Part shown: positions 1 to 44,045 of the stretch, piece after piece
Position numbering within the stretch: the stretch's first letter is position 1
How the letters are laid out: every line of letters starts with the position of its first letter
IMG/VR virus record: IMGVR_UViG_3300012012_002042
From: an uncultured virus (IMG/VR IMGVR_UViG_3300012012_002042)
Lineage: Duplodnaviria > Heunggongvirae > Uroviricota > Caudoviricetes
Reading direction: 5' to 3' (one strand)
Length of the DNA: 44,045 bases
The notes under the pieces: model-generated
The model's input: only the letters and a program-made list of their open reading frames with translations
Told to the model about the DNA's origin: nothing
Database searches by the model: none
Made by a program: the position numbers and the translations under genes

Positions 1-498
1 GGGAGACTCATCACGGACCCCACCGAGGCCTACAACAAGAAGATGGGTCTCGGACAATTCGCGAACAGTGAGATCACCGAGCTGGCCACCCCATTCATGG
101 TGAAGTTTCACATCATCGCCAACGCACAGGATGCGTTGACCTCCACCTTTACGGAGCGTGTGTATTTTGTGAGGGCACCGAAGTCGAACATGGGGCAGGC
201 CAATGTGCGGGCGGTCTGGCTCTGGGACAAATGGGAGAGGGTGAATCAGGGAAAGGAATTCGACGAATACCCGAAGTGCGCCGGCCGTGCTCGTGCCACA
301 TTCCTCGACGAGTCGGACTGGTTGCAGTTCTGGCGAGATGCGCAGCGGTGGCCTTGTTTTCCGCGTAATTGGAATGAGGCCTTCGCGCCGCCGGCCTTCA
401 CTTATTTCACGGATGTGGAGTTCGCGAAGATGAACTTCCCGCATGACTGCTTCGACTTTTTCCGTGGCATCAACCCTGAGGAAAATGTCGAAGCGTAA
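1..498 (+). CDS. Hypothetical protein, probably 5'-truncated by the window edge
   Basis: Frame is open from position 1 through ATG 43 to TAA 498, and overlaps the next start. Confidence 0.6.
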   Translation, partial: GRLITDPTEAYNKKMGLGQFANSEITELATPFMVKFHIIANAQDALTSTFTERVYFVRAPKSNMGQANVRAVWLWDKWERVNQGKEFDEYPKCAGRARATFLDESDWLQFWRDAQRWPCFPRNWNEAFAPPAFTYFTDVEFAKMNFPHDCFDFFRGINPEENVEA

Positions 499-805
499 TT
501 ACACAGAAGTCCAGGTCGCTGTTCTCAATTACGAGGATGGCGCGGAAAGCAGGGAACTCGTCACGAGCGTGGAGTCCCTGGGAGAATTGATCGAGCAGGC
601 GTTGAAGGTCTGCCGGGAATTCGAGACATTCGCCTTACGAGCGGAAACTGAGATTCAATCGCCACGGCTGAAGTTGCTCTTTCACGAGATCAATCAGATG
701 CGTGAGGACTTCCGCAAAGCCGGGGTGCTGGTGGATATTGGGGACGAGGAAGATGAAGGGGATGGGGAGGAGAAGACAGACGAGGTCGGAGAAAACGAAC
801 AATAA
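485..805 (+). CDS. Hypothetical protein with acidic C-terminus
   Basis: ATG 485 overlaps the end of the upstream gene; ends DEEDEGDGEEKTDEVGENEQ. Confidence 0.6.
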   Translation: MSKRNYTEVQVAVLNYEDGAESRELVTSVESLGELIEQALKVCREFETFALRAETEIQSPRLKLLFHEINQMREDFRKAGVLVDIGDEEDEGDGEEKTDEVGENEQ

Positions 806-812
806 CATTTCA

Positions 813-1466
813 ATGAACAAAGACGACGAAAGGGTGCTCTGCGTACCCACGGCAGATGTGGTGGAGATTATCGGAGAAAGGACGGGACTGATCGATCATC
901 CCGAGTTGCAAGAGAAGCTGGCTGATTTGGTGGTCCAGTCCTGTGCAACGAAGAAATTCGTGCGGCGCGGTGATTGTGAGAGGGATGAGAGCCTGCTGCA
1001 AATCATTCCATACGTGATTTACTGGCTGCGCGATTCCGGTGAGTTCCTGTCGTTCACGCGCGGATCCAAAATCCACGAGAACCGCCTGGCCAACAAGGTC
1101 AGCATCGGCATCGGCGGACACATGAACGAAGAGGATGGCGGGAATTATTTCGAGGCTCTGAAACGTGAACAGCGGGAGGAAGTTTCAGTTCCGCAGGAAC
1201 TCCTCGATACACAGTATCGCGTGAGCGGCTATCTGAGGCTCACCAATACTCCCGTGGATCGTGTCCATTTCGGCGTGGTGCATCTGGTGACAGTGCCGAG
1301 GGAAGCGCGTGAGAAGTTCCTGGTGCCTCCGTATGAGTCGGAAAATCTCACAGATTTGCAGTGGAGGACTGCGGAACAATTGCGCGCACTTTATTTGGTT
1401 GGGCGCCTTGAACCGTGGTCGGTGCAGTCGTTGAAAATGTTTCTCAGCATCGGACACGAGCAATGA
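813..1466 (+). CDS. NUDIX-family phosphoesterase (predicted)
   Basis: Motifs RGDCERDESLLQIIPY, R..KIHENRL..KVSIGIGGH, ALKREQREE, VDRVHFGVV and LEPWS match the predicted NUDIX phosphoesterase family. Confidence 0.8.
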   Translation: MNKDDERVLCVPTADVVEIIGERTGLIDHPELQEKLADLVVQSCATKKFVRRGDCERDESLLQIIPYVIYWLRDSGEFLSFTRGSKIHENRLANKVSIGIGGHMNEEDGGNYFEALKREQREEVSVPQELLDTQYRVSGYLRLTNTPVDRVHFGVVHLVTVPREAREKFLVPPYESENLTDLQWRTAEQLRALYLVGRLEPWSVQSLKMFLSIGHEQ

Positions 1467-3514
1467 TCGTGGAAAAAATGGGCGTGTCCTCAATGCGCGC
1501 CTTCATCGACAAGTGTGATCAGCAGTATTACAACGGCAGCTCGGATGTCCACGACAGTCTCTATGACCAGGTCAAGGCGCAGCTGAAAGCCTCCTGCCCG
1601 GATGACCCTCGCCTGACCCGCGTCGGCCCGCCGGTGATGGACTCCACACACGGTAAGATTCGACACTCGCATCCGATGGGATCGCTGGAGAACGTGCACA
1701 CGCCGGCGGAGTTCGACAAGTGGTGGGACAGCGTTCTGGCTTCCTACCCACACGCACGTGCGAATTGCAGTCAGAAGGCAGACGGCAGCAGCGTGTCCGT
1801 CAAATATGTGGACGGAGAATTGAAGCAGGGTCTGACGCGGGGCAATCACGAGATCGGAGACGACGTCACATCGAACATCGCCATGATCCCGAATGTGCCT
1901 CTGGTTGCCCATTTGGATGAGCGACCCTTCACCGGGTTCGTCCGTGGGGAAGTCGTGCTCACGACTGCGGCGTGGCTGAAGTTGGATCCGGATCAGACTT
2001 CGAATGCGCGCAATATGGGTAACGGAATGTTGATGAGGCATTCTGGTGAAGGCTGCGATCAGCTCTTCTTTGCTGCGTTCCGTATTTTCGACGCGGACGG
2101 AAATCCGATTGGAAAAACGGAGACCGAATCGCTTGCCCTGCTCAAGCGCATGGGATTCGCCACGGTGAGCGCTTTCGGGCCGATAGCGGAAGTTTCGGAC
2201 AGCGCGGCAGTGCTGGCTCAATACGAACTCTACGCGAACCCCGAATACAAATTCCGGGACAAGCTTCCATATGAGATCGACGGACTGGTGATCAAAGTGG
2301 ACCAGTATGACATCCAGGAGAAAATGGGGGAAGTGGGCAATTGTCCGAAGTCTCAGCGCGCATTCAAATTCCCACCCCGCGGCGCGCCTGGCGTTCTGTC
2401 GGATGTGAAGATGCAACTCGGACGATGCGGCGCCCTGACTCCCGTGGCCGTGTTCGACATCCCTGTGAAAGTGGGAGGTGTGTCGGTGTCCACCGCGACG
2501 CTGCACAACTTCAGCATCATCGCCGAGTTGGACATTGCCATTGGAGACACAGTGATGGTGAGTCGAATGGGAGACGTCATTCCAGGCGTGAGCGCGAAGG
2601 TGTCCAACGGCAAGGATCGCAAACTGATCATCAAGCCGAAGAAGTGTCCGTTCACTGGCGGTCAGGTCGGGCATTTGGAGAATGCGGACGGCACGAAGAG
2701 CAAGGTGTTGTTCTCGCTGAGCTCTGGTGATTGTCCAGCGGTGAAGATTGCACATCTGCGCAAATGGGTGGAGACGCTTGAGATCAAGGGGCTGGGGCCG
2801 GTGTATTTGGAGGCACTGTTTGAGACGATGGTGGATCCAGGACCGAAGTATGGTGTCATAGGCGGCGCGCCCGGTGTAATATCGCCAGCGGACCGCGCCG
2901 GAAGAATGCAACGACTGGTGGAGACGCCGGCCGATCTGTATCGGCTAAAGGTGGATTCGGAGTGCGACGCTATCAGCCCGAAGATCATGGAAAAGGTGGT
3001 TGCGAATATTCAGGCATCGAAAGAAATCGAATTGTCGAAATTCCTGGCGGCCCTCGGCGTGAATTCGCTGGGTCACGATCGCTCGATCAAAATCCGGCAG
3101 ACATTGCCTGGAGAGTTTGACCGGCTCGAGGATTGGTTCAGCGGGAAGTTGGAGAAGTATGCGAAGGAAGCGAAATTAACCGGCTTGATCCGAAAGATCG
3201 GACCCAGCCTCAAAGAACTCAAACCAGTCATGGCAGATCTGCTCAAAGCGGGCGTAAAAGTGAAAGAAGGAAAAGCGAAGGGTGCCGTTGTCGGTAATTG
3301 CTTCTGTCTCACCGGGGAATTCCAGCAGACGAAGGATTCCTACCACAGGGAGATTGAGGATGCGGGCATGTCATGGGCACCTCGGTTCACCAAACACGTG
3401 ACGCATGTGGTGTCGATGAATCCGCACTCGAATACGAAGAAGTGTCAGGAAGCTCGCAATCAGGGGTTGCCAATCATCGGGCTGGATGAACTGCAGAAGC
3501 TGCTCGGGAAATGA
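1463..3514 (+). CDS. ligA: NAD-dependent DNA ligase
   Basis: YYNG..D..YD domain Ia; HPMGSL; KADG adenylation motif; LTRGN; VRGEV; EIDGLVIK; AFKF; ATLHN; GDVIP; HhH (IKGLGP, ALGVNSLG); C-terminal BRCT (CLTG...K...A...G.PII). ATG overlaps the upstream TGA. Confidence 0.95.
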   Translation: MIVEKMGVSSMRAFIDKCDQQYYNGSSDVHDSLYDQVKAQLKASCPDDPRLTRVGPPVMDSTHGKIRHSHPMGSLENVHTPAEFDKWWDSVLASYPHARANCSQKADGSSVSVKYVDGELKQGLTRGNHEIGDDVTSNIAMIPNVPLVAHLDERPFTGFVRGEVVLTTAAWLKLDPDQTSNARNMGNGMLMRHSGEGCDQLFFAAFRIFDADGNPIGKTETESLALLKRMGFATVSAFGPIAEVSDSAAVLAQYELYANPEYKFRDKLPYEIDGLVIKVDQYDIQEKMGEVGNCPKSQRAFKFPPRGAPGVLSDVKMQLGRCGALTPVAVFDIPVKVGGVSVSTATLHNFSIIAELDIAIGDTVMVSRMGDVIPGVSAKVSNGKDRKLIIKPKKCPFTGGQVGHLENADGTKSKVLFSLSSGDCPAVKIAHLRKWVETLEIKGLGPVYLEALFETMVDPGPKYGVIGGAPGVISPADRAGRMQRLVETPADLYRLKVDSECDAISPKIMEKVVANIQASKEIELSKFLAALGVNSLGHDRSIKIRQTLPGEFDRLEDWFSGKLEKYAKEAKLTGLIRKIGPSLKELKPVMADLLKAGVKVKEGKAKGAVVGNCFCLTGEFQQTKDSYHREIEDAGMSWAPRFTKHVTHVVSMNPHSNTKKCQEARNQGLPIIGLDELQKLLGK

Positions 3515-3801
3515 GGCGGCTCTGTCTGACTCGGCCGTTTAATCGAGTGGCGCTTGTTTTCGAAGTTGGACACCAAGTGATCGAATTGTTCGACACGCAA
3601 GGATCTGATCTCGGAAAAGCCATCGAACCGAAGCTTCGAATGGTCAATATGTGGCACGACCAACCATTGATCATGGCGCCTGAAATTGTGATTCCGGCGG
3701 TTGACGATGGTGACCTGATATCTCACGAGTGGGCGATTGCGTCTGATGTGGTGAAGGAACTGTGGCCTGTATTCCGGGAGCGTTTTCAAGGACAAGAATG
3801 A
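3511..3801 (+). CDS. Hypothetical protein
   Basis: ATGA overlaps with both neighbours. Confidence 0.6.
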   Translation: MRRLCLTRPFNRVALVFEVGHQVIELFDTQGSDLGKAIEPKLRMVNMWHDQPLIMAPEIVIPAVDDGDLISHEWAIASDVVKELWPVFRERFQGQE

Positions 3802-4166
3802 AGCGTCACGTATTCCAATTGGGCGCAGTGAGTGTCCTGTCGAAACGGCTGAGGAGTGAGGAAAGCGCATGGACCAGGAAGGGGCTGGAGGATCGCTATT
3901 CCGTCATCCTGGAATTGTCCCGAAAGTATTGGCTGATTCTCCGGGTGGAGCAAGTCCTCCAGCTGATTCTGGTGAGCAAGATCGCTGAGGAAAAGGGGAA
4001 ACCCTACCTGAGCTACCATGAGGATATTGGCAGCATGCCGGTGATGGCATTGCGTCAGTGTTCGGAGAGGATTCTGCAGCCTGACGTGCAGAAACTGTTC
4101 GGCATGACTCCGTGCGCGAAGATTCTGGAGAAATTCACACAAACATTCAAAGCATGGGAAAATTGA
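3798..4166 (+). CDS. Hypothetical protein
   Basis: ATGA-coupled start at 3798. Confidence 0.55.
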   Translation: MKRHVFQLGAVSVLSKRLRSEESAWTRKGLEDRYSVILELSRKYWLILRVEQVLQLILVSKIAEEKGKPYLSYHEDIGSMPVMALRQCSERILQPDVQKLFGMTPCAKILEKFTQTFKAWEN

Positions 4167-4960
4167 ACATTCCGGAGCGGCTGCAATATGCCTTCGATAA
4201 AGCCGATGGAGAAGGACGACTGCAATTGCGGTGTGCTTATGAGAATGCGAAACTGAGAGGGCAGGGAATATTCACATTCTCACTCCCCTCCGGCAAGACG
4301 TGCCCTGGGGCGCATCTGTGTCACTCATTCGTGCAACGGGATGCCAAGAACCCCGAGAAGGTGACAGTGATCGACGGCGGGTCGCAGGAGTTTCGCTGCT
4401 TCGAAGTTTCTACGGAGGCCCGATATTCGAAGACCGTGCTTTATCAGCGTGAGATCAACGAGGCCCTGCTGCGGTCGTGTGAAAATTCGACGGAACAGAT
4501 GGCGATCATGATTTATGAGGCGTTGCCGCCGATGTTGCGCACAATTCGAATTCACGTGGGCGGCGACTTTTTCAGCCAGGCCTATTTCGACGCCTGGCTG
4601 TCTGTGGCATTCGAGCTTCCGCGGGTGAAGTTCTATGCCTACACGAAATCGCTTCCGATGTGGGTAAACCGTTTGGGGAGTCTCCCGAGGAACCTGATGT
4701 TGAATGCCAGTCGTGGTGGAAAATGGGATCACATGATTGCTCTGCACAAATTGAAATCTGTGAGGGTGGTCAAACATCCGAACGAGGCGTTCATCGAGGG
4801 GTTGGAAATTGACCATGATGATTCTCACGCGCACACCGGGACGGAGTCGTTCGCGCTGCTGCTGCACGGGGTCGGGAAGAAGGGTTCGGAGCACAACCGG
4901 GCCATCCGGCGTTTGAAGAAGGAGAAAATCAAATTCAGCTATGGTCAGGAACAGTATTGA
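4154..4960 (+). CDS. Phage gp88-like protein (Cys-cluster, radical-SAM-like fold)
   Basis: FSLPSGKTCPGAHLC...C, IRIHVGGDFFSQAY, FYAYTKS and NLMLNAS are characteristic of the Gene product 88 family. Confidence 0.8.
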   Translation: MGKLNIPERLQYAFDKADGEGRLQLRCAYENAKLRGQGIFTFSLPSGKTCPGAHLCHSFVQRDAKNPEKVTVIDGGSQEFRCFEVSTEARYSKTVLYQREINEALLRSCENSTEQMAIMIYEALPPMLRTIRIHVGGDFFSQAYFDAWLSVAFELPRVKFYAYTKSLPMWVNRLGSLPRNLMLNASRGGKWDHMIALHKLKSVRVVKHPNEAFIEGLEIDHDDSHAHTGTESFALLLHGVGKKGSEHNRAIRRLKKEKIKFSYGQEQY

Positions 4961-5243
4961 GCATTTGAGACTCCGGTATCGGGTTCTCTCGGTTATTGCC
5001 AGAGCGCTGCGGTTTCTGATCGGTTTCCTCATACTGGCGTTTTTGTTCGGCACCCCTGTGATTCTGATGCTCGTTCCGCTTCCACTCAGGATGTCGGACA
5101 TCGATCACGCGCTCTACGTCTGGTTCATTTACATGGCAACGCTGACAGGAATTGAAGTGCTGAGAAGGCTTGCTGTTCACGCGGCATATGTGACACACTT
5201 GAAAATCGAAGAATATGAAGACGACGAAGACAGCGACACCTGA
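4941..5243 (+). CDS. Small membrane protein (2 predicted TM segments)
   Basis: Hydrophobic stretches FLIGFLILAFLFGTPVILMLVPL and ALYVWFIYMATLTGI. Confidence 0.55.
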   Translation: MVRNSIEHLRLRYRVLSVIARALRFLIGFLILAFLFGTPVILMLVPLPLRMSDIDHALYVWFIYMATLTGIEVLRRLAVHAAYVTHLKIEEYEDDEDSDT

Positions 5244-5529
5244 GACCACGGCGGCGGAATTGAAACTGGAGAAATGGAAACTGGAGATGCTGGCGTTTGA
5301 ACTTTATTGCTCCGGGCCGCAGCATGGTGATGGTGACGCTGCGGCCGCGGATTGGCGGAACACCACCGACGCGGACAGACAGGAGTGGCGTGACAAGGCA
5401 TTTGTGACACTCGAAGCATTGGAAGTATGTGGAATTCAGGTGCGCGTGAAGTCTGAGGCGAAATTGACGGTCGCATTTACGGAGTTGCGGACAATTCCGG
5501 CGACGGTGGCTTACGAATTGGGCGAGTGA
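5215..5529 (+). CDS. Hypothetical protein
   Basis: Last ORF of the co-oriented overlapping run. Confidence 0.55.
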   Translation: MKTTKTATPETTAAELKLEKWKLEMLAFELYCSGPQHGDGDAAAADWRNTTDADRQEWRDKAFVTLEALEVCGIQVRVKSEAKLTVAFTELRTIPATVAYELGE

Positions 5530-5562
5530 AATAGCGCGAGGTTTCGCGCTATATGAGTTTGA
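5526..5562 (+). promoter_or_regulatory. Putative phage promoter motif GTGAAATA-N11-CGCGS-TATATGAG-NN-TGA (copy 1)
   Basis: The same motif with identical spacing occurs at 12801-12837. Both copies are intergenic and upstream of GC-rich genes. There are 17 nt between TGAAAT and TATATG. Confidence 0.65.
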
Positions 5563-5751
5563 TGATTCTCCTTACGGGAAACTCATCAAAGGGGCTCTAA
5601 TTTTTTCATCCCCTTGTTGTGTAGAAGCTCGGCTTGTTTCAAGTCCGCACGATCCTGCTCTCTCATCCACCAAACACCTAAATCCCGTGGAAGGGGCAGT
5701 GCCTAACAAGAAAAAACCGCATGCCCCCGGCGGCCACGGGGGCAATGTCAT

Positions 5752-7428
5752 ATGATCAAGAAGTCGTTCCGCAGCATCTTGCCAAACCCAGTCAGCATTC
5801 TCCGCGCCGAAGGTCAGGCGCGGCCCCAGCAGCAGCAGAACCGTGACGGACTCTCCCAGTTCGTCCTCTGCAAGGACAAAACCGAGTTCATCAGGCAGCA
5901 GACCGGGCAGGTCTGTTCCTACAAGTTGAACAGTTTTGTCGGAGACATGATCCAGATCGCGCAAGTGATCGGGATCGCGAGGATCCACGGTGGTGAGGTC
6001 GCCACCTTCGCGCCGTTTGACTTCGCCATTCCGGGCGGGCAGATGGCGAAGGCGTCGGGCCGTGTCGGCACTCGCGAGCTGCAGGTCCCGTCCGAATACG
6101 GCGGCGACGGGCAGCTCATCATGGCGTTCTCCTTGATCAGGACGCACTGTGAGCCCCTGCTGATCGTGCCGCGCAGCATCGGGCTCAACGGTGCCCCGCT
6201 GATTGGCGGAGGTCATCCGCTGGTGAATGACATCTCGCGGATCTCGCCGGAATGGGTGGACACCGTCCCCCATGAATTCTACCTCACGGCGGACGACGAG
6301 CGGCGCACCCGTGTGCGCAAGGTCGAAATGCAACCGGCCTACGCGCTGGCGAACCTCAAGGGCATGTTCGACATGCCCGGGTTCGCCGTCGGCGAGTTCA
6401 CCGGGGCCGGAGGTACCAACCTCTCCATGAGCCCCGACCTGTTCAAGCGGGTCCGCGGCATGATGGAAAAGGACCTCTGCGAAATGGGGAACCTGGGGTG
6501 GCTCGAGGAGTATCTGACCATGGCCTCCAAGGCCATGGCGGGGTGCCCGCTCGCCGCCGGCGGGCACGCCACCGACTTCTTCCCCAGGACGGGACGATTC
6601 GGACCAGGGTGCCGCAACATCGGCATCCCCGCCGATATGGTGTCCGAAGCCACGGAGGAGACATTCGGACTCGCCTCGGCGGGCGACGAGGTGCCCGTCA
6701 CGGACACCCACACAGAGGTGACTGTCACGGACACCGTCACCTCCGCTCCGGCGGCGGTGAATCTCATCCCGGCGCGCGCGCCGGTGAGCAAAGGCGAACG
6801 TCGCCGCCTCCAAAAAGAGCTCGAGCGTAAGGCGAAAGCGGCGAAAGCCGCCTCCGCCTCCGTGCCCCAGGACCCAATGGCGATCCTGAGCTCCCTGGAT
6901 GGCACCGGCACCCCCGCGCCGTCCGAGACGGAACAGCCCGCCGCCCCGGTCGAGCCCACCCCGGTGGAAGTCACCCCGGTCGAGCCCACCCCGGTGGAAG
7001 AGCCCGCCCCGGTGGAGACGCCCGCCCCGGTGGAAGTCGCAGCCCCGGTGGAAGTCGCAGCCCCGGTGGAAATGCCTGCCGCCCCCACAATGAAGGCAGC
7101 AGGGGACATCCCCGCGGATGAGGTGGAAGTCGCAGCCCCGGTGGAAATGCCTGCCGCCCCCACAATGAAGGCAGCAGGGGACATCCCCGCGGATGAGGTC
7201 GAGGTACCAGTCGCGGCGGCGGTGGAGGAAGATGCTACCTTCACGGTGCGCCAGAAGGGTCACCGGCCCGGACCCAATGACATGGGTCGGTCCTTCGAAG
7301 AAGTCCAGGCGCTCTTTGACGCCGGGGACTTCGACGACATGGGCACCTTCGAGGTGATGGCGTCAAGCAATCCCGGCAAGTGGCTCCACCCGGCCATGCT
7401 GGGCTTCGAGGCCGGCGCCGTGAAGTAG
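5752..7428 (+). CDS. GC-rich hypothetical protein with Pro/Glu/Ala/Val low-complexity C-terminal half
   Basis: 558 aa ORF with strongly G/C-ending codons, PVE-type repeats, its own upstream leader and downstream hairpins. Confidence 0.75.
   Translation: MIKKSFRSILPNPVSILRAEGQARPQQQQNRDGLSQFVLCKDKTEFIRQQTGQVCSYKLNSFVGDMIQIAQVIGIARIHGGEVATFAPFDFAIPGGQMAKASGRVGTRELQVPSEYGGDGQLIMAFSLIRTHCEPLLIVPRSIGLNGAPLIGGGHPLVNDISRISPEWVDTVPHEFYLTADDERRTRVRKVEMQPAYALANLKGMFDMPGFAVGEFTGAGGTNLSMSPDLFKRVRGMMEKDLCEMGNLGWLEEYLTMASKAMAGCPLAAGGHATDFFPRTGRFGPGCRNIGIPADMVSEATEETFGLASAGDEVPVTDTHTEVTVTDTVTSAPAAVNLIPARAPVSKGERRRLQKELERKAKAAKAASASVPQDPMAILSSLDGTGTPAPSETEQPAAPVEPTPVEVTPVEPTPVEEPAPVETPAPVEVAAPVEVAAPVEMPAAPTMKAAGDIPADEVEVAAPVEMPAAPTMKAAGDIPADEVEVPVAAAVEEDATFTVRQKGHRPGPNDMGRSFEEVQALFDAGDFDDMGTFEVMASSNPGKWLHPAMLGFEAGAVK
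7048..7197 (+). repeat. Perfect 75-bp tandem duplication (VEVAAPVEMPAAPTMKAAGDIPADE x2), preceded by short CCGGTGGA repeats
   Basis: 7048-7122 is identical to 7123-7197 and in frame. Confidence 0.9.
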
Positions 7429-7481
7429 TCGCCGCCTGGTAGGCGAATCAAAAAGGTGAGGGGTTCGATCCCCCTCAAAAT

Positions 7482-7512
7482 GCACGGTCCAAACCCGTGC
7501 GCCTTTTTGTTT
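7482..7512 (+). terminator. Probable intrinsic terminator
   Basis: GCACGG-7nt-CCGTGC stem followed by GCCTTTTTGTTT. Confidence 0.55.
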
Positions 7513-7546
7513 ACCTTCGGCACATTTTCGATTACATTCACCCGCT

Positions 7547-10252
7547 GTGTACGAATTCACAAAAATTGCATCCTCTGACAAAGCTGCGTGTGCAGACATC
7601 ATGCGACGGATTTACGAGGAGAATCCATTCCATTGGCCTCACGGCTGCAACATGGAATTGTTCGAACAATGCCCCGGTCAGGACGAGGTGTTCCTCATCA
7701 AGCATGCAGGAACGCCGGTCGGGTTTACCGGGTGGCAAGAACGTGATGAGCAGGGAGTGAAAATCGGGTATTACGCAATTGGCATTCTGCCCGAGCATCG
7801 GCGCAATGGATTCGCCCGCCAAGCAGTGGAGAAACTCATCAACACCAAACGTGCGGGTGTGGATCGTGTTCAGGCGGCAATTGTCAGGACGAATACTCCC
7901 TCCATGGAATTGGCGAAGCAATTGGATGACGTCGTGATCAAGGCGGCCGCGTGGAAGCCATTGGTAGGAGCCTTGGCAAATGCCGGAATTTGGGACGCCT
8001 TCATGCATCGCGGCAATTACACGGACACCTCCGATATGCCTGGCCGGCTGCTCATGGGCGGTGTCAATGCGGCTCTCGGAGCTGGTGGCGGAAAGTTGAT
8101 CGGCGAAGGGCGTCACGTAGAAGGTGCAGGCCTGCTGGCGCTTTCACCGGTGAAAGATTTGGCGGTCGGACTGCTGCCCTCGGTGCAGAAACTGCCGGGC
8201 ACGATCGATAATCTCAACAAGACATTGAATGCACCGCCCGCGGCACCAGCATTATCCTCAAAGGAGAAGCTGATGATTGCCGCCGGCCTCGGGCTTGGAG
8301 GACTGGGTATCGCTGGTGGAGCATACGCGTTGAGCCGTTCTGCAAAGCGAGTGGCTGATGCTCAGGATGCGGCGGCTGGCGGGCGTCTGCATGTGAAATT
8401 GCCCACACGAGATCCGAACGATCAGGAAACCACGTTCGATGTTCCTGTGGGCGATTCCCGTGTCTCACCGAATTTGGTGAATTTGATGTTCCGCGACACA
8501 CGCCGAAAACTGCGGCAGGAAACCAAGGAGCGCACGTGGCATCACGGCAAAGGGAAGCGAGTTTTGACGAATGCAGAGCCGCTGACTTCAGCAGAACAGG
8601 AGGAATTGGAAAAGAATTCCGCAGGCATCAAACCGTTTCCGATTCAGCCCCTCAAGTCTCAGCCATTTGCCAACTCCCTCGGCGGCGGCGGTGACGGAGA
8701 TCAGGAGAAGCAGCAGCGCATGATGGATGACCTGAAGTCGCAGCAGGAACAGCAGCAGAAAGAACACGAGCGGAAGTCCGGCGATCTCGAGCAGCGCCTA
8801 CAGAAGTCACAGCAGGAATACTCGGAGGCGAAGGCGGAATACGAAAAAAAGACCGTCGAAATGTCCCGTGAATTGGAGAAGACCAAATCCGAGGCGCAGA
8901 AATCGCGACAGAGTCTGGAAGAAGAGCACGCCAACTTCCAGAAAACCCGCAACGAATTGGAAAAGGCTCATCACGAATTGAGTTTGCAGAACAGTGTCCT
9001 GAAGCATCAGATCTCGATGAAGGACATGATCGCCACCACCGGTGCAGATCGCGGCGGACATCACGCCATGAATGCCGTGACGAAATCCGTCGAGGATCTG
9101 CACAAGCGCACACACAAGGCCCTGTATAAAGTGGCCGCCATGCACCCCGATTTTTTGAAGATGGCAGTCAACGGGATTCCAGCACCCAGACCCCCAACGC
9201 AGCCGGCTGACATCACGGCAGCCGATATCGCATCATCGCCCCATCCAGGACTCGAGCATGACAAAATGATGGCGGCGAGAAAATCTGACCCGCAACTGCA
9301 AGCACGAATAGCGACCAGGCGAATTGCAGCCGCGGCCGCACCAGCACCCGCACAACCCACCACTCCGTGGAAGCCCGAGCAGCCCGTCGCCAAGGAATTC
9401 AAATCCGCATTGCCGACCAATTTGCAGGATGAGGCGGAGTTCATGAAAAGCATGCCGGGAAGTGACTTCTCCAAGGCTGTGACGAATTATGCTTACACAC
9501 CTGCGTCAGGAAATCCGGACGTGGCCTACAATGATCAGGTCGGTGGCGAGGCCGGCGAGAACGATCCAAGCATTGGCGGCATGTGGAAACGGTTCAAAGG
9601 GCGAGCGGCGTCCAGCTGGGTGAAGGCGAAGAACTTCGCGCAGGATGTGCCGAAAACATTCCTCCGTAGTGCTCACCGGGGCATGGCGCAAATGGGTGAG
9701 GCTTACAACGCGTTTGATGGAGGGAATACTCCAACGGCCGCGATCAAACAATTCGCGGGAGGCGCTCTGGGGGCCACTCAGAATCTTGGATTAAACGTAG
9801 TCGGTGGAGTCGTCGGCCCTGCGATATCAGGCGTAGTAAATGCAGCCACGTCCGACTGGAAAACCCCCGGGACAGGAGATTATCTGGGCGCACCACAGAA
9901 GCCTACTCCGGCGCCGGCACCGCAACCCAAACCGTCCCCCTACACACCGCCTGAAGGCGTGGAACGTGCGGTCACAGCCTACGGCAATACTGGAGCACTC
10001 TCGATGCTCAACCGAGCGGGCTACGCCATCCCCGGTAATTTGCGCGGTTACGATCCGCGGACTGCAGCGATGCTCAATTACCCGGATCACCCGATGATTG
10101 GGAAAGGTCTCGGCATGCTTGGATCTTGGATGGGGACGCCAACACCTTCGCCGGAGATTCTTGGCGGTGTGACGGCGAACGAGGGAATGTCTGGCTCTCA
10201 GCGGCTGCAATATCTTCTCAGCCAGATCGGCCAGATAAATCCGCAATCGTAA
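7547..10252 (+). CDS. N-terminal GNAT acetyltransferase domain fused to a Gly/Ala-rich, coiled-coil, probable virion protein
   Basis: GNAT motif A (IGILPEHRRNGFARQAV) and motif B (N.PS..LA); Gly-zipper segments; Q/E/K coiled coil; Pro-rich linkers. Confidence 0.7.
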   Translation: MYEFTKIASSDKAACADIMRRIYEENPFHWPHGCNMELFEQCPGQDEVFLIKHAGTPVGFTGWQERDEQGVKIGYYAIGILPEHRRNGFARQAVEKLINTKRAGVDRVQAAIVRTNTPSMELAKQLDDVVIKAAAWKPLVGALANAGIWDAFMHRGNYTDTSDMPGRLLMGGVNAALGAGGGKLIGEGRHVEGAGLLALSPVKDLAVGLLPSVQKLPGTIDNLNKTLNAPPAAPALSSKEKLMIAAGLGLGGLGIAGGAYALSRSAKRVADAQDAAAGGRLHVKLPTRDPNDQETTFDVPVGDSRVSPNLVNLMFRDTRRKLRQETKERTWHHGKGKRVLTNAEPLTSAEQEELEKNSAGIKPFPIQPLKSQPFANSLGGGGDGDQEKQQRMMDDLKSQQEQQQKEHERKSGDLEQRLQKSQQEYSEAKAEYEKKTVEMSRELEKTKSEAQKSRQSLEEEHANFQKTRNELEKAHHELSLQNSVLKHQISMKDMIATTGADRGGHHAMNAVTKSVEDLHKRTHKALYKVAAMHPDFLKMAVNGIPAPRPPTQPADITAADIASSPHPGLEHDKMMAARKSDPQLQARIATRRIAAAAAPAPAQPTTPWKPEQPVAKEFKSALPTNLQDEAEFMKSMPGSDFSKAVTNYAYTPASGNPDVAYNDQVGGEAGENDPSIGGMWKRFKGRAASSWVKAKNFAQDVPKTFLRSAHRGMAQMGEAYNAFDGGNTPTAAIKQFAGGALGATQNLGLNVVGGVVGPAISGVVNAATSDWKTPGTGDYLGAPQKPTPAPAPQPKPSPYTPPEGVERAVTAYGNTGALSMLNRAGYAIPGNLRGYDPRTAAMLNYPDHPMIGKGLGMLGSWMGTPTPSPEILGGVTANEGMSGSQRLQYLLSQIGQINPQS

Positions 10253-10253
10253 A

Positions 10254-12188
10254 ATGGGGAAAACCATCACAGCATTGAGGCAGGGGAAAATCGATGAAGT
10301 CGACGATGACGAGGTCGATTATGATCTGCTCACGACGGATCAGCTTTACGCTACGAACATCAACCATATTCCGATGCCGAACGCGGTGCAGGCTCCGCGC
10401 TCATTTTACGGAGCACGCTTCATCAGTCAGGCCTGGCCGCTGAAACATCGGGAAGCGCCGCTCGTTCAGAATCTGAGGACTGGTACGAATGAGTCCTACG
10501 ACGATATTTACGGAGAATTCGCCGGCGCGGTGCGGGCACGGGAAAATGGGGAAATCATCGAAGCCTCGCCAGATCGGATTATTTTCAAAGGCGAGTCCGG
10601 CAAAGAACACGTGCACGACCTTTACAAGGACTTCATGTTCAACCGTAAATCGAGCGTCACTCAGAAGCCTGTGGTGGAAGCCGGCATGAAGGTAAAAAGA
10701 GGAGACCGCCTTGCTGCATCGAATTACACCGATGACAAAGGGACTCTGGCCATGGGGACGAATGCGCGCGTGGCGCTGATCCCTTACAAGGGGTGGACCA
10801 TGGACGATGCCACAGCCATCTCGGACAGTTTCGCCAAGCGGTTGACTTCGGAAATGACGCACTCCCACAAGCAGGAGTTCGATGATGACGTCAAAGGTGG
10901 TGTGAATCATTTCATCTCCCTGTTCCCGACCGTGTTCAAGAAGGAGCAGATCACCAATTTGGATGAGCACGGAGTGGCCAAAGTCGGCACGATATTGAAC
11001 ACTGGAGATCCGATGGTGTTGGCCACGGCTCCTCGGGTGATGACTGCCCGTGATGCGAATGTCGGTAAGTTGTCGAGGACGTTGCAGCAGACGCGAAAGA
11101 ATGCATCTACCACGTGGGATTTCGAAGACCCGGGTGTGGTGACCGATGTGGCTCACACGAGGAAGGGCAGCAAAATCGTGGTGAAGTCGTATTCGCCGGC
11201 GAAGGTCGGGGATAAGATCGTGCTGCGCACTGGTCAGAAACAGATCATTTCCAAGATTCTACCGGACGATCAGATGCTACGCGGCGTGGACGGAAAGCCC
11301 GTGGATCTTCTGCTCAACCAGCTCGGGTTGCCGAGCCGGGTCAATGCATCCCTGCCGTATGAATTGGCGCTGGGGAAAATCGCCAGGAAGATGGGGCAGC
11401 CGTTCAAATTGAATGCCTTCAACGAGGAAGGCACCTCTCGCCAACGTCAAGTGGAAGACCTGCTCAAACAGCATGGCGTGAGTTTTGAGGAGGAAGTTTT
11501 CGATCCAGTTTCCAACACGAAAATCGATCGGCCAATTTCGGTGGGCGACGGCTACGTGATGAAGCTGGTGCACTCAGGGGAGTTGAAGAAGTCCTCCCGC
11601 GGCGTCGGATCCTACGACAGCGACATGCAACCTCTGCGTGGCGGCAGTGCTGGCGGACAATCGAAACGCGTATCAGGCCTTGAACAATCCGCTTATCTCG
11701 CGGCCGGCGCATATGCCACCCAGCGTGAAAATGCCACTCTGCGCGGCACCAGGAGCGATGAATATTGGCGGCAAGTTCGTGCAGGGGAAACTCCGGCGGA
11801 ACCAGGGGAGCCATTTGTGTGGAAGAAGTTTCAGGCGCTGCTTTGCGGGTCGGGAATGTTCGCCAAGAAGCTGGGCAAGGGGCGGCTCCGTCTCGGACCG
11901 ATGACCGACAAAATTCTGGCACAGCAAAATCCGGTCGAATTGAAAAATGGCGAGCTGGTGGATTTGAACAATTTTGAACCCATCAGCGGGGGATTATTCG
12001 ATCCGGCACTCGTCGGAGGTTCAAAGTGGGGTCGCATATCGCTCCCCAAATCGCTACCCAACCCGGCGTTCGAAAATAGCATCAGGACACTCCTATCGAT
12101 CACGAAGAAAGAATTTGATGGAATAATTTCTGGCAAAGTGCACATTGGCCCTGATGGTAAAGTCATCAAAGTCCGCGAAGAGAGATAA
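10254..12188 (+). CDS. Phage multisubunit RNA polymerase piece: beta C-terminal half fused to the beta-prime N-terminus
   Basis: Beta motifs QAWPL..EAPLV, LAMGTNARVA..PYKGWTMDDA..IS, GDKIVLRTGQK, LLNQLGLPSRVN, YVMKLVH and GGQSKRVSGLE..A..A.GA, followed by beta-prime-like GPMTD, GEL, EPISGGLFDP, WGRISLP. Confidence 0.9.
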   Translation: MGKTITALRQGKIDEVDDDEVDYDLLTTDQLYATNINHIPMPNAVQAPRSFYGARFISQAWPLKHREAPLVQNLRTGTNESYDDIYGEFAGAVRARENGEIIEASPDRIIFKGESGKEHVHDLYKDFMFNRKSSVTQKPVVEAGMKVKRGDRLAASNYTDDKGTLAMGTNARVALIPYKGWTMDDATAISDSFAKRLTSEMTHSHKQEFDDDVKGGVNHFISLFPTVFKKEQITNLDEHGVAKVGTILNTGDPMVLATAPRVMTARDANVGKLSRTLQQTRKNASTTWDFEDPGVVTDVAHTRKGSKIVVKSYSPAKVGDKIVLRTGQKQIISKILPDDQMLRGVDGKPVDLLLNQLGLPSRVNASLPYELALGKIARKMGQPFKLNAFNEEGTSRQRQVEDLLKQHGVSFEEEVFDPVSNTKIDRPISVGDGYVMKLVHSGELKKSSRGVGSYDSDMQPLRGGSAGGQSKRVSGLEQSAYLAAGAYATQRENATLRGTRSDEYWRQVRAGETPAEPGEPFVWKKFQALLCGSGMFAKKLGKGRLRLGPMTDKILAQQNPVELKNGELVDLNNFEPISGGLFDPALVGGSKWGRISLPKSLPNPAFENSIRTLLSITKKEFDGIISGKVHIGPDGKVIKVREER

Positions 12189-12804
12189 GGCAATTTACGC
12201 CAAGAAGTATCGAAAGCGCCATCGTAGCATCCTGCTGAAGAAAAAGGCCGATTACAGGAAGAAACATCGGGCTGAGTTAGCGGCCAAACAACTCAAATAC
12301 AGGAATGAAAACCTGGAGGAGTGCCGTGCGCGGGACAGGGATTACGCGAGTAAAAATAAGACAGCCAGTAAAATTAGACTTAAACTGTGGCGGAAGGCCA
12401 AAAAAGATGATCCTGAATATATCGAGAAGCGACGAAAAGAGCGAATCCGATACCGGAAAAGAAAAACCTTTTTGATATTAGAACGCTGTAAAGTAGATCC
12501 TGCGTATCATTTGCTAAAAAAGATGCGGGCGCGCGTAGGGATCGCAATCAGAACAGCAAAGGCTAGGAAATCCGCACGAACAATGGAGTTGGTAGGCTGC
12601 ACCGTTTCGGAGTTGGTAAGCCACATCGAATCCAAATTCGCAGCAGGAATGTCATGGGCCAACAGAAGTGAATGGCATCTGGACCACATAAAGCCGTGCG
12701 CCAAATTCGATCTGACTGACCCAAAGCAGCAACTAGAGTGCTTCAATTTTCGAAACATTCAACCCCTCTGGAAGCTGGACAATTTGAGGAAGGGTTCCAA
12801 GTGA
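12145..12804 (+). CDS. HNH homing endonuclease with basic N-terminal region
   Basis: ELVGCT..EL..HIESKF..GMSW.N..EWHLDHIKPC..FDL......CFNF.N.QPLW..DNL.KG; K/R-rich N-terminus; lower GC than neighbours. The start may be ATG 12154. Confidence 0.9.
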   Translation: MALMVKSSKSAKRDKAIYAKKYRKRHRSILLKKKADYRKKHRAELAAKQLKYRNENLEECRARDRDYASKNKTASKIRLKLWRKAKKDDPEYIEKRRKERIRYRKRKTFLILERCKVDPAYHLLKKMRARVGIAIRTAKARKSARTMELVGCTVSELVSHIESKFAAGMSWANRSEWHLDHIKPCAKFDLTDPKQQLECFNFRNIQPLWKLDNLRKGSK

Positions 12805-12837
12805 AATAAGCCCCCCAAGCGCGGTATATGAGAATGA
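12801..12837 (+). promoter_or_regulatory. Putative phage promoter motif (copy 2)
   Basis: GTGAAATA-agccccccaag-CGCGG-TATATGAG-aa-TGA, matching 5526-5562. Confidence 0.65.
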
Positions 12838-12963
12838 CAGCAGGAGGTTTACCCCTTCCCAAGTCCTTGGATTTACCGCCCCCTGAGGCGAGTCCACGAT
12901 CAACTCACACCAGGGGCGTTCACGAAAACCCGGCAACCCCGGGGAACGCGTCAGTACACGTCC

Positions 12964-13308
12964 ATGCTTAAATCCGCATACGAACTCACCGAGGCCGCAC
13001 AGGCCCGGCTCGTGAAAATCGAGAACACCCGCAACTCGGTCAACAACGGCGTCGCTCTCGGCGCCGGGTGGATCCTCACCGCAGTCGCCGGCGCCCTCGG
13101 GGCGGGGGTCGCGGTCACCCACGCGGTGACCAACGCCGCAGCGGCCACCGCCACGAAAGTGGTGGTCGCGGCGGACGTGCGCGCGCAGAAGCGCGCCATC
13201 CGCAGGGCCCAGGCCGCCCGCCTCCGGGCGGAGCGCCTCGAGGAGGAGGCCGCCGGCCTCCGCGCCTTCGTGGCGCAGGCCCAGCAGACCTTCGGCCCCG
13301 GGGTGTAG
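12964..13308 (+). CDS. GC-rich small Ala-rich protein with a hydrophobic segment and C-terminal helix
   Basis: 114 aa; VALGAGWILTAVAGALGAGVAV; very high GC3; flanked by the promoter motif and a terminator. Confidence 0.7.
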   Translation: MLKSAYELTEAAQARLVKIENTRNSVNNGVALGAGWILTAVAGALGAGVAVTHAVTNAAAATATKVVVAADVRAQKRAIRRAQAARLRAERLEEEAAGLRAFVAQAQQTFGPGV

Positions 13309-13390
13309 TCCCAATTAAAGTCCTGGCGCGTGCCAGGCGCCCCACAGATCCGCCAACTTCAAACGTGCGGGGTGGGGTAGGGTAAAGCGG

Positions 13391-13422
13391 AGCCGGGAGT
13401 GAAAACTCCCGGCTTTCGTTTT
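13391..13422 (+). terminator. Intrinsic terminator
   Basis: AGCCGGGAGT-GAAA-ACTCCCGGCT 10-bp stem followed by TTCGTTTT. Confidence 0.85.
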
Positions 13423-13449
13423 ATCTACGGACGGTGTAGAGTTCGCGGC

Positions 13450-13974
13450 ATGTCCCAATTTCTCCGCAAACTAAACGAGGAAGCTGCCTCGGTAAAAAAC
13501 GCTGAATTCGACCTGCACGGGTGGCAGATCCCAGCTGCTGCCGCCGCCATGCCCATTCTCGCCACCGCGGGTATGGGCGCGGTTGGTGGAGCCGTATCTC
13601 CACGGGGTTCCGGCTTTTTACCTGGCGCTGCTCGGGGAGCCGGTGTCGGCATCGGCGCTGAGCTCGGAGCGATCGGGGGGAATTACGCGGGGGACGCTTT
13701 GGACGCGGCGGGACACCAGCATCTTGGCATGGCTGCCCGAATTCTCTCACCCATCATTGCAGGCTACGCTGGGTATCGTGCAGCCAAGAGGTTGACGAAG
13801 ACGCGGGAGGAGGAATTGCGCGAAGCGATGCTGAAGTGGTATGGGAGCGAGAGGAATTACGGGGCAGAACCTTCTGGGCCGCCGCAGACGGCGGACACCG
13901 GCTTCAAGCTGGCTGCCGCAAAAATACCCATCCACTTGTTGATGCTGGAGCGGATGATGAGTCGAGGACGATAA
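13450..13974 (+). CDS. Glycine-zipper protein, probable virion component
   Basis: GMGAVGGA, GAARGAGVGIGAELGAIGG repeats; similar style to 7547-10252. Confidence 0.6.
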   Translation: MSQFLRKLNEEAASVKNAEFDLHGWQIPAAAAAMPILATAGMGAVGGAVSPRGSGFLPGAARGAGVGIGAELGAIGGNYAGDALDAAGHQHLGMAARILSPIIAGYAGYRAAKRLTKTREEELREAMLKWYGSERNYGAEPSGPPQTADTGFKLAAAKIPIHLLMLERMMSRGR

Positions 13975-14029
13975 ACCCAATTGCAGATAATTGTTGCAAT
14001 TGGAAAAATAAACCATAACTAATTGCAAC

Positions 14030-14332
14030 ATGAAGACAAACTACGATTGGAAGCCAATGCCCGCACTTCCCGGTGCTGTGCCTGTATCCTACCTGATCGG
14101 CGGAAACGAAGTCCCGGCAACCGCCTTGCATTTCCTCACCAGCGATGACATCACGCACTACCGCTTGGTGGCTGCGCCGATGCGCGCGGTCGGCGACGCG
14201 CCGGCCAGTGAAAATACGCCAACGGTCCAAACTCTGAGCAGGCGTCAGGTTCAGCCTTGGTATGGCGCGAGTCAGCTCGCCGTTGAGCCTGCGGAGATTT
14301 CCGCCTTCTGGGAAGCCAAAGGCGTCGAATAA
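14030..14332 (+). CDS. Hypothetical protein
   Basis: ORF between an AT-rich intergenic region and a terminator. Confidence 0.65.
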   Translation: MKTNYDWKPMPALPGAVPVSYLIGGNEVPATALHFLTSDDITHYRLVAAPMRAVGDAPASENTPTVQTLSRRQVQPWYGASQLAVEPAEISAFWEAKGVE

Positions 14333-14350
14333 ACTCAAGAGGTTTTACAG

Positions 14351-14385
14351 AAAGGGGACGTCCATTGAAAGGGCGTCCCCTTTTT
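14351..14385 (+). terminator. Intrinsic terminator (possibly bidirectional)
   Basis: AAAGGGGACGTCC-loop-GGGCGTCCCCTTTTT. Confidence 0.8.
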
Positions 14386-14392
14386 CGTCCCT

Positions 14393-14914
14393 ATGAACAA
14401 AGCTTGGTTCAATTCCGTATTCAGGCATGGGAGACTTGCGTTTGCGCAAGGCGAGTGGAGAAATCTGAACCCCTACGATCCCGTCACTCTCCAGGCAGAC
14501 TGGATGGACTGGGACGAGGGCTGGTGTGCTGGCTTCGATGAGAATGCCGCAAAGCTCATGCGTACGCAGATGAGGGATTGCGGGGAAGTGCTTCTGTATT
14601 TGAAGGGTGACACGCTGCACGGACATGGAGACAATTATTACCAGCCGACAGGGCTCAACATGTCCAATTTCCGGCAAAAGTTTACGAGCGCGGAAGAAGC
14701 AGAACGCCACGGTAATCTCATTCTCTGGACACATGACAACCACCTTCCTGGCTGGTTCGTGAAACTCTGCCGGAGAATCATTTTGAGGCTGGCTAGGCGT
14801 TCGACGTATTTCCGGCAAATCGCGAAAGCTAAAGCGGTGTGCGTCTGCGGCAACTTGAAGGTGATTCTGAATGCTTGCCCACGTCACAGCATGGAATCCA
14901 GACTCCCGTTATGA
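14393..14914 (+). CDS. Hypothetical protein
   Basis: 173 aa ORF with ATGA overlap to the next gene. Confidence 0.55.
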   Translation: MNKAWFNSVFRHGRLAFAQGEWRNLNPYDPVTLQADWMDWDEGWCAGFDENAAKLMRTQMRDCGEVLLYLKGDTLHGHGDNYYQPTGLNMSNFRQKFTSAEEAERHGNLILWTHDNHLPGWFVKLCRRIILRLARRSTYFRQIAKAKAVCVCGNLKVILNACPRHSMESRLPL

Positions 14915-15321
14915 CCACTCCGAATCAGATCGCGCAGGCGAAAAAGTTCGCGGAGGAATGTGAGGAACTGCCGACGGTGGTCCAGGGTCAAGTGGACGAT
15001 TGGGGTGACGATGGGTCGTTCTCAATTTTCGTGACTGTGACATTGCCGTCCATGCAGGATGTCGGGATAGTGCCCTCGAAGCTACGGAAGCCGGCGCTGA
15101 TGCACAAAATCCAGGCGCTGATTCGTAAACTCGGTGGGCATTACGAATGGCACCAGGGGCCGCGGATGACATACCAGCGGATTGATGGGAGGAAATATCG
15201 AGATGGGTATGACACCAACCAGTATCATCTCAGTGTGCGATTCGATGACATGACTCCGGAGCCGGAGAAACCAAAACCAAAATACGCCTGCCTGGCCGAC
15301 GTGCCGGAGGATGAACGCTAA
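14911..15321 (+). CDS. Hypothetical protein
   Basis: ATGA-coupled start at 14911. Confidence 0.6.
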   Translation: MTTPNQIAQAKKFAEECEELPTVVQGQVDDWGDDGSFSIFVTVTLPSMQDVGIVPSKLRKPALMHKIQALIRKLGGHYEWHQGPRMTYQRIDGRKYRDGYDTNQYHLSVRFDDMTPEPEKPKPKYACLADVPEDER

Positions 15322-15327
15322 AATATT

Positions 15328-16434
15328 ATGAAAGCAACCGTATCGAAAAATCTGATGGTCAGCGCGCTGGGAACATTGAACAAGGCATTCGCCAAACAGC
15401 GAAGTTCTCTGCCGGTTCTGAACCACGTGAATATTCAAGTGGGAGCGGAGGGGTTTACCCTGACCCGCACAGACTTGGACATGATGGTGATTGTGAAATG
15501 TCCAGCGACCGTGCAGGACGACTGGCGTGGTGATTTCTGTGTCCCGGCTCAGAAGATGGAACAGGTCATCGCCAGCATGCCAGGTGACACAGTGGAAATG
15601 GAAATGGAGCGTCTTACAGTCAGGTTCCGCAGCGAGAAATATTATGTCGAGATGTGTATCCTGCCTGGTGATGAATTCCCGGTGACTTCTGCGTCCGTTA
15701 TGGATGGGATTCACTTTCAGGTTGCGGCGGATGTTCTGCACCAGAGCCTTTCCCGTGTGAGTCCCGCTGTGGGAGATAGCGCGATATCCCACAACGGCGT
15801 GTGGTTTTCATTCCGTAATTCCAAACTGAATCTGTATGCCATGGATGCACGCCGCTGCCATGCGGAGAATAACGTGTTGTCGTCAATTGACGCTGCAAAT
15901 AATGACACGCTGATCCGAGAGGATCGTGTGAAAGCGTTTCAGATCGCCCTCGCCCTCGCGTCTGGAGATGTCGAGTTGATCGTTTCCGATACTTTCATCG
16001 TGTTGTGCACAGCGGATGTGACCGTGGCTTCTCGGGGTATGCGATTAGGGATGCCAGGGTTTGACAGAATCTTGGCGAAAGGTCATGTCACAGATTCTCT
16101 GCATGTGGATCCGACCGTCCTGGCCGAGGCCCTGAAGCGGGTCATGCTGATCGCCCCGGTGGACAAGCCTAGGGTGAAATTGGCTGTCGTGCGTGGAAGT
16201 AACTACTTATCCCTGACGTGTGAGAACGCCAATGTGGGTGACGCCCTCGAACGCGTGCCGATTAAGGAGTGGCAGGGGAATGATTTGCACATTACCCTCA
16301 ATGCACGATACTTGCTGGATGCTGTGCGGGTGGTTGACAAATTGCAAATGGTGAAGATCGATCTCAGCGGCCAGGAACCCGTTCATATTTCCGCAGATGA
16401 TTACCACGCTGTGATTGCCAGCATTCGCCAATGA
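15328..16434 (+). CDS. dnaN: DNA polymerase III beta sliding clamp homolog
   Basis: 368 aa; MKATVSK..., LPVLNHVNI, LTRTDLD, FCVPA, DEFP, AMDARR, LNARYLLDA, VIASIR C-terminus, all matching the DnaN pattern. Confidence 0.9.
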   Translation: MKATVSKNLMVSALGTLNKAFAKQRSSLPVLNHVNIQVGAEGFTLTRTDLDMMVIVKCPATVQDDWRGDFCVPAQKMEQVIASMPGDTVEMEMERLTVRFRSEKYYVEMCILPGDEFPVTSASVMDGIHFQVAADVLHQSLSRVSPAVGDSAISHNGVWFSFRNSKLNLYAMDARRCHAENNVLSSIDAANNDTLIREDRVKAFQIALALASGDVELIVSDTFIVLCTADVTVASRGMRLGMPGFDRILAKGHVTDSLHVDPTVLAEALKRVMLIAPVDKPRVKLAVVRGSNYLSLTCENANVGDALERVPIKEWQGNDLHITLNARYLLDAVRVVDKLQMVKIDLSGQEPVHISADDYHAVIASIRQ

Positions 16435-16895
16435 CGCAGCATACTCTGGACAAGCTGAAAGGGATCGCCAACAGCACGGGCTCGATGATGCTGAACTTCT
16501 CGCTCCCTGATACGTGCAAGGGTATTATTTGCGGCCAAGTCGATCAATTGAACGAGATCATTGCAGACGCAGAACGCGTCGACGCGCCCGCGGTATTATT
16601 CGTCTGCGGAGGTGTGTATGGGAAACCGCCGGACGAGAAATTCGCATTTGCCTCACCATCCGGCGCAGGCGCTCTGCCCTATGTGGCTGCACAACCGGAG
16701 GCGCTACAACTCTTCTGCCTGTGCGCGCATCACTCGTCGCTGTATCAGATAAACAAGGACTTCACCAAGGTCCACCTGGAAGTGCGAGGAAACGAGTGGT
16801 GGGACGTGACCAGGCATCCGAAGCAAGTGGACCTGACCCCCGAGCAGCAAACAATTCTGAGGGAGGCAGCGAAAAAGCCGTGGATGAAATCGTAA
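16431..16895 (+). CDS. Hypothetical protein
   Basis: ATGA overlap with dnaN. Confidence 0.55.
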   Translation: MTQHTLDKLKGIANSTGSMMLNFSLPDTCKGIICGQVDQLNEIIADAERVDAPAVLFVCGGVYGKPPDEKFAFASPSGAGALPYVAAQPEALQLFCLCAHHSSLYQINKDFTKVHLEVRGNEWWDVTRHPKQVDLTPEQQTILREAAKKPWMKS

Positions 16896-18196
16896 TTCAG
16901 TCACACGGCCTCGGCGTGGAGTCGCAAGCAATCCTGGAGAACTGGCACTACGACCCAACCAGCCGACCTTTCAAAGATTGGTCACAATTGATCGTGGTGA
17001 CGGCGCAGGTCGGCGAAGAGCACAAGAACGACACGGTCCCGCTCGCTGAGGCCCGCATGCTGCCAATTCTTCGGGAGCACAAGGTGCGCTTTGTGGAATT
17101 GGCCAGGCGCGGGCATTTGGAGGAGGATGGGATTGTCATTCTTCAGGATACCCGTGAGCCGTGGAAATTGAACCCTGATGGGGTTTACAAATTGTCCGAC
17201 GAACTGCTGCATTCCGGCACGGTGCCGCAGTTCGGAGGCGAGCACAGGTGCGCCATGAAATTCAAAGCATTTCCAATCGAAACGTGGCTGGCCTACGAGT
17301 TTCAGAATCGGCGCGAGGTGCCCGTGCATCACGTGTTCGGCTACAATGCCGACGAGACCACTCGCATCAGCAAATCCGACCTGCACATCACGCGCCATAA
17401 TTCAGATCGGGAAATTATTCACCCAGGTAAGTCGGTGCTGGAAGTGTTCGGGTTTAATTCGGAAGAGAGCAAACGAATCGAGCGCTCACGCAAATACGAT
17501 GGACCCGTCCGCACCGGAGCATACCCGCTGCAAGCCTGGGGCTGGAATCGGCAGAAGTGTTTGGACTTCATCAAGGAACGCTCCGGTCTGGATTGGAAGA
17601 AGTCCCACTGCTCCTTCTGCCCGTTTTGTGCGGAGGCGACAAAGGGTGAAGAGGGTGCAGTCAAACGCTGGCACGACTCGCCTGAGCAGACGGCACACGG
17701 CCTGATGGTGGAGCATAATTCGATGAGCTTCAACTTCCGCGGACACCTTTATCGGGACCGTGCATTGATCGATGTCATCCGTGCGAAGAACGTCACACCG
17801 GTGTTGGAAATATTCGAACGGAAATTGGATGCTGTCCCGTGGGGCCTGTATCACGTTCGGCGTATTTACACGGCCAAGGGGAAAGCCATACGCTGTGTGC
17901 AGCCGATCCTGAAAGGGACTCGAAACGAGATGCTGACTGAACTGTTGGCCTCGGTGAATCGTGCGCCGTGGTGGAAATGGTTTGAGCAGCGGAAGATCAC
18001 ATATTTGATGACGCACGAGCGGGAGCCGGAGAAGTATCCAACGCGCGAGGCTTTTTACGTGGCTGCGCCGGCCTTCATGGAATTGAAACTGCGCGGGCCA
18101 GTTGAAGTATTCGATGAGCGCTGGGATCGGGTAGGCAGAGGTTTGTCAATGAATCCAGGGAAAAACAAAATTGAAGAGGAGGAACTTACAACATGA
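16880..18196 (+). CDS. PP-loop / PAPS-reductase-like (adenine nucleotide alpha-hydrolase) protein
   Basis: SHGLGVES (SxGxDS-like), AQVGEE, RCAMKFK, GYNADE..R, YPL..WGWNR..C, KSHCSFCPF. Likely start is GTG 16880. Confidence 0.75.
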   Translation: MDEIVIQSHGLGVESQAILENWHYDPTSRPFKDWSQLIVVTAQVGEEHKNDTVPLAEARMLPILREHKVRFVELARRGHLEEDGIVILQDTREPWKLNPDGVYKLSDELLHSGTVPQFGGEHRCAMKFKAFPIETWLAYEFQNRREVPVHHVFGYNADETTRISKSDLHITRHNSDREIIHPGKSVLEVFGFNSEESKRIERSRKYDGPVRTGAYPLQAWGWNRQKCLDFIKERSGLDWKKSHCSFCPFCAEATKGEEGAVKRWHDSPEQTAHGLMVEHNSMSFNFRGHLYRDRALIDVIRAKNVTPVLEIFERKLDAVPWGLYHVRRIYTAKGKAIRCVQPILKGTRNEMLTELLASVNRAPWWKWFEQRKITYLMTHEREPEKYPTREAFYVAAPAFMELKLRGPVEVFDERWDRVGRGLSMNPGKNKIEEEELTT

Positions 18197-18498
18197 AAGT
18201 GCATCTGATTACAGATTCGGTTTTGGAACTGACGCAAGAGCAGCCAGGATATTGGAAAGGGGTGACGCAGATCGGCGAGGTCGCTGTGAAGCGCATCGAG
18301 GAAAGCCTTGCGCTGTGCTCTACGCTGGAGCGCGAGCTTGCCGAGGCTCGCGCCGTGATTGCAGACCTGCTCGCCGAGGCTGTGCCCGTAGCTGCCGAGA
18401 GCGGAGATGCGGGCATGGTATATGTCGAGATGACGGAAGCGGAGTGGCAGGACATAGTGGATGCCACCGCGCGTGCCACAGCATTTCTCGCGAAATGA
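18193..18498 (+). CDS. Hypothetical protein
   Basis: ATGA overlap; short coiled coil. Confidence 0.55.
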   Translation: MKVHLITDSVLELTQEQPGYWKGVTQIGEVAVKRIEESLALCSTLERELAEARAVIADLLAEAVPVAAESGDAGMVYVEMTEAEWQDIVDATARATAFLAK

Positions 18499-18550
18499 CC
18501 GCGCTCCCTGCCAACGCCCGCCTCATCGCCATCGCGACGGGAGGTGCGAA

Positions 18551-18853
18551 GTGAGTGCGTCATGCGTCGAATCAATGCGGGATTGGGAGCGCCGGCTGGC
18601 CAGTGAGGCATTTGCCAATGGTGCCCACATTCCTTACGGCTGGAACGTGGAATATGATGACGGTGGTGATGGCTGTATGCCGGCTGGCTGGTATCTGATC
18701 GGATTGTGCCGAAACGGGGTGCCGATTGATTTCCCGGTGCGGCACGAATACGGCCCCTTCGATTCGGAAAACGAGGCGCGGGGATACATCGCGGAACTCC
18801 GCCGCGACCATGGACGCACAGCGTTATACCGAGAGGTGGGTCAGCAAAGATGA
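18551..18853 (+). CDS. Hypothetical protein
   Basis: GTG after GGAGG; contains GWY...GPFDSENEAR motif seen in small phage proteins. Confidence 0.5.
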   Translation: MSASCVESMRDWERRLASEAFANGAHIPYGWNVEYDDGGDGCMPAGWYLIGLCRNGVPIDFPVRHEYGPFDSENEARGYIAELRRDHGRTALYREVGQQR

Positions 18854-18898
18854 AGAGGATGTCGTAATGTTGCACTGGAAAATCAAACAAAAAAACAA

Positions 18899-20992
18899 AT
18901 GATCACAATTCAACCGCCGGCCGAGATCAAAGGCCACGTATCGCAGAAAATGATCCACATGATGGATCGGGTATTTAACGGAAGTCTGGAAACATGCATC
19001 GTGGAAATCATCCAGAATGCACGACGCGCCAAGGCCACCCATATCGACGTCACCGCCACCTACGTGGCCGACTGCGGCAATGGCGCGCACCTGGTGCTCA
19101 AATTCCATGACAATGGCATTGGACTCGCCAATCCCCAAATGCTGGTGGAAGTGGCCGAGTCTTCGTGGACGCCGGACGTGACCTCAGTGGAAGATCCAGG
19201 TGGTCAGGGATTCTATGCTTTGATCACAGCCGCGACGGACGCCGGCGTGGAAGTGTGCTCTCGTGATTGGCAAGCGTTCATCTCGCGCGCTGTGGCGATG
19301 GGGAGTGTCGGCACTGCACCCATTTACGGAAGGGGTCCCATCGAGGGCACCAGTTTCGAATTCACCGTCAAGGTGCCGGAGAAATTCACCACCAGATATG
19401 GATACTCCTCGCACTGGGATAACGACCCGAAGGCACCCAATCCTCCGGAGGCAATCAAGGCTTTGCAGGGACATATCCACGAAGTGAGCGCGGTGGCTGG
19501 AATTACCATCTCGTTCAACGGGCGTCATCTTCCGTGTTTTGACTTCCTGACCGGAGCCATTGCAGTCACGGAATACCGTGGAGTGCGAGTGGGGATTTTC
19601 AGCCAGCGTATGAATTACGGCTTTGATGACTCAATACTCCCGTCTGAATACAAGTACTGGTGGCAGCCCAACAATGGTAACCCATTGCGAGAGAGGATTA
19701 ATTTCTTCGGATGTCACCCGCACACGCATACTGACGACTGTCTTCCGGAGTTGGAGTTTCTCGGGGAGAATGGGAAAATTGGCTATATGCTCAAATGGGA
19801 TATTCTTACCACAGAAGCTGTGAAGATGACACTACCACAACGGGATCACATCAAACGGTCTGTGGAAGTGGATGACTTGCTGAGATTCTCGAAGGATTTT
19901 CTGATCCGCACCTTCATGACACGCCTGGACGGAAAGCATCGCATGCGATTCACCAAGTGGAAGAGCATCAAGGATTGGGCGCCGGACGTGGAGATTCCTG
20001 AGTCTGTACCATATTTGGATCACTGGTATATCGATGACCAGAAGGATTGCGGCGGCGGTAACCTATGGCCCGAACGTCCTTCGGAATTCAAAGCGCCATA
20101 CAGCGCACTGAACAACATGCCGAAAGACGTGACCGTGCTGGTATTCCCGAATACGGATAATCGCAATATGCTGGCGTTTCATCTGCTGCTAGGCCTGTGC
20201 TGCGCTGTGGATTCTGACGCGGCACAGAGTGGTTACACAGAACCGCCCAAAGACGGAATATTCANNNNNNNNNNNNNNNNNNNNNNNNNNNNNNNNNNNN
20301 NCATTGCTGGAAAAGACTACGCGGTGTTTGAAGGAGACTCATCGAGTATCGGATATTCCTGGTATGACAATCTGACGTTTCTGACCGACGAGCGCAACAT
20401 TGTGGAGGTGCGTGCGACGAAGCGCGGGATGAAAGGCAAGATGTGTTTTGAGATCACAGGGGACGCACTGGAAGATACTGGTAATATGGAAGTCTGGGAG
20501 ACCGCGAAGGTGGACAAGATATTCCTGACATTCAAGGTGCCGGGGAAATTTGAGATGGAGCTACAACTCCCGTTTGTGTTGTCAATGACCGAGGATGAAG
20601 GCGCCAGCTGTAATGGCATGGACTGCTGCGGTGATCTGGTTTGGACACCAGGCGCGGAGAAGTGGGAGGACTTCATTTACGCACGTATCTGGAATCTGAT
20701 CGGGTGTTTTGATGGCGATCACGACGAATCTGCTTCTGAAGAGGCCTCTGGAAATGTTTACGATTACCTGCGTTCAGTATTTCACGGTCGCGAATCCCTG
20801 ATGACCAAGCGGATGGAGGAAGTCGCTGGCAAAGTGGTGCGGTATCTGAATGATGAGGCCCTGGGCACCGTTCCAAAGTCTGCCATCTTCAGGATTACGG
20901 AAAACAAGAAAAAGGTAAACAGGTGGGATCCTGCTGTTATTGTGAAGTGGGAAGTGACTCTGAAGAGTGGTAAAAAATTGAAATCCAAATGA
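18899..20992 (+). CDS. GHKL (HATPase_c/MutL/Hsp90-like) ATPase domain protein
   Basis: EIIQNARRAKAT (N box), HDNGIGL (G1), DPGGQGFYAL (G2), GTSFEF. Spans a 37-N gap at 20265-20301, so frame continuity is assumed. Confidence 0.8.
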   Translation: MITIQPPAEIKGHVSQKMIHMMDRVFNGSLETCIVEIIQNARRAKATHIDVTATYVADCGNGAHLVLKFHDNGIGLANPQMLVEVAESSWTPDVTSVEDPGGQGFYALITAATDAGVEVCSRDWQAFISRAVAMGSVGTAPIYGRGPIEGTSFEFTVKVPEKFTTRYGYSSHWDNDPKAPNPPEAIKALQGHIHEVSAVAGITISFNGRHLPCFDFLTGAIAVTEYRGVRVGIFSQRMNYGFDDSILPSEYKYWWQPNNGNPLRERINFFGCHPHTHTDDCLPELEFLGENGKIGYMLKWDILTTEAVKMTLPQRDHIKRSVEVDDLLRFSKDFLIRTFMTRLDGKHRMRFTKWKSIKDWAPDVEIPESVPYLDHWYIDDQKDCGGGNLWPERPSEFKAPYSALNNMPKDVTVLVFPNTDNRNMLAFHLLLGLCCAVDSDAAQSGYTEPPKDGIFXXXXXXXXXXXXXIAGKDYAVFEGDSSSIGYSWYDNLTFLTDERNIVEVRATKRGMKGKMCFEITGDALEDTGNMEVWETAKVDKIFLTFKVPGKFEMELQLPFVLSMTEDEGASCNGMDCCGDLVWTPGAEKWEDFIYARIWNLIGCFDGDHDESASEEASGNVYDYLRSVFHGRESLMTKRMEEVAGKVVRYLNDEALGTVPKSAIFRITENKKKVNRWDPAVIVKWEVTLKSGKKLKSK

Positions 20993-21255
20993 AACTACTG
21001 AGTATCGACGACATGCTGGAGGCGGCGAAGGACTCGAAGATGCCGAATTTTGAAGGACACAAGATGGCACTGGAAGGCGCCGCTGATTGTCTGGCAAATC
21101 AGTTGGCAACCCACCTGAAAATCAATAAAGGGCGGAGTGCCGCTTGGCGCGACAAGGCCTTCGGAGGTCTGCTGGCAGCGTTCGGACCGATACAGCAGGG
21201 GCAGAAATGCCCGAAGGTGATTGATGCAGGTGACCCGGAGGGTGACTGGGAATGA
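20989..21255 (+). CDS. Hypothetical protein
   Basis: ATGA overlaps on both sides. Confidence 0.6.
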   Translation: MKLLSIDDMLEAAKDSKMPNFEGHKMALEGAADCLANQLATHLKINKGRSAAWRDKAFGGLLAAFGPIQQGQKCPKVIDAGDPEGDWE

Positions 21256-21923
21256 TCTCTGAGCTCAATCCCGTCGCTGTGACGTTTCCGGCAACATGGG
21301 AATTGGATCAGAATACTTTGGAGTTTTCGGTAATCGGAGCGCCGGAAATATCTTACGAGGCGATCTGTCCTGTGTCCTCATTTGCCCGAGTGATCGGTGA
21401 CAGGATGCCAAAATTGGACCTACATAATTCTGTGACGGTTGACTACGGATATTCGGTTTTCTTCCATCATTACTTCACAGACAGGGACGGACCCTCGGCG
21501 TATGGATTCACCACACGCCTGGAGAGGGCTCTGTTCAGGAGGATGATTTGCGTCAGCGGAATTGGACCCAGGAAAGCCTTGGCCATTTTGTCTAGGACGA
21601 ATTACGAGGCGATATGGAGACTGATCCGCACAGGCGATCGGGAGAGTTTCTCCAATCTGCCAGGCACCGGCAAGAAAGCCAAGTTCGGACCGGATCTTAT
21701 TGCGGCCTTGTTCGACGCAGACATTCCGCAACCCGAGATACCAAAGGGGAAAGCTCCGGCGGTCGTCATTCTGAATGAGGATGCGGTGCTGGCGTTGCAG
21801 GTGCTCGGCCGAAAACAAGCGCAAGCAAAGGAAGCTGTGCGGACTGTGATGGAGCAAAATCCAGGGGAAGAAGACACTGGAAAAATAACGGCGATGGCAA
21901 ACAAACTACTCATCGGAAAATGA
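21252..21923 (+). CDS. ruvA: Holliday junction branch migration protein RuvA homolog
   Basis: YGF....ERALF..MICVSGIGPRKALAILS; GD...FSNLPGTGKK; C-terminal DAVLALQVLG...AKEAV domain. Confidence 0.9.
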   Translation: MISELNPVAVTFPATWELDQNTLEFSVIGAPEISYEAICPVSSFARVIGDRMPKLDLHNSVTVDYGYSVFFHHYFTDRDGPSAYGFTTRLERALFRRMICVSGIGPRKALAILSRTNYEAIWRLIRTGDRESFSNLPGTGKKAKFGPDLIAALFDADIPQPEIPKGKAPAVVILNEDAVLALQVLGRKQAQAKEAVRTVMEQNPGEEDTGKITAMANKLLIGK

Positions 21924-22804
21924 TCGCGAACAAAACTGCGAAAATGGTGATGGACCAACCGTCCTATCACCCGTATTACAATGTCGAGCACAGCGTGAAA
22001 TTCACGACTGGCGGAGTGGAGTTTCAGATATTCGTGGCAAACGGTTACAACGCCGGCGGTCTGATCGGTACGGAATGCAATGGCATCGTGTTGGTGGACC
22101 TGACCAAAAGGGGCGTGATATTCGATGAATGGAAGCGCCTCGGTGGTTGTTCGATGGGGTCTACGCCGGCTCAGAATCTGGAATTGGAACGCATCGTCAA
22201 TATGAATGCGCAGGAGCTCAACGACTTCCTGGACAACACCACAGGCCTGCGTCTGCGCTACAATCCATTCGAAGGGAAGAAGCTGGAGACCAAGGAAAAG
22301 AAATCAAAAATCGATGCCGGCATTGCCAAGGGCAAGACCTACAATGACGCGATATATATGGATGCCAAGACGAAGGCGCGAGTGTTGCGCGCCTGGGAAC
22401 TGCTGATCGTGAAGCGGTTGAACATGAGTCCGGTCATGTCACCGACGGAGGAGTGTGTTTTGCTGGGTGCGTTTCCAGATGCGCTTTACAAACACATGAG
22501 TTTGCACATGGGGCACATCGCTCATTTCAACCGGCACGGTTTCTTCCAAGCACAGATTTGCAACCTTCCGGATCTCTTCCGGAATGTCCACAACACTGCG
22601 CATGACCGGAGTAATTACGGCATGAGTCTGCGGTGTAATGACGACTACGCGGATTTGTTCACGGACATGACGAAGGTTTCCAAGCATTATCTGCCATTGC
22701 TGGAGAAACTGAAACGAGAGGCGGAGGCGCAGCGCGTGTCTGAAGATATCACACGCGCCACGAGGCTCCTGGAAGCGACCGGACACACAGTGACTGCACA
22801 ATAA
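21920..22804 (+). CDS. Hypothetical protein
   Basis: 294 aa, ATGA-coupled. Confidence 0.6.
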   Translation: MIANKTAKMVMDQPSYHPYYNVEHSVKFTTGGVEFQIFVANGYNAGGLIGTECNGIVLVDLTKRGVIFDEWKRLGGCSMGSTPAQNLELERIVNMNAQELNDFLDNTTGLRLRYNPFEGKKLETKEKKSKIDAGIAKGKTYNDAIYMDAKTKARVLRAWELLIVKRLNMSPVMSPTEECVLLGAFPDALYKHMSLHMGHIAHFNRHGFFQAQICNLPDLFRNVHNTAHDRSNYGMSLRCNDDYADLFTDMTKVSKHYLPLLEKLKREAEAQRVSEDITRATRLLEATGHTVTAQ

Positions 22805-22808
22805 TACA

Positions 22809-23426
22809 ATGAGCACGAAAATACCCAAGATGCGAGCGAAGAGGTGCGACCCTCCTCACGGGGATGAATTGGATCCGAGAAAACCGATTCCGGATAATCT
22901 GATCTCGCTGCCGGAGCTGAGAATTGAGGACGGGGAGAATCACGCCAAGTTTGCCCGGGCCTACCTGGAGGCGGGCCACAACGCCAAGATTGCCGTATTC
23001 CTTCTCCCCGTCGTCGGGCGGAAATTGAGCATCTGGTATATCTACAAAGAACACGCGGAAGAGATTCGCCAGCGCCTGCGTGCCAAATGGAAGAAGGAAG
23101 CCGAGAAGGCAGAATTGCAGAAGAAGCAGTCCGAGCTGGAATTCAAACCGAAGGTGAAGGGATCCCTGTATCCCAGCCGTCCGGACATCGGCCAGTTCTC
23201 ATCGGATGAGAAGGTGGAGGTGCTGAATTATCTGGCAAACGTCCGTCGAGGGCTGGATCAGGTGATTGATTATTTGACCGGCGTGACTCCGCAAAACCCC
23301 CAGCACGACTCCGAAAAAGCCGAGGATCTATGGAATCCCCCGGTGGTGGCAGGCGGGACGCCTTCTGTCGTGTTCGCGGCACCACCACCTGCGGAAAGAG
23401 ATCCGAGCGACTCTGACAAAAAATGA
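22809..23426 (+). CDS. Hypothetical protein
   Basis: 205 aa ORF in the co-oriented run. Confidence 0.6.
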   Translation: MSTKIPKMRAKRCDPPHGDELDPRKPIPDNLISLPELRIEDGENHAKFARAYLEAGHNAKIAVFLLPVVGRKLSIWYIYKEHAEEIRQRLRAKWKKEAEKAELQKKQSELEFKPKVKGSLYPSRPDIGQFSSDEKVEVLNYLANVRRGLDQVIDYLTGVTPQNPQHDSEKAEDLWNPPVVAGGTPSVVFAAPPPAERDPSDSDKK

Positions 23427-23935
23427 GCACTCCCGTGAAACTGCCCGAAGGGCATCAGTGGAAATCGGTCGATTCTGGGATGGCCCAGTGGAATCGGTTT
23501 GAATGTCGAAAATGTGATGCGGTGTTCGAACATAACACGGAGGACGGAGAAATCACGTTCGAGCCTGATGATTGCCCGGATCTGAAATTGCGACTGACCT
23601 TGGAAATCGATTACGTCAAAAACGGAACTTCGATTAAATACCTGAAGGATAATCTGCATCGCCTGGTGACTCATGCTCTTGGCGAAGGGTTGATCTGCGG
23701 AGAGGAAGAGGCCGCGGTGACGCGACATTCCTCGACCGTGGAAAATATCACACGGCCCTGGAAGGATGACCAAATCCAATTCCCCAGGCTGATCGAGGAA
23801 TTGCAGGGAGCCGGCGCTTTCAGTAGCAAGGTGATAGACGAGTTGTGCGAATCAATGGATCTGACAATGGAGGATATTGCAGAAATCACGAAGCGAGCAC
23901 GGTTTCGATGGGAAAACATCAAGGCCGGACTTTGA
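23423..23935 (+). CDS. Hypothetical protein with an N-terminal Zn-ribbon-like motif
   Basis: GHQW...CRKC...C; ATGA-coupled. Confidence 0.6.
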   Translation: MSTPVKLPEGHQWKSVDSGMAQWNRFECRKCDAVFEHNTEDGEITFEPDDCPDLKLRLTLEIDYVKNGTSIKYLKDNLHRLVTHALGEGLICGEEEAAVTRHSSTVENITRPWKDDQIQFPRLIEELQGAGAFSSKVIDELCESMDLTMEDIAEITKRARFRWENIKAGL

Positions 23936-24216
23936 TGGACCTGACGAAATGCCCGAGCTGCAGAGGCCCTATAACACTGACGAGCGGTGAAAGCACTCTA
24001 CCTGAGAGTCGGCTGTGTTTGCAGTGTGCTGAAAAGTTACCAGGCTGGGCATACGAACTCTTGCAGGACGGACGCCAGCTGCTGCAAGCGATGAACGCGG
24101 ATCCCAGCACACAGCTACCGAAGTCGAGAGTGCATGATTTGATCGAAAGCATTCTCCTCCGCGTCGTTATCCGGCGACGTATGACGCAAGCTGAAGCCGA
24201 TGAACTGGACGATTGA
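23935..24216 (+). CDS. Small Zn-finger protein
   Basis: CPSC...CLQC; TGATG overlap. Confidence 0.55.
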   Translation: MDLTKCPSCRGPITLTSGESTLPESRLCLQCAEKLPGWAYELLQDGRQLLQAMNADPSTQLPKSRVHDLIESILLRVVIRRRMTQAEADELDD

Positions 24217-25366
24217 GACCCCTCCTGAGATTGAAGCCTTGCTCGCTGCCAGAGCCCCTGTGGCAGTCGGCGTCAGTGGCGGCAAGGACTCCGTAGCGTG
24301 CGTCCTGGCCGTGGCAGAGTATCTCCGTGAGGCTGGACATAAAGGACCATCACTCCTGGTTCATGCAGACCTTGGAATGGTCGAGTGGCAAGACTCAGGC
24401 CCCGCGTGCAAACGCCTGAGTCACTATCTGCAGGCCCGAGGGCCTGAGTTCAAATACCCGATCTCATGGGGATCAGCGGCGTCCTGGGTCGGGGATAAAC
24501 ATGGAGATTGGGTTCCGAATTGGCAGCTCCACACAGTCAGGCGTGCTGCTGGCGGTATGATGGAACGCTGGGAGAGCCGCTGGGCATCTTCCCAGCGCCG
24601 CTACGAGAGCCTGGAGTGTGTGAAGCTCATCCTGCCATGGTCCACACCGTCCATGCGTTTCTGCACCTCAGAATTGAAGTCAGCGCCGATCGCCAATTTC
24701 CTGAAGAAGATGTTTCCAAAACAGAAGGTGATTTCCGTGACTGGTATTCGAGCTGACGAATCCCCGAACCGGGCGAAGATGCCAGTGGCGAAACCGAATC
24801 CGCGGTTGCATCCTGGCAGCCTGGATTGGAACCCGATCCTGAAATGGCCTGTGCAGGCTGTGTGGAATAAAATAAAGCAGCACGGTTTGCCTCCTCACGA
24901 GGCTTACGGCACGTTCGGATCTTCCCGTGTGAGCTGCGCATTCTGCATCATGTCCAAGGCGGATGATTTGAGGGCTGCGCTGAGCGATCCTCGGAACATG
25001 GAGATTTACCGGCGCATGTGCATCCTCGAGCAAATCAGTGGCTTTGCATTTCAGCAGGGCAAATGGCTGAGTGACCTTGCACCCGAGCCGATTGCGAGCC
25101 AGTGGAAACAATCGATTCTCGTTTCCAAGGAGAAGGCGGCAAAGCGAGAGGCGATTGAGAAGCGGATACCGAAGGACTTGGAATTCACGAAGGGCTGGCC
25201 GTTGCGGATGCCGACTCTGGATGAGGCGGTGATCATCGCCAAAGTTCGGGCAGAAATATCCATTCTGCAGGGGATCACGCCCAGGTTCACGACTCCCATT
25301 GAGGTGTTAAAGCGTTACAAGGAATTGATGGATTTGAAGAAACTCAAAGAATTGAAAAATAAATGA
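24200..25366 (+). CDS. Phosphoadenosine phosphosulfate (PAPS) reductase family protein
   Basis: VSGGKDS PP-loop, HADLG.VEW, RFCTSELK, GIRADES.NRA, PILKW, HEAY..G.SRVSCAFCI. Confidence 0.9.
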   Translation: MNWTIETPPEIEALLAARAPVAVGVSGGKDSVACVLAVAEYLREAGHKGPSLLVHADLGMVEWQDSGPACKRLSHYLQARGPEFKYPISWGSAASWVGDKHGDWVPNWQLHTVRRAAGGMMERWESRWASSQRRYESLECVKLILPWSTPSMRFCTSELKSAPIANFLKKMFPKQKVISVTGIRADESPNRAKMPVAKPNPRLHPGSLDWNPILKWPVQAVWNKIKQHGLPPHEAYGTFGSSRVSCAFCIMSKADDLRAALSDPRNMEIYRRMCILEQISGFAFQQGKWLSDLAPEPIASQWKQSILVSKEKAAKREAIEKRIPKDLEFTKGWPLRMPTLDEAVIIAKVRAEISILQGITPRFTTPIEVLKRYKELMDLKKLKELKNK

Positions 25367-27826
25367 GAAACAAACCAAGTTGGATGACCAACGACTATCG
25401 CGTCGTCAGCAATGATGCATTGCTTGCTCTGTTGAAGGAACTGCCTGCCGAGGGTTTGAAGACTGCGCTGCTGGGACAGATACGCGAGCATGGACTGACC
25501 AGCAATCAGCGGAGTCTCATCGAGGAGATGGCAGCGGAGATAACAGCGGAAATGCACATCGATAAATGGGTGGTGGCAGCTCAACAACGCATGAAGACTG
25601 AAAAACAAATGAAAATTACACTTCAAGGAGTGTCGTCGGATTTTGTCCAGCGCGCCCTCGAGGAGAAAGGTATCCTGCGCGCGATCGACCATTTACCATA
25701 CGAGTCGGCTGAAGGGGGATATCAATTCGTTGGAGGCCCTCAGATGAGCACGGAAGACATTTTCGAGGAATTCGAGTTTCGCGATATGACAGGTGAGCTA
25801 GTGGATAATCAGGTTCTCGACGGAATTATCTTTAACCTGGGACCATGGTTTCGGAACGTCGTCGAATGAGCCCGGAAATTCACGAAATGATTCATGATCT
25901 GGAGCCGTCGAAACTTCGCCAGATCGTGTTCAAAATCCAGGAGGTGCTGAACGAGGCGCATGTGGGATTGGATTGGTTCGAAGGAATCGTCCAGGAAGCC
26001 ATGGAAGCGCAAAAATCTGAGGCCGCCAATAATCCTGCCGACCCGTTCAACATCACGGACGAGCAATATCGGGAAGCCTGCGAAACCAGATATGGCCGAG
26101 ACGGTGACCTGGAAATTGATGACGGAGCTGAAGTCTCACGCGGCGACGATTCCGGCGCCTACGTGCAAGCCTGGAAGTGGATTTCTGACAGCCAGGTCCG
26201 ACACACTCTGAGTTTACCAGAACCCGTCTGTCGTAAATGCGGAGCACCTTTGATTCACGACCCTGATGGTTCGGTCGGCGTTGTGGTGCACATGACGGAA
26301 CTGGGGGAGGTCGATCGCGAAAGCGATGAAGATCATGTAGGAATACCACAAATTGCTGGTGAGGAGAAAATCCGAGCATGATCAGGCGATGAAGCCTCCA
26401 TTCATCCAGGTGCCTACACGCTGCGGCAATTCGATCGTCATTATTGGGACTGCGCATATTTGCAGCGTGCGCAAGGACCGTACGATCACGGGAAACACTA
26501 CCGAGTATTACACGGTAATCGAACACATCGGGGATGCTGGGTATCACACACGGAAAACACACACGAATCTGACTGTGGATGCAGTCGCTAAATTAATCGA
26601 CGCACAATATGATTAAAGAAAAATGGTATGGAAGGGTGACCAACGTAGGAGGGCCCCACGAACAAGGACTGATTGTGGATGAAGAAACAGGAGCCAGTAT
26701 TGCGGTCTGCTACGACTCGAAGCACGTCAATATTATTGCAGCAGCTCCCGCGGCGATCGATGTCCTGAAGCGGCTGTCTGAGGAGATTGGCTACGCTGGT
26801 TCACAACGAGTCCCGAGTGTGGAGGCCATTGCCGAGATGCGTGATGTCCTGTCAAATGCTGCAGAGGAGCCAAAATGACTGAACCACAGCTACTCTGGCT
26901 GATTGAGAATTGCGATCATGTGAGTCTCTCGGGAACCAACAAGGAATTCGAGGGAATGCAGATTGAAAGCTTCGGGGATTGGGGTCTCGCAGGACTCTAC
27001 CCTGAATTGGACCCAATGCCAAACCAGGCGGAAAAAGTGCTCAACATTGAGCACGGACCCACGGAGGATCAGCATTATTTCCTGCTGAGCGAGTTGACAA
27101 AGCCAGACTCGTGGAATGACGACAAACGCATGCTGACGGCAAAAGACTTGGACGGGGAACTCTGCGAGATGCAATTCATGAAAGCCCGAGCATTGAAGAC
27201 GCTCGACGCCGACATGGGTGATGTGTTGGGGGAATTTTCCGCGGATGACCAGCTCCTGAAGAATGGTGTCTGGTTCGTGAAACAATTCGACAAACTGCAT
27301 CACATGCTGGGATTGGAAATTATTGGCGCCTACCAATCCAGGATCAAACAAGTGCTCGCTGAGGTTGCGCGTATGACGACCAAGGCGAAGCCGCGGCTCA
27401 CAATCGTGGAGTGTGTCCGGTGCGGAAGCATGATTTATGAGAATGGAATGTGCACGGATGAGACATGCCCGTTCGATTCACACCAGCAGGATTGTCAGGC
27501 CGGCTGGACTGGGCACCCGGAAAAAGATCCGTATTTTATGACGGATGAGAAGCCAATTCCATGCACTTGTAAGAAATGACCTTCAACAAGCTCTGCAAGG
27601 AGTGCATCGCTCACGCCTTGGACAGCGGACAACTAGACGACTACAAACCAGAATGAGCGACGACACTGACGACAAGACCTATGCGATCTGGCGCTTTTAT
27701 CATCCGAGCCAGAAGAGAGAATCGGTGAAGATCAAAGGAGGACTGAACCTCCAGGATGCCAAGGATCATTGCGAGGATCCGGACACGAAGTGCGCTGAGT
27801 GGTTTGAGGGATTTCAACAGGAATGA
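25363..27826 (+). other. Run of small hypothetical phage ORFs: 25363-25869, 25866-26381, ~26389-26616, 26609-26878, 26875-27579 (C-terminal Cys-rich), ~27653-27826
   Basis: Consecutive overlapping + strand ORFs with no recognisable family. Confidence 0.55.
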
Positions 27827-28891
27827 AAAACCCAGCCCCGGATGTAATTGAACACCTTAAACAAATAATTCATGACGAAGCCGAAAAAAGNNNNNNNNNN
27901 NNNNNNNNNNNNNNNNNNNNNNNNNNNNNNNNNNNNNNNNNNNNNNNNNNNNNNNNNNNNNNNNNNNNNNNNNNNNNNNNNNNNNNNNNNNNNNNNNNNN
28001 NNNNNNNNNNNNNNNNNNNNNNNNNNNNNNNNNNNNNNNNNNNNNNNNNNNNNNNNNNNNNNNNNNNNNNNNNNNNNNNNNNNNNNNNNNNNNNNNNNNN
28101 NNNNNNNNNNNNNNNNNNNNNNNNNNNNNNNNNNNNNNNNNNNNNNNNNNNNNNNNNNNNNNNNNNNNNNNNNNNNNNNNNNNNNNNNNNNNNNNNNNNN
28201 NNNNNNNNNNNNNNNNNNNNNNNNNNNNNNNNNNNNNNNNNNNNNNNNNNNNNNNNNNNNNNNNNNNNNNNNNNNNNNNNNNNNNNNNNNNNNNNNNNNN
28301 NNNNNNNNNNNNNNNNNNNNNNNNNNNNNNNNNNNNNNNNNNNNNNNNNNNNNNNNNNNNNNNNNNNNNNNNNNNNNNNNNNNNNNNNNNNNNNNNNNNN
28401 NNNNNNNNNNNNNNNNNNNNNNNNNNNNNNNNNNNNNNNNNNNNNNNNNNNNNNNNNNNNNNNNNNNNNNNNNNNNNNNNNNNNNNNNNNNNNNNNNNNN
28501 NNNNNNNNNNNNNNNNNNNNNNNNNNNNNNNNNNNNNNNNNNNNNNNTTCAGAACATTGGGTGGCACCGTATTCGGAATCGGACACGTGTCCAAATTGCG
28601 CGCTGAAAAATGTGCCGCCGTTCACCGCGCAATGAGTGAACCCGCCGATAAAAAAGATATTCAAAGCATGAAAAAAACAATTCAGATTGGAAGCGAGGAT
28701 TGGAACTCCCATGAGCCGAAGTTGGATCGGTAAAGATGCTGCGGTTCTCGTGAAACAGAAAGACCTGAGAAAGCTGTTGGATTACAATCAGCCTGGAGAG
28801 GAACGGCATTATGCGGAATCGTGTGATGAAAAATCCGCCAGAGGGCATATCATCCACACCATCCGGGCACTTCGTAAAAACCTCGACGCCG

Positions 28892-31800
28892 ATGCCGAGA
28901 AAAACTGACATCATCAGCAGCCACGGGGAGCTGGTCGTCGATATTCTGTCAGGCCTCGTCATTGAGGATGAGTCCCGGTATGACAACGACGAGTTGCGGA
29001 ATATCGTCAAATTCGACGTGCCTGAATGGGAGACGTATTATCGCCGCCTGTTCGTCGGAGGTGATATTCTGGATTACGGATATTGGTGCCGCGAACCGGA
29101 TCCGCGCGCGTGGAATTTCGAACACCTGACCATTTACGAGCACCCCTCGACAGAATGGCGCCTGGACTGCGCTCGGGAGTTTCCAGCACTGGCGGTCCGG
29201 TTTGAGCATTTCGAGATGAACCCCTGCTTCCTGCTCGACGTCAGCAACAACCCCGTTCCCTACAATGACGTGAATGGCATCACGTATGAGTCGGCCGTGG
29301 GACACGAGGAGGATCCGCTGATTGCATGCTGGTCCGTTTACGGATTCACTGAGAAGGATCTGTGGCAGTGCCTGTCCGATCACAAGAATAAGGAGGATGC
29401 GGAATTTCATTTGAACCAATGGAGGACAAACAAAAAAGAATATGACAAAAGCCAAGGCGTTGGAACTGGCGAAACTGGGTGACTTCTCCGGCTGCAGTTT
29501 CGCAGACGTAGAGGATATTGTTCGGCTGACGGGATCGAAGAAGGCCATCGCTGAACGCCTCAGGAGAGTGGAGGCGATGGGGCAATTCGTGAAGACTGAT
29601 CGCGGCGTCCTCCGTGAACGCGGAGAGCATGGAGTGCATTTCACTGGACGACGATGATCGCGAATCGTAAATTGAAAGGTATGGACGCGATCAATATCAC
29701 GGAGCAATTGAAACAGGCCGGGCCTATCCGCGGTTTGCGCCGAGTGCAATTGCTGGACCGTAAAGGTGAGCCTGTGACCACGATCACGCATTATGTGAAC
29801 CGACAATTAAAGCAGCCGTTCAGCGTGATGAGATTTGTCAACAACAGCGCGGCAATTACGCATTACACGCCTCCACGACCTTGGGATGTGAGTATCGCTC
29901 CACTGAGCGGGAGCCGGCGCGGAATGCGATTCGTATACATGGATGAGGAATCCATGTGGGACACAGGAGATGTTGCAGCGCTGAAGAAACCCGCGGGAAC
30001 GCAGCCACCATTACCACCGCCAGATTATGATGCTAAAATCGGAAATAATTGAATGGCTTCAATCTTTCAAGGGAGATGTCGGGATCGCAATTGATGACGG
30101 CGGGCTGACGCTCGTTGCGATTGATGCCGGAGAGGAAATTGGAGGTTTCGAGATCGGCGGCATTCCGCTCGACGAGGAGGACGGAGACACAGGCTTGTTT
30201 TCCGGGACGCTCGCGAATGCCAGGGATTTGAGCCCCACAGAGAAACTCGTGCTGGATCACATTTTCCCAGACGCATGACATTGCGGACCGGCCCGGAGGA
30301 AGGGTTCACAGGACTGTTCCGACCGCAGATTCCTGATCACAGCCACGTATTCCGTCTGACTCCCGTGGAGCAGGCGGAGTTGGATCGGATTATGAAAGAG
30401 GCAGGAGCGAGGCACGAGAGAGCCAGGAAGGCGGCAGCCGCACGCGGTCGTCGTGACTTTCCCGGATCTCCGTTTGAGCATTCGTGGGCATTTAATGAAC
30501 AATTCAGAAACAAAATTCAAAATGGCAAAAAATATTCCTGGCAGTAGGGTGGTGATCACTATCGATGGCGGGCAAATTGGTGAAGTGTTCTTCGAGGGCG
30601 AAAAACCGCTGGAGGTTGTCGTCATCGATCTCGATGGAGTCGGAGTCGGGGAAGATACGGAGGCGGAGGCCCAGGATTTGATCCCGCTCGAAGAAGCCGG
30701 TGAGGAAGTCAAAGCGGTGATGAAGGAATATGATGGAGCCTAAAAAAGTTTACGCCACATCGCTGGAGGCCAAAGTCTCCGGTGTGAATTTCCTGAACCA
30801 ACAGATGTATGAGGCTCACGACAGAATTGTCAAAGTCTTGCAACCTTGGATTGGGAAGACTGTGGTGAGTGCGGAGGGCAAATCGCTATTGGCGAAGCTG
30901 AAGGCGAAACTCCCGTATGAGGTCGAATTCCCCGGCGTTCAGCTAGTTTACTACAAGGCCACGAGCTACTCCCTGATCGTTCATTTCCGGGTCCTCCGTT
31001 ACTACGTGCTGCCCGCGCACACGTCCGAGAATGGAATCCAGTATCACGACGGTCAGTTGAAAGTCGGTAATTTGTCCGATCGCTATTTGCATTCAATTGC
31101 CATTCGCGAGGTGTTCAACACGGATTATTCGGTGACTCAAGTGGCGACAAAACGGAAGGAACTCATAGAGGCTCGACGCGAGCTGGAAAAACTGGAACAC
31201 TGGCTGAAGCCATTTGGAGAATATGACATTTAGCGACGACGGTCAGCGACAGGCTCCAGCACAATCACCGGAACCACCGAAGGCGTGTCCCGCGCGCCGC
31301 ATGGGTATGCCGCTCTGGCGAAAACTGTCGCGCGCAGTGTGGCGGTTCCTCGTGCCATGCAAACACCTGCAAAAATCCCACTGGAGAAGCGAATGCGGGG
31401 AGTGGGAGGGAGCGTCCCGTCAACGACATTTCGCTTGCCAGCGGGCGGGGTGGGTGGAAATGGTCTGCATGATCCTGACACGCGAAAACCTTCACTCCAT
31501 CGGGAAAAACGGAATCGGCTTCAACTCCGCGCAACTGACTCTTTTGGGGGTGACGAGGGCGCAAAAGGGATGGCTGACCGGGTTGATCGGAAAGGAGATC
31601 GACGACGACACTTGGAAAACGCTGCAATACCTGAAAGGCGCCTCGCAAAAGGAGCAGATTGCCATCGTGCCGGAGCGTCTGCCGGTCTGGAAAAACTCGT
31701 TCGCGGCTGCGAAGCGGATCACCTACACGCCGAGCTGACTGCGATGCGCGCGACGAACGCTGAAGGTGTTTGCAGCAGTGACTGGATCCGCGAATGGGAG

Positions 31801-33031
31801 GCCGCGCTTGCGCACGTAGAGAAGGCCGTCGTCGCCACTCCGCTCACCGCACTGGACGATTCGACATGGGCGAAAGCATCAATGGTGATGCGCTACCTCG
31901 AATCCATCTCGGGCGAAGCGCGGAGCCATTCGCAGATCGCCTAGCTCATGGACGCCGACCCTAAAACTATGAATAAAGAACCGACTTCCTCGGCGTTCCA
32001 TGGAACGCCTTGTTCGGCTGAGAGGGTTGAGCGGTATATCGCCAGCATCCAGCAAGAGCATGACCGATGGGATGCCTTCCGCAAACAGGCTATGGATCGC
32101 CAGCAATTCACCCTCGTCGCTCGATATGGCGATGTGTGTGACGCGCTCAAAATGGCGATCAACCAAGCGCGGAAAATCCTTCTGCCGAACGGCGTTTCTG
32201 CGACTGCCTGTTCCCATATCGAAAATAAAAATGAATAGAGATTACGCGATCGAGCACTCATGCGGTATGTGGCAAATCCGCCGAAGCGATGAACTTGGAA
32301 AAGCTGTCATCAGAACAGCCAGTATGGGAAAGTCAGTTGCCACCCGCTACAAAATCGGGTCTAATCCACGGCTCAAGAACATTGAGACGCGGCTGATGAA
32401 GGCAAATGCCGCGCAATTCGGAATATCCACATAAAAAAATGAACAAAGCAACGATAGTCAGTTTGAAAGACAAGACATGGTTGAGCACAGTGCATCTCGG
32501 ATTTAAGGAGTCGTCTGACTTCCCTCACAGTTTCGAGTTTGCCATCATTCACGGCAACGAGGACGCCCCTCAGAAGGTGGAATTGTTTAAGGTCAATCAT
32601 TACCGCTGCCGGCCAGTGGTATTCCTCCCAGACGCAAACGGGAAGCTGAAGCGGGACAAGAAATTGTCGAAGAACGCGGGAACGCTGCGTCCAAGGACTC
32701 CGGCAGAAGTCAAAGCTGGCTGTTCGTGAAAGAGTATGACCTGGACGCGTTGCTGGCCGAGAACCCCGACTGTCCTGAGGGTGTCGCAATTCTGGTGAAG
32801 AAAAAGTATGGCGATGATCTGGATCACCCGGATAGCCGGGAATTGTTCCTGAGAATGATCCGCCATAAACATCGGAATGATCCGGAGCAATTGTTCAAAC
32901 TCGTCTGGGCTCCAGAAGGAAAACAGATCGGCGTTGCGAGGGCGCGTGCCGCAGTGTTGGCCATACGAATGGCGCCTATGCCTTACCGTAAATATCTGGG
33001 CGAGATCTACGCAGAGGTCATCCCGGAATGA
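28892..33031 (+). other. Run of small hypothetical phage ORFs, e.g. 28892-29482, 29442-29657, 29654-30052, 30027-30278, 30275-30547, 30522-30743, 30730-31233, 31469-31738, 31948-32238, 32439-32729, 32726-33031
   Basis: Tightly packed, overlapping + strand ORFs. Confidence 0.55.
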
Positions 33032-34038
33032 TCCCCAATTACGATCCGACCACCGGGATTTATTACGGGGTCATCAGTCAACACTCCCTGGACCCCGAAT
33101 CGCTGGACTCGGTTTGGCAGAACCAAACCGATCTCAGCTACGAACGGGCCAAACGGGAACTGATCGACAGCATGATGAAGGATTGTACGGAGGCCGCAGA
33201 TTACGATACTGAACGTCGCGAGCAGCTGTCCGGAACTCTGAGGGATCTCTACAGGAACAATGTTCAACGGAATGGGATCGTGCAGGAAATATCGGAGAAG
33301 TGGGATGAGACCGACCACACTCCCGAAACCGTGGAAGCCGATCGCGAAGCCCTCTGGGAAATTGTCAGCGAACGGTTTGGCGACAACTACCAGGGCGACG
33401 ACCATGATTGGGAATGGAAAGACCGCGGCTACGAATTGGCGAATTGCCAGACCACTGACATTTTCGTCGGCAAATCCAAATACTTCACCTTCGCCCCTGA
33501 ATGTTCGATCTGTGTGCCGAATGCCGGGAACCTCGACAGCGCGTCCGATAAAATGGCCTGTCACTCATGCAAGCGTCCGGATTCATGCATCTGGATATTC
33601 GCCGAGAAGGGCATTGAAGACAGCGGATGGGGAGTGGCGATCTGGTGCGAAGCATGCGGGGCATGGCGAACGCCGGATGCGCGTCGCGAATCCCGCGAGA
33701 AGTATCCTGTGAAATGCTACTGCATGGGCCATGAATTCTTTGAGAACGACGAGGCCCCGTATCCCGTCTGGTCTGTGGAGACTGGCAATCGGGTGGTGAT
33801 GGTTGAGGAGAAGGTGGATTGTCCTAATTGTCACGGATCTGGGCGGGACTCCTGTGCCAGGCTGGCTGTGGCGCGACAGACCGCTGTGGTAGACATTATC
33901 AAGCAGATCGAAAATGGGAGACTTCAGGTGGAGGATTTCAGTCCAGCATTTGCCAACTTCAAATGCTGGCGATGTGGCGGGGCAGGACACACGGTTGAGA
34001 AAAATCAAAAAGAACAAAATCCGAATGCCGAAAAATAA
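33028..34038 (+). CDS. Cys-rich protein with DnaJ-type zinc-finger motifs
   Basis: CSIC, CHSC, CEAC, CYC, CPNCHGSG, CWRCGGAG. Confidence 0.65.
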   Translation: MIPNYDPTTGIYYGVISQHSLDPESLDSVWQNQTDLSYERAKRELIDSMMKDCTEAADYDTERREQLSGTLRDLYRNNVQRNGIVQEISEKWDETDHTPETVEADREALWEIVSERFGDNYQGDDHDWEWKDRGYELANCQTTDIFVGKSKYFTFAPECSICVPNAGNLDSASDKMACHSCKRPDSCIWIFAEKGIEDSGWGVAIWCEACGAWRTPDARRESREKYPVKCYCMGHEFFENDEAPYPVWSVETGNRVVMVEEKVDCPNCHGSGRDSCARLAVARQTAVVDIIKQIENGRLQVEDFSPAFANFKCWRCGGAGHTVEKNQKEQNPNAEK

Positions 34039-35987
34039 TTGGCTGAAACGCAGAGTCACGATCGACATGAGCGGGGTCACTGAACATGACCTGGAGACTG
34101 CATTCGAGGAGGCAGTGAAGCTTTTGAAAGAAGGCTACCTCTCAGGCCTGAATGGAAACGACACGGGCAATTTCACATTCAAAACCGAGACTCCCGATGA
34201 GTAAGAAAATTCGGTTTAGCACTCTGGTTCGGGATTACGGACCCGTGCAGCATGCGTTGGCCATGAGGCCGAAGGCTTGGAGGAAGGCGTGGGACGAGGG
34301 CAGGACTGCCACCGTGTATCACGCCGACGATGGTGACTGGTGTGCCCCGGTGATTGCCCTTGTGCGCAGAGCTGGATTTGTGAATACGATCTGCAAAATC
34401 GCCTGGGCGAAACCGTTACCGGATGACGTGACGGAAATCATTGGCATGCGGGATAATCCGGAAGCCTGGGATCTGTGTCACCAGTCGCACCGATGAAACC
34501 GTTCTACGTTCATATCACGGATCCTTCTTTCCGTGAGGATTCCGGATATTTCTATCAAGTCCGTGGATGGCCTACAGCGGCGCGTCAGCGTGGACACTTC
34601 ATTGATGATTGGGAGGCGGCGATGGCTGCGTGCAAGAAGCATCACCCTGACGGCTGGAACGTCACAGACGTAATTAAGTTAATGTGCCGATGGAAATGGC
34701 TGATGAAAGCCTGTGATTTCGTAGTCATCCATTACTGACACATGGTCGCACTATTCTGGACGTTCGTTATGCTGGGAGGTTTGTTTATTTTAACCGCAAC
34801 ATTCTGCAAATTATGACACGCGCAATATCCGATACCGAGAGGTGCCTGTGGTACAAGATGGCCTTGGTGAATTTGAAGCAGGCTGTCCTGCAGGTCGGCG
34901 CCGGCCATGGTGTGAAGCCGGAAGATGTCATCAAGGATTACGGCGGTTACGACCTTGACGCATGGATTCCGCAATTCAAGGACGACGCGCCCGAGTTCGA
35001 CGAGTTCCTTTGGAATATGGCCAGGGAGCATGAGGTTCCGAATGAGCAAAACGAGGTGTCGTGTGCCATGCTGCAATATTGGCACCATTACGAGGCGGCT
35101 GTTCGCGGATGGCCTGCCACGTTGACTGGGTCTGCGGCGAACATCAAGACGGCGTGGGGCGATTTGGCCTTGGCCATTGCCTACTCTCAGGAATGAACGC
35201 AGAGCAGCGTCAGGCCGCCGCGTTGGCTGAGTATTTGGTCTACCTGCGATCCCTGCCAAGTATTGTGACCGCGGAATTGTCCCATGTGGATGAGGAGGGC
35301 GTCGCCCATATTCTCGTGACGCAGTATCGGGAATTCAAGTTTGGAGAAATCACACTGACAGTCGAAAAATGAAATCGAAACCACCCCATCCGGTATTTGC
35401 TGAGGGAGATGAAGTGACCTGGACATCTCAATCACAAGGCTTCGAAAAGAGGAAGCATGGTAAAATCGTGCGTGTCGTAGCCAGCGGGATTGGTCCCTCT
35501 GTCCCGCAAGGAATGCGCGTGCAGGGAGCAGGCCTGGGTGGTGCGAGAAATCATCAGAGCTACCTGGTGGGCATCGGCAATATACTCTACTGGCCCCGCG
35601 TAACGCTTCTGCGGCCGTATCTCGGATCCAAAAAGCCTGCTGAGTGATGCGTCACGTGGTTTGGCTGAAATATAATTCGGCACAGGCCCAGGTTCACCAG
35701 GAGCCTACGGGCGTGTGGCAGACAAACGGAGATGGCCCGATGGGGCTGAAAACTGCGCAAAGAATTGCGAGGGAGATTCGCGAGCACTGGCCCGGGATAC
35801 AGACGAAAGTTTTACCAGAAAACCAAACACCAGAATGAAAGAAATCATTGGCGAATATGTCAAGCAGCAGTGGACCGGGAGAAAGCAGGATCATGCCGAG
35901 GAGATCCTGGATAACGGCTTGTCGATGGTAATTCCAGGGGACACACTCGTGAGGAAATTATTGATTGTGCTGCGATGTAGTTCGTGA
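34025..35987 (+). other. Run of small hypothetical ORFs: 34025-34204, 34197-34496, 34493-34738, 34813-35196, 35193-35372, 35369-35647, 35644-35838, 35835-35987
   Basis: Overlapping start/stop codons on the + strand. Confidence 0.5.
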
Positions 35988-36000
35988 GAATGCTCGCAAC

Positions 36001-36576
36001 ATGAGTAACGAGCAATTGGATTCAGACACGAAGGGTGGAGGGGAAGTGTATTTCTTCCATAATGGGGATTACGCGAAGATTGGTTATTCCACGCAGGAGC
36101 TGCGGAAAAGACTTTGGCAGGCTCATGTGTGGTCACCACACGAACTGACCATTGTCGGATGGATATGGCACGAATTCCCCGATGTGCTCGAAAAGACGGT
36201 GCATCTCCATTTGGCTCACGCCTGGATGCGTAAAGTGACAACAGGGAATGGGGAGTGGTTTAATATCACGGTAGAAGAGTGTAAAAAAACAATTAGCAAT
36301 TATAAAAATGGCAAAATCATCTGTATCAGCGGCTGGGGTTCGGCACATAGCACGGCTTACCGGCATCCGGCCCATCTTGTTCGACCGCTACGGGGGAACG
36401 AACACGACAAAATTGGACGACATGCAGAAAATGTATCTGAACGAAAACCTGGAATGTTGCATCCCAGTATTGAATGTGTTCAGTCTATTAAGCGCGATAA
36501 ACACGCCGTCGGTGGCGAAGCGTTTCTACGGGAAACAAGGCGCAAACCTCGGGATGATGGTTCAGGCGTTCGTTAA
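36001..36576 (+). CDS. T5orf172/MUG113 (GIY-YIG-like) domain protein; the part after ~36305 overlaps the next gene in another frame
   Basis: GEVYFF....YAKIGYS....KRL......SP..L.IV......LEKTVHLHL.......GEWF is the T5orf172 pattern. Confidence 0.8.
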   Translation: MSNEQLDSDTKGGGEVYFFHNGDYAKIGYSTQELRKRLWQAHVWSPHELTIVGWIWHEFPDVLEKTVHLHLAHAWMRKVTTGNGEWFNITVEECKKTISNYKNGKIICISGWGSAHSTAYRHPAHLVRPLRGNEHDKIGRHAENVSERKPGMLHPSIECVQSIKRDKHAVGGEAFLRETRRKPRDDGSGVR

Positions 36577-36889
36577 CATTGAAGCGTACAAAACGGAGGA
36601 TTCCATGCTCGCGACGATCTGTGACGATAAAGGGAAAATCTACACGCAATCCGACCCGCGCATCACAGTGATTGGACACGTAGCGCGGTTGAAGGGTGGG
36701 ATTCCAAATCCGAAATCCCGTCCGATGATTCCGACTGGATGGAGCGTGACGTTCGTGTTCGAGATTCAGGAGAATCCCACAGTAAATTCTGAGACACTGA
36801 TCAAGATGGTGGAACAGGGCGGGATCATCGGCCTTGGAACATTCCGCCCGATCTTCGGCCGCTATCGGGTAGAGTGGCTGAGCGCGTAG
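36308..36889 (+). CDS. Stand-alone RAMP/Cas7-like RNA-binding protein (putative Vipr-type effector)
   Basis: 193 aa. N-terminal strand RLTGIRPILF, CIP..NV.S.L helix start, RPMI..GWSVTFVFEI and a C-terminal Gly-rich loop GGIIGLGTFRPIFGRYRV, as in RAMP proteins. Directly precedes the GGC-NN array. Confidence 0.8.
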   Translation: MAKSSVSAAGVRHIARLTGIRPILFDRYGGTNTTKLDDMQKMYLNENLECCIPVLNVFSLLSAINTPSVAKRFYGKQGANLGMMVQAFVNIEAYKTEDSMLATICDDKGKIYTQSDPRITVIGHVARLKGGIPNPKSRPMIPTGWSVTFVFEIQENPTVNSETLIKMVEQGGIIGLGTFRPIFGRYRVEWLSA

Positions 36890-36899
36890 AGATTTAGAC

Positions 36900-37242
36900 G
36901 GCTAGGCGCGGCCGGGCTCGGCAGGGCTGGGCTCGGCAGGGCTGGGCGCGGCAGGGCAAGGCAAGGCAAACACGAGCACCTCGGGCGGATTTGAACAGAG
37001 GTTACAATTTTCTTGGCAGGGCAGGGCGAGGCACGGCTCGGCGAGGCATGGCTCGGCAAGGCAAGGCAAGGCAAGGCAAGGCAACCACGAGCACCTCGGG
37101 CGGATTTGAACAGAGGTTACAATTTTGTTGGCGGGGCAAGGCAGGGCATGGCTCGGCGCGGCTAGGCATGGCTCGGCAAGGCGGGGCAAGGCAACCACGA
37201 GAATCCCGGGCGGATTTGAACAGGGATATTATTTTCTTGGCA
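36900..37242 (+). ncRNA. Array of putative guide RNAs: (GGC-NN)13-14 tracts separated by a conserved 44-45 nt hairpin linker; at least 3 complete units, truncated by a gap
   Basis: Tracts at 36900-36969, 37015-37084 and 37130-37194; linkers at 36970-37014, 37085-37129 and 37195-37238; a 4th tract starts GGCA at 37239. The linker stem covaries. Confidence 0.85.
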
Positions 37243-37948
37243 NNNNNNNNNNNNNNNNNNNNNNNNNNNNNNNNNNNNNNNNNNNNNNNNNNNNNNNNNN
37301 NNNNNNNNNNNNNNNNNNNNNNNNNNNNNNNNNNNNNNNNNNNNNNNNNNNNNNNNNNNNNNNNNNNNNNNNNNNNNNNNNNNNNNNNNNNNNNNNNNNN
37401 NNNNNNNNNNNNNNNNNNNNNNNNNNNNNNNNNNNNNNNNNNNNNNNNNNNNNNNNNNNNNNNNNNNNNNNNNNNNNNNNNNNNNNNNNNNNNNNNNNNN
37501 NNNNNNNNNNNNNNNNNNNNNNNNNNNNNNNNNNNNNNNNNNNNNNNNNNNNNNNNNNNNNNNNNNNNNNNNNNNNNNNNNNNNNNNNNNNNNNNNNNNN
37601 NNNNNNNNNNNNNNNNNNNNNNNNNNNNNNNNNNNNNNNNNNNNNNNNNNNNNNNNNNNNNNNNNNNNNNNNNNNNNNNNNNNNNNNNNNNNNNNNNNNN
37701 NNNNNNNNNNNNNNNNNNNNNNNNNNNNNNNNNNNNNNNNNNNNNNNNNNNNNNNNNNNNNNNNNNNNNNNNNNNNNNNNNNNNNNNNNNNNNNNNNNNN
37801 NNNNNNNNNNNNNNNNNNNNNNNNNNNNNNNNNNNNNNNNNNNNNNNNNNNNNNNNNNNNNNNNNNNNNNNNNNNNNNNNNNNNNNNNNNNNNNNNNNNN
37901 NNNNNNNNNNNNNNNNNNNNNNNNNNNNNNNNNNNNNNNNNNNNNNNN

Positions 37949-38746
37949 ACAAAAATCGCAAAGACGCAGCAAACTGCAACATTGGAATGGATCGGGCCCG
38001 CCGTGGCCATGAAGTATATGGAGAAGAATAAGAACCCGAGGGCGGTCCGTCAGAGTCACGTCGACAAATACGTGCGGATCATCCAGGCCGGCGAATTTCG
38101 CACTGCCCAGAGCATCGGATTCGACCTGAATGGGTATCTTCGGGACGGGCAACACCGCTTGCTGGCCATCATCGCGACTGACACACCTGTTCAGATGTGG
38201 GTGATTCGAAATATGAGTGAGGATGAGGTTCTGGCCATTGATCAAGGCGAAAAACGGAACAATTCCGTCATTCTGAGTGTGGATACTCGTGCAGGCGCAG
38301 TCATCACCTTGGCTTCTACCATAATGGCTGGCTCCAGCCGTGCGCCGCTCACAAGTGAGTTGATGTGCGTGCGTGACGCCATTTTGGATCCGTGTATGGA
38401 TTTGCTGCACGGTTGCACGGCGGCGCCGAAGCATATCTCGTCACGTTTCGTGCGCTTGGCGGCCGTCCTGAATATGGTGAAATCAACGAAGCATTACGCT
38501 TATGTGAAAACGCAATATCCTGCGCTGGTTCGCAGCGACTTCGATGTGCAATCGAAGCCTATTCAGTATTTGTACAAACGGCTCACGATGTCCGTCAGGA
38601 GTATTACGAAAAACTTCCAGTTCATGACGGCATATCTTGCATTCGATCCAACAAAGTCCGAGCATAAGACCATCGTCATCAAGGACCCGACCAAGCTGTC
38701 CTCGGATATTCAAACGGAGCTTCTGGATCTAGCCACACGCGCGTAA
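37949..38746 (+). CDS. ParB-like / DGQHR-motif domain protein (5' end lies in the gap)
   Basis: N.NPRAVRQSHVDKY...I..GEF...SIGFD.NG.LRDGQHRLLAII....ID.G..R. The frame is open back to the gap edge at 37949. Confidence 0.8.
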   Translation, partial: TKIAKTQQTATLEWIGPAVAMKYMEKNKNPRAVRQSHVDKYVRIIQAGEFRTAQSIGFDLNGYLRDGQHRLLAIIATDTPVQMWVIRNMSEDEVLAIDQGEKRNNSVILSVDTRAGAVITLASTIMAGSSRAPLTSELMCVRDAILDPCMDLLHGCTAAPKHISSRFVRLAAVLNMVKSTKHYAYVKTQYPALVRSDFDVQSKPIQYLYKRLTMSVRSITKNFQFMTAYLAFDPTKSEHKTIVIKDPTKLSSDIQTELLDLATRA

Positions 38747-38749
38747 AAA

Positions 38750-39070
38750 ATGACAAGAATTAAGAAATCCCTGGAGGATCTGTATCAGGGAATATTCGAT
38801 GCACGCGTCGAGAAATATCGCAAACGCTTCGGCTACGCGCCGGAGTGCGACTCGCACAAGGCTGAGGTCTGCGCCGGCATTCAGGAACTGATCGACAAAA
38901 AGCTCATCGTGGAAATCGTGGGACGCAGACTGGCCCGCCGAATTGCTTACAAGGCGTTTGGCGAACGCGGCATGAGCGGGGCACTCGCGATGCATTACCT
39001 GGCACAGGCTGAGCCGGAGCTGACCTGGGGGCAGCGGCAGATCCTCGGTAATAAATTCAGGCGTCGATGA
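38750..39070 (+). CDS. Hypothetical protein
   Basis: 106 aa ORF directly after the ParB-like gene. Confidence 0.55.
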   Translation: MTRIKKSLEDLYQGIFDARVEKYRKRFGYAPECDSHKAEVCAGIQELIDKKLIVEIVGRRLARRIAYKAFGERGMSGALAMHYLAQAEPELTWGQRQILGNKFRRR

Positions 39071-39193
39071 AGAAGTGCGGCTGGTGCGGCATCGAGACTC
39101 CGTTCTCGGAATTGCACGACATCACGACATGTGGGGATTGGTGGACGATTTGCACATGCTGTAAATCGAAGGTCAAAACGGATGCGGAGATCA

Positions 39194-39460
39194 ATGCCGA
39201 ACGCGCAAAGGAGACCTGTGGCCGAGACCTCTGATCCTGTAAAACTGCGTTATCGGAATTGGAAGGGTGAAACGCGTATTCGGGAGGTCCGGATATGCTA
39301 CACCGCATTCGCGGGTACGGAATATCACCCCGAACCCCAATGGATCGTGGTAGTTTACGACACGGAGAAAAAAGATCTGCGCTACTTCGCCCTGAAGGAC
39401 TGCGACTTCCTGACACCGACTATGGATACCGAAGAGAAAATTCAAACTGAACCAAAATGA
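39194..39460 (+). CDS. Small stand-alone WYL-like (SH3/Sm-fold) domain protein
   Basis: VKLRYRNWKGETRIREV.....F..TEYHPEPQW....YDTEK...RYFALKD matches small phage WYL-like proteins. Start is uncertain. Confidence 0.65.
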   Translation: MPNAQRRPVAETSDPVKLRYRNWKGETRIREVRICYTAFAGTEYHPEPQWIVVVYDTEKKDLRYFALKDCDFLTPTMDTEEKIQTEPK

Positions 39461-42400
39461 AATCTGCCACCACAAAAATTACGGAAATATTGAAGAAGGA
39501 ATTGCCCAGCCTGACACCGACGCGGGCAAAGGAAGTTGCGAAGCTCATCACCGGTCCGACGGGATTGAATCTCAAGGAAATTATCGAGGTTCTGCAGTGC
39601 CTGCACACTGATGCGCAGATGGCAGTGCGGGACGACTGGGATCGGACTGACGACGGCTTCGAATGCCAGATGCGGCTTATTGATGACGCGCTGCCGTATC
39701 TGGGCGCTGAGTCCAAGTTGTATCGAAGGGGGTAATGAAAGAATACGCCGCAGTATATCAGCAGAGGGAGGACGGGGACTGGGATGTGATGGTGGTATTT
39801 GCCACGGACCGAATGATATTCGTGGAACTGCTCAGCCAAGCTTCCGGAGCCCGCAATATGGCCGAAGAGCTGACATTATTCCTGAAGGACAATGGAGAGG
39901 AGGCCAAGATCATCGAGTTCGATTCCTTGAGCGAAATTCCCGATGTCTGGGTGGACGAAAAGCCAGAATGAAACGAAAATCCAAAATCGCATGAGACTGA
40001 TAATCCAGAAAAAGGACGAGACGACATTCGTGTCCGAGTTCGAGTCGGTCACCGTTATTTGGGATGTCGATGTCCCGGGCGAAGAGGACAAGCCGGCGCA
40101 ATTGCAATTGAAGGCCACTCCGGAAGGTGTGGTCCTGGATGTGTGGATGACCGAGCGATCGGATTTCGACACCAACGTCGGGACCAGTTCGGAGACGGCC
40201 CAGGAAATCACAGAACGACTTTGTAAATGACCCTACACCCACCGTTCATGATCACGGCCCGTCTCATGCCAGGCCTCAAAGTGGGGGATTCGTATCTCTC
40301 GCTTGAAAAGGTCGACAAGGGGGAGGTCGAGAATTGTTTTGGAGCCCGGTTTCGTCCGTTCTTCATTTTGGATTTCCCGAAAGGAAAGGAGTTCAAATTC
40401 CATGACATGCAGACTGGCTGCTGCCAAAAATACTCGATGGAATCCCTGTTCACGGATTTTCTGGGATACCTCGACGACGCGGCAGAGGATTACAGCAGCG
40501 CCTGTCACAGCTGGCCTGCTATCCCGAAGGACGCCACCGCGCGCGTGTTCCCTCACCGGGTGGTGAAGTGGGCGTTCCAATTCCGCTATGAGATTATGGA
40601 TTTGGTTGAAACGATTCGAAGAAAGGCCGGTAAATTGATCGAACCTTAATATGAAAATATTACAATTCCTGTGGGATTACAGATGGGTGGTCTTCTGGTT
40701 GGTGATTGGTGTGTGGCTCGTGCCATTTCTGCAGGAACGCAAACCATGTCCCAGGAGGACTGCCAGGGGACTGCTGGAAATACCAGCAGATCTCCGGAAA
40801 CGGCGCATGCGGGAATTGCGCCAGAAGGACTTCAAGTTCTGGGTGGCTGTCAGCGCTGAATTGGAAGACCTCAGAGAAAGCCGATGATGACCTACACGCC
40901 TGACAAGTGGCAGCAGTTCCAGATATTCGAGTCCATGCATGCCCCGCTGTTCGAACGCTACCATCTGGGATCTAAAGGCAAACTGGGCCGCTATCGCACG
41001 GTTGGAAATTCGCAGGGCAAATATGGACGCGAGGACTCTGACACCGGCGCCGAATATAAAGCCTTGGGGCACGAGGAAGTCCGGAAAGGTAAACGCGGAG
41101 TTTATTGCTCAACGGATTACCAGTGCGGGGCGTTTTACCCAGCCACCGCGTTCATCACGGGGCGCGACGATGATGGCGAATCGCTGACCTTTGAAGAATT
41201 GGAGAAATTCAGGGACGCCTTCTACGCAGCCCGCACCGGCCGTGTGATCCTGCCTCGCGGCTGGGATCACAAAAAGGGCGGTTGGACGTGGGAGAACGTG
41301 CTCATGTATTATCCTGACATGAAGCCCTACGAGCCGGCGCGCATCTTGAAGAGCCGGTTCCCCGATGCGGAAGTGGAGACAGCCAGACTGGGCAATCTCG
41401 TCACCATTTATTTCGATCCGAAGAAATGACTGAGATCACCGAGGAGCAGCGCTCGCAATTCCTGGACGCCATCGGAGAGGCTCTGGGTATCGAGTTTACC
41501 GTCACTGAGGCCGAGGACGGCAGGTTGAAATCGCTCTTTGCAAATGCGCAGCCGAAGAACAACCGTAAATTGTTGGAGATCTACGCAACGCCGGAAGGCC
41601 GTCGCTACGTGGATGCATTTGCGAAGACGTATTCGGCAGGAGCGCCAATGGTTTATCTGTTAATGGGATTGCCAACACCAAATTGAAAATCAAATGCCAG
41701 AATTCAAAGTGCCAGTCACTTGGGAAATGTGCGGATGGGTCAAGGTCGAAGCAGCGGACATGAAAGAAGCCCTGGAGAAATTCGATCCCCAGGTAATGTC
41801 ACTGCCGCCTGAATCGGAGCAGGATTACGTGGACAGTTCATATCGCCTCACGACAACGGACCCGGAAGAGGCACTGGTCATGCAACCGCCGCGGCCGTGA
41901 TCTTCCACCCAGCTCCCGATAATCCGGACGAGCAGTGGTTCCACCGGCTGAAGTCCGAGAATGGACTCATCTCCATGGCCATTTACCCCGTCATGTTCGG
42001 TTACCGTATCAGGGCCTGGCGCACCGGTTCGCCTTGTTGTGATTTGGATTGGTGTGGTGGTGATGACTGGAAGCAGGTGGAGTGGCTTTATGCGGCTTGC
42101 AGGGCGATCTTGGAGTCACAGGTGGAGGCGGAGGATTTCTTCCGTGGTATCCCTTCCAGTTCGCGCATCAAGCCTTGCTGGATGGATGCACGGTTCATGC
42201 AGGAGATTGGGAGAATAATCATTCGAGGGAAGCTCTCGTTTGAGCCAGTGGAATTGGAGAAACCAAAAACGCAATTAATGGGCGAACTGCTCACAACACA
42301 GCATGGCTAAAAAATTCGAATTCAAGGAGCGCTGGGTAAAAGAGATGAACAACGGGCCCTACAATATTCTGTTCTCTTTTCGGAACAAGGAAGTGTTCGT

Positions 42401-43940
42401 GGACATCAGCACGCGTTACATCAAGGACAGCGACTGCCACGCATTAGAGGAGTTCCAGGTGCCCGGTCAAATATCGGTTTACGACGAAGGCGCATTCCTT
42501 CTCCTCGATCCCGATATGAAGAATCATATTCTGAGAGACATCATGACGAACGCTACCATGTCAGAGGCGTTCATCGAGCTGTTGATTCAGGCGAAGAAGC
42601 AGGGAATTTATCTGATCAATTTCGACGCAGACGGAGGCGATGTTCATGGCGCGCCGGAGTTCTGATAAAACGCAGCCCATCCCAGGGCCGGAATTGGAAT
42701 ACGTGTTCCGAGTCGAGTGGGAATCCTGTCATGTGTTGCGTGAATGGGTTCGTCCCATGTGGGTCACTACTCCGAACAACGGGAATTATTATGCGACTGC
42801 TGCGATGATTGCGGCGGAACGCATCACTCCCACGGACACCGGAGTGAAGGTGTCGTTCCTGGGGTTGCGAAAGAAAAACGATAGCGACCGGACAGTTACG
42901 GAACTGAATCCGTTTACGGTGGTAATCAAAAAATCAAAATAATATGGCCGACTACTTTACAGAATTCAGCGTGGTGATGCAGTTGCCTGATCAAGCCGCC
43001 GTCGACTACATCGACAAGCTGCTGAAACGGGCCTTGGAGATTGCGCAGGACAAGCCACTCGGCGCGTGCATCCTGACGCCGGAGAACATGCACACGAAGG
43101 ACGACTGCAACATGCATGATCATGAGGCGGGTGAGTGCCCGGAAGGTTTCCCGGAGGAATTGTGGGAATGCATTGAAAATTGGCAGATCCTTTATAGGAT
43201 ACTGACGGGTCGAGATGGTTTCCAAATCTGGCTGCGCTCGGACGAGAGCGGAGATGTGGATACGGCATGCGCCATCATGCAGCACATCCTGAAGCGGTAT
43301 TACCCGAATGATTACGCTACGTTCTCTTGGTCAAACACGTGTTCGAAACCGAGGACAGACGGATTCGGTGGGGGTGCCTTGTTCATCACTGCTACGGAAG
43401 TCAAATTTATGAATACGGCAAAGTGGGCGCATGATCAGGAAGCCGAGTATCTGATCGCCAATCCAGACTCAGGCGCCCAAGACCGTGCCTAAAGGCAAAC
43501 CGCCGAATCTCTACGGCTACGGGAAAGCTATCCTGGCGAACGGGATCATTCTGAACAATTGGTGGAAGAAGGAATATGACTTCGCCGAACTGATCCAGCA
43601 CTTCGGTGCGGGAGCCCTGCAGCGTGGAGTAAAGGAAGCGCTCGATGCGGGAGAGACTGTGCCGGAAGATGTGTTGAAACTTGTCGGAGCAAAATAATAA
43701 ATGGCTGCCAAACCTAAGAAAAAGAAACCAACGCTGGAGAAATTGGAAGAGATCTGGGAGTGCCTCAAGGAAGCTTGGGCGAAGGCCGCGGACCATCAGC
43801 AGATCGGATTCAAACTGACCAACCGCCTGCTGGCGAGCTCCCATCTGGCGCACGAGCTGGTCATTGCCGAACGCGAGGGCGTCTGGAAAAAGGATCGCGG
43901 AGAAATCCAATTGCTGGCCGGCGCAAAGCCGGCGAAATAA
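39457..43940 (+). other. Run of small hypothetical phage ORFs: 39457-39735, 39735-39971, 39991-40230, 40227-40649, 40651-40887 (N-terminal TM), 40884-41429, 41426-41686, 41694-41900, 41897-42310, 42303-42665, ~42640-42942, 42944-43492, 43485-43697, 43701-43940
   Basis: Contiguous or overlapping + strand ORFs with no confidently recognisable family. Confidence 0.55.
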
Positions 43941-44045
43941 TATGGGGTTCTCATCATGGACATGTGCGAAGACGAATCTCCCGATTCTCAACAGCACTTC
44001 AGGCAGAAAAAAGGAACAATATGAGGTCGTGGCTCTGTTCCAGAA

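Follow-up and report, generated by a model that had tools for sequence, protein, structure and literature searches.

Introduction

Systems termed Viral Interference Programmable Repeat (VIPR) were described in three bioRxiv preprints of 2026 (10.64898/2026.04.26.720920, 10.64898/2026.04.26.720927, and 10.64898/2026.10.15.759431), and the account given here follows the sections of them drawn on in this study. A VIPR system is defined there by a small RAMP protein, Vipr, which is mostly phage-encoded and usually accompanied by one accessory gene (vap), with no CRISPR array (10.64898/2026.04.26.720920). The guide, or vrRNA, is built of GGY/NN repeats, at least 4 and typically 9 to 16, and ends in a structured 3' tail that does not vary; in the target the NN pairs are read and one base is skipped. 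Expressed vrRNAs measure about 100 nt and co-purify with Vipr, and the targets belong to competing mobile elements. Seven types (I to VII) have been published, distinguished by Vipr phylogeny, vap family, and array architecture, and ribozyme arrays were shown for types I and V (10.64898/2026.04.26.720920). In the system of Escherichia phage SUSP1, one Vipr protomer binds each repeat, GGY is sequestered by residues of the thumb and the G-loop, and NN is presented to DNA (10.64898/2026.04.26.720927). The residues holding GGY include H17, R138, D177, W178, and R179, of which R138 in the thumb and D177, which contacts G1, are essential (10.64898/2026.04.26.720927). Solo vrRNAs and guides directed against rival vipr genes are reported in the third preprint (10.64898/2026.10.15.759431).

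In this study, we closely examined a locus within a 44,045-base stretch of viral DNA, the whole of which is here called the window. A preliminary description had pointed out a correspondence between this locus and phage VIPR systems, which is now substantiated by the three preprints and by a profile match to the SUSP1 Vipr protein. Since it combines a Cas7-like gene with an array of GGC-NN guides, we regard the locus as a new member of the VIPR family and put the probability that it is a VIPR system, carried by a freshwater phage that is uncultured and probably large, at about 0.9.

Results

The Cas7-like gene, here named vipr, lies on the plus strand at positions 36308 to 36889 (stop codon at 36887 to 36889) and encodes a RAMP protein of 193 amino acids with the C terminus ...EQGGIIGLGTFRPIFGRYRVEWLSA. 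A G-loop is located at residues 171 to 185 and a thumb hairpin at about residues 120 to 141, in agreement with the RAMP-type glycine-rich loop noted in the preliminary description. The RAMP fold that had been proposed for the product of 36308 to 36889 is indeed present, and, Vipr itself set aside, no solved fold comes closer to it than that of Cas7/Csm3. Identity to the Cas7/Csm3 backbone subunits 9g9b_D, 6ifn_F, and 6nbt_B is only 7 to 17%, and these subunits follow a 6-nt period with one base flipped, whereas VIPR has a 5-nt period with three bases buried.

At the sequence level, a profile built from 44 family members and compared with PDB sequences yielded a sole match, 36pp_D, annotated as "SUSP1 Vipr protein" (E value of 4e-5). 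Alignment to SUSP1 Vipr (KT454805.2) with hhalign gave a probability of 95.1% and an E value of 3e-8 over 52 C-terminal columns only, i.e., the two proteins are alignable in their C-terminal quarter. Plain tblastn against SUSP1 returned a weak match (E value of 0.03) that located the gene in KT454805.2. Within the aligned part, R138 of the SUSP1 thumb corresponds to R138, R179 of its G-loop to R180, and W178 to F179 of the window protein, while D177 is replaced by Thr178. The glycines of the GxGxG loop are common to both proteins, and the SUSP1 contacts H17, K33, E71, and M72 fall into the N-terminal part outside the alignable 52 columns. The type II Vipr of SUSP1 (PDB 36pp) is also similar in size (about 195 amino acids), and both proteins have a G-loop ending in ...G.G..RP.FGR. 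The product of 36308 to 36889 is thus a Vipr-type RAMP protein. No family for it was found in Pfam (no RAMP family), NCBIfam, or PADLOC, and its only PHROGs match was phrog_4652, of unknown function (E value of 5e-8). The protein family comprises 218 proteins at an E value of ≤0.001, the best of which is 98% identical.

The first repeat tract begins 11 nt after the vipr stop codon, and the DNA from there on encodes at least three tandem units on the plus strand, each composed of 13 to 14 GGC-NN pentamers and a conserved hairpin tail. Unit 1 (36900 to 37014) contains 14 repeats (36900 to 36969), with the NN series TA GC CG TC AG TG TC AG TG GC AG AA AA AA, and a 45-nt tail (36970 to 37014). Unit 2 (37015 to 37129) likewise contains 14 repeats (37015 to 37084), with the NN series AG AG GA AC TC GA AT TC followed by six AA pairs, and a 45-nt tail (37085 to 37129). 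Unit 3 (37130 to 37238) has 13 repeats (37130 to 37194) and a tail of 44 nt (37195 to 37238). A fourth tract is visible by its first letters, GGCA, at 37239 to 37242, where the array runs on into a stretch of 706 N (37243 to 37948), one of three N stretches in the window, and its end is therefore not visible. Unit starts are spaced by 115, 115, and 109 nt, and all 41 pentamers of the three tracts (14 + 14 + 13) carry GGC. The register starting at 36900, its invariant GGC, and the near-identical linker of 44 to 45 nt closing each unit of about 110 to 115 nt had all been read correctly in the preliminary description.

Tandem Repeats Finder reported the array with a period of 115, 2.6 copies, and 84% matches. 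Elsewhere in the 44,045 bases, both strands considered, GGY-NN units form only three runs of three and none of four or more, and shuffling the window 200 times never produced a run of five GGCNN pentamers. Tandem GGY-NN pentamers are shared with SUSP1, and the 13 to 14 per unit found here compare with 9 to 16 published. Across the family, 78 distinct tracts with 1,029 units were collected. As the search pattern demanded GG at pentamer positions 1 and 2, conservation of GG is no independent result; the third base was C in 997 units (97%), whereas in SUSP1 it is mostly T. The two NN positions showed entropies of 1.84 and 1.96 bits in the same tracts. One to six trailing GGCAA units close 51 of the 78 tracts, a trait of the window's family that differs from SUSP1.

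By analogy with the published work on SUSP1, the array would be transcribed either together with vipr or subsequent to it, and cutting of the transcript would give vrRNAs of about 110 to 115 nt. One Vipr protomer would occupy each pentamer, with GGC buried and NN presented, so that a helical filament of 13 to 14 subunits could form. Each NN pair would then read two bases of double-stranded DNA and pass over a third, which would give a footprint of about 40 bp, and this binding may silence genes of a competing mobile element. A scan of 35300 to 37242 revealed no promoter-like site; two terminator-like sites were found in the same region, both on the minus strand and within shuffle expectation.

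Furthermore, we analyzed whether relatives of vipr are associated with comparable arrays, as the preliminary description had predicted. The locus set comprised 38 IMG/VR loci encoding relatives of the protein plus Burkholderia phage vB_E436 (39 in total), of which three partial matches of 29 residues without tracts were excluded. In 34 of the remaining 36 loci, GG(C)-NN tracts of at least five units adjoin the gene on the same strand, in line with that prediction; they are absent in L024 and L027. Of 50,697 phage genomes on deposit, only that of vB_E436 (PQ789831.1) encodes a full-length relative, XRX04321.1 (36% identity, E value of 2e-29). Similar to the window, it carries a GG(C/A)-NN tract of 15 units directly upstream of the gene (L001, 3898 to 3972) and a -1 frame that is open for 86 codons into the gene. 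Unlike the window, it has this single upstream tract, an A as the third base of 5 among its 15 units, no T5orf172 domain upstream, and a 451-amino-acid ORF without Pfam matches that follows the gene with overlapping stop and start. None of these features is annotated in the record PQ789831.1, in which XRX04321.1 is listed as a hypothetical protein.

The 98% identical Vipr occurs on a contig of 183 kb, and the stretch was found in lake and freshwater metagenomes, with no RNA run among the sequencing runs containing it; the source is probably a large, uncultured freshwater phage. One lake-metagenome contig of 956 nt is 97.5% identical to the window over 36029 to 36896 (22 differences in 868 bases), a region covering the upstream T5orf172 gene and vipr, and diverges from the window array after 36896. 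Judged from the sequence of short assembled contigs, this would weakly fit conserved proteins with turnover of the guides.

Directly upstream, on the plus strand at 36001 to 36576, lies a candidate accessory (vap-like) gene with a T5orf172/MUG113 domain at about residues 14 to 105 (Pfam PF10544, E value of 1e-8; PF13455, E value of 2e-8). Its start was placed at the ATG at 36001, with a TTG at 35965 as an alternative. Of 35 loci tested, 31 encode a T5orf172 domain immediately upstream of vipr, and this GIY-YIG-like gene likely encodes the accessory protein of the window's clade. SUSP1 also has one small accessory gene, but its vap1 lies downstream and has no Pfam match, whereas the gene in the window lies upstream, carries the T5orf172 domain, and overlaps vipr. 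Neither the main text nor the supplement PDF of 10.64898/2026.04.26.720920 mentions T5orf172 or GIY-YIG.

The T5orf172 reading frame passes the vipr ATG without a stop and terminates at 36574 to 36576, 88 codons inside vipr; its extension beyond the domain is read in the -1 frame relative to vipr. A stop ahead of the vipr ATG occurs in no locus, and this -1 frame is open over 56 to 110 codons (median, 74) in each of the 36 and then closes, with 1 to 14 stops in the remainder. When vipr codons were shuffled synonymously, the observed open length was reached at frequencies ranging from 0 in 2,000 up to 0.14, and 12 of the 20 loci gave values below 0.05; for SUSP1 vipr, in which the -1 frame closes after 17 codons, the corresponding P value was 0.34. 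In 20 aligned vipr genes, synonymous differences per comparable pair amounted to 0.31 at residues 1 to 74 versus 0.53 at residues 92 to 193 (Mann-Whitney, p = 4e-9), and the rise coincides with the end of the -1 frame. Synonymous variation that is depressed over just the overlapping stretch is a signature of dual coding, and on these sequence comparisons the T5orf172 ORF is probably overprinted on vipr. Alternatively, the same depression could stem from a constraint that acts at the RNA level on vipr's 5' half. In L001 and L035, two loci without a T5orf172 domain, a -1-frame ATG is located 14 and 4 nt, respectively, before the vipr ATG.

In an AF2 model of the T5orf172 ORF, the domain reached pLDDT values of 74 to 91, and the extension stayed below 50, i.e., it is predicted to be disordered. 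The predicted complex of Vipr with the T5orf172 extension scored 0.00, a value that bears on binding in neither direction. Fusions of T5orf172 to Vipr were absent from the proteins of 339 to 2,000 amino acids searched, and none of fusion length was present among the 120 near-length matches listed, the longest of which had 228 amino acids. Chances appear about even that the clade's accessory gene as such is overprinted on vipr, with a short -1-frame ORF taking the place of the missing T5orf172 gene, and that the overlapped peptide is a conserved, basic, and probably disordered component. Such a peptide might, for instance, tether the nuclease-like domain to the Vipr filament or its RNA. The main text of 10.64898/2026.04.26.720920 does not mention an overlapping frame, and relative to the VIPR text searched both the T5orf172 gene next to vipr and the overlap are new.

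The T5orf172 protein may bind or cut Vipr-bound DNA. A variant of the mechanism outlined above is that the system destroys its target instead of silencing it, with T5orf172 acting as a GIY-YIG-type nuclease that is active and recruited to the Vipr-vrRNA filament; we consider this possible but the less probable outcome. Recruitment of nucleases has been proposed for the nuclease-bearing VIPR types III to V (10.64898/2026.04.26.720920).

The tails of the array were examined for features of a functional RNA. Those of the window are near-identical to each other, while tails vary between clades and each forms a hairpin. An alignment of 22 distinct tails of the window's clade showed an invariant ACGAG, a 5-bp stem of freely changing sequence, and a loop of the form GGGCGG(N0-5)AACA. 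In this stem 98.2% of cells are paired, four of the five pairs show compensatory changes, and the score was reached by none of 500 shuffles; controls with slid partners paired in 15 to 41%. Even within the window the stem is exchanged, from ACCTC/GAGGT in units 1 and 2 to ATCCC/GGGAT in unit 3, which is direct evidence that the plus strand is used as RNA. Since single-sequence folding of the units was no better than that of shuffles, except for unit 1 (z score of -2.1), the tail structure rests on covariation.

A structured and conserved 3' tail per tract, with several units in a row on a phage genome, is a further similarity to SUSP1, although the tail there has a pseudoknot sequence, whereas that of the window differs in sequence, with ACGAG, the variable stem, and the GGGCGG(N)AACA loop, and a hairpin is the structure supported for it. 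A search of 36700 to 37242 against Rfam gave no match above noise and no hammerhead, which sets the window array apart from the ribozyme arrays of types I and V. Scanning IMG/VR with the tail motif returned 122 loci, of which only 11 have a tract preceding the motif, most of them from contigs already in the set; as the motif specifies just 16 bases, the remaining loci are considered chance matches.

Partition sites typically consist of tandem short repeats. A ParB-like ORF follows after the N stretch (37982 to 38746; phrog_5931, E value of 4e-30; phrog_1033, E value of 9e-5), so that the pentamer tracts might instead act as DNA, i.e., as sites to which proteins bind, for example iterons or a centromere recognized by the ParB-like protein. 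We rate this as very improbable: the tracts accompany vipr on its own strand in nearly all loci (34 of 36), whereas the downstream genes vary from locus to locus, the NN entropy is near-maximal, unlike that of a binding-site consensus, and the tail stem covaries in a way that preserves pairing, which points to RNA rather than to DNA sites.

All readable genes of the window are on the plus strand and of phage type, including those for an NAD-dependent ligase, an RNA polymerase beta-like protein, a sliding clamp, a PAPS-reductase-like protein, and a Gp88 family protein. In the visible sequence, i.e., outside the three N stretches, the 61 plus-strand ORFs gave no Pfam match to a cas family, and no CRISPR repeat-spacer array was found, which upholds what had been reported for the window at the outset. 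The visible sequence thus differs from class 1 CRISPR-Cas loci in having no CRISPR array, Cas5, Cas6, Cas10, or Cas1-2, and the genome itself encodes its guides as repeats, in place of spacers that are acquired. The least probable reading, which can practically be dismissed, is that the locus is what is left of a CRISPR-Cas system, degenerate or minimal, in which a lone Cas7 stands beside a decayed array: apart from Vipr its closest solved fold is Cas7/Csm3, but the visible sequence shows neither repeat-spacer architecture nor, in the 61 ORFs, another cas gene, its protein belongs to no Pfam RAMP family and matches Vipr instead of Cas7 as the sole PDB sequence, and a strict 5-nt register is kept over hundreds of family units.

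Taking the locus as a VIPR system, we turned the guides into DNA patterns by the published rule of skipping one nucleotide and scanned large collections for exact matches only. In IMG/VR, none of the three guides had an exact match (0, 0, and 0). Guide 1 matched once in the metagenome collection (L041), in a porin gene on an enterobacterial-looking chromosome fragment where the skipped base falls on codon position 2 and not on the wobble position, and once in a Planctomycetota metagenome-assembled genome (L042), between two convergent ORFs. The two sites show no relation to each other, and at both of them the trailing AA units are unmatched. An arithmetic estimate with equal base frequencies gives an expectation of about 0.07 chance matches in the 596-Gb genome collection, and with reference to this figure the two matches were rejected as natural targets and taken as probable chance.

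Within the window, no self-target was found within three mismatches, and none reached an NN match of 80%; the best self-matches (62 to 75%) were at the level of order-shuffled guides. As far as the text of 10.64898/2026.04.26.720920 goes, no self-targets reach 80% in the published systems either. When 63 guides were compared with the window and all loci at an NN match of at least 85%, no match was obtained, versus 1.0 on average when the order of the guides' units was shuffled.

Discussion

VIPR represents a newly described way in which RNA reads DNA, with two bases read and one skipped, and it has been proposed to be older than CRISPR. The locus analyzed here extends VIPR to a clade of uncultured freshwater phages in which the repeats are strictly GGC, the hairpin tail is of another kind, and the partner is a nuclease-like T5orf172 protein. 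Together with its relatives it adds about 80 natural guide tracts (78 of them distinct), and the covariation-supported tail model can be used for finding more arrays. If the overlapping frame is real, it would represent a rare case of dual coding inside the gene of an RNA-guided effector, and it would hint at a further protein of the system, one that escapes the published reconstitutions from two components.

A probable second coding frame within vipr

In 36 of 36 loci, the -1 frame of vipr is free of stop codons over 56 to 110 codons (positions 36308 to 36576 of the window and the corresponding place in L001 to L036, the loci with vipr relatives), and it runs on unbroken from the upstream T5orf172 open reading frame (ORF). 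Synonymous variation in vipr is lowered at residues 1 to 74 (0.31 versus 0.53; p = 4e-9), and positions 36308 to 36576 are probably an overprinted coding region. The vipr gene of the Escherichia phage SUSP1, whose VIPR system has been characterized, lacks such a long stop-free -1 frame.

Within the T5orf172 ORF, a run of seven A residues lies at positions 36283 to 36289, 19 nt 5' of the vipr ATG, and the vipr frame is open from this run to the ATG. A slip dropping one base here would yield a fusion of T5orf172 and Vipr; a fused protein of this kind was not found in databases.

Architecture of the vrRNA arrays

The three pentamer tracts of the window end in three, six and two GGCAA units, respectively (36955 to 36969, 37055 to 37084 and 37185 to 37194), and at least one terminal GGCAA unit was present in 51 of the 78 distinct tracts of the family. 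Instead of belonging to the guide, these units may serve as padding to set the length of the filament, or they may form a portion of the tail. In several relatives, the final vrRNA 3' of vipr closes with a long hairpin, rich in GC, and then a run of T residues (L003, 2376 to 2420; L005, 1042 to 1085; L011, 3637 to 3680; similar elsewhere); these tails are terminator-like and differ from the internal ones.

A cultured Burkholderia phage, vB_E436 (PQ789831.1; L001, 3898 to 4606), encodes a Vipr homolog of 36% identity that is annotated as a hypothetical protein. A tract of 15 GG(C/A)-NN units lies just 5' of its gene, and at the other end the stop codon of the gene overlaps a 451-amino-acid ORF that belongs to no known family.

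Matches of guide 1

When the NN pairs of the first vrRNA unit (guide 1) were read on DNA with one base skipped, exact 22-base matches were found at two places: within a porin gene on an enterobacterial-like contig (L041, 1501 to 1532) and between genes of a Planctomycetota metagenome-assembled genome (MAG) (L042, 1501 to 1532). The two sites are unrelated to one another, and both matches are probably due to chance. Planctomycetota are nevertheless a plausible freshwater host phylum.

Genomic context

Stretches of N occupy positions 20265 to 20301, 27891 to 28547 and 37243 to 37948; the last covers the remaining vrRNA array and possibly also the start of the next gene. Directly 3' of it lies a ParB-like ORF (37982 to 38746; phrog_5931, E value of 4e-30; phrog_1033, weak, ParB-like), which is not a conserved vipr neighbor across the other loci. 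Tandem repeats of 15 to 75 nt occur at 6944 to 7199, including a 75-nt unit repeated twice with 100% identity, within a 558-amino-acid ORF (5752 to 7428) that gave no family match.

The window also carries genes for an NAD-dependent DNA ligase (1415 to 3514), an RNA polymerase beta-like protein with Rpb2 domain 6 (10254 to 12188), a sliding clamp (15328 to 16434) and a PAPS-reductase-like protein (24200 to 25366). Together with a 183-kb contig carrying a 98%-identical Vipr, these genes suggest that the phage is large and encodes transcription machinery of its own.

Follow-up and report, generated by a model that had tools for sequence, protein, structure and literature searches.

The 44,045-nucleotide stretch of DNA that we analysed (hereafter the window) comes from an uncultured phage of a lake, and its segment 35965-37242 very probably constitutes a VIPR (Viral Interference Programmable Repeat) system, composed of a Vipr protein of the RAMP type, a T5orf172-domain partner and four or more vrRNA genes in an array, in which the variable NN dinucleotides are the guide letters. 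The assignment is based on homology and on published work, the locus having a Vipr-like RAMP beside GGC/NN arrays that lie on its strand and carry a structured tail. The features of the locus are as follows:

35965..36576, plus strand: T5orf172/MUG113-domain gene, 203 aa, candidate vap-like (Pfam PF13455, E 1.1e-8; PF10544, E 3.5e-8)
36308..36889, plus strand: vipr, 193 aa, single-RRM RAMP (Cas7-like) with the C-terminal G-loop GLGTFRPIFGRY (profile, AF2 and Foldseek)
36900..36969, plus strand: repeat tract of vrRNA 1 (guide 1), 14 perfect GGCNN units
36970..37014, plus strand: tail of vrRNA 1, consisting of ACGAG, a 5-bp stem with the loop GGGCGG-ATTTG-AACA, then TACAATTTTCTT
37015..37084, plus strand: repeat tract of vrRNA 2 (guide 2), 14 perfect GGCNN units, the final six with AA
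37085..37129, plus strand: tail of vrRNA 2, hairpin as in tail 1
37130..37194, plus strand: repeat tract of vrRNA 3 (guide 3), 13 perfect GGCNN units
37195..37238, plus strand: tail of vrRNA 3, with a compensatory stem (ATCCC/GGGAT vs ACCTC/GAGGT)
37239..37242, plus strand: vrRNA 4, first four bases GGCA, cut by the N-run 37243-37948

VIPR systems were described in 2026 preprints as CRISPR-like DNA silencers of phages (10.64898/2026.04.26.720920, 10.64898/2026.04.26.720927, 10.64898/2026.10.15.759431); they have been proposed as an ancestor of CRISPR RAMPs. According to the text of the first of these, a vrRNA has 9-16 GGY/NN pentamers and ends in a structured tail that does not vary, and Vipr polymerises on it with one protomer per repeat. 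The GGY bases are sequestered by Vipr and the NN bases pair with dsDNA, the paired dinucleotides lying one unread base apart, with the skipped base mostly at the codon wobble position. This 1-nt skip rule is backed there by in-vitro and GFP tests, the skip length having been determined experimentally for type II systems only (10.64898/2026.04.26.720920). Structures of the Vipr filament and of the triplex were solved by cryo-EM (10.64898/2026.04.26.720927). The natural targets described are satellites, prophages, phages and rival VIPR loci (10.64898/2026.04.26.720920, 10.64898/2026.10.15.759431), and self-targets are absent in the systems presented (10.64898/2026.04.26.720920).

The array of the window starts 11 nt past the vipr stop codon, on the vipr strand. 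Inspection of the sequence revealed three head-to-tail units at 36900-37238, each composed of a GGCNN tract and a 44-45-nt tail, and Tandem Repeats Finder (TRF) reported a 115-nt period with 2.6 copies. The array continues into the N-run 37243-37948, and the number of vrRNA genes is at least four. In the 44,045 bases of the window, both strands included, the three tracts are the only runs of four or more GGCNN units. Fourteen successive GGC triplets at 5-nt steps cannot have arisen by chance. The NN strings given in the preliminary description, which had been made from the letters of this region, agree exactly with the sequence: TA GC CG TC AG TG TC AG TG GC AG AA AA AA for guide 1; AG AG GA AC TC GA AT TC followed by six AA for guide 2; and GG AA AG AT TC GC TA AT TC AA GG AA AA for guide 3. 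Given its six AA units, guide 2 has only eight informative units. In guide 1, TC AG TG occurs twice, which constitutes an internal three-unit duplication (36910-36957; TRF period 15, 93% matches), so that a target of this guide read with a 1-nt skip would contain a 9-bp tandem repeat. It had also been remarked that CC, CT, CA, TT and GT are never used. None of the five occurs in the 41 units that can be seen, but their absence is a small-sample effect (P 0.26): when 28 non-AA units were drawn from the family frequencies, at least five of the 15 dinucleotides were missing in 26% of trials, and CA, CC, CT, GT and TT are all present in related loci, at 0.9-5.1% each of 682 units. Across the family, C is depleted at the first N position (11%). 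The reading of the reverse-complemented guides as codon prefixes started from correctly derived strings, but it has no discriminating power because nearly every dinucleotide can start a codon.

The product of the ORF 36308-36889 has 218 unnamed homologues in metagenomes, as found by homology search. Profile A1, an alignment of 35 vipr homologues, matched the PDB entry 36pp_D ('SUSP1 Vipr protein') with an E-value of 9.3e-5, in the region of the thumb and the G-loop; the similarity is distant, the alignment being limited to the 52 C-terminal positions of the profile. Residues R138 and F179-R180-P181 of the window Vipr align with R138, W178, R179 and P180 of SUSP1 Vipr, and T178 with SUSP1 D177. 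In the structural description of SUSP1 Vipr, the thumb Arg and the aromatic-Arg-Pro residues of the G-loop contact G2 and Y3 of the repeat (10.64898/2026.04.26.720927). The AF2 model of the window Vipr (pLDDT 88, pTM 0.83) yielded 122 Foldseek matches at E≤1e-3, with Cmr4, Csm3 and type VII Cas7 at the top (E 1.3e-6 to 3e-5). Like these Cas7 proteins of Class 1 CRISPR systems, Vipr has the predicted fold and the C-terminal glycine-rich loop, and in both systems the guide is periodically interrupted by protein subunits. Unlike in Class 1 CRISPR, a CRISPR array, other cas genes and a second RRM are missing here: no other cas-like Pfam or PHROG match was found among 19 neighbouring proteins, and no repeat-spacer array was found in the window. 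The periods also differ, since in Class 1 CRISPR the period is 6 nt with one nucleotide flipped, whereas in VIPR it is 5 nt with three sequestered, and the guide is noncontiguous.

The context of the locus is that of a phage. The window looks like the part of a large phage genome that serves replication and transcription, with all genes on the plus strand, and includes, within 1415-25366:

1415-3514, plus strand: NAD-dependent DNA ligase
10254-12188, plus strand: RNA polymerase beta-like protein
15328-16434, plus strand: sliding clamp
16514-18196 and 24200-25366, plus strand: two PAPS-reductase-like proteins

The window contains three N-runs that amount to 1,400 bases (20265-20301, 27891-28547 and 37243-37948), two of which break open reading frames; one of the three hides both the rest of the array and the first part of a ParB-like gene (37982-38746). 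Within the ORF 5752-7428, the coding sequence at 6944-7199 is tandemly repeated, with periods of 15, 18, 30, 36 and 75 nt and two perfect 75-nt copies. The relatives found in a genome collection, namely a Woesearchaeota MAG and a Rhodoferax MAG represented by a short contig, were too few for a host assignment.

The organisation of the window locus recurs in other viral contigs. Eight or more successive GGCNN units were found in at least 139 viral-contig loci, and several of these contain, flanked by the tracts, a gene with a product that ends like that of the ORF 36308-36889. Adjacency was analysed in the 35 viral-contig loci that encode a full Vipr homologue: a same-strand GGYNN array of at least five units lies beside vipr in 33 of them, all except L187 and L190, and an opposite-strand array in none of the 35. 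Among the matches listed, 81 loci have at least 3 kb of sequence, and only 28 of these encode a protein matching the Vipr family profile; the remaining loci may represent further types of Vipr, solo vrRNAs or repeats of an unrelated nature. The distinct tracts of nine or more units in the relatives (n = 62) comprise 9-21 units (median 14), and C is the Y base in 981 of their 988 units. Of the 62 tracts, 47 have AA as the final unit, 25 as the penultimate one and 19 as the one before that, compared with about 0-20% at other positions. The 3'-terminal AA unit is thus a family-wide feature and not a sign of decay. The division of each unit of the array into a variable 5' region and a constant 3' end converging on GGCAA, as proposed in the preliminary description, is borne out by these counts and by the covariation of the tail hairpin described below.

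The tails have the consensus C-A/C-ACGAG, stem, GGGCGG-ATTTG-AACA, stem, TACAATTTTCTT; in tail 1 the 5-bp stem is formed by 36978-36982 and 36998-37002. Among 17 distinct tails the five stem positions are paired in 84 of 85 cells, with three to five pair types at each of pairs 2-5, and a sixth position is never paired. The covariation of the stem indicates that the hairpin is real, and its GGGCGG...AACA loop is conserved. Single-sequence folding of the whole units was uninformative (z -2.1, -0.3 and +0.1), so that covariation was required to recognise the hairpin. This tail design is common to the clade closest to the window (62-68% protein identity). A pseudoknot like that of SUSP1 was not seen when the tails were inspected for hairpins and covariation. 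Two further classes of tail were noted among the relatives. In the second class, ACACAAGGGCGGCAC...GTGCCGCCC is followed by a terminator-like T-run in vrRNAs located downstream of vipr (L166, L168-L171, L173, L174); the third, ACACACTGCA...TGCAG..GTTTGC, occurs in a clade of 55-60% identity (L176-L189, L196). In some phages two tail classes are found within one locus. A likeness of the tail to a tRNA T-loop was considered and dropped after the Vipr match; ARAGORN returned nothing, nor did Rfam with gathering and E-value thresholds. A consensus scan detected no promoter-like sites, and the corresponding terminator scan detected none in the array, the single terminator-like site lying within vipr, at 36467-36449 of the minus strand. 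A search of viral contigs with a conserved 16-mer of the tail matched 23 loci (~13 independent), none of them beside GGCNN arrays, and these were regarded as chance matches.

The gene preceding vipr encodes a protein with a T5orf172 domain, a domain of the GIY-YIG-like kind. The phrog_8130 profile covers residues 22-169 of this product and thereby reaches into the overlap with vipr, where the two ORFs share 269 nt in different frames, vipr always being in the +1 frame. Of the 35 related loci, 29 have a homologue of the T5orf172 gene immediately before vipr. Its frame runs without a stop for 185-293 nt into the part of vipr that is conserved, as seen in 18 of the 19 loci examined; the third frame across the overlap is also often open. 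Dual coding in the overlap is suggested by these sequence comparisons but not proven. The T5orf172-domain gene may be a vipr-accessory (vap) gene. The T5orf172 domain is not named in the main text of the preprint, in which the definitions of types I-VII and of vap1-6 are placed in the figures and supplement (10.64898/2026.04.26.720920).

Comparison with type II VIPR systems, those of Escherichia phage SUSP1 and of a Pseudomonas fulva prophage, brought out both shared and distinct features. As in type II, a small RAMP gene is flanked by same-strand vrRNA genes, several of them downstream of vipr, in a phage context and with no self-target; the GGY/NN pentamers (13-14 units here, 9-16 in the published systems) are followed by a structured 3' tail; and the thumb Arg and the aromatic-Arg residues of the G-loop align. 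On the other hand, the window protein is distant from the type II proteins, with a profile E-value of 9e-5 that refers to the C-terminal part only. The tail of the SUSP1 clade has a pseudoknot, whereas that of the window is a 5-bp hairpin with a GGGCGG...AACA loop. The vap product of type II is a predicted DNA-binding protein, whereas the neighbour in the window has a T5orf172/MUG113 domain and its gene overlaps vipr by ~270 nt. Finally, the clade of the window differs from type II in that the final one to three units are usually AA.

The preliminary description had proposed that the targets are gapped, with every third base, the wobble position, skipped. The rule itself coincides with the published 1-nt skip rule and would extend to the clade of the window by homology, the skip length being assumed from type II; as to the guides visible here, none of the three has a match above chance. 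In 0.93 Mb of loci, the window included, no self-target with at least 80% NN match was found, and the best full-guide matches with a 1-nt skip were 20/28, 20/28 and 19/26. The guide cores compared with the window itself, its 1,400 N bases excepted, gave at most 15/22, 12/16 and 15/22 with a 1-nt skip; these values and those of the full guides are within the range of the shuffles. When 243 distinct guides of at least 10 units were compared with the 0.93 Mb of loci, no enrichment was seen at any skip from 0 to 3: matches of at least 80% numbered 38, 37, 24 and 24 for the real guides and 18, 31, 24 and 28 for the shuffled ones (one shuffle per guide). A database of this size is far too small, and this many-against-many comparison therefore says nothing about the skip rule.

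Viral contigs were further scanned with seeds of 18 specified bases, matched exactly with a 1-nt skip, for which ~0.8 chance matches per scan are expected (scaled from the scan with the tail 16-mer). Units 1-9 of guide 1 gave two matches, which extended to 19/28 and 21/28, units 1-9 of guide 2 gave none, and units 1-9 of guide 3 gave two identical matches at 21/26. Units 3-11 of guide 1 matched 23 sites, which extended to 18-22/28 only. Many of these are in collagen-like Gly-X-Y or other 9-nt-periodic repeats, where matches come cheaply because of the internal three-unit duplication of guide 1, and the skipped base falls at codon positions 1, 2 and 3 in 9, 13 and 1 of the 23 sites. The seed of units 3-11 of guide 3 yielded two identical matches that extended to 23/26 (L236, 1495-1532, and L237 on the opposite strand). 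They lie in a ~297-aa Gln/Glu-rich, scaffold-like phage ORF, where the base skipped is the second of the codon, and the site has no homology to the window; a rough estimate of the probability of such a match by chance is 0.1-0.4 after five scans. Apart from units 3-11 of guide 1, the seeds thus matched at about the number of loci expected by chance.

A metagenome scan with units 1-11 of guide 1, required to match exactly, returned a single site (22/22; L205, 2001-2032). It is located inside a gene for OprB, a carbohydrate porin (1411-2775; Pfam E 2e-69), where the skip again falls on codon position 2; the AA units match there at 1 of 6, and the site is itself a 9-nt tandem repeat. In 401 genomes of one bacterial order, the guide 1 pattern had five matches with up to two mismatches and its reversed control also had five. 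The chance rate of the pattern is thus well above the uniform estimate, and the porin match, which is not in the wobble phase, cannot be called a target; we treated it as a chance match. Overall, no natural target of guides 1-3 above chance was found in the 0.93 Mb of loci, the five viral-contig seed scans, the metagenome scan and the 401 genomes.

Strains related to the window were compared using contigs from four runs of DNA from lakes or fresh water; none of the listed runs in which the stretch occurs is recorded as RNA. Two of the four (X1 and X2), which belong to the same study, have a contig whose vipr region differs from that of the window by 11 letters over 669 (~98% identical). After vipr this contig goes on with a first guide unlike that of the window: it is without 36897-37129, which comprises guides 1 and 2, and carries 14 other letters, with two other units, before guide 3. 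The comparison is consistent with guide turnover between strains that have ~98% identical vipr genes. Five variants were listed in the tracts, all at N positions (36933, 36934, 36939, 37163 and 37169); they carry little weight because contigs of other guides can align through the shared GGC scaffold.

Other readings of the locus were weighed against these data. We consider it very unlikely that the locus is VIPR but the visible vrRNAs act as decoys that soak up the Vipr of a rival, as competitors, or are decaying copies. Solo vrRNAs of satellites and phages that redirect or compete for Vipr have been described (10.64898/2026.10.15.759431), guide 2 closes with six AA units, guide 1 has its internal duplication, and the guides are without a found target. 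However, the array of the window lies directly behind an intact and conserved vipr gene, GGC is perfect in all 41 units, the tails retain their covarying stems, and the terminal AA is a feature of the family.

Even less probable is a function in which only the GGC triplets matter, as binding sites for an oligomeric protein that would wrap RNA or DNA in the manner of TRAP, the NN being meaningless spacers and the tracts regulating their neighbours in cis. The ring protein TRAP binds GAG/UAG triplets of the trp leader, which are separated by 2-3 spacer bases. The trp leader RNA shares with the array a conserved triplet every 5 nt and one protein subunit per repeat, but a TRAP-like spacer model was dropped after the Vipr match; the spacers in the TRAP system carry no information and TRAP is not a RAMP, whereas in VIPR the spacer dinucleotides are the guide. 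That no target was found for any guide, that the 3' units are low-information AA, and that in several relatives the tract lies just 5' of a ribosome-binding site and start codon would fit GGC-only binding. In the window, however, the array is placed after a gene and not in a leader, the neighbouring protein is a RAMP related to a solved Vipr, and between strains the NN content varies while the GGC scaffold is fixed. In addition, the preprint text reports that altering the NN bases alone redirects Vipr to a new DNA target both in vivo and in vitro (10.64898/2026.04.26.720920).

That the repeats are merely low-complexity coding sequence or an assembly artefact can be dismissed as hardly conceivable: although mechanical ORFs cross the region (36902-37198, minus; 36991-38031, plus) and the tract adjoins an N-run, the 5-nt period is out of the codon step, TAG occurs in one plus-strand frame of tract 1, the same architecture recurs in at least 139 loci on viral contigs and in 33 of the 35 loci that encode a homologue, and the tracts are covered by independent lake metagenome contigs.

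With the locus read as a VIPR system, a mechanism can be proposed by analogy with SUSP1 and P. fulva. Each vrRNA of ~115 nt would be coated by Vipr, with one protomer per GGCNN unit; Vipr would sequester the GGC and present both N bases. These 13-14 NN pairs would then bind dsDNA carrying the complementary dinucleotides, with one unread base between them (NNxNNx...), and the resulting gapped R-loop would keep a competing mobile element from being transcribed. The vrRNA would be capped at its 3' end by the hairpin tail, and the last one to three AA units belong to a semi-constant region found throughout the family.

It is possible, though we consider it rather doubtful, that the lake-phage clade represents a variant of VIPR beyond the characterised type II in three respects, namely guide length, the T5orf172 partner and porin silencing. 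The guide may be shorter than the tract, with one to six of the 3' GGCAA units serving as a constant spacer or anchor beside a simple hairpin cap, or imposing on targets a PAM-like requirement for AAnAA. The partner gene may be translated out of frame across the first ~270 nt of vipr. If the match of guide 1 to the OprB gene were a true one, which is the less likely case, the phage would use VIPR to silence an outer-membrane porin of its host, for example to exclude rival phages.

The importance of VIPR systems lies in RNA-guided recognition of noncontiguous DNA in phages, the gapped code of which is already in print (2026). The gapped-target rule can be read from the raw sequence of such a locus, as was done in the preliminary description. 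To this picture the locus of the window adds a covarying hairpin tail, terminal AA units, a T5orf172 neighbour that overlaps vipr, and differences between strains that are consistent with guide turnover.

Follow-up and report, generated by a model that had tools for sequence, protein, structure and literature searches.

A covarying hairpin as the structured 3' tail of vrRNAs in a probable phage VIPR array

What kind of element is the short hairpin that recurs between GGC-rich tracts in the DNA of an uncultured phage, and does selection act on its structure? The stretch analyzed here, called the window throughout, comprises the full 44,045 nucleotides of IMG/VR virus record IMGVR_UViG_3300012012_002042. 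An earlier note, prepared from the letters of this DNA alone, had pointed to compensatory base-pair changes around an invariant loop and proposed that the linker between tracts is a functional RNA element, such as a handle or an end cap, rather than a slippage microsatellite. This proposal is borne out both by covariation in homologous tails and by the VIPR context of the locus. The flagged region very probably is part of a phage array of vrRNAs (VIPR guide RNAs) on the + strand, with its first GGC located 10 nt 3' of the vipr stop codon, and the hairpin of the linker is the structured 3' tail of the vrRNAs of this system.

VIPR is a CRISPR-like system that was first described in 2026 (bioRxiv 10.64898/2026.04.26.720920). 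According to the text of that report, the Vipr protein is a minimal RAMP that has an RRM core, a glycine-rich loop and a thumb, is encoded next to the RNA genes, and binds vrRNAs composed of 9-16 GGY-NN repeats. Neighboring Vipr protomers are described as gripping each GGY, while the exposed NN pairs with DNA and one base is skipped per unit. The vrRNA transcripts are ~100 nt long, some of them lie in arrays adjoining vipr, and their 3' tail is an invariable segment of ~40 nt with a conserved secondary structure, which in the SUSP1 clade is a pseudoknot. The tail is presented as a structured cap and is likened by the VIPR authors to the crRNA repeat handle (10.64898/2026.04.26.720920). For SUSP1 itself, the pseudoknot is reported to cap the vrRNA 3' end, with the adjoining subunits 8-12 resolved in all assembly classes, and the G-loop to hold the GGY bases (10.64898/2026.04.26.720927). 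Further reports state that a "solo" vrRNA becomes competent to form a complex with Vipr through a common consensus tail (10.64898/2026.10.15.759431) and that 99 VIPR-like clusters have a 5-nt periodicity (10.64898/2026.10.21.760802).

Layout of the array and its hairpins

Each unit of the array is 110-115 nt long and consists of 13-14 GGC-NN pentamers followed by a 3' tail of ~45 nt (Table 1). All 41 pentamers in the window open with GGC, and their NN dinucleotides vary. Tandem Repeats Finder describes the array as 2.6 copies of a 115-nt period with 84% matches. The traits reported for VIPR loci are found together here: a Vipr protein is encoded beside the RNA genes, the tracts hold 14, 14 and 13 pentamers with a conserved GGY, and the invariable structured tail of ~45 nt belongs to a set of 64 tails in which the helix covaries. 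Just three linkers are visible in the window because the array runs into a gap of 706 N that hides the remainder and the 3' boundary. Two more runs of N lie inside genes, and the N runs in the window look like scaffold gaps.

Table 1. Positions of the array and its neighboring genes in the window. R1 is the covariance model of the tails.
Feature	Positions	Strand	Details
T5orf172/MUG113-domain (GIY-YIG-like) ORF	36001..36576	+	PF10544 E 3.5e-8, PF13455 E 1.1e-8
vipr, Cas7-like RAMP protein, 193 aa	36308..36889	+	PDB match, profile, AF2/Foldseek
vrRNA-1 guide tract	36900..36969	+	14 GGC-NN pentamers
vrRNA-1 3' tail (linker 1)	36970..37014	+	ACACGAG, hairpin, A/U-rich end; R1 53.5 bits
Linker 1 hairpin	stem 36978-36982 / 36998-37002; loop 36983-36997	+	stem ACCTC/GAGGT
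vrRNA-2 guide tract	37015..37084	+	14 GGC-NN pentamers; final six GGCAA
vrRNA-2 3' tail (linker 2)	37085..37129	+	R1 53.6 bits
Linker 2 hairpin	stem 37093-37097 / 37113-37117; loop 37098-37112	+	stem ACCTC/GAGGT
vrRNA-3 guide tract	37130..37194	+	13 GGC-NN pentamers
vrRNA-3 3' tail (linker 3)	37195..37238	+	R1 54.7 bits
Linker 3 hairpin	stem 37203-37207 / 37223-37227; loop 37208-37222	+	stem ATCCC/GGGAT
Fourth guide, then gap	37239..37948	+	first letters GGCA, then 706 N (37243-37948)
ParB-like N-terminal gene	37949-38746		phrog_5931 E 4e-30, phrog_1033 E 9e-5; weak DndC-like PADLOC rows

The three hairpins were read as the earlier note had described them. Linkers 1 and 2 share one stem and linker 3 has another, the two differing at stem positions 2 and 4 together with the partners of these positions (C-G to U-A and U-A to C-G). 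The identical 15-nt loop GGGCGGATTTGAACA occurs exactly three times, starting at 36983, 37098 and 37208, and all three copies carry CACGAG 5' of the stem and a T-rich run 3' of it. When up to two mismatches are allowed, GGGCGGATTTGAACA has 4 matches in the window, compared to 0.11 expected from 100 shuffles. The window alone is nonetheless insufficient to prove selection, because the folding energies of single linker copies are not better than those of shuffles (z of -0.71 to +0.66 for the six linker strands). Two of the three + strand copies have the hairpin in their minimum-energy fold. Three copies, two of which have the same stem, are thin evidence when taken alone, and it is the 64 distinct homologous tails that prove the pairing to be more than chance.

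Rfam over 35500-39500 gave nothing but a chance lncRNA row (E 8.9), blastn of 35000-37242 against a phage collection found no match, and an exact scan of IMG/VR for GGGCGGATTTGAACA identified 72 loci, none in a homologous context.

Some additional features of the array are visible in the window and in related contigs. The last 2-6 pentamers ahead of each tail read GGCAA (36955-36969, 37055-37084 and 37185-37194). The final GGCAA is nearly invariant across relatives, and thus the last part of the guide may be a component of the handle rather than of the target code. Contigs from two lake water metagenome runs of one study (X2 and X3) carry vipr with 11 differences over 36300-36896, and they join 36896 to 37130, such that 233 nt are skipped and 14 other letters stand between. 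Such a junction might reflect either another strain, in which the guide array is shorter or otherwise different, or repeats collapsed during assembly. In run X1, one contig continues past the third tail, from 37239 on, with sequence that is not part of the array. No contig from four DNA runs of one study covers 37004-37099.

Selection on the helix of the tail

An alignment of Vipr relatives led to 81 related loci, comprising 80 metagenome loci and one IMG/VR locus. These contain 187 GGYNN tracts, distributed over 75 of the 81 loci, all on the strand of vipr and none on the opposite strand. Tails were collected with a pattern anchored on ACGAG, GGRCGG and ACAG only, and therefore pairing of the stem was not required for selection. 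The tails resembling those of the window, called family A, amount to 78 copies, 64 of them distinct, from 37 sources that include the window; some of these source loci are the same or near-identical contigs. The 64 distinct tails were aligned (alignment A2). They have a common order in which ACGAG and a 5-nt arm precede GGGCGG, 1-5 variable bases separate this from AACA, and the complementary arm leads into an A/T-rich end.

Selection acts on the helix of the tail. Standard pairs fill 99.1% of the 318 cells of the 5-bp stem, a cell count that overstates the number of independent events because many of the 64 tails share a common ancestry. The closing C-G pair is invariant, and each of the other four pairs shows 4-6 standard pair types, with both partners changed. 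None of 500 shuffles reaches the observed percentage of paired cells, the number of cells changed on both sides or the covariation score. The count of pair types is not separated from shuffles, being reached by 98 of 500, and the count of four pairs changed on both sides is matched by all 500. When the partner arm is slid by 1-3 columns, pairing falls to 14-49%. Furthermore, RNAalifold proposes the identical helix unprompted, and the top four column pairs by mutual information are the four variable stem pairs. The claim of the earlier note that selection acts on RNA structure is upheld by the covariation of the four variable stem pairs across 64 tails.

There are 20 versions of the stem against a constant loop frame, GGGCGG..AACA, and the 5' ACGAG is likewise invariant. 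The loop is 15 nt long in the window and 11-13 nt in relatives. Within single arrays of relatives, units carry differing stems, as they do in the window. The stem cells include nine G-U pairs and no A-C pairs, which indicates that the RNA is read from the + strand.

No sign emerged in these tails of an H-type pseudoknot like that of the SUSP1 clade, in which bases of the hairpin loop pair with the 3' flank. The longest helix between the loop and the 3' flank averages 4.36 nt compared to 4.5 nt in shuffles, the corresponding mean for the 5' flank and the loop is 2.89 nt compared to 3.25 nt, and a mutual-information scan of A2 revealed no covarying column pairs outside the stem. Invariant loop bases cannot display covariation, and so tertiary contacts may still be made by them.

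A covariance model (R1) derived from A2 was applied to 200 sources, with L037-L072 and the training loci L208-L263 excluded. This model scores the three window tails at 53.5-54.7 bits. It matches one non-training tail, located 3' of the vipr homologue in locus L291 (42.3 bits), and three of 135 listed generic GGCNN loci (L143 and L144, which are on one contig, and L180). A weak row was obtained for L122 (17.3 bits, E 0.0086), and neither the SUSP1 locus (L290) nor any of 36 chance-match loci gave a match. L291 is a binned contig of 1175 nt from a metagenome-assembled genome titled uncultured Rhodoferax sp., and it carries a vipr of 55% identity together with its family-A tail. It was the one match in a scan of genome contigs for this Vipr clade, and it gives a weak hint of a betaproteobacterial freshwater host.

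Family A is not the only kind of tail in this Vipr clade. Among the 81 related loci, family A is found in 33, family B in 14 and family C in 7, and the window array carries family A alone. Family B tails have the form ACACAC-TGCAYC..loop..GRTGCA-GCAGTTTGC, and family C tails are terminator-like, with GGGCGGCAC..GTGCCGCCC followed by a T-run. Both occupy the same place as family A, after terminal repeats of the GGCAA type, and likewise have a hairpin core, but they differ from it in sequence and in loop size.

Arrays of this general type also occur more widely in IMG/VR, where a scan for ten consecutive GGCNN units returned at least 135 loci. Among the first 30 loci listed, the tracts look intergenic, GGCNN is on the strand of the following gene, and the product of the preceding gene often ends in G.FRP.FGR[FY], as does the product of the ORF at 36308-36889.

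The Vipr protein and neighboring genes

The ORF that precedes the array encodes Vipr, as judged by homology to the SUSP1 protein and by a predicted fold like those of Csm3 and Cas7. No Pfam family was found for this ORF. A phmmer search with its sequence alone matches PDB entry 36pp_D, "SUSP1 Vipr protein" (E 5.2e-4), and a profile of 50 relatives (A1) matches the same entry (E 7.7e-5). Comparison with the SUSP1 gene product by hhalign yields a probability of 95% over the C-terminal 53 columns. The G-loop of the window protein, GLGTFRPIFGRY, aligns with GVGDWRPRFGRF of SUSP1, with the Arg and an aromatic residue retained and Asp replaced by Thr; the motif G-L-G-T-F-R-P-I-F-G-R is invariant or nearly so in the 50 relatives. 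An AF2 model of the protein (pLDDT 86.4) has Csm3 and type VII Cas7 as its top Foldseek matches, with E values from 5.8e-7 and 117 matches at E <= 0.001. A large protein collection holds 218 homologues at E <= 1e-5. PADLOC had no match for Vipr or for the T5orf172 ORF that precedes it. The true start of vipr may lie a few codons further in.

The 3' ~270 nt of the T5orf172 ORF overlap the start of vipr in another frame, and the scores of this ORF for PF10544 and PF13455 exceed the curated cut-offs. Of the 81 related loci, 52 have a homologue of this ORF immediately 5' of vipr. For 50 of these 52 the computed overlap is 104-290 nt (median 227), with a constant frame offset, and for the other two the value is negative. 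Residues ~14-105 are modeled confidently by AF2, while the overlapping C-terminal part has a pLDDT below 50 and is predicted to be disordered. The model gave no Foldseek match at E <= 0.001; weak rows include GIY-YIG proteins (1zg2 and Slx1) at E 0.8-5. By eye, the motifs HPAH.VRPLRRGQQ and GGEAFLRQ of the T5orf172 product appear to be an alternative-frame reading of the conserved Vipr N-terminus. According to the VIPR report, vipr is accompanied by an accessory vap gene whose function involves interaction with DNA (10.64898/2026.04.26.720920), and the T5orf172 ORF is a candidate for such a vap-like gene. The terms GIY and T5orf172 are absent from the main text of that report, as distinct from the figures and supplements that define vap1-6.

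Beyond the array is a gene with a ParB-like N-terminal match that starts in the gap or at its edge. None of the 81 related loci, all of which have vipr, contains a homologue of this gene, and so it probably is outside the VIPR system. Elsewhere, the window encodes an NAD-dependent DNA ligase (1415-3514), an RNA polymerase beta-like protein (10254-12188) and a sliding-clamp homologue (15328-16434), and its long ORFs are nearly all in + orientation, consistent with a large phage genome.

Proposed roles of the tail and rival readings

How the tail might function can be approached through comparison with known systems. The type II VIPR locus of SUSP1, which in the phiSUSP1 record is on the minus strand at ~27.4-29.6 kb, is like the window in its GGY-NN tracts, its structured 3' extension, its head-to-tail units beside vipr and its homologous protein. 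The two differ in that the SUSP1 tracts are made of GGT units and those of the window of GGC units, and in that the SUSP1 tail is a pseudoknot whereas the window tail is a 5-bp hairpin with a GGGCGG..AACA loop. In addition, vap1 follows vipr in SUSP1, whereas in the window the T5orf172 ORF precedes vipr and overlaps it. By analogy with SUSP1, whose tails share no sequence with those of the window, the tail would be a 3' cap or handle. The Cas6-type handle of class 1 crRNAs offers a similar arrangement, since there also a programmable guide, bound by a RAMP filament, ends in a short covarying helix. However, a class 1 CRISPR guide is a spacer, whereas the guide in the window is a noncontiguous GGY/NN code; the window also has no cas genes, CRISPR array or Cas6, and its repeat unit is a whole vrRNA.

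On the SUSP1 analogy, the tail might mark the end and the register of the Vipr filament and make the RNA competent for loading. The 5-bp helix would then act as a scaffold, displaying the invariant GGGCGG..AACA loop and ACGAG flank to the protein. The array may be co-transcribed with vipr: its first GGC closely follows the stop codon, and a promoter scan of 35900-37242 found no promoter-like site. The array transcript could be cut into single vrRNAs in the A/U-rich stretch between each hairpin and the next GGC tract, and the hairpin might protect the new 3' end after cutting.

The targets of the guides were also sought. The VIPR report adopts a match of at least 80% of NN as its target criterion and describes guides without a match in their own genome (10.64898/2026.04.26.720920). 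The best NN match of the guides within the window is 64%, in agreement with that description of the reported systems. A mismatch-tolerant scan of the window and the collected loci reached at best 73% of NN (19 of 26), under the 80% criterion, and exact patterns with a 1-nt skip, built from the first 11 units of vrRNA-1 and of vrRNA-3, had no matches in IMG/VR.

Other explanations for the hairpin must be weighed against its role as a vrRNA tail recognized by protein. Each hairpin with its T-run might be mainly an intrinsic terminator or attenuator that ends each small RNA. Most homologous tails, and all three copies in the window, indeed have a T-rich run 3' of the stem, and in the same Vipr clade there are single vrRNAs downstream of vipr that end in a strong G+C-rich hairpin and a T-run (family C). 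For family A, though, this explanation is unlikely. An intrinsic terminator would have a G+C-rich stem of at least 5 pairs, a loop of 3-8 nt and a T-run immediately 3' of the stem, whereas here the stem is just 5 bp long and the loop has 11-15 nt. A terminator scan of 35900-37242 found none on the + strand; its one terminator-like site is within vipr on the minus strand. A terminator would also not be expected to keep loop and flank bases invariant. Moreover, the units are consecutive with no promoter-like site between them, which is better accommodated by processing of one transcript than by termination.

Partition sites of plasmids and phages are typically built from tandem repeats that contain inverted repeats, and the gene after the gap has a ParB-like N-terminal match (phrog_5931). 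The inverted repeat could thus be a DNA-level site for a dimeric DNA-binding protein, for example a centromere-like repeat for the ParB-like protein. We regard this as extremely improbable, given that a protein reading the sequence would not tolerate 20 arm sequences in which only complementarity is kept. The nine T-G pairs and the lack of any A-C pair form an RNA-type asymmetry that also speaks against a DNA site, as does the absence of homologues of the ParB-like gene from the 81 related loci, all of which have vipr. An equally far-fetched possibility is that the linker mimics a tRNA or T-loop and is processed by tRNA enzymes or serves as an integration site. Its appeal comes from the minus-strand loop GTTCAAATCC, which resembles a tRNA T-loop, and from other GGCNN arrays (L085, L089 and L283) that carry T-arm-like hairpins between tracts (GGTTCGACTCC/GGTTCGACCCC). 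Against it, ARAGORN called no tRNA or tmRNA in the window and Rfam gave no relevant match. Homologous tails do not have the ATTTG part of the loop, most of their loops being GGGCGG, 1-2 nt and AACA, which makes the T-loop likeness peculiar to the window. The G-U asymmetry favors the + strand and hence disfavors a minus-strand T-loop.

With the hairpin taken as a vrRNA tail, the reasoning of the earlier note from compensatory changes to a functional RNA, made on sequence only, proved right, and the element can be placed in a system published in 2026. The tail does not constitute a new class of element, being a distinct hairpin family within the known VIPR kind. For VIPR biology it represents a second, well-supported type of vrRNA tail, in which a 5-bp hairpin covaries around a fixed GGGCGG..AACA loop; it comes from a clade of uncultured lake-water phages. 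The alignment and the covariance model can be used for annotation, and the conserved overlap of T5orf172 and vipr may define an accessory gene of the clade.

A more speculative suggestion, which we rate as doubtful, is that the Vipr clade of these freshwater phages represents an undescribed VIPR subtype. Such a subtype would have a pseudoknot-free hairpin tail, whose GGC-like GGGCGG perhaps docks the terminal protomer, and a T5orf172 (GIY-YIG-like) nuclease-type ORF that overlaps vipr by ~230 nt. Among VIPR types I-VII, nucleases are tied in the text of the VIPR report to the host-borne types III and V (10.64898/2026.04.26.720920). If the suggestion is true, the subtype would be a phage-borne, nuclease-armed VIPR, as opposed to these host-borne types.

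Other arrays bear on the diversity of tails and of Vipr relatives. Neither ARAGORN nor Rfam made a tRNA call at the T-arm-like tails of L085, L089 and L283, although the form of GGTTCGACTCC/GGTTCGACCCC suggests tRNA-like processing signals in these other viral and metagenome GGCNN arrays. A Vipr homologue is also found in a cultured phage, Burkholderia phage vB_E436 (PQ789831.1, locus L289), where it is annotated as hypothetical (36% identity, E 2e-29). Directly upstream of this homologue, at 2390-2470, there are ~14 relaxed GGNNN units (GGCAA GGATA GGCGC ...).
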